In this document: positions 1 through 64,000 of the stretch, in pieces
Position numbering within the stretch: position 1 is the stretch's first letter
Layout of the letters: the number at the start of each line of letters is the position of its first letter
Origin: an uncultured Clostridia bacterium
GTDB taxonomy: Bacteria > Bacillota > Clostridia > TANB77 > CAG-508
Assembly: GCA_947626735.1 (NCBI GenBank)
Contig: CANQTK010000003.1
Coordinates: 8,952 to 72,951 of the forward strand
Direction of reading: 5' to 3'
DNA: 64,000 nt
The notes under the pieces: model-generated
Told to the model about the DNA's origin: nothing
The model's database searches: none
What the model saw: the letters and a program-made list of their open reading frames with translations, nothing else
Position numbers and translations under genes: made by a program

Positions 1-852
1 TTCTTTATCATTTTCATCGCCAATATATACATTAATGTCTTTTGCCACCCCAGAGTCTAAAATATCAAGCATCACTTCTTTTTCATCCAAGACATTAACG
101 AAATTTTTCGCAAGTTCCAAACTTTTAAATTCTGGTAAATCGAAAGATTTATTGGCACCTTCTAAATAGATAGTACCGGCTTCTTCTACAATACGATTAA
201 TTTGCTCAATAATTGGTTTAATGACATCAACACTATAAGTAATTTCTGCTAAAATATATTCTTCCATTGGTTTATCAATTTTAGATAATGGTTTTCCTTT
301 TAGTTTCGCATTAAATAAATTGTTTAAGGTTTCCACTTGGGTTTGCGTAATATCTTCATCGTATTTAATAATCGTTTCTTTTACTAAACCACTATCGGTT
401 ACAATTACCACCATTAACATACGAGTGCCAAGTAAAACAAATTTGATTTCTTCGATTAACTGTCTTTCTGGTTTTGGTCCAATGGCAACGGTGGTATAGT
501 GCGTAATTTCAGATAAAGTAGTCGTTGCAATTTTAGCTAAATCTTCAATTTCATTTACTTTGGCGTCTAATTTTGATTGAATATATTTCATTTCTTCTAG
601 GGAAATATCATCTTCTTTAATTAGTTCATCCACATAGAAGCGATACCCTTTTTCCGATGGGATACGACCAGATGAGGTGTGTGTTTTATCTAAGTATCCA
701 CTTTTTTCTAATTCCGCCAGTTCATTTCGAACCGTAGCACTACTATAGTCTAAATGATATTTTTCTACTAAAGCTGAGGAACTAACTGGCTCTGCGGTAT
801 TTACATATTCATCGATAACCGCTTGTAATATTTTCTTTTTTCTCTCGTCCAA
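1..852 (-). CDS. hrcA: Heat-inducible transcription repressor HrcA (3' part runs off the window start)
   Basis: Manual translation from TTG at 852: MDERKKKILQAVIDEY...SSATVRNE...HTSSGRIPSEKGYRFYV; GAGGTGA SD upstream; CIRCE adjacent. Confidence 0.95.
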   Translation of the reverse strand, partial: MDERKKKILQAVIDEYVNTAEPVSSSALVEKYHLDYSSATVRNELAELEKSGYLDKTHTSSGRIPSEKGYRFYVDELIKEDDISLEEMKYIQSKLDAKVNEIEDLAKIATTTLSEITHYTTVAIGPKPERQLIEEIKFVLLGTRMLMVVIVTDSGLVKETIIKYDEDITQTQVETLNNLFNAKLKGKPLSKIDKPMEEYILAEITYSVDVIKPIIEQINRIVEEAGTIYLEGANKSFDLPEFKSLELAKNFVNVLDEKEVMLDILDSGVAKDINVYIGDENDKE

Positions 853-868
853 TTTATCACCTCTTAAG

Positions 869-895
869 TTAGCACTTTCATCTTTAGAGTGCTAA
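869..895 (-). promoter_or_regulatory. CIRCE operator
   Basis: TTAGCACTC-N9-AAGTGCTAA on the minus strand, one mismatch to the consensus, directly upstream of hrcA. Confidence 0.93.
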
Positions 896-1005
896 CTTGT
901 TATATATTATACCCATTTTTAGCAGTTGTCAATACAGATTGCTAATTTTTTTGTGAATTTTTTGTGTTTATTTCTTACAATATATATGAAAGTATGATAA
1001 ACCGC

Positions 1006-1039
1006 AAAAAAGCACCTTCTATTAAGAAGATGCTTTTTT
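1006..1039 (-). terminator. Intrinsic terminator after the 92-aa ORF
   Basis: AAAAAAGCACCTTCT-att-AAGAAGATGCTTTTTT imperfect inverted repeat with A/T tails. Confidence 0.7.
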
Positions 1040-1049
1040 AGACCTCATT

Positions 1050-1328
1050 TTATTTTGTCAAAAACTGCATTACGCTTTCTTCAACAAAAACATTGTTAAT
1101 CCGGGTAAATCTTCCCAAAGATTCCTTGAATTCTTTTAAAGAATCTTTAGGAAGATCATGTGGTCCTATCGAAAATGTAGCTAACGTACGATTTAAATAC
1201 GTATTATACTCATTGATATAGTACTCAACCAATTTAAATATATCTGTTGAGTTTCCCTCAAACTCTACCACTTTCCCGATGACAACTTCTGTAGGTCCAA
1301 CTACCTTAAACCCATTGATTTCTAACAT
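1050..1328 (-). CDS. Hypothetical protein, 92 aa
   Basis: ORF with AAGGAGG SD; no family recognised; one in-frame CGG-A at 1103..1100. Confidence 0.7.
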   Translation of the reverse strand: MLEINGFKVVGPTEVVIGKVVEFEGNSTDIFKLVEYYINEYNTYLNRTLATFSIGPHDLPKDSLKEFKESLGRFTRINNVFVEESVMQFLTK

Positions 1329-1400
1329 TGTGTCTTACCTCCTTAAGGTTGTTTAAATTTTATATTATTTATTATACAATATTAACATAAAATTGTCAAT

Positions 1401-2543
1401 CTATATAAACTCTTCCCACACTAAATTAGCCAAATCTAAACCTTTCTTCGTTAACTTAATTTGGTTTAAATCTATTTCCACTAATTCTTGTTTTACTAAC
1501 TTTTCTAATTCTTTGTGAAAAACATAAATAGGATTTTCTATAAATTTATTTTTAAATTCTTGAACATTTACTCCTTCTAACATTCTCAATCCTAACAACA
1601 TATATTCTCTTTTCTTTTCTTCTTCTGTTTGAATTTCGCAAACTGTTTGGTTTTTGGTAAAATTACCTTCTTCTATATTTTTGCAATATTCTTCTAAAGA
1701 AGTTGTATTACAATATCTTTTGTTTTGAAAGTAAGAATGAGCTGCCACACCAAAACCTAAATATTCTTTTTGTAGCCAACAATTTGTATTATGTTTTGAT
1801 TCATAACCAATTTTTGCAAAATTCGATATTTCATAATGAAAATACCCATTTTCTTCTAATATTTTTTTTGCTTCCCAGTACATTGTTCTTTCTAACTCTT
1901 CTTCTGGTAAAGTTACTTGTTTTTCTTCTATCATTTTTTGCATTTTTGTATGTTCTTCTACGATTAAAGAATACAACGATATATGTTCTGGTTGTAAAGA
2001 AATTACTTGGTGAATACTTGATTGTAATTCTTCTAAAGTTTGATTTGGCAACCCTAACATAAGATCTACGTTAATGTTTTTGATTCCTACTTCTCTTACC
2101 AAATGATAACAAGTTAAAAATTCTTCATAGGTATGAATTCTACCAATTTGCTTTAATCGTTGATTATTCGTTGATTGTAAACCGATACTAACTCGATTTA
2201 TTCCTACTTTTTGATAAGCAAGTAATTTTTCTTTGTCCACTGTTCCTGGATTCATTTCTATGGTAATTTCTGCTGTTTCCATTACATTATAGTGCTCTTT
2301 TATTGTTGTGATAATTTCTTCTATATAACTAGCTTCCATAAGAGAAGGAGTGCCCCCTCCTATATAAATGGTAGTTATTTCATATTCCTTTTTATTTGCT
2401 TCTTGTTTGATTTCCTCTTTTAAGGCTTCTATGTATTCTTTAATATTATCTTCTTTTTTTTCATAAGAAATAAAATCACAATAATAGCATTTTTGCTTGC
2501 AAAAAGGAATATGAATATAAATTCCTAATTCTTTTATTTTCAA
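1401..2543 (-). CDS. hemW: Radical SAM heme chaperone HemW (HemN-like)
   Basis: GIYIHIPFCKQKCYYCDF CxxxCxxC motif, TIYIGGGTPS, HYEISNFA; start probably TTG 2543 or GTG 2546 rather than the ORF-track start. Confidence 0.92.
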   Translation of the reverse strand: MKIKELGIYIHIPFCKQKCYYCDFISYEKKEDNIKEYIEALKEEIKQEANKKEYEITTIYIGGGTPSLMEASYIEEIITTIKEHYNVMETAEITIEMNPGTVDKEKLLAYQKVGINRVSIGLQSTNNQRLKQIGRIHTYEEFLTCYHLVREVGIKNINVDLMLGLPNQTLEELQSSIHQVISLQPEHISLYSLIVEEHTKMQKMIEEKQVTLPEEELERTMYWEAKKILEENGYFHYEISNFAKIGYESKHNTNCWLQKEYLGFGVAAHSYFQNKRYCNTTSLEEYCKNIEEGNFTKNQTVCEIQTEEEKKREYMLLGLRMLEGVNVQEFKNKFIENPIYVFHKELEKLVKQELVEIDLNQIKLTKKGLDLANLVWEEFI

Positions 2544-2580
2544 CACTCCCTTTCCACTTTGTTGCGACATTGGGGATAAA

Positions 2581-2611
2581 TGAGGCAAAAGGAAACGTCC
2601 CTAATGCCTCA
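2581..2611. repeat. Hairpin repeat family 3 (GGAAACGTCC loop), copy 1
   Basis: TGAGGCA-aaaggaaacgtccctaa-TGCCTCA; overlaps the whiA stop codon. Confidence 0.65.
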
Positions 2612-3512
2612 CTAATTCTTCGATTTGTTTTAGGCGATGGTTTACGCCTGATTTTCCAATTGGTTCTTTTAACATTTGTCCTAATTCTATTAAAGAAGCG
2701 TCTGGATTTTCTAAACGTAAGATAGCAATTTCTTTTAAAGAATCTGGTAAAGTTTCAAATTTTCCTTCTTTTTGTAATTTTTGAATTGCATTTATTTGCT
2801 TTACAGCAGCTGTAATGGTTTTACTTAAATTAGCTGTTTCGCAATTTACTTTACGGTTGATATTATTTTTCATATCTCTTAATACTCGAATTTCTTCAAA
2901 TTTTAAAACGGCAGAATTGGCACCAATAAAGGCTAATAATTTTGAAATTTCTTCTCCCTCTTTTAAGTATAAAGAGAAACCACTTTTTCTTTTCATTTCT
3001 TTTAGGTGTATTTCTGCTTTTTCTAAAAGTTCTTTTATGATATTTGCACTTTCTTGCGTTGATAAAATCATTTCCAAATGATATTTATTTTCTGGATTAT
3101 TGACACTTCCGCTTCCCAAAAAAATGCCACGTATTAGTGCTTTTATTGTCATTTCTTCTTGTGTATTTTTCTTTTGCAGTTTTGTTAGTGTTTCTTGAAA
3201 TATAGAAGATAACACGATGTCTTGTCCTTCGTAACAAATTTCTTCTAAGAAATCTATTTTGGGCAAAGTAATTTTATAGTTTTTTCCTTTTAACTCAATT
3301 TGAAAGTTTAAAATACCAAGATTAGAAAGCAATTTACTAAAACGATTAATGTTATATTCATTGACTGTTGAATAACAAATTTTCTTTTGATAATATGTTG
3401 TGTTATTACTTATTAAGTAACCAATTAATTCATATTTGACGAATTCTTTATTCTTCAAGTTTGCTATTTTGCTTAAATTTTCTTTTAGTTCTGATGAAAA
3501 AGACATTTTCAC
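2601..3512 (-). CDS. whiA: DNA-binding protein WhiA
   Basis: RGIFLGSGSVNNPENKYHLE, NRKVNCETANLSKT, SLIELGQML...GKSGVNHRL. Confidence 0.93.
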   Translation of the reverse strand: MKMSFSSELKENLSKIANLKNKEFVKYELIGYLISNNTTYYQKKICYSTVNEYNINRFSKLLSNLGILNFQIELKGKNYKITLPKIDFLEEICYEGQDIVLSSIFQETLTKLQKKNTQEEMTIKALIRGIFLGSGSVNNPENKYHLEMILSTQESANIIKELLEKAEIHLKEMKRKSGFSLYLKEGEEISKLLAFIGANSAVLKFEEIRVLRDMKNNINRKVNCETANLSKTITAAVKQINAIQKLQKEGKFETLPDSLKEIAILRLENPDASLIELGQMLKEPIGKSGVNHRLKQIEELVRH

Positions 3513-3558
3513 TTTTGCCTCCTTTTTATTTTGTTAAATATGATGCTTCGTTTCTATT

Positions 3559-4398
3559 CTACTTTTGACAAACAATGATTCTATCATTTCCGCTTAAATC
3601 TTGCTTTGCTTCTACTTTTTTATAGTTTCCTGTTTTTTGTGCTAATTCCATTACTTTTTCTCTTTGATCATATCCTATTTCCATGCATAAATAGCCTTTT
3701 TCTTTTAAATATTTTGGAGCTTCGTTTAATATTATTCGGTAAAAGGAAAGTCCATCTTTTCCTCCATCTAGGGCTATATGTGGCTCTTGTTGTACCTGCT
3801 TAGATAATGTAGAAATAACATTTGTTTCAATATAAGGTGGATTGGAAACAATGATGTCAAATGTTTTTTCTATTTTTTCAAATAGATTTGACGATACAAA
3901 AGTAATTTTTTCTATTACCTGATTTTGTTTACTATTTTTTTCTGCTATTTCTAAGGCTTTTTTACTAACATCACTCACTGTAATTCTTGCATTTTTTAAA
4001 TAGCGGGCTAAAGAAATACCAATACAACCGCTCCCTGTACCTAAGTCTAAAATTTCCTTTTTGTTTTCTTTTGTTGCTATGTGCAATACTTCTTCTACTA
4101 AAATTTCGGTATCTGGTTGCGGAATTAATACATTTTCATCTACATAGAAAGGCAAACCATAAAATTCTTGTTGCTTTATAATATACTGTAATGGTTTTCC
4201 TTCTATGATTTGTTGAAGTAGTTTTTGATACTGCTTTTTTTGTTCTTCTTCTACTTCTTGTGTGTCTTTTCTTAGTAATTCCGTTCTAGTCATATTGAAT
4301 ACATATTGCAATAAAATTCTTGCTACCATGCTAGCATCTTCTATGTTATTTTTTATTAATTCTTGTTTTGCGCCTTCTAATAATTGGTTTATTTTCAT
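3559..4398 (-). CDS. prmC: Release factor glutamine methyltransferase
   Basis: VLIPQPDTEILVE, LDLGTGSGCI, SNPPYI motifs. Confidence 0.95.
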   Translation of the reverse strand: MKINQLLEGAKQELIKNNIEDASMVARILLQYVFNMTRTELLRKDTQEVEEEQKKQYQKLLQQIIEGKPLQYIIKQQEFYGLPFYVDENVLIPQPDTEILVEEVLHIATKENKKEILDLGTGSGCIGISLARYLKNARITVSDVSKKALEIAEKNSKQNQVIEKITFVSSNLFEKIEKTFDIIVSNPPYIETNVISTLSKQVQQEPHIALDGGKDGLSFYRIILNEAPKYLKEKGYLCMEIGYDQREKVMELAQKTGNYKKVEAKQDLSGNDRIIVCQK

Positions 4399-4444
4399 TT
4401 TTTCTTTTCCTTTTTTATCTTATCAAAAATTTTACTATAAAAGA

Positions 4445-4479
4445 AAGAAAATAGCAAGCTTACGTGCTATTTTCTTTTT
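4445..4479 (-). terminator. Terminator downstream of the putative 6S RNA
   Basis: GAAAATAGCA-N8-TGCTATTTTC inverted repeat. Confidence 0.65.
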
Positions 4480-4497
4480 CGGTTTTATTAAATTAAA

Positions 4498-4682
4498 TTC
4501 CCCACCTTAGCCGTATATCGAAAAGAAATTTTTATACCTGTTTTCACAGGTGGGTGTCTTGTTGAAGGCTCCTGGGTTTCTTACTATTCAAAATGTAAGC
4601 TTACACGCCACCTTCAAAGGCGGACTCCCTTATTTTATTTGTTGGTAATAAAATTTCAGTCTACACGTACCACGCAGGGAAT
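4498..4682 (-). ncRNA. ssrS: 6S RNA (probable)
   Basis: About 185-nt GC-richer island whose ends pair (TTCCCTGCGTGG...CTAAGGTGGGGAA); CACCCACCTG...CAGGT element recalled from Firmicutes 6S RNAs; sigmaA-like promoter upstream, terminator downstream; no covariance model run. Confidence 0.72.
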
Positions 4683-4894
4683 AAAAATATTTATTTGTGA
4701 TTTTATTGTAGCATAACAGAATCTACTTTTTCAATCTTACTTTTGCTTAAATTTTATACTTTAGGCTATGTTTTTTCTTGTTATCTTACTTTTTCTCATT
4801 TACTACTACTTATTTCTCTTTTTTTAGTATTTGCACTTTTTCTTATTTTATGCTAAAATAAAGAAAATTGTGCTATTTCCTTTTGCACAATTTT

Positions 4895-5767
4895 TTATTT
4901 TTCCATTACAATATCTCGTTTTAATTTCTTTTCTTTGACTATTCCTAAGCCTATGTATTCATTCGTATCAATATTATAAATTCCATCTTGTTTTTCTGTT
5001 TCTAATAAAACTCCATTTAAAAATTTGTTTATTTGATTCTTTTCTAAATAAATATTTGGGAATTCTTTAAAAATTTCCTGCATAGTAACTATGTGTTCTT
5101 CTATTTTCTCTGGATTTTTTTCTAATTCTTCTAAAGAAATCGCCCTTTGTAAAGTAAAGTTTCCTACTTTTGTTCTATTTAATTCTTTCATATAACCAAT
5201 GGTACCTAATTTGGTCGCAATATCTTCACATAAACTGCGAATATAAGTACCTTTTGAACAAGCTACTTTCCATTTTATTTCATTTTGTTTTTTATTGATT
5301 TCTTGCAAGTCTATGCTATAAATCTCAATATTTCTAGGAGTTCTTTCTATCGTTTGTCCGCTTCTTGCATATTCATATAATTTTTTTCCTTTTACTTTAA
5401 GTGCTGAATACATGGGTGGAATTTGTTGCTGTTTTCCTATCAAAGAAGATAATACCTTTTCTACGGATTCTAACTTGTCCCAATCTATTTCTTTCTCTTC
5501 TATTACAATGCCTTCTGCATCTAAGGTATCTGTTTTAATTCCTAATTTTAAGGTTACTTCGTATTCTTTGTCATGGTTGATGAAATATTTTGAAAGTTTT
5601 GTTCCTTGGTTTAATAAAAGTGGCAAAACACCTGTTGCGTTTGGATCTAATGTACCAGTATGACCTATCTTTTTAGCCTTTACAATTTTTTTTACTTTTT
5701 GTACTACATCATGAGAAGTAAAACCTTTTGGCTTATTTATGATTACAATTCCATTTAATTCTTGCAC
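4895..5767 (-). CDS. truB: tRNA pseudouridine(55) synthase
   Basis: KPKGFTSHDVV, GHTGTLDPNATGVL, CSKGTYIRSL. Confidence 0.97.
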   Translation of the reverse strand: MQELNGIVIINKPKGFTSHDVVQKVKKIVKAKKIGHTGTLDPNATGVLPLLLNQGTKLSKYFINHDKEYEVTLKLGIKTDTLDAEGIVIEEKEIDWDKLESVEKVLSSLIGKQQQIPPMYSALKVKGKKLYEYARSGQTIERTPRNIEIYSIDLQEINKKQNEIKWKVACSKGTYIRSLCEDIATKLGTIGYMKELNRTKVGNFTLQRAISLEELEKNPEKIEEHIVTMQEIFKEFPNIYLEKNQINKFLNGVLLETEKQDGIYNIDTNEYIGLGIVKEKKLKRDIVMEK

Positions 5768-5846
5768 TAATTTTTTCCTTCTTTACCTAGAATTTTTTAC
5801 TATAAAAAATAAAATTAAAAATTTTTCATTTTATTTTTATTTACTA

Positions 5847-6794
5847 TTATATGTACATTTTTACTTGGTTAATCATCTTTTCTTTTACTTGTTCTAAGCT
5901 TTGTGCTATGGTACAACCTGCTGCATGGAAATGTCCTCCACCACCAAACATTAGGCATACATCCGATACGTTTACATAGCTGTTAGAGCGTAAAGAAGCT
6001 TTAAACCCTTTGTTTGTTTCTCTTATAAAAATGGATACTTCTACTCCTTCAATGGCTCTTCCTTCTTCTACAATTCCTTCATAGTCCCCATTTTCAGCAT
6101 TGACTTCTTCTTCATCTTGTTTCGTGATATAAGTAAAAGCAATTTTTCCTTCTTCTAAAAATTCCATACGATCAATCGCTCTTTTTCGTAATTCAAAATT
6201 TGCCCTTGATTTCGTATTCATTACTTTTTTATATACCTCTGATACGTTAACTCCTTTTTGCAATAATTCTGAAGCAAATTCAAACGTTTCTGGCTTTGTA
6301 CTTTGATATTGAAAACCACCTGTATCGGTAATAATTCCAGTTAAAATACAAGTGCCTACTTCTTTGTCTATTTCTAATCCAAAATATTCTATAATATGAA
6401 TTAGAATTTGTGCACATGCTGGCGCATCTGGATTTACGTAATTATAATCACCATACATGGTGTTCGTTCCATGATGATCAATGACCACTTTTACTTTTGC
6501 CGATTCAAAATAATTCGACCATCCATTTAACATTTTAATGGTTGCCGTATCTACCGCAATGGCTAAATCATATGATTCTTTCTTTCCTTCCTTTTGAATT
6601 TGCTCTGCTTTTGGTAAAAATTCATAAATTCTAGGAAGTTCCGGAATAATGATATCTACTTCTTTTTGCATTTTCTCTAATGCCATAAACATAGCTAAAG
6701 CACTTCCTATTGCATCTCCATCTGGATTTTCATGGGTTAAAATAACAATGCTATTTGCTTTTTTTACTTCCTCTAATATACTATCTAAAGTCAT
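5847..6794 (-). CDS. nrnA: DHH/DHHA1 family phosphoesterase (NrnA-like)
   Basis: HENPDGDAIGS, IDHH, TDTGGF, GGGGHFHAAG. Confidence 0.88.
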   Translation of the reverse strand: MTLDSILEEVKKANSIVILTHENPDGDAIGSALAMFMALEKMQKEVDIIIPELPRIYEFLPKAEQIQKEGKKESYDLAIAVDTATIKMLNGWSNYFESAKVKVVIDHHGTNTMYGDYNYVNPDAPACAQILIHIIEYFGLEIDKEVGTCILTGIITDTGGFQYQSTKPETFEFASELLQKGVNVSEVYKKVMNTKSRANFELRKRAIDRMEFLEEGKIAFTYITKQDEEEVNAENGDYEGIVEEGRAIEGVEVSIFIRETNKGFKASLRSNSYVNVSDVCLMFGGGGHFHAAGCTIAQSLEQVKEKMINQVKMYI

Positions 6795-6814
6795 GTTTTA
6801 CTCCTTTTTTACAG

Positions 6815-6843
6815 GTACCTTTAGGAAACGTCCCTAAAGGTAC
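6815..6843. repeat. Hairpin repeat family 3, copy 2
   Basis: GTACCTTTAGG-aaacgtc-CCTAAAGGTAC perfect stem between rbfA and nrnA. Confidence 0.7.
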
Positions 6844-6847
6844 ATTT

Positions 6848-7204
6848 TTATTTTTCGTCTTTTTTTAATTCTTCTAAAATAGAATCTATTTTCATTCCAT
6901 ATTCCATAGAATCATCTTTTTCAAAAACCAACTCTGGTGTTATTCTTAAGTTTATTCTTTTAGCAATTAAACTACGAATAAATCCTGCTGAATTTTTTAG
7001 CGCTTCTATGGTTCTATTTTCATTTTTGGAATTTAACATGCTAATATATACTTTTGCATATTTTAAGTCTGGTGTTATTTTTACTTTGGTAACACTAATT
7101 AGCCCTGTTACATCTGGATTTTTTAATTCAAAGGAAATAATATGACTCATTTCCTTTTTTAATTCCTCATTAATACGGTTTAGCCTATTTTCATTCTTTG
7201 GCAT
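6848..7204 (-). CDS. rbfA: Ribosome-binding factor A
   Basis: VKITPDLKYAKVYIS, LRITPELVFEKD. Confidence 0.96.
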   Translation of the reverse strand: MPKNENRLNRINEELKKEMSHIISFELKNPDVTGLISVTKVKITPDLKYAKVYISMLNSKNENRTIEALKNSAGFIRSLIAKRINLRITPELVFEKDDSMEYGMKIDSILEELKKDEK

Positions 7205-7217
7205 GTTTGCCTCCTTT

Positions 7218-7685
7218 TTATCTTTCTTCTTGATTTTCCTCTTGATTTTGTAATTGATTCATTGCCTTTCGTAAAATTTCTTTCTTTTTTCTTTCTGCTT
7301 CTTGTGCATCTTTTCTAGCAAAAACATTGCGTAATTTTTGTTCTGTTACTTTCTTTTCTCGTGGTCTACTTAACCTATTAGCTCTTACATTTAAAGTTTC
7401 TCTAAATTTTTTTGGCAAATTTTGTTGTTCTTCTACTTTCTGTTGGCTCTGTTCTATTGGTGTTGTCATTTCTTGTTCTTCTTTTTCTAATCTTTCTTGC
7501 TCTTGTTCTTCTTGTTCTTTTTCTAATCTTGCTTGTTCTTCTTTTTGTGCTAGTCTTTGCTCTTCTTCCTTTATTTTGTCTAATTTTTCTTCTTCTATTC
7601 GTGCTAATCTTTCTTCCTCTTGTTCTACAAATTCTTCAATATCTCTATTTTTAGGAATTTTTACTTTTTTTGCCTTCTTTCCCAT
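7218..7685 (-). CDS. Hypothetical highly charged E/K/Q-rich (coiled-coil-like) protein
   Basis: ORF fills the infB-rbfA gap, SD-like GGATGTG upstream; EEQERLE-type repeats. Confidence 0.7.
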   Translation of the reverse strand: MGKKAKKVKIPKNRDIEEFVEQEEERLARIEEEKLDKIKEEEQRLAQKEEQARLEKEQEEQEQERLEKEEQEMTTPIEQSQQKVEEQQNLPKKFRETLNVRANRLSRPREKKVTEQKLRNVFARKDAQEAERKKKEILRKAMNQLQNQEENQEER

Positions 7686-7722
7686 CTATTACACATCCTT
7701 TTCTTTTTATTTTAGTTATATT

Positions 7723-10578
7723 TTATCTTTTTACTTCTTCCATAACATATACTTCAATGATGTCTCCTTCTTTTAGGTCGTTGTAATCTTCAATTTGCAT
7801 ACCACATTCGTAACCTTTGGCTACTTCTTTTACATCATCTTTAAAGCGTTTTAAAGAAACTAGTTTTCCTTCATGAATTACCACATCTTCACGAATAACA
7901 CGAACGCCTGCATTTCTTTCAATTTTTCCTTCTAATACATAAGCTCCTGCAATCGTTCCTACATTAGATACTTTAAATACTTGTCGTACTTCTACATTTC
8001 CAATGACTTTTTCTTCATAGATTGGATCTAACATTCCTTTCATTGCTGCTTTTACATCATCAATAGCTTGGTAAATAATAGAATATTGTTTAATTTCCAC
8101 TTCTTCTTTTTCCGCTACTTGTTTTGCTGTGGTTACTGGGCGAACATTGAAAGCAATAATAATGGCATTAGCTACTTTTGCTAAGGTAACATCGGATTCG
8201 GTAACAGCTCCTGCTGCAGCATGAATGACTCTTACCTTTACTTCTTCGTCAGATAGTTTTTCTAACGATTGTTTTAATGCTTCTGCAGAACCTTGTACGT
8301 CCGCTTTTACAATGATATTGAATTGTTTTAACTTTCCTTCTTCCATCTGGCTAAATAAATTATCTAAGGTAACTGGAGCCATTTGATTCATTGATTTTTC
8401 TCTTTGCGTACGTTTTCTTCTTTCAATTAAGTGTTTTGCCATTTTTTCATCTTTTACTTCGTAGAAGATATCACCAGATTCTGGTACTTCTGTTAATCCC
8501 ATTACTTCTACTGGAGTAGATGGTCCGGCTTTTTTTACTTTTTGTCCTTTGTCGTTTCTCATGGCTCTAATTCTACCAATAGAAGAACCTACTACAATCG
8601 TATCTCCGACATCTAGCGTTCCTCTTTGTACTAAAATCGATGCAATTGGTCCTCTTGCCTTATCTAGACGTGCTTCAATAACAGCACCTTTGGCTTGTTT
8701 TTTAGGGTTTGCTTTTAGTTCTAGCACATCTGCTTGTAATAATACCATTTCTAATAATTCATCAATGTTTTGATGTTGTTTTGCAGAAATTGGCACATAA
8801 ATGGTATCACCACCCCATTCTTCTGGTACTAATTCATATTTCATTAATTCTTGTTTTACTTTATCTACATTAGCTTCCGGTAAGTCAATTTTATTCACTG
8901 CTACAATAATAGGAATACCAGCTGCTTTTGCATGGTTAATTGCCTCTACGGTTTGAGGCATAACTCCATCGTTAGCTGCTACTACTAAAATGGCAATATC
9001 GGTAATTTGAGCACCTCTTGCACGCATGCTTGTAAATGCTTCATGTCCTGGGGTATCTAGGAAGGTAATATCTCTTCCATTGATGTTTACCATATAAGCA
9101 CCAATGGCTTGCGTAATTCCTCCTGCTTCTCCTTCAATGACATTGGTTTTACGAATAGCATCTAAAAGTGAAGTTTTTCCATGGTCTACGTGTCCCATAA
9201 CCACAACAACTGGCGGTCTGGTTTGTAGTTCTTCTTCGGTGTCTTCGGATTCATCAAATAGAATATCTTCTTCTTTGACTTCTTCTTTCTTTTTGGCAGT
9301 GACACCAAATTCTTCGGCTACTAAAAATGCTGTATCAAAGTCTAAGTCGTTGTTAATGGTTGCCATGATACCAAATCCAAATAATACTTTAATGACTTCT
9401 GCTGAAGTTTTCTTAAGTTCCATTGCCAAATCTTTTACGGTAATGGATTCTGGTATGGTAATTTCTGTTAATTGAAAGATTTTTTGAGTTCTTTCTTCTT
9501 GTATTTTACCTGATTTTTTCTTATTTTTCTTTCCTCTTGCTGTGGTTAAATCGTAGTAGTCTAACATTCCTCCTTCTTGGTCATCAAACATATTAGACAA
9601 ACGATCTACTTGTTTTAAATCTTTTAATTTACCACCATCAAATTCTTCATGAAATCTAGAGCCTCTTTTATTTTTATTGGCTTTTTGATTTTTTTCTTCT
9701 TTTCTTTCAAATTTTGCTTTATCGATGGCTCTACTTGCAAAATCTCTTTGATTTTCTTTTTCTAACAAATCAGTTGCCATGATATCTTTAATATTTCTAT
9801 CAATACCACGGTCATCTAATGGTCTTCTTTCACGATTAAAGTTTTGGTTATGATTACGATTTTGATTGTTTCGATAGTTATTATTATTATCACGTTTTTG
9901 ATAAGCATTACGGTTGTTTTCTCTATTTTGGTATTCTTCTCTATTAGAAAAATTTCCTCTATTATTGGTATGATTACGGTTTTGAAAATTTCCTTGGTTA
10001 TTGTAATTTTTGTTTTCTGTTTTATTGCCATTCATTGGACCACGATTATAATTTTGTCTATTTTGCTCTTGCTTCTTTATCTCTCCTACTTTTACTTGCG
10101 TTTGTGTAGTGATTTCTGTTTTAGGAAGAACTTCTTGCTTCTTTTCTTCTTTTTTTGGTTCTTCTTTTTTTCCAATACCAAATAATTCGCTTACTGTCAT
10201 TGGTTTCGTAGGTTTATTACGGTATACGATATTATAATCAGCATTTTTATTTCTTTCTACAAAGCCAACTTGTTTACTTTTTTGTTCTTTTTGTCTTTGC
10301 ACACGCTCTTTTTCTTTTTCTTCTTCATCATTAATAATCACTTCTCTTCGAATAATAACTGGTGCAGAAGGTTTCTTTTCCTCTTTGATGGTTTCTTTCT
10401 TATTTTCTACTTTTTTTTGCTTACTTAAGAAAGCATTTTTTATTTTTTCTGCTTCCTGTTCTTCTACCCCACTCATATGTGATTTTGCTTCAATTCCAAG
10501 TTCCTTTGCTTTTTCCATAATTTCTTTACTTGTTAGACCTATTTCTTTTGCTATTTCATGTATTTTGATTTTACCCAA
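7723..10578 (-). CDS. infB: Translation initiation factor IF-2
   Basis: [24 protein letters not shown]; long N/R-rich N-terminal region. Confidence 0.99.
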
Positions 10579-10903
10579 TCACTTCACCCCCATCAATTCT
10601 CTTGATTAATTCTTTCGCAAAATTCTCGTCTTTTATTACTATTACTGCTTTATTTACTTGCCCTATGCTTTTACTTAACTCTTCTATGGTTCCTATCATT
10701 CGTATTGGTATGTTATCCCTTTCACACAATTGTTCAAAATTCTTTTTTGTTCTTGAACTAGTATCTTCTGCTACTATTACTAACTTTGCCTTTCCTTTTT
10801 TTATGACTTCTTGCACACTTTCTGTTCCAAAATTTATTTTTCCTGCCCTGCGTGCTAGTCCGATTAAACCATAAATAGTATGATTTACCCCCAAATATTT
10901 CAC
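10571..10903 (-). CDS. ylxQ: L7Ae/L30e family RNA-binding protein (YlxQ-like)
   Basis: [27 protein letters not shown]; position between ylxR and infB. Confidence 0.88.
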
Positions 10904-10919
10904 CTCTTACTATGTTCTA

Positions 10920-22113: not shown

Positions 22114-22812
22114 TTAAAATTCGTAGATGTAACATTCTAACATTTGCCTACCATACTGCAGAGCTTCTTCATGCGTACTAAGATAAATGTCTAGTTTTCC
22201 ATTTTTAATTGCCCCTCCTCTGTCCTGGACAATGAACCATCCACCATTTGGCTTATCTGCTAAAGCAGGAATGTAAATAATAGTACCTATTTTATATTCT
22301 TTCCCTGCTGCAACAGTATACCATGCTTGTACTTTTTCTCCCGATGCTGTAATGCCATCTGTTTTCCCACAACAGTATTCGCAAGAACAGTACGAAGAGG
22401 TATTTAAGGTCCGGATGGTAGGAGTCATACCTGCTACTCTTTTTGCCAACTCATTCGTATTAGTCGTATTAGTCGTTACTACCATCTGTGTAGCACTTGT
22501 TTGCAGTGTTTCCACTGTTTCTTTGGATGCTATTTCAGGCATTTGGGGAATAGGAAGACTGGCAATATACCTTGCAAAATGCTCTTTTACAGAAATTCGC
22601 TCTGTAGAAACTTCTTTTTGCAAATTAATATGATTGATGTCCTCTAATTTCCGAATGTAACTTTCGTTAAACTGTGTCATCCAAAAAATAGTTAATGTTA
22701 GTAGGATAGTACTGAATACTAACACTCTCTCAGAAAAGTATATTACATAAGCTGTCATTTCCTTTTCTTTTCTGATTCTTCTTGCTTTTGCTCTTTTGTC
22801 TTTTGTATTCAT
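22114..22812 (-). CDS. Membrane-anchored 3D-domain protein
   Basis: N-terminal hydrophobic span; YC..C..CCGKTDGITASG, VQDRGG, LDIY motifs; two in-frame CGG-A. Confidence 0.85.
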   Translation of the reverse strand: MNTKDKRAKARRIRKEKEMTAYVIYFSERVLVFSTILLTLTIFWMTQFNESYIRKLEDINHINLQKEVSTERISVKEHFARYIASLPIPQMPEIASKETVETLQTSATQMVVTTNTTNTNELAKRVAGMTPTIRTLNTSSYCSCEYCCGKTDGITASGEKVQAWYTVAAGKEYKIGTIIYIPALADKPNGGWFIVQDRGGAIKNGKLDIYLSTHEEALQYGRQMLECYIYEF

Positions 22813-22903
22813 TTTTTCTCCTTTTCTAAACCATATTTATGGTATTTATACTTTTTTACCAGTTACTTCTTTTATTATACCATATTTTACATAAAATTGC
22901 AAT

Positions 22904-23578
22904 TTAGAATGACTCTGTGTATGTTTTTTTAGTTGCTTTTTTGATTCTTTCTTCTATTATTTTTTTATAGGAAAATAGAATAAGAGGAACCTCCTTCTTT
23001 GGTTCCTCTTCTTCTACATTTAGGTTTTCTTCCTCGTTGGTTTTTATTTCTTCTTCCCAACCGGAAAATTCATGCCAATTTGATGTGTAGTATAATGTGC
23101 CATAAGGTGATTGTTTTGCAAACCATACGATATAACTTGGAAATACGCGCATACCTTCTAACAGATTTTTTGCAATTGCCATTTCTTCTTCCGTTGGACC
23201 ATGCTTCCAGTTTGAACTTCCTACAGAAGTAAATTGTCCTTCTTGATAGATGACATCTTTTACTGTATTTTTAAATTCTGTAGTAGGATCTTCTACACGA
23301 TTCAATACCACATTTCCCACACGGTATTTTTCCATGTTATCGCAGATTCCAGCCTCAGCATAGATGAGTGTAGCAAGAAGTTGTACTTCGTCTTCTGTAT
23401 ACTCTATAGCTGGTACTGAATCTAAAAAATATTCTCCAAGTTCTTTATCTGTTTCCAAAACTTCTTCTTCTCTTATTACTGCACTTTCTTGTGCCTCTAC
23501 TTGCAAACTTGAAAATGCTAGTATCATAATTGATAGGAAGATAAAAAATTTTGAAAACCGATTTCCCTCTTTTGACAT
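22904..23578 (-). CDS. Cell wall hydrolase, SleB/Hydrolase_2-like
   Basis: Signal peptide; LLATLIYAEAG, VGNVVLNRV, VIYQEGQF. Confidence 0.85.
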   Translation of the reverse strand: MSKEGNRFSKFFIFLSIMILAFSSLQVEAQESAVIREEEVLETDKELGEYFLDSVPAIEYTEDEVQLLATLIYAEAGICDNMEKYRVGNVVLNRVEDPTTEFKNTVKDVIYQEGQFTSVGSSNWKHGPTEEEMAIAKNLLEGMRVFPSYIVWFAKQSPYGTLYYTSNWHEFSGWEEEIKTNEEENLNVEEEEPKKEVPLILFSYKKIIEERIKKATKKTYTESF

Positions 23579-23698
23579 GTTACCTCCTTTTGTGCATACT
23601 TTCTAATTGTAGAAAGTATTTATTGACAGTTACTTTTTTTATTATACCATTATTTTCTTCTTTTTTCAAGTTTTTTTACATAAAATTCCATTTCTATT

Positions 23699-25321
23699 TT
23701 AACTTACCTTTCTTAATTGTTTTGCATGTTCGATAGAAAGATGGTTTACTTCTCCACTGGCAATTCTTGCAATTTCTTGAACAGTTCTTTCTTCATCTAG
23801 TTTTTCTACCTTTGTTCTTGTTTTATTTTCTTCTACTACTTTACTAATATAAAAATTATGTTCTGCTTGTGCTGCAATGTTAGCCAAATGGGTGACACAT
23901 AAAATTTGATGATTTTGCGCTATTTTTCTCATTTTTTGACTAAATGCTTTAGCAACATGTCCACTAATTCCTGTATCAATTTCATCAAAAATAAGCACAG
24001 GAATTTTATCTACCTCACTTAAAACGGATTTGATGGCAAGCATTATTCTTGACATTTCACCACCAGAGGCTATTTTATTTAATGGCTTTTCCTCTTCTCC
24101 TATATTAGTTGTAATATAAATTTCTACGACATCTAAGCCATTTTTATTAAATTCTTCTCTTTGTTTCACAAGCATATGGCATTTGGCCTGTTTCATTTCT
24201 AATTCATCTAATTCCTGATTAATTAGTTTGCTCAATTTCTCAGCTTCTGTTTTTCTTAAAGTCGTCATTTTCTCTGCTAATTCTTTCATTTTTTCTTGTA
24301 TTTCTTGTTGCTCTTGCCTTCTTTTTTTATTCTCTTCTTCCCTATTTTCTATTTGCTCTACTTGTAATTGCATTTCTTTTTGATACGCTAAAATTTCTTC
24401 TATATTATTACCATACTTTCTTTTTAGAGAACAAAGTAAATCTAACCTGTTTTCGATATTGTTTTGTTCTTCTTCTTCAAATTCCGTATTTCCTTTTAAG
24501 CTATTAATATCTCTTGCCACTTCTTGTACTTCATAATAAATATTTTTTAATTCTGCTAATTTTTCTTGATAAGTTTTATCAATGTCTTCTATTTTTTCTA
24601 ATGCTTTTATTGCTTCACTAATACTATCTATTGCATTTTCATTTAAAACCGTATCGGCTGTTTTTAAACTACTTTCTATTTTTTCTGCATGAAGCATTAT
24701 TTTTCTCTGTTCTTCTAATATTTCTTCTTCTCCTAATTGTAAATGAGCCATTTGAATTTCTTTTATTTGGTATTGTAATAAGTCTAGTCTTCTTTGTTTT
24801 TCTTTTTCGTCTCCATAGTTTTCTGTTAATTCTTTTTGAAGTTTTGCATTTTTTTGATATAATAGGTAATATTCTTGCTTTATTTTTTTCACTTTTTCTC
24901 CTATAAAGTTATCTAGATAGTCAATATGTGAAGCACTATCTAATAAAGTTTGATTTTCATTTTGTCCATGAATATCAATAACCTGTTTCATGAAATCTTT
25001 TAATTCATTGACGGTTACTAATCTTCCATTAATTTTACAAGTATTTCTACCATTACTATAAATTTCTCTTGATACAATAACATTGCCATCGATTGCATTT
25101 TCATTTTCTGGTAAATAAAGGCATGCTTCCACATACGAATAGTTTTCTCCTTTGCGAATCATTTCTTTGGAAAAACGATTTCCACAAAGAATACCCAAAG
25201 AGTCTATAATTAAGGTTTTCCCTGCACCTGTTTCTCCTGTTAAGGCATTAAAACCATTTTCTAAATTAATACTTAAATCATCAATAATTCCTATATTTTT
25301 TATTTGTATGGTACTAATCAT
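23699..25321 (-). CDS. recN: DNA repair protein RecN
   Basis: LTGETGAGKT, ASGGEMSRIMLA, IFDEIDTG, CVTH; start at MISTIQIKN. Confidence 0.97.
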   Translation of the reverse strand: MISTIQIKNIGIIDDLSINLENGFNALTGETGAGKTLIIDSLGILCGNRFSKEMIRKGENYSYVEACLYLPENENAIDGNVIVSREIYSNGRNTCKINGRLVTVNELKDFMKQVIDIHGQNENQTLLDSASHIDYLDNFIGEKVKKIKQEYYLLYQKNAKLQKELTENYGDEKEKQRRLDLLQYQIKEIQMAHLQLGEEEILEEQRKIMLHAEKIESSLKTADTVLNENAIDSISEAIKALEKIEDIDKTYQEKLAELKNIYYEVQEVARDINSLKGNTEFEEEEQNNIENRLDLLCSLKRKYGNNIEEILAYQKEMQLQVEQIENREEENKKRRQEQQEIQEKMKELAEKMTTLRKTEAEKLSKLINQELDELEMKQAKCHMLVKQREEFNKNGLDVVEIYITTNIGEEEKPLNKIASGGEMSRIMLAIKSVLSEVDKIPVLIFDEIDTGISGHVAKAFSQKMRKIAQNHQILCVTHLANIAAQAEHNFYISKVVEENKTRTKVEKLDEERTVQEIARIASGEVNHLSIEHAKQLRKVS

Positions 25322-25476
25322 AAAAATCTCCTTTTTTACGAAATATTGTTTGTTTAAGAGTATTATATATACGAATTTTTGTTTTGTCAATATGTTTTTG
25401 CAAATTTTTGTTTGTTTTTATAAAAAAGCTTTCCATTTTTATCAAATGAAATTTTTAAGAAATTCTTACCAAAAAA

Positions 25477-25506
25477 TAAAAAGCCTTGTTTTTTAACAGG
25501 CTTCTT
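25477..25506 (-). terminator. Terminator at the end of the alpha operon
   Basis: AAGCCTTGTT/AACAGGCTT stem followed by a U run on the minus strand. Confidence 0.7.
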
Positions 25507-25519
25507 ACTTTCATTTTAA

Positions 25520-26044
25520 TTAAACTAATTGTAAAATAACAACTTCTGCTGCATCTCCTCTTCTTTGCCCTACTTTTACAATACGTGTATATCCTCCTAC
25601 ACGTCCTTCGTATTTTGGAGCAATTTCATTGAATAGTTTTGCAGGTAAATCAATATTATTTCCTTTTTCGTCTTTTACTTTATTTAACATTCTCATCATT
25701 TTTCTTCTTGCATTTAATCTAGTTGGCATATCTTTTTGTCTTTTTTCTGTTTTTTCTTCTTTTACAACTCTTAGATATTCTTTTCCGTTTTTGCTTTTTA
25801 CTAATTCTGTTTCTTTATTTCCTTTGCTATCTAATTTTACTTTTACAACTTTTACATCTACTGTTTCAAAGTTGTCTTTTTCTTTTATGGCTAAGGAAAT
25901 AATGCTATCAGCCATTGCTTTTAATTCTTTGGCTCTTGCTTCTGTGGTTTCAATTTTTTCATGTAAAATTAAGTCAGTTAATCCACTTTTTAGCATTGCT
26001 TTACGGATATCTGTTGTTCTACCTAATTTTCTATTAATTGCCAC
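25520..26044 (-). CDS. rplQ: 50S ribosomal protein L17 with an internal insertion
   Basis: [42 protein letters not shown]. Confidence 0.98.
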
Positions 26045-26178
26045 TTTGTTTCCCTCCTTTTCCTCGGTAAGAGAACACGTTTTTTAAGTCACTTACTCTA
26101 AGGCAAAATCTGTTTTCTACTTATTCATAAGTGATGTTAATTTTTAGGCGTTCTCCTTATTTTTTTATTCATTATTTT

Positions 26179-27126
26179 TTATTCTTCTTCTTTGGCAAAA
26201 TCTAGTCCTAATGAATGTAATTTAAAGGTTACTTCATCTAATGATTTTTTACCTAAGTTTCTTACTTTCATCATTTCTGCTTCTGTCATATTCGTAATAT
26301 CTTCTACTGTTGAAATTCCAGCTCTTTTTAAGCAATTGAAGGATCTTACTGATAATTCTAAATCTTCAATTGACATTTCTAACACTTTTTCTTTCTTGTT
26401 TTCTTCTTTTTCTATCATCACTTGCGTATTTTTAGCTGTTTCTGATAGATCAATGAATAGTTCTAAATGACTTGTCATTACTTTAGCTGCTAAACTTAAT
26501 GCTTCATATGGTGCTAAACTACCATCTGTCCATAATTCAATGGTTAGTTTGTCATAGTCTATATTTTGTCCAACCCTTGTATTTTCTACAGTATAATTTA
26601 CTTTTTTTACAGGTGTATAAATAGAATCTATTGGTAATACACTTAAAGGTTGATTCTCTTTTTTGTTTTTTTCTGCTGAGTTATAGCCTCTACCCATATC
26701 TACTGTCATTTCCATTTGAAGATGTGCTCCTTCAGATAAAGTAGCAATATGTAAATCTGGATTTAATACCTCTACTGAACTATCGGTAATAATATCTCCC
26801 GCTTTTACTTCTCCTTCGCCTTTTACGTCGATACGGATGATTTTTTCTTCATTTTCATGAAGTTTTAGTCTAACCATTTTTAGGTTGACAATAATTTCTG
26901 GTACATCTTCTACCACATTAGGAATTGTAGAAAATTCATGTACCACTCCTTCTATTTTTACACTTGTAATTGCTGCACCTGGTAAAGAAGATAACAAAAT
27001 TCTTCTTAAAGAATTTCCTATTGTTACTCCATAACCACGTTCTAATGGTTCGCAAACAAATTTTGCATAGTTTGTTTCATTATCTATTTCTAAGCATTTA
27101 ATATTTGGCCTTTCAAATTCTATCAT
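26179..27126 (-). CDS. rpoA: RNA polymerase alpha subunit
   Basis: [34 protein letters not shown]. Confidence 0.99.
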
Positions 27127-27254
27127 TTTTACCTCCTATTTTTAGAAGTTAGAGTTTAGAATTTATCTTTTAATTTTACTCTTTTATACTCTACTTCACC
27201 TTTTCTATTTTACTTTATAGGTATCTAAATTTCTAACTGCGTAACTTCTATTTA

Positions 27255-27881
27255 TTATTTAGAGTAAAGCTCTACTATTAAATGTTCTTCTACTGGTAAA
27301 TCAACATCTTCTCTTGATGCTAATCTTACAACTTTACCACTTAATTTTTCTATATCTTTTTCTAACCATTCTGGAACAGGTCTTGCTCCGTTTTCTTCTA
27401 CATTAAACTTAATTGCACCGTTGTCTTTTCTGATTTCTCTTACGGAAATAACATCTCCTGCTTTTACTAAGTAAGATGGGATATCTACTTTTTGTCCATT
27501 TACTTCAAAAGCTCCATGTGTTATCATCATTCTTGCTTGTGCTCTTGAGCTTCCATAACCTAATCTATACACTACGTTATCTAATCTGCTTTCTAGAATT
27601 TGTAGTAAAACTTCACCAGTTTTACCTTTTGTTTTAGAAGCCATATCAAAATATCTTCTAAATTGTTTTTCACTTACTCCATAAAATGCTTTTGTTTTTT
27701 GTTTTTCTCTTAATTGTGTACCATATTCAGAAAGTTTCTTCTTTTTTTGTCCATTTTGTCCTGGTGCATAATTTCTTCTTGAAATACTGCACTTGTCTGT
27801 ATAACATCTGGAACCTTTTAAGAATAACTTTTGTCCTTCTCTACGGCAAATACGGCATTGTTCGTCTTTATATCTTGCCAT
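27255..27881 (-). CDS. rpsD: 30S ribosomal protein S4
   Basis: [32 protein letters not shown]. Confidence 0.99.
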
Positions 27882-27908
27882 TTTATTATTTTCCTCCTTT
27901 TTTTATTG

Positions 27909-28004
27909 TAGGGGACACATTTTTTTCTTTCTGTCATTACCACTAGGGACAAGATATGTCCCACACTTATGAATGGTTTATGTCAGATTTTAAAATGCTC
28001 TCCT
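27909..28004 (-). repeat. REP-like family 1, copy A (rpsK-rpsD)
   Basis: GGGGACACAT...GATATGTCCC stem with conserved loop GTCA(C/T)T..CACT.GGG. Confidence 0.8.
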
Positions 28005-28013
28005 CTTTCTATT

Positions 28014-28412
28014 TTAAACTCTTCTTCTTTTTGGTGGTCTACAACCGTTGTGTGGAATTGGAGTAACATCTTTGATGCTACTAATTTCTAAACCAGCTGC
28101 TTGTAATGAACGGATTGCTGCTTCACGTCCTGAACCAGGTCCTTTTACATATACTTCTACTGATTTTAAACCATGTTCCATAGCTGCTTTGGCAGCTGTT
28201 TCTGCAGCTTCTCCTGCTGCAAATGGTGTGCTTTTTCTAGAACCTTTGAATCCAAGTTCTCCAGCACTTGCCCAAGAAAGCGCATTTCCTTGAACGTCTG
28301 TAATAGTAACGATTGTATTATTGAAACTAGAGTGAATATGTGCCATGCCTTTTTCGATGTTTTTTCTATCTCTTCTTCTAGTTGTAGTTCTTTTTGTTAC
28401 TGGCTTTGCCAT
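28014..28412 (-). CDS. rpsK: 30S ribosomal protein S11
   Basis: [28 protein letters not shown]. Confidence 0.99.
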
Positions 28413-28436
28413 TTAACTTTCCTCCTTAACTATTTA

Positions 28437-28802
28437 TTATTTTTTGCTTTTACTTACTAATTTTCTTGGTCCTTTTCTTGTACGAGCATTTGTTTTTGTT
28501 CTTTGTCCTCTTACAGGAAGACCTCTTCTATGTCTTAACCCTCTATAACAACCAATTTCAGTAAGTCTTTTAATGTTTAATGCAACTTCTCTTCTTAAAT
28601 CACCTTCTACGGTAATTCCTTCCATTGCTTTTCTAATTGCTTGTTCTTGGTCTGCTGTTAAGTCTTTTACTCTTGTATCTGGGTTGATTCCAGCTTCTTT
28701 TAATACTTTTTGAGAAGTGGATAGTCCAATACCATAAATATAAGTAAGTCCTATTTCAATTCTCTTTTCTCTAGGTAAATCTACTCCTGCTATACGAGCC
28801 AT
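28437..28802 (-). CDS. rpsM: 30S ribosomal protein S13
   Basis: [28 protein letters not shown]. Confidence 0.99.
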
Positions 28803-29007
28803 ATTTTTTTAGCACCTCCGAATTTTATTTTTAGATTTGTTTGTATTGTTTGTTTATGAAAAGTGGAAAGGTGAAATGCACCAGAGATAAAGGATCTGGT
28901 CTTTCTATTTTTCATAGACATGTATATAAACACAAATTTGATTGATTGTTTCTTTTTGAAACACAGCCGCTCCAAACTTGTGTTAATATCGTTATTTTGG
29001 TATGTAA

Positions 29008-29121
29008 TTAACCTTGTCTTTGTTTGTGTTTTGGGTTTTCACAAATAACTCTAATAACACCTTTTCTTTTAATAATTTTGCATTTTTCGCAAATTTTCTT
29101 TACTGATGGTCTTACTTTCAT
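29008..29121 (-). CDS. rpmJ: 50S ribosomal protein L36 (absent from the ORF track)
   Basis: Manual translation [37 protein letters not shown]. Confidence 0.98.
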
Positions 29122-29270
29122 TTTTAAACACACCCCCTGTAATTTTTGATCTTATTTTTATGTACTACATTATGATGTGTGAGGTCAGATGTATAAGATA
29201 ACAGGCTAAATGAAATTTACACATCTCACGTCGCACCTCACAATAAAACCGTAGTATATAATTTTTACTT

Positions 29271-29489
29271 TTATTTTGCTCTCCATGTGATACGACCTCT
29301 GGTTAAGTCATAAGGAGAAAGCTCTACTTTTACTTTGTCTCCTGGTAAAATTTTGATATAATTCATTCTTAATTTTCCAGAAATATGAGCTAATATTTGA
29401 TGTCCATTTTCCAATTCTACTTTAAAGTTGGTATTTGGTAATGTTTCTACTACCGTACCCTCTACTTCAATTACATCTTCCTTGGCCAT
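29271..29489 (-). CDS. infA: Translation initiation factor IF-1
   Basis: [11 protein letters not shown]...[13 protein letters not shown]. Confidence 0.99.
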
Positions 29490-29578
29490 GTTTTCCTCCA
29501 TTTTTCTATGGTTTTACACGTTTTTGAGGTACAATTCTGCAATTGTACCCACAATAACTATTATAGTATATAACAACT

Positions 29579-30349
29579 TTATATTTTTGTCAAGATTTCT
29601 GGCTCATTTTCTGTAATTAAAATTGTATTTTCATAATGAGCCGCTCTTTTTTCATCTTCGGTGACAATGGTCCATCCATCTTCTAATTCTAAAATAGTAT
29701 CACGTCCTGCCATTACCATAGGTTCTATGGCAAGTGTCATGCCTGGTTCTAAGCGAATGCCTCTTCCTGCTTTTCCATAGTTTGGTATGCCTGGATCTTC
29801 ATGCATTTGTCTTCCTATCCCATGGCCTTGAAATTCTTTTACTACATTGAAGCCATTTTTTTCTACAAATTCTCCAATCGCATGAGAAACATCGCCAATA
29901 CGATTGTCTTTTTTAGCATATTTTATTCCTTCAAAAAAAGCTTGTTTTGTTACTTCTATTAACTTTTGTGATTCCTTATCGATATTTCCCACTGCATAGG
30001 TTCTCGCACAGTCTCCATTAAAACCATCTTTATAAGCAACTAAATCAATACTGATAATATCTCCTTCTTTTAAAATAACTCTTTTAGAAGGAATTCCGTG
30101 AATCACTTCATCATTGACAGAAGCACAAATGGAGCCTGGAAAATCTGGCACTCCCTTTACCCCACTTGGATAACCTTTTTCCGCAGGAATAGCACCATAC
30201 TTTCGCATGGTATTTTCTGCAATTTTATCTAATTCCCAAGTAGACACTCCTGGCTTAATTGCTTCTTCTACTGCTTTTTGCACTAAAGCTGCTATTTTAC
30301 ATGCTTCTCTCATTTTTTCTATTTCTTGTTTTGATTTAATTGTTACCAT
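29579..30349 (-). CDS. map: Methionine aminopeptidase type I
   Basis: SVNDEVIHGIP, GHGIG, EPM, AHYENT; start MVTIKS. Confidence 0.98.
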   Translation of the reverse strand: MVTIKSKQEIEKMREACKIAALVQKAVEEAIKPGVSTWELDKIAENTMRKYGAIPAEKGYPSGVKGVPDFPGSICASVNDEVIHGIPSKRVILKEGDIISIDLVAYKDGFNGDCARTYAVGNIDKESQKLIEVTKQAFFEGIKYAKKDNRIGDVSHAIGEFVEKNGFNVVKEFQGHGIGRQMHEDPGIPNYGKAGRGIRLEPGMTLAIEPMVMAGRDTILELEDGWTIVTEDEKRAAHYENTILITENEPEILTKI

Positions 30350-30367
30350 TTTCTCTTCCTTTCCTGT

Positions 30368-30462
30368 AAAATGTCGCATTAGGGACGTTTTACAATGAGA
30401 CATTTTAAATATAATTAATAAAAAATGTCTCTTTAGGAAACGTCCCCAAAGAGACATTTTTT
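30368..30462. repeat. Hairpin repeat family 3, inverted doublet (copies 3 and 4)
   Basis: AAAATGTCGCATT-agggacgttttac-AATGAGACATTTT then AAAATGTCTCTTT-aggaaacgtcccc-AAAGAGACATTTT; contains the adk stop. Confidence 0.75.
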
Positions 30463-31104
30463 TATTTCTTTTGCTACGTCTTCTGAGGTTTTACCTGAGT
30501 GTAAATTTAGTTTTACGGCATATAATAAGTCTTGTGCTTTATAATAATCGACTAATTTGGCAGATGTTTCGTGATAAGTTTTTAGTCTTTGTTTTACTGT
30601 TTCTATGTTGTCATCTTCTCTTTGTACTAATTGACTGTGGCAAATATCACAGATTCCTTCTTGTTTTGGCTTTTTAAATTCTAAATTATAGACTTCTCTA
30701 CAATTTATGTTTGAGCATACTCTTCTTTTTACAATTCTATCTATAATATCTTCATCCGATAATTCTAATTCTACTGCTATGTCTATTTTCTTTCCTTGTT
30801 TCTTTAAAAAAGTATCAAATGCTTCTGCTTGCACGATGGTTCTTGGGAAGCCATCTAAAATGACACCATTTTTACAATCTGGTTCTTGCAATCTTTGTTC
30901 TACCAATTTTATTGCTAAATCATCTGGTACTAAATTTCCTTTTGATACATAAGAATCAATTTGCTTTCCTATTTCTCCTGCTTTTTTGATATAACTTCGA
31001 AATAATTCTCCACTGGATAAATGTGTAATTCCTAAAGATTCCGATAACATTTTTCCTACGGTTCCTTTTCCTGAACCTGGTTTTCCTAGCATAACAATAT
31101 ACAT
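30433..31104 (-). CDS. adk: Adenylate kinase
   Basis: GKPGSGKGT, LDGFPRT, Zn-lid cysteines, QREDD. Confidence 0.98.
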   Translation of the reverse strand: MYIVMLGKPGSGKGTVGKMLSESLGITHLSSGELFRSYIKKAGEIGKQIDSYVSKGNLVPDDLAIKLVEQRLQEPDCKNGVILDGFPRTIVQAEAFDTFLKKQGKKIDIAVELELSDEDIIDRIVKRRVCSNINCREVYNLEFKKPKQEGICDICHSQLVQREDDNIETVKQRLKTYHETSAKLVDYYKAQDLLYAVKLNLHSGKTSEDVAKEIKKCLFGDVS

Positions 31105-31299
31105 TTGTTGCTTACTCCCTTCTCTTTTGCTTTTACTTTACTATTATACCATTTTTTGCCACATAAGTATACTATTTTTTTATAAAAAAATAGATGCTTT
31201 ACTTTGCATCCATTTTTTATTATATATAATTTTTTCTCTGCTTAATATAATTAAGCCTTCAAATAATACCTGTTTTTTTCCTCCGTCCCCAAAAACAGT

Positions 31300-32616
31300 T
31301 TATTCTAAGAATCCTTTGTAATGTCTCATGACAAGTTGAGATTCTAGTTGTTGTACTGTTTCTAAGGCAACACCTACTACGATTAAGATAGAGGTTCCAC
31401 CAAAGGCAATATTTAGGTTGGTAAATCTTAGTAACATTGGAATGATTGCAATAACGGCTAAGAATAAACCTCCAAATAGTGTAATTTTTGAGATAATAGA
31501 ACTTAGGTAGTCTGTTGTTGGCTTTCCTGCTCTAATTCCTGGTATAAATCCACCATTTTTCTTAATATTGTTTGATACTTCTGCTGGATTGAAGGTAGCA
31601 TAAGTATAAAAATAGGTAAAACCTAAAATTAGTAGTAAGTATACGATTGCATTTGCAATGGAGTATCCTACTGGAACATTTGATGTTGATGTTGCAATAG
31701 AGAATTTATAAATGACACTCCAGAACCCTGTTTGCGATGCGATATTTGGTATAAACATTTGAATAATCATAGCTGGAAATGTCATAAAGGAGGAAGCAAA
31801 AATAACCGGCATTACACCTGCCATAGCAAGTTTTAATGGAATGTTTGTATTTTGTGCTCCTACCATTTTTCTTCCTACTACTCTTTTTGAATATTGTACG
31901 GGAACTCTACGTTCTGCTTGTTGTACAAAGACAACTCCTGCAACTAAGATAATGGCTCCTATGATAATGCCTAAGCCAATTAGTAGTCCTGTTGTAGAGA
32001 ATATTCCTGTTCCAAAGATTAAATTCCAAATGGTGGTTACTCCTCCTGGAAGACCTGCAATAATACCTACAAAGATAATCATAGAAATTCCATTTCCAAT
32101 TCCTTTATTGGTAATTTGGTCTCCAAGCCACATTAGAAGTGCTGTTCCTGCCATTAAAGAAATTACCACGGTTGCTCCTGTTAAGAAGCTTGCATCCATG
32201 AAAATTCCAGAAGAACGATAAGATAAATAGATACCTAATCCTTCAATTAAGGCAAGGACAATGGTTAATAGTTTTGTATAACGGTTGATTTTCTCTCTAC
32301 CTTCTTCTCCACCTTCTTTGGTTAGTCTTTCTAAGGCAGGAATTACCATAGCTAATAATTGAATTACAATGGAAGCAGTAATGTATGGGCTGATAGACAT
32401 AGCAAAAATAGATAAACGAGAAAAAGCTCCTCCTGAGATTAAATCTATTAAAGATGCCATTCCTTGCCCGCTAAATGCTTCTGCAAGTCGGAAATTATTG
32501 ACTCCTGGAACGGTAATATAACAACCTAATCGAAATACGATAATTAAAATTAGGGTATATAATAATCTTTTTCTAACATCTGGCGTTTTTAACGCATTTT
32601 TGATTGTTTGAAACAA
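31300..32616 (-). CDS. secY: Preprotein translocase SecY
   Basis: ISPYITASI, GIGNGISMIIF, GGFIPGIRAG, GGTSILIVVGV. Confidence 0.99.
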   Translation of the reverse strand: MFQTIKNALKTPDVRKRLLYTLILIIVFRLGCYITVPGVNNFRLAEAFSGQGMASLIDLISGGAFSRLSIFAMSISPYITASIVIQLLAMVIPALERLTKEGGEEGREKINRYTKLLTIVLALIEGLGIYLSYRSSGIFMDASFLTGATVVISLMAGTALLMWLGDQITNKGIGNGISMIIFVGIIAGLPGGVTTIWNLIFGTGIFSTTGLLIGLGIIIGAIILVAGVVFVQQAERRVPVQYSKRVVGRKMVGAQNTNIPLKLAMAGVMPVIFASSFMTFPAMIIQMFIPNIASQTGFWSVIYKFSIATSTSNVPVGYSIANAIVYLLLILGFTYFYTYATFNPAEVSNNIKKNGGFIPGIRAGKPTTDYLSSIISKITLFGGLFLAVIAIIPMLLRFTNLNIAFGGTSILIVVGVALETVQQLESQLVMRHYKGFLE

Positions 32617-33051
32617 TTAAATCACCTCTGTCTTTCCACCTAAAGCTTCTATTTTTTCTTTCGCTCCTTTAGTGAATCGAACAGCTTTAACAGTTAATTT
32701 CTTTTCTAATGTACCAGTTGCGATTACAACAATACCATCGTTTGCTTTAGATATAATTCCATCTGCAATTAAGCTCTCAGCAGTTACTTCGTCTTTGCTT
32801 GATTTGTTAAGCATTGTTAAAGTTACTTCTGTGTAATTTTTTGCATGAATATTTGTAAATCCTCTTTTTGGTAATCTTCTATATAATGGTGTTTGACCTC
32901 CTTCGAATCCACGTCTAACTCCTCCACCAGATCTTGCTTTTTGTCCTTTATGTCCTCTTCCTGATGTTTTTCCTAGACCAGAACCGATTCCACGTCCAAC
33001 TCTTTTCTTTATTTCTGTTTTTTGTGCTGGTTTTAATTCGTCTAATTTCAT
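32617..33051 (-). CDS. rplO: 50S ribosomal protein L15
   Basis: [30 protein letters not shown]. Confidence 0.99.
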
Positions 33052-33096
33052 TTTAGGATTACACCTCCTCTTTTTATTTGTTGGGATTTTCCCTTA

Positions 33097-33588
33097 TTAT
33101 AAAATTTCTTCTACTTTCTTTCCTCTTTTTGCTGCAACTTGCTCAATGGTTTGCATTTTCTTTAAACCTTCCATGGTAGCATATACTACGTTTCTTGGGT
33201 TATTGGTTCCTAATACTTTTGTACGGATGTCTTTGTATCCTGCAAGTTCAATAACTGGTCTTACGCTTCCTCCTGCTATGATTCCAGTACCTTCTGCTGC
33301 TGGTTTTAGCATAACGTTTGCGCTACCAAATTTTCCAATATATTCATGTGGTATGGTAGTTCCTACAATTGGAACTTCAATTAAGTTCTTCTTTGCTTCT
33401 TGAATTGCTTTCTTGATAGCATCTGGAACTTCTGCTGCTTTTCCGTTTCCTACACCTACGTGTCCTGCTTCGTCTCCTACAACAACAACTGCACTAAAAC
33501 GGAATGTTCTACCACCTTTTACAACTTTTGCAACTCGATTAATTGCAACGACCTTTTCTTTTAATTCTGGTGTATTTTCTTCGTGCAC
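33097..33588 (-). CDS. rpsE: 30S ribosomal protein S5
   Basis: [12 protein letters not shown]; GTG start at 33588 after an SD. Confidence 0.98.
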
Positions 33589-33615
33589 AGTCTTTTCCCT
33601 CCTTTTTCTTAAGGT

Positions 33616-33708
33616 AAGGGGACACATCTTTACTTTTACGTCACTTCCATAGGGACAAGATATGTCCCCACTATGAATAAGTAATGTCAGTAATTTAATG
33701 TTCTCCTT
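33616..33708 (-). repeat. REP-like family 1, copy B (rplR-rpsE)
   Basis: GGGGACACATCTT...AAGATATGTCCCC. Confidence 0.85.
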
Positions 33709-33731
33709 ATTCTTCATTTTTTCTTTTTTAT

Positions 33732-34091
33732 TTAAAATTCTAATCCTGCTTCTCTTGCAGCTTCTGCTAATTCTTTTACAACGCCATGATAAATATATCC
33801 ACCTCTATCATAAACAACAGATTTAATATTTTTTTCTATGGCTCTTTTTGCGATTAAAGTACCTACTTCTTTTGCTGCTTCTTTATTAGCATGTTTTGTT
33901 TTTACTTCTTTATCTAATGTAGAAGCTTGGCAAAGAGTTGTTCCTTTCACATCATCAATGACTTGAACAAAAAGATTTTTATTACTTCTATAAACACATA
34001 GTCTTGGACGTTCTGCAGTTCCACTAATTTTTGTACGAACCCTAATATGTCTTCTTGTTCTTTCTACTTTACGATTTACTTTCGTAATCAT
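33732..34091 (-). CDS. rplR: 50S ribosomal protein L18
   Basis: [28 protein letters not shown]. Confidence 0.99.
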
Positions 34092-34153
34092 TGTTTTCTC
34101 CTTTCTACTAATGTAACAGCATTAGTAATTTAGATTGTTTTATAAGTTATTAT

Positions 34154-34278
34154 GAAACAAAGCAAAAGTGGTATATTGCTAGGAAAGCAAATAAAAATTT
34201 TTGAGATAATACGAGTTTGTATATCGAAAAAATTTTTATGCAGCTTGACAACGCAAGATGCCGCTTTTCATTTGTTTC
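34154..34278. repeat. Long hairpin repeat family 2, copy 1 (rplF-rplR)
   Basis: TTGCTAGG...TTTTTGAG..TAC..GTA..CGAAAAAA...GACAACGCAAGA core enclosed by an outer inverted repeat. Confidence 0.8.
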
Positions 34279-34817
34279 TACTTCTTACCTGCTTTACCTT
34301 CTTTTCTTCTAATATGCTCATCTGCATATTTAATACCTTTACCATGATATACTTCTGGTGGTCTCTTTGTTCTTACTACTGCTGCTGTTTGACCAACTGC
34401 TTCTTTATCAATTCCTTTTACAATAACGGTATTTGGGTTTGGAACATCAAATGTAATACCTGCAGGTTCTTCCATCTCTACTGGATGAGAATAACCTAAA
34501 TTCATTACTAATTTTTTTCCTTGTTTTTGTGCTCTATATCCAACACCAACAATTTGTAATTCTTTTTGATATTCATTACGAACACCTTCTATCATGTTGG
34601 CAATTAAAGTTCTTGTTAATCCATGTAAACTTTTATTTTCTGCTTCATCGTCTGGTCTTGTAATATGAATTACATTTCCTTCAATGGCAACACTCATGTT
34701 TTTGTGGATTTCTCTTTCTAATGTTCCTTTAGGTCCTTTTACCGTTAAATGTGTTCCATCTAGTTTTACTTCTACTCCTTCTGGTACGGTAATAGGTTTA
34801 TTTCCTATTCTTGACAT
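34278..34817 (-). CDS. rplF: 50S ribosomal protein L6
   Basis: MSRIGNKPI, GVGYRA, PEVYHGKGI. Confidence 0.99.
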   Translation of the reverse strand: MSRIGNKPITVPEGVEVKLDGTHLTVKGPKGTLEREIHKNMSVAIEGNVIHITRPDDEAENKSLHGLTRTLIANMIEGVRNEYQKELQIVGVGYRAQKQGKKLVMNLGYSHPVEMEEPAGITFDVPNPNTVIVKGIDKEAVGQTAAVVRTKRPPEVYHGKGIKYADEHIRRKEGKAGKK

Positions 34818-34843
34818 GACTGGTTTTCCTCCTTTTCTTCTAA

Positions 34844-34943
34844 TGACAGGGGACACATCTTACCTCTTAGTCACTTTCACTTTGGGTTAAGGTATATCCC
34901 CTACCCTTGTGAATTAATGTTCAAATGTTTTACCAATTCCCCT
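34844..34943 (-). repeat. REP-like family 1, copy C (rpsH-rplF)
   Basis: TGACAGGGGACACATCTTACC...AAGGTATATCCCCTAC. Confidence 0.85.
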
Positions 34944-34955
34944 ATTGATTTTCTA

Positions 34956-35354
34956 CTACCACACATAGGCTAGTACTTCTCCACCTAAACCTTCATTTCT
35001 TGCTTCTTTATCCGTTTTAATTCCTTTTGAAGTAGAAATTAAGGCTATTCCTAGTCCATTTAATACTTGTGGTAATTCGTCCTTTGATGCATATACCCTT
35101 AATCCTGGTTTGCTAATTCTCTTTATTCCATCGATTACTTTAGCACCTTTTTCATCATATTTTAAGGTAATTCTAATCATTCCCTGTGCCTCATCTTTGA
35201 TTTCTTCAAATGCTTTGATATATCCTTCTTCAAATAGAATTTTAGCAATTGCTTTTTTCATATTAGAAGATGGAACATCAACAGTTTTATGTTTTGAACT
35301 ATTGGCATTTCTAATTCTTGTTAGCATATCTGCTATTGGGTCTGTTGTATTCAT
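34956..35354 (-). CDS. rpsH: 30S ribosomal protein S8
   Basis: [30 protein letters not shown]. Confidence 0.99.
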
Positions 35355-35395
35355 ATTCAATATTTCCCTCCTTTTTCCCTGTTTTATCATTTATT

Positions 35396-35581
35396 CTACC
35401 AACTTGCTTTTTTTACTCCAGGAATTTCACCTTTATGTGCTAATTCTCTAAAACATACACGGCAAATTCCATATTTTCTAATATAAGCATGTGGTCTTCC
35501 ACAAAGTTTGCATCGATTATATTCTCTTGTTTTGTATTTTTGTTCTCTTGCTTGCTTTACTTTTAAAGATTTCTTAGCCAT
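35396..35581 (-). CDS. rpsZ: 30S ribosomal protein S14, Zn-binding type
   Basis: [29 protein letters not shown]. Confidence 0.98.
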
Positions 35582-35606
35582 TAGCTATTTTCTCCTTTCA
35601 CTAGTT

Positions 35607-35704
35607 TGACAGGGGACAACTACTGCCTTTTGGTCACTCTCATTTGGGATAAGGTATTTTTCCTACCTTTATGAATGAATGTTCAAATGGTTTTTTATCC
35701 TCCT
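35607..35704 (-). repeat. REP-like family 1, copy D (rplE-rpsZ), degenerate stem
   Basis: TGACAGGGGAC...GGTCACTCTCATTTGGGATAAGGTA...TGAATGTTCAAA. Confidence 0.8.
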
Positions 35705-35715
35705 GCTATTTCATT

Positions 35716-36258
35716 TTAATTTTTAAATGGCATTCCTAATAATGTTAATAATTCTCTTGCTTCTTCGTCTGTCTTAGCGGTAGTAACAAATATAATATCC
35801 ATACCTCTAATTTTGTCTACTTTATCATATTCGATTTCAGGGAAGATTAATTGTTCTTTTACACCCATAGAGTAGTTTCCTCTACCATCAAAAGAATTTT
35901 TAGATACTCCTCTAAAATCTCTTACTCTTGGAAGTGCTACATTAAATAATTTATAAGCAAAATCATACATTTTTCCTTGTCTTAATGTAACTTTACATCC
36001 CATGTTAACGCCTTCTCTAATTTTGAAAGCAGCAATTGCTTTCTTTGCTTTTGTTATAATTGGTGTTTGACCAGTGATTATTTTAATATCATTGATAGCG
36101 TTTTCTAATGATTTTGGATTGTCTTTAATATCTCCTAATCCGACATTAATTACTATTTTTTCTAATTTTGGAACTTCCATTACTGATTTATAATTAAATT
36201 TTTTCATTAATGCTGGAATGACTTCTTTTTGATATTGTTCTTTTAATATTTCCATCAT
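35716..36258 (-). CDS. rplE: 50S ribosomal protein L5
   Basis: [29 protein letters not shown]. Confidence 0.99.
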
Positions 36259-36280
36259 TTATGTATTTCCTCCTTTCATT

Positions 36281-36378
36281 TGACAGGGGACACATCTTAC
36301 CTCTTGGTCACTTTCACTTGGGCTAAGGTATGTCCCCTCCCCTCGTGATTAAGTGTTCAAGTAGTTTTAATGTCCTTC
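36281..36378 (-). repeat. REP-like family 1, copy E (rplX-rplE)
   Basis: TGACAGGGGACACATCTTACC...AAGGTATGTCCCCTCC. Confidence 0.87.
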
Positions 36379-36687
36379 TTATTTTAGTTTGGTGTTGCAC
36401 TTTTTACAAACACGTACTTTTTCATCTTTTTCTATTTGATAACCAATTTTGGTAGCCTTTCCACATTTAGGGCAAACTACGTTTACTTTACTTGCGTGAA
36501 TAGCACATTCTACTGGTATAATACCGCCTTCTTCACCTTGTTTTCTTGGTTTTACATGTTTTTTTCTAACATTGATACCTTTTACTATAATCTTCTGCGT
36601 TTTTGGTATTACTTCTAGTACTTCTCCTGTTTTCCCTTTATCATTTCCAGATAAAACTTTGACATTATCGCCTTTTTTTATTTTCAT
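36379..36687 (-). CDS. rplX: 50S ribosomal protein L24
   Basis: KKGDNVKVLSGNDKGKTG. Confidence 0.99.
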   Translation of the reverse strand: MKIKKGDNVKVLSGNDKGKTGEVLEVIPKTQKIIVKGINVRKKHVKPRKQGEEGGIIPVECAIHASKVNVVCPKCGKATKIGYQIEKDEKVRVCKKCNTKLK

Positions 36688-36767
36688 TTTTCTTTTTCAC
36701 CTCTTTTTTAGAATTTTGACTTCTATGAAAGAATTTTTAATTTACAATTTGTATCTTTTCTTATCTT

Positions 36768-37136
36768 TTAAAGTACTTCTGGAGCTAAAGATAAAATTTT
36801 CATATAATCTTTATCTCTTAATTCTCTAGCAACAGGGCCAAAAATACGAGTTCCTCTTGGGTTTTTATCTTCTCTTATAATGACTGCTGCATTTTCGTCA
36901 AATCTTACATAGGATCCATCTGCTCTTCGAATTGGTTTCTTTGTTCTTACTACTACTGCTTTTACAACGTCACCTTTTTTAACAACTCCGCCAGGTGTTG
37001 CTGTTTTAACAGAAGCAACAATGACATCACCAACACCAGCATATTTACGATAAGATCCACCTAAACATCTGATGCACATAATCTCTTTTGCACCAGTGTT
37101 ATCCGCTACTTTTAATATGGATTGTTGTTGTACCAT
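36768..37136 (-). CDS. rplN: 50S ribosomal protein L14
   Basis: [28 protein letters not shown]. Confidence 0.99.
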
Positions 37137-37180
37137 TTTTCGCTTTTCCTCCTTTTACTAATGTTCTCCTATTTTTAATT

Positions 37181-37444
37181 TTATTTAATAATAGCCTTTT
37201 CTACTATTTTTACCACTCTAAATCTTTTATCTTTAGATAAAGGTCTTGTTTCCATGACTTGTACCTTATCGCCAATTCCACATTCATTGTTTTCATCATG
37301 TGCTTTTAAGGTATAAGTTTTCTTTTGAATTTTTCCGTAAGTTTTATGTTTTTCGTTCGTCTCTACGGCTACTACTACAGTTTTATCCATCTTATTTGAT
37401 TTTACAATGCCTGTAAATGTTTTACGAAGATTTCTTTCTTCCAT
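37181..37444 (-). CDS. rpsQ: 30S ribosomal protein S17
   Basis: [19 protein letters not shown]. Confidence 0.99.
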
Positions 37445-37470
37445 TCTTAAATCTCCTTTCTTTCCTTATT

Positions 37471-37569
37471 TGTCAGGGGACGCATCTTTCTTTTTGGTCA
37501 CTTCCACTTGGGCTAAGGTATGTCCCCTCCCCTTGTGATTAAGTGTTCCAATTGTTTTAATGTTCTCCT
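37471..37569 (-). repeat. REP-like family 1, copy F (rpmC-rpsQ)
   Basis: Nearly identical to copy E. Confidence 0.87.
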
Positions 37570-37770
37570 TTATTTATTGTCTTCTAATTTTCTTTCTGTT
37601 AATACAGTATTAATTTTTGCAATGTCTTTTTTCACTTCTTTAATTTTCATAGGATTATCTAATCCATTTGTTGCTAAACTAAATCTTAGTTTGAATAATT
37701 CCGATTTCAATTCTCCTAATTCTTTTTCTAGATCTGGTGAAGACATTTTTCTTATTTCATTAATCTTCAT
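37570..37770 (-). CDS. rpmC: 50S ribosomal protein L29
   Basis: [27 protein letters not shown]. Confidence 0.97.
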
Positions 37771-38200
37771 CACTCTCACCACCTATTTCAGTTTCTTTTT
37801 TAACAAATTTACACTTAACAGATAGTTTATTTCCAGCAAGTCTTAGTGCTTCTCTTGCTGCTTCTTCAGGTACTCCTGCTATTTCAAACATAACTCTTCC
37901 TGGTTTTACGGCTGCTACCCAATATTCTACTGCTCCTTTTCCTTTACCCATACGAGTTTCTGCTGGTTTCTTTGTTATTGGCTTATCTGGGAAGATTTTA
38001 ATCCAAACCTTTCCTCCTCTTTTAATATAACGAGTCATAGCAACACGGGCAGATTCAATTTGGTTTGTTGTAATTAAACCTGCTTCTAATGCTTGAAGTC
38101 CAAATTCACCATCTGATACATAATTTCCTCTTGTTGCTTTTCCTCTATTTCTACCTTTTTGTTGTTTTCTATATTTGGTTCTTTTTGGCATTAATGGCAT
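37760..38200 (-). CDS. rplP: 50S ribosomal protein L16
   Basis: [20 protein letters not shown]. Confidence 0.99.
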
Positions 38201-38859
38201 TATTTGTCTCCTCCTTCCACTTTCTTTTTCGTTGGAAGAACTTCTCCTTTATAAATCCAAACTTTGACACCGATTTTTCCATATGTGGTATCTGCTTCTG
38301 CAAATCCATAGTCAATATCAGCTCTTAAAGTTTGAAGTGGTATGGTTCCTTCTTTATAGAACTCAGTTCTTGCCATGTCTGCTCCACCTAATCTTCCAGA
38401 TACTGCAGTTTTAATTCCTAAAGCACCTGCTTTCATTGTTTTTTGCATACATTGTTTCATCGCTCTACGGAAGGAAATTCTTCTTTCTAGTTGTCCTGCG
38501 ATGTTTTCTGCAACTAATTGTGCATTTACATCTACATCTTTTACTTCAACGATATTTAAATTTACTTCTTTTCCTATCATTTTTTGTAATTCATTTTTTA
38601 ATGTTTCTGCTAAGTTTCCACCTTTACCAATGACTAATCCTGGTTTTGCTGTGTAAACATTCACTTTTACAAATTTAGCAGTTCTTTCAATTTCAATTCT
38701 TGAAATTCCGCTAATATATAATTTTTTCTTTACATACTCACGAATTTTGTGATCTTCTACTAGGTAGTTTGCAAATTCTTTTTTGTTTGCATACCATTTT
38801 GAGTCCCAGTCTTTAATTACACCAACTCTTAATCCATGAGGATCCATTTTTTGTCCCAT
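38200..38859 (-). CDS. rpsC: 30S ribosomal protein S3
   Basis: [27 protein letters not shown]. Confidence 0.99.
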
Positions 38860-38879
38860 TGTATATAAGCTCCTTTCTA

Positions 38880-39248
38880 TTAATCTCTTTCTCTTAATAC
38901 GATTGTAATATGGCTTGTTCTTTTACGAATTCTAACAGCAGAACCTTTTGCAGCTGGTCTAATTCTTTTTAAAGTTGGACCTTGGTTTGCATATACTTCT
39001 GCAACGTATAGTTTTTCATGTGCCATATGATGATTGTTTTCAGCGTTTGCAATAGCTGATTTTAATAATTTTTCTACTATTTCAGAGGCAGCCTTTGGTG
39101 TAAATTTTACGATAGCTAATGCTTCGTCTACACTTTTTCCTCTAATTAAATCGATGACGATTTTTACTTTTCTACTTGAAATTCTAGCATATTTAAGAGT
39201 TGCTGCGGCTTCTGGAATAATAACTTCTTGCATTTCTTCTTTTTCCAC
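38880..39248 (-). CDS. rplV: 50S ribosomal protein L22
   Basis: [27 protein letters not shown]; GTG start after AAGGAGG. Confidence 0.98.
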
Positions 39249-39266
39249 GTTATTTTCCTCCTTAAT

Positions 39267-39367
39267 TGTCAGGGGACACACCTTTTTTATTTTGTCACTT
39301 CCACTCGGGTTTAAGGAATGTCCCCTCCCCTTGTGAATTAGTGTTCAAATATTTTTGGTGTTCTCCT
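39267..39367 (-). repeat. REP-like family 1, copy G (rpsS-rplV)
   Basis: TGTCAGGGGACACACCTT...AAGGAATGTCCCCTCC. Confidence 0.85.
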
Positions 39368-39379
39368 TATTTTTATTTT

Positions 39380-39661
39380 TTATTGTTTTGTTGTGGTTGT
39401 TTTCTCTCCTGCATGACCTTTAAAAGTTCTTGTTGGAGCGAATTCTCCTAATTTATGACCTATCATTTCTTCTGTAATATAAACTGGCACATGTTTTCTA
39501 CCATCATGAACAGCGATTGTGTGTCCTACCATTTGAGGGTATATAGTAGAAGCTCTTGACCATGTTTTTAATACTTCTTTTGCTCCTGTTTCGTTCATTG
39601 CTTCAATTCTTTTTAATAGTTCTGGAGCAACAAATGGAGTCTTTTTACTTGATCTTGACAT
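39380..39661 (-). CDS. rpsS: 30S ribosomal protein S19
   Basis: [18 protein letters not shown]. Confidence 0.99.
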
Positions 39662-39677
39662 ATCTTATTTTCCCTCC

Positions 39678-40505
39678 TTATTTTCTTCTCTTAACAATCA
39701 TTTTGTTCGATTGTTTATTTTTCTTTCTCGTCTTGTATCCTAGAGCTGGTTTACCCCAAGGTGTCATTGGTCCTGCGTGTCCTACTGGAGCTCTACCTTC
39801 ACCACCACCATGAGGGTGATCTACTGGGTTCATAACAGAACCTCTAACGGTTGGACGAATTCCTAAATGTCTTGTTTTTCCAGCTTTACCAAGTTTTACG
39901 TTTTCATGGTCTGTATTTCCTACCGTTCCGATAGTTGCTCTACATCTTGTCATAACTAATCTCATTTCTCCAGATGGAAGTCTTATGTGAGCATAATTTC
40001 CTTCTTTCGCCATTAATTGTGCTTCTTGACCAGCTGCTCTTACCATTTTTCCACCTTGACCTGGATTTAACTCGATGTTATGAATCATAGTACCTACTGG
40101 AATTGCTTCGATTGGCATTGCATTTCCTGGTTTTATATCTGCTTTTTCTCCAGATACTACTTTGTCACCATCCGTTAATCCTACTGGTGCTAAGATGTAA
40201 CTTAAAGTTCCATCTTCATATTTAATTAAAGCGATGTTAGCACTTCTGTTTGGGTCATATTCGATACCTACTACAGTTGCTTCCATATCATCTTTGTTTC
40301 TTTTAAAATCAATTACTCTATATTTTTGTCTATTTCCTCCACCTTGGTGACGAACGGTTACTCTACCATAAGAGTTTCTTCCTGCTTTTTCTTTCTTTAC
40401 TGTTAATAAAGATTTTTCAGGAGTTTTTTTGGTAATTTCGTCAAATGTAGAAACTGTTGTGTTTCTTAATGATGGGGTTGTTGGTCTAAAGTGTTTCATT
40501 CCCAT
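39678..40505 (-). CDS. rplB: 50S ribosomal protein L2
   Basis: [21 protein letters not shown]. Confidence 0.99.
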
Positions 40506-40515
40506 TATTCTTTTC

Positions 40516-40635
40516 GAAACTTTGAAAAACTTCGTCTTGCGTTGTCAGATTTCAAAATTATTTTTTCGACATACAGATGTATAGTCTCAAAAATATTTTC
40601 TCATCTTCCTAGCAATACTCGTTTTTGAAAGTTTC
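40516..40635. repeat. Long hairpin repeat family 2, copy 2 (opposite orientation), directly upstream of rplB
   Basis: Homologous to copy 1; outer 15-bp stem with one mismatch. Confidence 0.8.
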
Positions 40636-40730
40636 TCTCCTTTCTTACTTTTATTTTTATTGTAGTTTTTTTCCCGGTCCACTTCCGGCTATTCTTTCTT
40701 TTCCGAGTGATTTCTCGATAAAATTTTTAT

Positions 40731-40901
40731 TTATCTTTCTTCTCTTGTAAAAATTTTTTCTCCATTTTCAAATCTTTCTAGTGCTTTGTCAAATATTTCT
40801 TCTTGATTTTCTGGTGGTAAACAATATTTTGCTATAAATCCATCTTCTGGAATTCTATTTCTTTCTAAAAATTCTTTTCTTTTTTCACTTGTTTCACTCA
40901 T
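40731..40901 (-). CDS. Small hypothetical protein, 56 aa, inside the S10 operon
   Basis: Manual translation MSETSEKRKEFLERNRIPEDGFIAKYCLPPENQEEIFDKALERFENGEKIFTREER; SD AGGTGA. Confidence 0.6.
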   Translation of the reverse strand: MSETSEKRKEFLERNRIPEDGFIAKYCLPPENQEEIFDKALERFENGEKIFTREER

Positions 40902-40928
40902 ATTTTTCACCTACTTCTATTTTTAGAT

Positions 40929-41050
40929 AAACGAATCAAAATTAGTAGATTGCTAGGCAAATTTAATAATTAACACCTGAGGCGTACGTGTGTACGTTGA
41001 AGGTTTAATTATTAAATTTAACGACGCAAGATGCTGATTTTCATTCGTTT
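40929..41050. repeat. Long hairpin repeat family 2, copy 3
   Basis: TTGCTAGGC-AAATTTAATAATTAA..TGAGGCGTAC-GTGT-GTACGTTGAAG..TTAATTATTAAATTT-AACGACGCAAGA. Confidence 0.75.
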
Positions 41051-41053
41051 AGG

Positions 41054-41401
41054 TTATGCTCCCATGAATTCATCAATTGAATCTTTATATTTCTTTGTCA
41101 TTTTTGTAGCTTTTCCGCCTTTAGCAAGATATGTTTTTTCAGCTGGATTGGTATCGATGGTTACAATTGCTTTTTTCCAATCTGATGTTTTTCCTTCATA
41201 TCTTCCCATTCTTTTCATTTTTCCTTTTACCGTAACCGTATTTACTTTTAATACTTTTACTTCAAATAATTTTTCTACTGCATTTGCAATATCAACTTTT
41301 GTTGCTTTTTTGTTTACTTCAAAAGTGTATTTTCCTTCTTGCATTCCATCATTACTTTTTTCTGTGATAACAGGTGCAATGATAATATCTTCTGGTTTCA
41401 T
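41054..41401 (-). CDS. rplW: 50S ribosomal protein L23 with a C-terminal extension
   Basis: [21 protein letters not shown]. Confidence 0.98.
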
Positions 41402-42024
41402 TATGCATACACCTCCTCTAATTTCTTAACTGTATCTAGAGTCATTACTAAGTTTTTGTATTTTAATAAGTCATATACGTTGATAGTATTTACTAATGTT
41501 GTTTTTACTCCTTCAATGTTTCTTGCAGATTTTTGAACATTTTCGTTCTTTTCTGGTAATAACATTAATGTTTTACCTTCTACTTTTAAATTGTTTAAAA
41601 TCTTAACCATTTCTTTGGTTTTGATTTCTTTTATCTCTAATTTGTCAACTACTACTAATTCATTTTCTAATACTTTTGAGCTTAGCATTGATTTAATCGC
41701 AAGTCTCTTTTCTTTTTTATTTACAGTGTAGCTGTATGAACGTGGTTTTGGTCCTAAAGCGATACCACCTTTAATCCATTGTGGTGCTCTAATAGAACCT
41801 TGTCTTGCTCTACCTGTTCCTTTTTGTCTCCATGGTTTTCTTCCACCACCGCTCACTTCTGATCTTGTCTTAGTACTTTGTGTACCTTGTCTTTGATTTG
41901 CTAAGAAGTTTACAAGTACGCTATGTACGACAGCTTCATTTGGTTCAATTCCAAAAATAGCTTCGTTTAACTCTACTTCTTTTACTTTCTTTCCTTCTAT
42001 ACTATATACGTCTATTTTAGGCAT
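41401..42024 (-). CDS. rplD: 50S ribosomal protein L4
   Basis: [15 protein letters not shown]. Confidence 0.99.
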
Positions 42025-42041
42025 TTACTTTTCCTCCTTCC

Positions 42042-42671
42042 TTATGCTTTTACACTTGTTTTTATTTTTAAGATAGCACCTTTTACTCCTGGTACACTAC
42101 CTTTTACTAAAATGACATTTTTATCCATATCAACACGTACTACATCTAAGTTTTGGATGGTAATGGTTTGAACTCCCATATGACCTGGTAATTTCTTTCC
42201 TTTAAATACTCTACCTGGTGTTGAAGTTGGTCCCATTGAACCTGGTCTTCTATGATACATAGAACCATGTCCCATTGGTCCTCTACTTTGACCATGACGT
42301 TTGATAACACCTTGGAAACCTTTTCCTTTTGAAGTTCCTTGAACATCAATTTTATCTCCAGCTACAAAAGTATCGGCTTTAATTTCGTCTCCGACTTTAT
42401 AGCTTTCAATAGAATCTACACGAAATTCTCTTAAATGTTTCTTTGGTGTAACACTTCCTTTTGCATAATGTCCTTTTACTGGTTTGTTTACTTTGTTTTC
42501 TTTGACTTCTCCGAAACCTAATTGAACTGCGTCATATCCGTCTGTTTCTACTGTTTTAACTTGTGCTACAACGCATGGTCCTGCTTCGATAACCGTAACT
42601 GGAATCACTTTTCCTGTTTCATCAAAGATTTGTGTCATTCCTATTTTCTTTCCTATGATTGCTTTTTTCAT
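42042..42671 (-). CDS. rplC: 50S ribosomal protein L3
   Basis: [23 protein letters not shown]. Confidence 0.99.
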
Positions 42672-42794
42672 TTTAAAATTCCTCCTATACGATTTTAACC
42701 GCATAAGTTATCTGTAATTTTCTTCTATTTAACAGCTAACTTAACTATTGGCTCGCACTTTTTGTGCTAGCTTGGTTTTGTTGTTTTTGATTTT

Positions 42795-43121
42795 CTACAA
42801 TTTGATTTCAATATCAACACCAGCTGGTAAATCTAATTTCATTAGACTGTCAACTGTTTTTTGTGTTGGATAAAGAATATCAATTAATCTTTTATGTGTT
42901 CTCATTTCAAATTGTTCTCTAGAATCTTTGTCTTTGTGTGGAGAACGTAAGATTGTAACGATTTCTTTTTGTGTTGGTAATGGAATAGGTCCTGAAACTT
43001 TTGAACCTGTTCTTTTAGCTGTTTCTACTATTTGTTCAGCAGACTTTTCTAAAAGTTCAGCATCATAAGCTTTTAGTCTTATTCTCATTTTCTCACTTCC
43101 TACTTTGTTTGATGTTGCCAT
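42795..43121 (-). CDS. rpsJ: 30S ribosomal protein S10
   Basis: [30 protein letters not shown]. Confidence 0.99.
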
Positions 43122-43143
43122 TTGTTTTTCCTCCTTTACTTAA

Positions 43144-43244
43144 TGACAGGGGATGCATCTTTCCTTAACGTCATTTCCACTAGGGATAAGATACATCCCC
43201 TACTTGTGAATAAATGATGTCAGTTTTTATTGCAATCGCCTTCC
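43144..43244 (-). repeat. REP-like family 1, copy H (rpsJ leader)
   Basis: TGACAGGGGATGCATCTT...AAGATACATCCCCTAC. Confidence 0.83.
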
Positions 43245-43329
43245 TAAAATAATTTCTAGCAGAAAGTTTTAAACGCACCCTGGTGTTTCTTTGTTTACCA
43301 ATAGAAAACCCAATGATTGCATGAAAATC

Positions 43330-43462
43330 TTGGGATAAGTGCTTTTCTTTTTTATAAAACTTACCGCCTGGTCTAAGCCATGACATACTCCATAGAAGTT
43401 CCCTCCACCCTACGCATTGTTAGGATGTAGCCACATTCTACTTCATCGCTTTGTTTACATGC
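43330..43462 (-). promoter_or_regulatory. Structured rpsJ (S10) leader
   Basis: GC-richer segment starting GCGATGAAG.AGA just after the promoter, resembling recalled Firmicutes rpsJ leaders. Confidence 0.5.

Positions 43463-64000: not shown

Follow-up and report, generated by a model that had tools for sequence, protein, structure and literature searches.

The ribosomal-protein operon of a rabbit-gut Clostridia bacterium is punctuated by nine self-folding inserts of about 105 nt, each located shortly 5′ of a gene start and belonging to a hairpin-repeat family that has apparently not been described so far. We consider it roughly an even chance that these copies are non-autonomous REP/MITE-like hairpin repeats that are co-transcribed with the operon and probably serve as intercistronic mRNA boundaries, or are merely tolerated there.

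The initial annotation of the analysed stretch of 64,000 nt (the window) had reported eight copies in a common orientation, and all eight (copies 1 to 8 in Table 1) were indeed present on the minus strand, which is the operon sense. The gene names of the operon were verified with NCBIfam. A covariance model (CM R1), trained on the same eight operon copies that it scores, assigned them 85–111 bits (E 1e-16 to 1e-22), and a 30-nt degenerate pattern matched seven copies versus none in 100 shuffles of the window. Where a single distant relative had been reported elsewhere in the window, we found two matches outside the eight. One is a degenerate ninth copy, which retains its Shine-Dalgarno (SD)-like box, 5′ arm and GTGAC loop motif but has lost both stem strands to decay. 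The other is a type-2 variant with an unchanged stem, the loop AAAGGAATAC and a different 5′ flank; it precedes a 692-aa gene that matched no Pfam or NCBIfam family, and leader-type hairpins also lie 5′ of the orthologues of this gene in relatives. Two further spacers are likely deletion remnants of the unit. At the rpsQ-rplN junction, relatives have either an intact alpha copy (L011, L001) or plain spacers of 25–26 nt (L012, L026), and the rpsE-rplO remnant was judged against intact copies at that junction in L001, L023, L018 and L020. The rpsJ copy sits between the rpsJ SD and a weak S10-leader-like stretch just 5′ of the copy (S10-Clostridia, RF03136; 27.5 bits, under the 35.1 threshold). 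The translation genes infB, rplU, rbfA and lysS in the window are without the element.

Table 1. The element in the window: copies, variant and putative remnants
Feature	Location	Coordinates	Strand	Hairpin core	Score or remark
Copy 1, gamma subtype	5′ of rpsJ (S10)	43133..43233	-	43150-43199 (hairpin pattern match)	CM R1 103.2 bits
Copy 2, alpha subtype	rpsS-rplV spacer (downstream L22)	39256..39360	-	39273-39324 (pattern match)	98.7 bits
Copy 3, alpha subtype	rpmC-rpsQ spacer	37460..37562	-	37477-37526	111.2 bits
Copy 4, alpha subtype	rplX-rplE spacer	36270..36372	-	36287-36336	107.6 bits
Copy 5, alpha subtype	rplE-rpsZ spacer	35596..35698	-		87.5 bits; 5′ stem strand decayed (GGAAAAATACCTT)
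Copy 6, alpha subtype	rpsH-rplF spacer	34833..34936	-	34850-34900	107.6 bits
Copy 7, gamma subtype	rplR-rpsE spacer	33602..33700	-	33619-33668	84.8 bits
Copy 8, gamma-like subtype	rpsK-rpsD spacer (downstream S4)	27895..27996	-		85.8 bits
Degenerate ninth copy	rpoA-rplQ spacer	26055..26150	-		39 bits, E 2.6e-6
Type-2 variant	5′ of 692-aa gene	56539..56642	-		29.2 bits
Putative deletion remnant	rpsQ-rplN spacer	37137..37180	-		SD-like box AGGAGAACATTAG abuts native SD
Putative deletion remnant	rpsE-rplO spacer	33052..33096	-		TAAGGGAAAATCCC then tail AACAAATAAAAAG

The unit is situated between the upstream stop codon and the SD site that belongs to the next gene. Its length, previously put at about 95 nt, is about 105–110 nt, since a conserved SD-like box (AGGAGAAYA), which immediately follows the stop codon, forms its first part. 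Behind this box come a 5′ arm, the inner G-rich strand, the loop, the C-rich strand and finally a short tail rich in A. The hairpin comprises 13 bp (GGGGACAT.CCTT / AAG.TGTGTCCCC), and the fold ends about 17 nt 5′ of the SD and about 30 nt 5′ of the start codon (median distance from hairpin end to start codon 30 nt, interquartile range 27–33). The earlier description of a conserved loop with varying stems was not supported: conservation is highest in the stem sequence, with 91% of cells paired and few positions changing. Nor did the proposed GTAG/GTGG/GGAG tetranucleotide, likened to that of RAYT-associated REPs, prove to be conserved, the bases preceding the hairpin being GGGA, GGTA, AGTA, AGTG and GTGT.

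Comparison with related genomes shows that the units are block insertions, each placed between the stop codon of one cistron and the SD site native to the next, and empty sites were found in close relatives as well as in co-occurring strains. Specifically, the rpmC-rpsQ spacer measures 17 nt and 20 nt in two relatives' contigs (X1 and X20, respectively) versus 125 nt in the window. The X13 contig, which is 99.5% identical, has an rplX-rplE spacer of 27 nt versus 120 and joins position 36279 to 36379 with 6 nt in between, and reads as an empty allele inside the species. Spacers at this junction measure 18–26 nt in L011, L017, L012, L026 and L025, and those at rplE-rpsZ measure 21–43 nt in relatives, including one of 35 nt in X20 that has kept the SD-like box alone. 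Of the two SD sequences at an occupied junction, the 3′ one is native, and empty alleles are without the SD-like box of the unit; no clear target-site duplication was observed.

Occupancy also changes in kind. A single junction can carry different subtypes among species whose ribosomal proteins are 92–94% identical. The rpmC-rpsQ junction has the gamma subtype in L027, L011 and L017 versus alpha in the window, rpsS-rplV has a type-2 hairpin in L027 and none in L012 and L025, and rpoA-rplQ has an intact variant in L018. The rpsH-rplF junction is empty (36 nt) in L020 and L026 and holds a heptamer-armed hairpin of another family in L011, L017, L001 and L023. Moreover, copies occur in tandem (L002, L012, L025, L026) or nested within one another (L001 at 5561–5740), and some have decayed by internal deletion. 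The REP-like nature suggested by the initial annotation was thus supported, the copies behaving as REP/MITE-type insertions. Positions turn over fast, remnants exist, and no single copy is indispensable.

Such fast turnover, with tandem and nested copies, deletion remnants and strain-level polymorphism, would suit a purely selfish or neutral passenger without a cell function that accumulates in the stop-to-SD spacers of very highly transcribed operons, both because its copying prefers these spacers, for their AAGGAG-rich micro-homology or for single-stranded DNA exposed there, and because a self-contained fold is harmless in them. We regard this as possible but rather doubtful. The same junctions, in the window and in relatives, are crowded by three or more other hairpin families, and these unrelated hairpins fit selection and a general hot spot of insertion equally well. 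However, nearly all species have the rplR-rpsE and rpmC-rpsQ junctions filled, whichever family supplies the hairpin.

The genomic context likewise speaks against a mere passenger, as the element is strictly in sense and at a fixed distance 5′ of a narrow gene set throughout 18 assemblies and further metagenome contigs. The model had 62 matches at 25 loci in the 18 assemblies; all copies there with a callable downstream gene are in sense, and the downstream genes are only rpsJ, rplV, rpsQ, rplN, rplE, rpsZ, rpsH, rplF, rplR, rpsE, rplO, rpsD, rplQ, rpsG, fusA, tuf, rplK, rplL, rpoB, rplT and gap. In agreement with the clustering noted initially, an unbiased pattern search across species-representative genomes yielded 25 genuine loci, all of which (25/25) adjoin translation, transcription or glycolysis genes. 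Within the window, the orientation of the copies relative to transcription and to replication is inseparable, because almost every gene is on one strand and the GC skew is -0.15 throughout.

Sequence conservation bears on the passenger reading in both directions. Where divergence is low, the element and synonymous sites change at about the same rate (e.g. 0.93 versus 0.96 for fusA), which is the near-neutral behaviour expected of a passenger. At larger divergence, orthologous copies of the same subtype are more conserved than four-fold sites (0.83 versus 0.66; 0.89 versus 0.44), and the orthologue of copy 7 (gamma) in L011 and L017 is 83–84% identical versus 65–66% at the four-fold sites of rpsE. 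The stem and several loop positions stay conserved where four-fold sites are near saturation, which argues against neutrality.

Sequence and folding statistics predict a unit that is transcribed together with the operon and can fold in two self-contained ways. Fold A is the 13-bp hairpin, in which the inner G-rich strand pairs with the C-rich strand, and fold B is a long rod, in which the 5′ arm pairs with the 3′ arm. Covariation in the hairpin (0.162 versus 0.117 in shuffles) was exceeded by 0/500 shuffles, with compensatory change at five pairs. The complementarity of the two arms amounts to -20.2 kcal/mol versus -9.3 in shuffles (z -4.2; 43/44 copies), and in 54/59 copies folding of the sense strand is 5.4 kcal/mol more favourable than that of the antisense strand, with more G-U pairs.

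In most copies the two folds are mutually exclusive and about equally stable. This might in turn indicate a regulon-wide regulatory leader, in which the C-rich strand switches between the G-rich strand (hairpin) and the SD-like box plus 5′ arm (rod), the balance being set by a trans factor (a protein, a small molecule or a 30S subunit binding the SD-like box) that would coordinate ribosomal proteins, EF-Tu, EF-G, RpoB and GAPDH. The SD-like box, conserved without a start codon behind it, and the conserved internal-loop sequences (AAGGGGA, CCCAAGTGG) are consistent with such a leader; so is a gene set that resembles a growth-rate regulon, and T-boxes and riboswitches are likewise known in tandem. 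We nevertheless deem it unlikely. Neither fold includes the native SD, whose predicted accessibility is independent of the element (0.60 naturally, 0.615 with the element deleted and 0.60 with it shuffled), so the insert appears harmless to initiation, as a passenger would be. Moreover, the 5′ arm-loop helices do not covary above shuffles (49/500 shuffles reach the observed score), positions differ between species, decayed copies are tolerated, no Rfam family matches the element, and intergenic repeats that are plainly non-regulatory have this hairpin as well.

These shared hairpins extend well beyond the operon. The hairpin core is a member of a large REP-like superfamily of intergenic hairpin repeats in Clostridia metagenomes, its hairpin-only pattern occurring at at least 120 metagenome loci, tandem and half-site arrays among them; no viral copies were found. 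Generic relatives in many unrelated contexts would again be expected of a passenger, but most generic family members are oriented the other way round from the leader type (opposite/opposite 37 versus same/same 12). Conservation of the primary sequence in both stem strands, across very different hosts (GC 27–50%) and loop classes, suggests a conserved recognising protein, and REP/BIME elements are binding sites for IHF and gyrase. A DNA-level element, whose hairpin or duplex binds a nucleoid protein, gyrase or recombinase and eases supercoiling or replication-transcription encounters in heavily transcribed DNA, would also explain the tie to the most heavily transcribed operons. Still, we hold this to be very improbable, as the strand asymmetry with G-U (G-T) pairs favours the single-stranded form of one strand, position is set relative to the start codon and not to promoters or operon ends, and there is no known candidate protein.

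Among known systems, the REP/BIME/REPIN elements that accompany RAYT (TnpA-REP, a Y1 HUH enzyme) in Proteobacteria are likewise short, GC-rich imperfect palindromes on an AT-rich background, multi-copy, extragenic, often intra-operon and co-transcribed, with tandem or composite arrays and an orientation bias, and the whole leader-type unit, like a REPIN doublet, is a long imperfect palindrome. The RAYT analogy itself was not supported: the present element, in a Clostridia host, is without a conserved GTAG-type 5′ tetranucleotide, and neither the window nor, recurrently, the 120 metagenome loci listed yielded a RAYT, another HUH enzyme or a transposase of any other kind. Its hairpin core is also longer (50–60 nt versus 20–35 nt in REP), and its copies are single, in one orientation and 5′ of start codons, whereas the proteobacterial elements form inverted pairs and lie in 3′ regions. 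Correia/NEMIS (Neisseria) and ERIC/IRU (Enterobacteria) resemble it as units of about 100–150 bp with long inverted arms, inserted beside genes, co-transcribed, forming hairpins in mRNA and polymorphic in presence among strains. According to De Gregorio and co-workers, RNase III or RNase E reportedly cuts these hairpins, altering mRNA stability. Unlike the present element, Correia duplicates a TA target, is found in either orientation and sometimes carries promoters; in the present case we see no clear duplication, the sense orientation only and no promoter-like spacing.

The RNase III hairpins of phage T7 early genes and the rplJL-rpoBC site similarly punctuate a polycistronic transcript with repeated stem-loops just 5′ of RBSs. 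These are, however, fixed genome parts with stems of about 20 bp and a characteristic internal loop, whereas the present repeats are insertion-polymorphic with leader-type stems of 13–15 bp, although many generic relatives have a stem of about 20 bp. Ribosomal-protein leaders (S10-Clostridia; the L4, S8 and S4 autoregulatory sites) are also structured RNAs directly 5′ of their cistrons, but they are gene-specific rRNA-site mimics at fixed positions, in contrast to one sequence repeated 5′ of more than 20 different genes, at positions that turn over. STAB-SD and 5′ stem-loop mRNA stabilisers are known in Bacillus from cryIIIA, aprE and hbs (PMC5737220). They, too, combine an SD-like sequence without a start codon and a stable stem in the 5′ untranslated region of genes that a low-GC Gram-positive host expresses very highly, but they are single-gene and located at true transcript 5′ ends, whereas our box is internal to a polycistronic RNA, where the C-rich strand can pair with it, any stabilisation by it being putative.

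Returning to the hairpin-repeat reading, the unit enters as a block of about 105 nt between a stop codon and the native SD of the next cistron, presumably copied by template switching or by a single-strand-DNA enzyme encoded elsewhere. Copies duplicate in tandem, take nested inserts and decay through internal deletion, persisting almost only 5′ of very highly expressed translation-apparatus genes. As the initial annotation had proposed, we infer a part for the element in mRNA segmentation or stability. Its stable stem would probably act as intercistronic punctuation, that is, as an RNase barrier or processing site, with RNase III acting on the stem and the 5′ stem plus SD-like box opposing 5′-to-3′ decay. 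Each cistron may thereby gain its own stable mRNA segment, with ribosome binding left untouched.

Few stretches of any bacterial genome are as tightly packed and as conserved as the S10-spc-alpha operon, whose spacers usually contain hardly more than a ribosome binding site (RBS). In the window (31% GC), whose organism was placed in the rabbit gut by DNA runs, this ribosomal-protein cluster was confirmed by NCBIfam matches for S10, L22, L29, S17, L5, S14 (type Z), L6, S5, S4 and L17. A search for repeats and inspection of the spacer sequences revealed all eight copies of a hairpin element (~105 nt, between the upstream stop codon and the Shine-Dalgarno site, SD, of the next gene) at the places in the operon where the initial annotation had put them, with scores of 85–111 bits against a covariance model built from these same copies. 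The model also detected a decayed ninth copy and a variant copy (see table), and a half-site scan yielded no further copies in the window beyond the model matches. Specifically, nine copies lie in the 17.7-kb cluster versus one variant in the remaining ~46 kb; the ten copies in 64 kb all point one way, with none arranged as inverted pairs, and the translation genes infB, rbfA, rplU and lysS in the window are without the element. Because the sense strand of the operon is also the leading strand (GC skew), this one-way orientation within the window cannot be assigned to transcription over replication. A role for the element at the DNA level seems very improbable to us.

Features of the window, with positions and supporting scores
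Feature	Position	Strand	Setting	Score or remark
S10-spc-alpha cluster	~25.5 to 43.2 kb	minus		
Decayed ninth copy	26055-26150		rpoA-rplQ spacer	covariance model, 39 bits
Variant copy	56539-56642			covariance model, 29 bits
Putative remnant	33052-33096		rpsE-rplO spacer	45 nt
First-start ORF, rpsE	33097-33717			profile match from residue 51
First-start ORF, rplF	34278-34856			profile match from residue 15
First-start ORF, rplV	38880-39281			profile match from residue 27
Family 2 hairpins	34092-34277		rplF-rplR spacer	
Family 2 hairpins	40506-41053		rplW-rplB gap, 548 nt	inverted orientation
Heptamer-armed hairpin	27127-27254		rpsD-rpoA spacer	
Palindromic units	30366-30462		adk-map junction	two adjacent units of 39 nt
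S10-Clostridia leader match	43361-43454	minus	just upstream of rpsJ copy	27.5 bits (threshold 35.1)
6S RNA	4495-4683			103 bits
L7Ae-family protein gene	10571-10903		nusA-infB operon	
Operon encoding proteins without Pfam or NCBIfam family	50846-58594	minus		

When read from the first possible start, the ORFs of rpsE, rplF and rplV extend back through the elements and gain 14–50 spurious N-terminal residues; such repeats inflate the first-ATG ORFs of these and other genes and can mislead gene callers and assemblers. The window further lacks rpmD (L30) between rpsE and rplO, and its L23 (115 aa) and L17 (174 aa) exceed the usual length. The 6S RNA and the L7Ae-family gene are both ordinary for Firmicutes. 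The operon of family-less proteins encodes a 692-aa membrane protein, whose gene is preceded by a type-2 hairpin (same stem as the element, other loop and 5′ flank); DUF3801 and a CdiA-type RNase fold are no more than weakly suggested among the proteins of this operon. Its gene set recurs in four low-GC metagenome contigs (L092, L116, L119 and L127) with leader-type hairpins, that is, units in sense before gene starts, in front.

When prokaryote genomes, one for each species, were scanned with an exact pattern, 27 loci were obtained. Uncultured Clostridia (18 assemblies) accounted for 25 of them, and the remaining two, from an archaeon and a Lentisphaeria, were chance matches without a model hit. 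The covariance model revealed 62 copies in those loci, and every copy with a callable downstream gene lay in sense, just before the SD of that gene. The downstream genes were ribosomal (rpsJ, rplV, rpsQ, rplN, rplE, rpsZ, rpsH, rplF, rplR, rpsE, rplO, rpsD, rplQ, rpsG, rplK, rplL and rplT) or otherwise fusA, tuf, rpoB and gap. These data establish a strict sense orientation, a fixed distance to start codons and a strong preference for translation-apparatus genes, among relatives that were retrieved via exact patterns, so that diverged copies and other contexts are under-sampled.

Aligning 60 copies, drawn from the window and from relatives, gave the anatomy of the unit, described here in the 5′ to 3′ direction of the sense strand. 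Directly after the upstream stop codon lies an SD-like box (AGGAGAAYA), followed by a 5′ arm that occurs in three subtypes (alpha, TTTGAACAC; beta, GGTCAWC; gamma, CTGACATC), all ending in TTCAYAAG. The inner G-rich strand (GGGGACATWCCTT), a loop containing CCCAAGTGGAAGTGAC and the C-rich strand (AAGRTGTGTCCCC) come next, after which TGACA and ~12 A-rich bases lead to the gene's own SD. From the end of the stem, the start codon is a median of 30 nt away (interquartile range 27–33) and the SD 17 nt, and no U-tract follows the stem. The SD-like box is present in nearly all copies without a start codon at initiation distance, and a short leader peptide behind it was rejected. A promoter within the element was likewise rejected, since no –10 partner stands at the proper distance from the TTGACA/TTGAAC-like boxes of the 5′ arm.

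Each unit has two competing folds. Hairpin A, in which the G-rich strand pairs with the C-rich strand, comprises 13 pairs with 91% of cells paired and compensatory changes at five pairs; its covariation was exceeded by none of 500 shuffles and stood above all slid controls, with the proviso that the copies represent a few subtypes and hence few independent events, so that covariation and rank tests overstate independence. The 5′ arm is in turn complementary to the 3′ arm (–20.2 versus –9.3 kcal/mol for shuffled arms; z of –4.2, in 43 of 44 copies), so that the whole unit can also fold as a long rod in which the SD-like box is paired to the C-rich strand. RNAfold chose hairpin and rod in about equal numbers of copies. 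Short helices between 5′ arm and loop, a pseudoknot candidate, pair in 88% of cells, with covariation no better than in shuffles and registers that vary by subtype; a blind all-against-all search for column covariation was swamped by G-U pairs with an invariant U. The sense strand folds better than the antisense strand by 5.4 kcal/mol in 54 of 59 copies, and G-U pairs are more numerous on it. The predicted unpaired probability of the RBS was 0.60 in the natural context, 0.615 with the element deleted and 0.60 with the element shuffled, and SD sequestration or insulation of the RBS was rejected as a thermodynamic effect, as RBS accessibility was unchanged. According to these predictions, the unit is self-contained and has no effect on how exposed the SD is.

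The two competing folds and the set of marked genes, which includes those for ribosomal proteins, EF-Tu, EF-G, RpoB and GAPDH, would fit a domesticated, REP-like leader-type unit that marks translation-apparatus mRNAs as one post-transcriptional regulon. One C-rich strand would then be contested by the SD-like box and the inner G-rich strand, creating a switch to be read by a common trans factor or by the 30S subunit, and the output of all marked cistrons would be tied to ribosome availability or growth rate. If true, such marking would correspond, in bacteria, to the eukaryotic 5′TOP motif. However, the SD is free, the 5′ arm shows no covariation and the positions of the copies turn over, and we regard a regulon of this kind as unlikely.

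The initial annotation had suggested checking presence or absence across strains, and the copies proved polymorphic at orthologous sites, both between species and between strains. Compared junction by junction, occupancy and subtype vary from species to species at most junctions, and empty alleles were encountered in relatives or strains for rpmC-rpsQ, rplX-rplE, rplE-rpsZ, rpsH-rplF and rplR-rpsE. Specifically, the rplX-rplE spacer measures 120 nt in the window versus 18–26 nt in five relatives, and the rplE-rpsZ spacer 134 nt versus 21–43 nt. The rpsS-rplV junction holds an alpha copy in the window, a type-2 hairpin or an unrelated hairpin in two loci of relatives (L027 and L017, respectively) and nothing in two others (L012 and L025), and the subtypes before rpsJ and rpsQ differ between the window and L027 despite 92–94% protein identity. 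Among contigs from public sequencing runs, the rpmC-rpsQ spacer was 17 nt in run X1 and 20 nt in run X20, and a contig from run X13 that is 99.5% identical to the window joined rplX to the rplE SD by 6 nt instead of 99. Logan contigs make repeat-induced joins (e.g. 36328 to 39321), and the empty alleles rest on joins with unique bridging bases.

In the empty alleles of these run contigs, the SD-like box is absent and both the SD and the spacer downstream of it are as in the filled allele, indicating that the insert is the whole unit, box included. The box and the native SD share an AGGAG/AAGGA core only, and comparison of empty with filled alleles revealed no clean target-site duplication. Tandem copies were found in which the upstream member has a truncated C-rich strand, as was one copy with a type-2 hairpin nested within it, and the window contains probable remnants in the rpsQ-rplN and rpsE-rplO spacers, the latter resembling what is left of a deleted element. 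Together, these observations define a family of inserted, self-folding units that undergo turnover.

This turnover and the remnants favor a passenger that the cell simply tolerates and that inserts with a bias, as does the fact that unrelated hairpin families (family 2 and heptamer-armed hairpins) crowd into the same junctions; we hold this reading only tentatively, while counting it as nearly as likely as a function in mRNA punctuation. Comparison of same-subtype orthologous copies with four-fold degenerate sites gave 0.83 versus 0.66 for rpsE, 0.89 versus 0.44 for rpsQ and 0.98 versus 0.90 for rpoB, the copies being better conserved than such sites once divergence is appreciable; in very close relatives, element and silent sites change at similar rates (fusA, 0.93 versus 0.96). 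The RNA runs comprised only assembled contigs of relatives 90–95% alike. NEMIS/Correia, ERIC and REP elements and T7 RNase III sites serve as RNase barriers or processing sites in the mRNAs of their hosts, and STAB-SD 5′ stabilizers, which protect the downstream mRNA by binding 30S subunits, carry an untranslated SD-like sequence unused for initiation, as is the box of the present element. The stable stem and SD-like box may constitute intercistronic mRNA punctuation, either as an RNase barrier or as a processing site, to which, as our preferred reading, we assign an even chance.

Of the unrelated repeats at the same junctions, family 2 (AAACRAATGAAAAKCRGCATCTTGCGT...) occupies the rplF-rplR spacer and flanks a 59-aa ORF in the rplW-rplB gap. 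In contigs of runs X20 and X24, position 34143 is joined to 34285 and family 2 is missing, so this family is also polymorphic between strains. Hairpins with TAGAAGTTA/TAACTTCTA-like heptamer arms constitute a third repeat family at these junctions; besides the one in the window, they occur in spacers of L027, L001, L011 and L010, and long (AGAAGTY)n arms were seen in relatives at rpsJ-rplC, rplB-rpsS, rplV-rpsC, rplE-rpsZ, rpsZ-rpsH and rpsH-rplF. The palindromic units at the normally tight adk-map junction (AAAATGTC...GAGACATTTT), which enclose GGGACG/CGTCCCC, may represent another small hairpin element.

A stem-only pattern (GGGAYRTWYCTT, 20–34 nt, AAGRTGYRTCCC) matched six window copies and at least 120 metagenome contigs; it had no matches in viral contigs, and a phage origin was rejected. 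Most of the metagenome matches listed came from fermentation, digester and gut samples, at 27–50% GC. The generic hairpin of these contigs shares the stem, which is extended, and has loops of other classes (CAAAGACTATCCC, AAAGGAATACC), and among the matches listed many copies stood in tandem, nested or half-site arrays; in L069, L033/L034/L145, L076 and L078, the arrays consist of several G-rich followed by several C-rich half-sites, or nested ladders. Generic copies among these matches are mostly opposite to the neighboring genes (37 opposite on both sides versus 12 in the same direction on both), and in 31 of 65 the stop codon of the other-strand gene lay at most 20 nt from the conserved flank CCCC-WTWCCTYTAA. 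At many loci, other-strand genes terminate within this flank, and the generic element may thus often supply or abut stop codons. Also among the matches listed, ~16 low-GC contigs carry leader-type copies before rplN, tuf, rplQ, rpmJ, rpsC, rplX and rpsD, and in front of the gene orthologous to the 692-aa one in the window. The element is related to a widespread hairpin-repeat superfamily; literature on the stem sequence and on REP/RAYT in Clostridia yielded no description of it.

The initial annotation had likened the bases before the hairpin to the GTAG-type tetranucleotide of RAYT-associated REPs and had raised the prospect of a RAYT/HUH transposase, and neither found support: the tetranucleotide differs among window copies (GGGA, GGTA, AGTA, AGTG, GTGT), with only its last base conserved (G, 86%) in 115 generic relatives among the matches listed, and no transposase, RAYT or other, was found among 41 window ORFs. 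The element thus lacks the conserved 5′-foot tetranucleotide of REP/REPIN-RAYT systems. REP/REPIN sequences are numerous, dispersed outside genes and commonly arranged as inverted pairs; the window copies have a single orientation, the unit itself is an imperfect long palindrome, and generic relatives stand in tandem and nested arrays. The 120 metagenome loci listed contained no recurrent transposase-like ORF cluster (the largest cluster being ABC ATPases) and no full-length insertion sequence with the same ends that would supply a transposase; in L076, housekeeping genes alone lie between the two hairpins of an inverted pair. With Correia/NEMIS-like MITEs, the element shares terminal inverted repeats that pair into a long hairpin, and presence/absence polymorphism at orthologous sites. 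Unlike cis-regulatory r-protein leaders or riboswitch-like RNAs, it has no match to a curated RNA family (Rfam 15 gave no hit to any copy, whether the gathering threshold or an E-value limit of 5 was applied), its position before orthologous genes varies across species, and instead of a platform occluding the SD or forming a terminator it leaves the SD ~17 nt beyond the structure, without a U-tract. The permissive Rfam search returned the sub-threshold S10-Clostridia leader match beside the rpsJ copy and otherwise miRNA noise; this copy may have been inserted between an older S10 leader and the SD.

The spacers of this operon are thus colonized by a structured repeat, both here and across a whole clade of uncultured small-genome gut Clostridia. 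If the repeat is merely tolerated, its self-contained fold would let mobile DNA live inside essential operons, and the repeat would give access to a widespread, still undescribed superfamily of hairpin repeats in anaerobic Clostridia. Should the cell make use of the repeat, it would amount to modular, copy-and-paste segmentation or stabilization of the polycistronic mRNAs of highly expressed genes, and would offer a direct synthetic-biology part for Gram-positive anaerobes.

Follow-up and report, generated by a model that had tools for sequence, protein, structure and literature searches.

Three related hairpins lie in the S10/spc operon of an uncultured Clostridia bacterium, after rplF, after rplW and before rplB, and raise the question of what kind of element is found among ribosomal-protein genes. 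The initial annotation of the 64,000-nt stretch of DNA analysed here (the window) had described three copies in both orientations and proposed a structured mobile or regulatory element. Exact motif scanning and covariance-model matches confirmed the three copies. The window contains exactly three occurrences of TTGCTAGG and four of ACGCAAGA; three pairs of these motifs, spaced 81-83 nt, fall at the positions of c1, c2 and c3. Copy c1 (34154-34278, + strand; covariance-model match at 34151-34281, 132.3 bits) is a long hairpin in the spacer between rplF (L6) and rplR (L18), antisense to the operon. Its 3′ arm (..GTTTC) continues into CTA, which is complementary to the L6 stop codon, and the stop codon of rplF (34278-34856, − strand; PF00347, 8e-41) abuts its 3′ end. 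Copy c3 (40929-41050, + strand; 128.4 bits) is also antisense to the operon and starts 2 nt past the stop codon of rplW (L23; 41054-41401, − strand; PF00276, 1.5e-32). Copy c2 (40516-40635, − strand; 119.7 bits) is in the sense orientation, has an AAAGGAG Shine-Dalgarno sequence directly 5′ of the hairpin, and ends 10 nt upstream of the start of rplB (L2; 39678-40505, − strand; PF03947, PF00181). The covariance model revealed a fourth copy in the same genome (G000), adjoining the 16S gene, so that all four copies lie within ribosomal-protein or rRNA operons. Half-site and motif scans of this genome for a parent insertion sequence recovered the known copies only.

Each copy in the window folded as one long hairpin. 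The folding energies were −45.6 kcal/mol (z −8.3) for c1, −34.6 kcal/mol (z −5.0) for c2 and −52.4 kcal/mol (z −9.0) for c3, and none of 200 shuffles was equally stable in any of the three cases. The arms had been said to differ yet remain complementary, and in the c1/c2/c3 alignment 16 of 46 pairs stay paired despite changes on both sides. Among 31 copies from relatives, 89.8% of the cells were paired (67% in shuffles), and compensatory changes were found at 39 of the 46 pairs, a number reached by none of 500 shuffles. Compensatory changes were seen again in a 19-sequence cross-phylum set. The covarying stems and conserved bulges that the initial annotation had pointed out are thus borne out.

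The element is ~125 nt long in the window copies and ~125-175 nt across the family, and it is built from three conserved modules. The basal one is a YCAAAA/UUUUCR box containing a C-C mismatch, the next an NAGG/AACNNN asymmetric loop carried by a 4-bp helix, and the apical one a CC-GGAGGCGUAC..GUACGUYGAGG stem that includes a tandem G-A pair and a G-U wobble. Between the modules, the stems vary freely provided that pairing holds. The "TTGC/GCAA" sequences form the 4-bp helix, which closes an asymmetric loop whose 5′ strand is UAGG and whose 3′ strand is RACRAC. In c1, the 5′ half of this basal motif (UUGC helix and UAGG loop) is at 34176-34183 and its 3′ partner, ACGCAAGA, at 34251-34258, both on the + strand; the corresponding pairs are at 40608-40615 and 40535-40542 (− strand) in c2 and at 40950-40957 and 41024-41031 (+ strand) in c3. 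The central "TGAG..CGAA" is a tandem G-A/G-A 2×2 loop below an apical stem of 4-7 bp. The apical module of c3 (40969-41003, + strand) reads ACCU-GA-GGCGUAC-GUGU-GUACGUU-GA-AGGU; this module, with its tandem G-A pair and conserved G-U wobble, is almost invariant between phyla (GGAGGCGUAC..GUACGUYGAGG). The outermost arms are the least conserved part of the element. The arms are not copies of one unit, and the conserved loops are asymmetric (UAGG versus RACRAC).

The two strands of the element are not equivalent. In 112 of 118 copies (54/57, 19/19 and 39/42 in the three sets), the TTGCTAGG strand folded into the more stable structure of the two. Pairs on the model strand included 122 G-U versus 68 A-C and 136 G-A versus 11 C-U, and the apical pair was G-U or A-U, seldom G-C. 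Orientation at gene ends is likewise asymmetric. Measured against the stop codon of an antisense gene, the 3′ end of the element fell no more than 10 nt away in 32 of 58 copies from Clostridia and in 14 of the 42 from Treponema vincentii; the mirror arrangement was found in 4 and 1 copies, respectively (46 versus 5 in total). Where the element adjoins a stop codon, it nearly always lies antisense to the gene and has its 3′ end at the stop, a strict orientation rule that a neutral palindrome should not show. Replication-linked orientation in T. vincentii was rejected, as the chromosome showed only a weak strand trend.

The family is not local, and its range covers many phyla. With the covariance model, 15 of 41 related genomes carried 1-10 copies, and a survey of the phylum gave matches in 56 of 401 genomes (47 of 278 genera). 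Across phyla, there were more than 120 exact apex matches among the matches listed, and full-length matches were found in Nitrospira, T. vincentii, Sporomusa, Acidobacteriota, Planctomycetota and others. Copy number reached at least 84 in Ca. Nitrospira defluvii, at least 50 in T. vincentii and 17 in Sporomusa ovata. Tandem and truncated copies occur among the high-copy genomes, and T. vincentii holds near-identical subfamilies of the element. Carriage by phage was rejected, as 2.9 million viral contigs contained five exact apex matches. About one in seven sampled genomes of its own phylum carries the element, yet Rfam has no family for it. On covariance-model matches at the curated gathering score, by which Rfam membership is defined, Rfam 15 gave a 6S RNA and one tRNA in the window and none at the element. 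When 33900-41300 was searched at E up to 10, only chance miRNA-like matches far below threshold appeared; 20 cross-phylum loci, and an N. defluvii copy searched at E up to 10, gave no match. Its motif strings were not found in the searchable literature, and one MITE census names nothing similar. The family is best read as uncatalogued and found across phyla.

When the same sites were compared in relatives, some proved to be filled, some empty and some decayed. Between L6 and L18, G000 and G012 have a copy, G005 and G014 have none, and G003 retains a 9-nt remnant. The S12-S7 site is filled in G012, and the 3′ arm alone is left in G000. At the grpE-dnaK site, full copies are present in G005, G010 and G012, the site is empty in G014 and G015, and G000 and G003 each have a different internal deletion. 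In the rplW-rplB spacer, different species have a full copy, a truncated copy or a short hairpin, and outer and inner modules reassort between them. The inner ~105 nt of c1 and of the G012 S12-S7 copy are almost identical, and 5 of 20 outer-arm bases differ. Decayed copies retain the 3′ arm or the 3′ half. Short CAAAATTTTC-centred palindromes were considered as a pre-existing target family; because just one such site exists, this was rejected, and the palindromes are better read as deletion products. Together with the patchy distribution and the high copy number elsewhere, these states support the mobile part of the initial proposal. The copies of one small genome carry unrelated inner stems. 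In different families of the order, copies are found at the L10-L12 site and at the GGGtGRT gene pair, and the L10-L12 copies have an odd CAGAA/TTATC variant in common. The unrelated inner stems and the occupied sites are accounted for at least as well by long selective retention as by selfish spread. Compensatory changes were also found at the same site in different species, which could mean function or template-switch correction within the palindrome.

We give a probability of about one half to the reading that the three hairpins and the 16S copy are old copies, probably no longer active, of a mobile element that is non-autonomous. What defines the family is how one strand folds rather than terminal repeats, and the element would be moved in trans: an enzyme may recognise its folded single strand (DNA or RNA) and put copies at gene boundaries. 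At its usual site the element has its 3′ end at the complement of a stop codon, so that the folded strand is antisense to the upstream gene. Any effect of the hairpins on the S10/spc operon mRNA would then be a by-product rather than what the element exists for. A working role as RNA or single-stranded DNA is also conceivable. A transposase, for which the initial annotation had suggested looking, could not be linked to the element; examination of Y1 HUH/RAYT enzymes, DDE_Tnp_1 and neighbouring genes revealed no mover. No neighbouring gene recurs across phyla beyond chance common families (ABC ATPases, SDRs, response regulators), and the genes between inverted element pairs are ordinary. A "332-aa repeated ORF" in T. 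vincentii proved to be an artefact of the 1-kb flank limit.

It is possible, but we consider it unlikely, that the hairpins are instead a working structured RNA or cis-acting RNA element kept at the gene boundaries of highly expressed operons, with mobility secondary or long past. Candidate roles are a protein-binding site formed by the kink-turn-like pair of tandem G-A loops, or a signal for processing, stability or translation. Loops and wobble pairs conserved between phyla while stems covary freely are consistent with such a role, as is covariation of the basal loop within a non-canonical pair set (GA/GA versus GC/AA). The same sites are filled in different families, with the shared L10-L12 variant; sense copies lie 6-30 nt upstream of rplB, rpsQ, rpsN, tuf and 16S rRNA; and the four copies of the genome under study are all in ribosomal-protein or rRNA operons. 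However, most copies are antisense to the sole evident transcription, and close relatives do without the element at the same sites with no visible compensation. Numbers of 50-84 copies, with tandem and truncated forms, are what repeats, rather than RNA genes, typically show. A promoter of the element's own was rejected, as a sigma-70-like site was found upstream of only 5 of 56 copies. For an independent small-RNA gene, there was no promoter-like or terminator-like site around c1, and the counts of such sites around c2 and c3 were at shuffle level. A further reading, which we put forward with considerable doubt, is that the element represents a new class of structure-defined nucleic-acid element common to many bacterial phyla, whose modules would bind a widely conserved host factor or an undescribed mobilising enzyme and whose near-universal placement would reflect a mechanism tied to gene ends. 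The three invariant modules, including the two tandem G-A motifs and the fixed G-U wobble, would be the putative binding site; target choice might be coupled to transcription or translation termination, or the element might be an exapted polar signal at cistron boundaries.

Several known movers were weighed for the non-autonomous element. A MITE derived from an IS5-family insertion sequence, moved by DDE_Tnp_1 with a 4-bp YTAR target duplication, appears very unlikely. A YTAR target would account for hits on stop codons (TAA, TAG); a 4-bp YTAR direct repeat is present at c3 (TTAG on both flanks) and possibly at the grpE copy, which is flanked by TTAA and TTAG and whose empty site is a single TTAA containing the stop codon. 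Such a repeat is nevertheless absent at c1, c2 and the rplB-site copies, the last having no YTAR at all; the left-hand CTAA and right-hand TTAG of many copies are inverted repeats in the stem, not direct repeats; and no consistent target-site duplication was found at the copies inspected. DDE_Tnp_1 (PF01609) is absent from G036, G012, G010, G018 and G019, each with 6-10 copies, and 9 of the 26 element-free genomes have it. In T. vincentii, N. defluvii and S. ovata, the 1.5 kb around the DDE_Tnp_1 genes contained no model match (E up to 10). Variable outermost arms are the opposite of transposase-bound terminal repeats. IS5/DDE_Tnp_1 was rejected as the mover, having neither co-occurrence nor matching ends. 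Copying via RNA by a host reverse transcriptase primed at the target, as for a SINE, would anchor the 3′ end and leave 5′-truncated copies. The 3′ arm or half retained by decayed copies and the anchoring of the 3′ end at gene boundaries agree with this, and homologous free-standing group-II-intron-like reverse transcriptases of ~330 aa occur in G000, G010, G019, G036 and T. vincentii. We judge it very unlikely indeed: this enzyme family, although shared, is missing from two carrier genomes, with no RVT_1 match in G012 (9 copies) or G018 (7 copies), and it was rejected as the mover. The element lacks a 3′ tail, whether A-rich or of another kind, the 3′ arm may persist simply since deletions cannot enter the adjoining gene, and several "half" copies in T. 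vincentii are split by another repeat. Least credible is a REPIN-type doublet moved by RAYT (TnpA-REP) or an IS200-type Y1 HUH enzyme acting on a folded single strand. A strand-specific hairpin with conserved mismatches, located outside genes just after them and numerous in some genomes, would suit these enzymes, and among the 41 relatives a ~260-aa Y1-like gene is present in all element-bearing genomes but one. The exception, G009, carries the element without Y1_Tnp, and T. vincentii, with at least 50 copies, has no Y1_Tnp (PF01797) match. The RAYT-like genes of G000, on C43, C19 and C11, are bracketed by GGGAC-type hairpins and not by the element, whereas a REPIN system would be expected to have one single-copy RAYT gene in each carrier genome, flanked by its own repeat. 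REP families are lineage-specific, whereas the core of the element is conserved across phyla. RAYT/IS200 was rejected as the mover because co-occurrence is not clean and fails in T. vincentii.

Small palindromic repeats are usually viewed as lineage-specific clutter. In gut Clostridia, Nitrospira, spirochaetes, Acidobacteriota and Planctomycetota alike, the present element retains its asymmetric loops, tandem G-A pairs and G-U wobble, and it sits in the most highly expressed operons (S10/spc, str, rplJL and rRNA). Identification of the factor that reads the fold would lead to a new way of moving DNA or to a new gene-boundary signal. With a covariance model of the family, genome annotation would be rid of many "long spacers" that lack an explanation and of many false calls of small RNAs or ORFs.

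In behaviour the element resembles a REPIN or a MITE but belongs to neither. REP/REPIN sequences with their RAYT are comparable: palindromic, non-autonomous and long-persisting, they lie outside genes just after them, are read as folded single strands and are present in a few to hundreds of copies. A REPIN, however, pairs two 20-40-nt REPs that carry a GTAG or CGTC tag, whereas the element is one asymmetric hairpin with three modules and a cross-phylum core, present in T. vincentii without any Y1 enzyme; no inverted doublet of a REP unit with either tag was found in it. ERIC/IRU, Correia/NEMIS, RUP and bcr1 MITEs are imperfect palindromes of ~100-170 bp that fold as long RNA hairpins, lie in operon spacers in either orientation and show insertion polymorphism among strains; their terminal inverted repeats are conserved, their target duplications regular and their range a genus or family. 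Compared with these families as generally described, the element is similar in size, palindromy, transcribed operon spacers and use of either orientation, but its termini vary most, its internal loops are conserved, it shows no regular duplication and it spans phyla. In integron attC sites, as in the element, the structure of one strand outweighs sequence, unpaired bases are conserved and the central stem is variable, and the preceding gene's stop codon marks where the site begins, with the folding strand antisense to that gene. The element differs in that its neighbours are syntenic core genes (rplF/rplR, rplW/rplB) and not cassettes, and in its strongly conserved loop sequences; no attC R″/R′ core sites (RYYYAAC/GTTRRRY) were read by eye at the ends of the window copies. 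The TD-2 RNA motif (Rfam RF03162, Treponema) is likewise repeated and structured and occupies the same T. vincentii spacers, often directly adjoining the element. Its matches are on the opposite strand, overlap no well-scoring copy and clip the edge of one weak copy; TD-2 is a neighbour of the element and was rejected as its identity.

The three hairpins described in the initial annotation lie among the minus-strand genes of the S10/spc ribosomal-protein operon, which were assigned with Pfam. Copy c1 (34154-34278, plus strand) occupies the spacer between the L6 (34278-34856, minus) and L18 (33732-34091, minus) genes; c3 (40929-41050, plus) starts 2 nt past the stop codon of L23 (41054-41401, minus), and c2 (40516-40635, minus) ends 10 nt short of the start of L2 (39678-40505, minus). 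Within the window, TTGCTAGG occurs at exactly three sites, those of c1, c2 and c3, and ACGCAAGA at these three plus one further site. Rfam matches across the whole window were a 6S RNA (4495-4683, minus; 103 bits) and one tRNA (63818-63889, minus), and nothing else; in the Rfam search that the annotation had proposed, no family covered the hairpin element, even at E up to 10.

Folding against shuffled sequences gave a single long hairpin for each copy (z-scores -5 to -9), and the strand reading TTGCTAGG...ACGCAAGA (the model strand) was more stable than its complement by 6-13 kcal/mol in every copy. The base of the hairpin is an 8-10-bp outer stem that differs from copy to copy. Above it lie a CAAAA/TTTTC box interrupted by a C-C mismatch, a short variable stem, and a UUGC/GCAA helix that closes an asymmetric loop (5′ strand UAGG, 3′ strand RACRAC), with a tandem G-A pair inside the loop in c1 and c2. 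A 12-17-bp hypervariable stem and a second tandem G-A pair lead to a 4-7-bp apical stem with a G-U wobble (GGCGUAC/GUACGUU in c3). These folds, the motif positions and the base-to-tip anatomy bear out the hairpins as first described, and the finding is larger in scope than that sequence-only reading could see.

A covariance model built from c1, c2 and c3 (R1) revealed a fourth copy in the source genome, at positions 77-203 of contig C54, which is in sense orientation and continues directly into the 16S rRNA gene at its 5′ end. R1 also matched 15 of 41 relatives, in four of nine genera, at 1-10 copies per genome. In an alignment of 31 copies, 89.8% of cells were paired versus 67% in shuffles, and 39 of 46 pairs had changes on both sides, confirming the covarying stems noted initially; sliding the partner columns abolished the signal. 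Many of the relatives' copies were located within translation-related operons (S12-S7, S7-fusA, L10-L7/L12, L14-L24, L29-S17, L5-S14, fusA-tuf and secY-adk), and others after grpE, relA, pheS, mutS, pgk, alaS or dnaJ.

A search of one genome per species for the exact apical module (GGAGGCGTAC, 4-7 nt, GTACGTYGAG) yielded at least 120 stretches; ~9 would be expected by chance, as estimated with uniform base composition. They included Acidobacteriota/Bryobacterales, Nitrospirota, Planctomycetota, Desulfobacterota, Rokubacteria/Methylomirabilota, Spirochaetota, Negativicutes, Peptococcaceae, gut Clostridia and others. The flanks had the same architecture, including a NAGG/AACGNN loop and the C-C-mismatched CAAAA/UUUUC box, and R1 aligned full-length to many of them. 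In a 19-sequence cross-phylum set 39 of 46 pairs covaried, as in the relatives' set. A cross-phylum model (R2) matched 56 of 401 genomes of the phylum (47 of 278 genera). Among complete genomes, Ca. Nitrospira defluvii had at least 84 copies, Treponema vincentii OMZ 806 at least 50, and Sporomusa ovata 17; only 5 exact apex matches were found in 2.9 million viral contigs. The cross-phylum copies had no Rfam match, even at E up to 10, and the TD-2 motif in T. vincentii lies beside copies, not on them. c1-c3 belong to a widespread, uncatalogued family of palindromic repeats that fold strand-specifically.

Sites shared among species showed gain, loss and decay. The L6-L18 site carries c1 in the source genome (G000) and in its relative G012, a short empty spacer in G005 and G014, and a remnant of only 9 nt beside the stop codon in G003. 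At the S12-S7 site, the G012 copy is nearly identical to c1 over its inner ~105 nt and differs at 5 of 20 bases in its outer arm; the 3′ arm alone remains in G000. The grpE-dnaK site has full copies in G005, G010 and G012 and is empty in G014 and G015, where one TTAA contains the stop codon. Exactly the inner part is gone from this site in G000, leaving AAAATTTATCAAAA directly abutting TTTTCATAAATTT; G003 has a different internal deletion. In the rplW-rplB spacer, some species have the complete element and others its 3′ half, a remnant of 9 nt, or a short hairpin truncated precisely at the UUGC/GCAA helix (G006 and G009), with outer and inner modules combined differently from species to species. 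Copies at the same site compared across species still had 14-19 pairs with compensatory changes.

Compared in three sets of copies, the model strand was the more stable of the two strands in 54 of 57, 19 of 19 and 39 of 42, and on it G-U pairs numbered 122 versus 68 A-C, and G-A pairs 136 versus 11 C-U. At stop codons one orientation strongly predominates. Among 58 Clostridia copies, 32 have their 3′ end within 10 nt of the stop codon of a gene to which they are antisense, as do 14 of 42 T. vincentii copies; the mirror arrangement, a 5′ end on the stop codon of a sense gene, was found for four and one copies, respectively. Two T. vincentii genes use a stop codon located within an arm of the element. 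Sense copies are followed by a start codon 6-80 nt downstream.

We consider it about an even bet (probability ~0.5) that the hairpin element is a non-autonomous mobile element, which would be mobilised in trans. In its behaviour it comes closest to REPINs and hairpin-forming MITEs, yet departs from each in its defining features. A selected function of the fold, as RNA or single-stranded DNA, appears unlikely. Within one genome the inner stems of copies are unrelated to each other, and different families of the order have copies at the same sites; both observations are equally compatible with selection on the fold and with homogenisation of the palindrome by template switching. A sigma-70-like promoter before the 5′ end was not supported (upstream site in 5 of 56 copies), which makes it improbable that antisense copies are RNA genes in their own right.

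Named transposon models are far less probable than a selected fold. The associated transposase suggested initially was sought, and neither Y1 HUH enzymes nor DDE_Tnp_1 proved linked to the element. No recurring gene was found among its neighbours compared across phyla. T. vincentii has no Y1 HUH enzyme, and the RAYT-like genes of G000 are bracketed by GGGAC-type hairpins, a different repeat family. YTAR words flank c3 and the grpE copy; an IS5-derived MITE is nevertheless not supported, because DDE_Tnp_1 is missing from the five relatives richest in copies and no covariance-model match lies near the DDE_Tnp_1 genes of three copy-rich genomes. A free-standing group-II-intron-like reverse transcriptase family occurs in several carriers and not in G012 or G018.

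These reverse transcriptases (~330-367 aa, 30-66% identity; positions 635-1732 of G000 contig C50, and loci L346-L350) are common to G000, several relatives and T. vincentii, and score under the curated cut-offs of group II intron maturase, retron and DRT models. The stop codon of secY is followed by a short hairpin, CTGTTTTTTTCCTCCGTCCCCAAAAACAG (31262-31293), which also brackets, in inverted orientation, a ~255-aa Y1 (RAYT-like) gene on contig C43; two further RAYT-like genes (contigs C19 and C11) are flanked by related GGGAC-type hairpins. These hairpins and Y1 genes appear to make up a genuine REP-RAYT system, distinct from the hairpin element. TD-2 (Rfam RF03162) directly adjoins copies on the opposite strand (loci L279, L283 and L318; T. 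vincentii OMZ 806), and in at least one case in T. vincentii OMZ 806 a TD-2 unit seems inserted within a copy, detaching its 3′ half.

Between c3 and c2, upstream of rplB, lies a leader conserved genus-wide (40640-40725, minus). It contains two hairpins: one is CGAGAAAUCACUCG, and the loop of the other pairs with sequence further downstream. Because this pairing covaries among species (GUAGA/UCUAC, GCGG/CCGU, GUGG/CUAC), the leader has the appearance of an H-type pseudoknot preceding rplB. It had no Rfam match and is present even in genomes that lack the hairpin element. The interval from c3 to c2 also contains a 56-aa ORF that has a Shine-Dalgarno sequence (40731-40901, minus); this ORF had no Pfam match and, among the genomes sampled, occurs in G000 and G012 only. 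Since either hairpin occurs without this ORF in other genomes, c3 and c2 are independent old copies, not two ends of one cassette. At the rplB site (Shine-Dalgarno regions 40637-40643 and 40506-40515), the Shine-Dalgarno sequence is 5′ of the hairpin in G000, G003 and G013 and 3′ of it in G005, G010 and G012, an arrangement suggestive of a duplication of AAAGGAGA followed by decay of one copy. In G000, c2 must fold for the Shine-Dalgarno sequence to come near the rplB start codon. The operon is also dense with other repeat families (33594-39374, 43125-43229 and 30368-30460), among them a ~95-110-nt element with GACAGGGGACAC...GGTCAC, in at least six copies, and a pair of AAAATGTC..GGGACG..GAGACATTTT palindromes. 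The pheS-pheT spacer holds a GGGACG-type palindrome in G000 and the hairpin element in G010.
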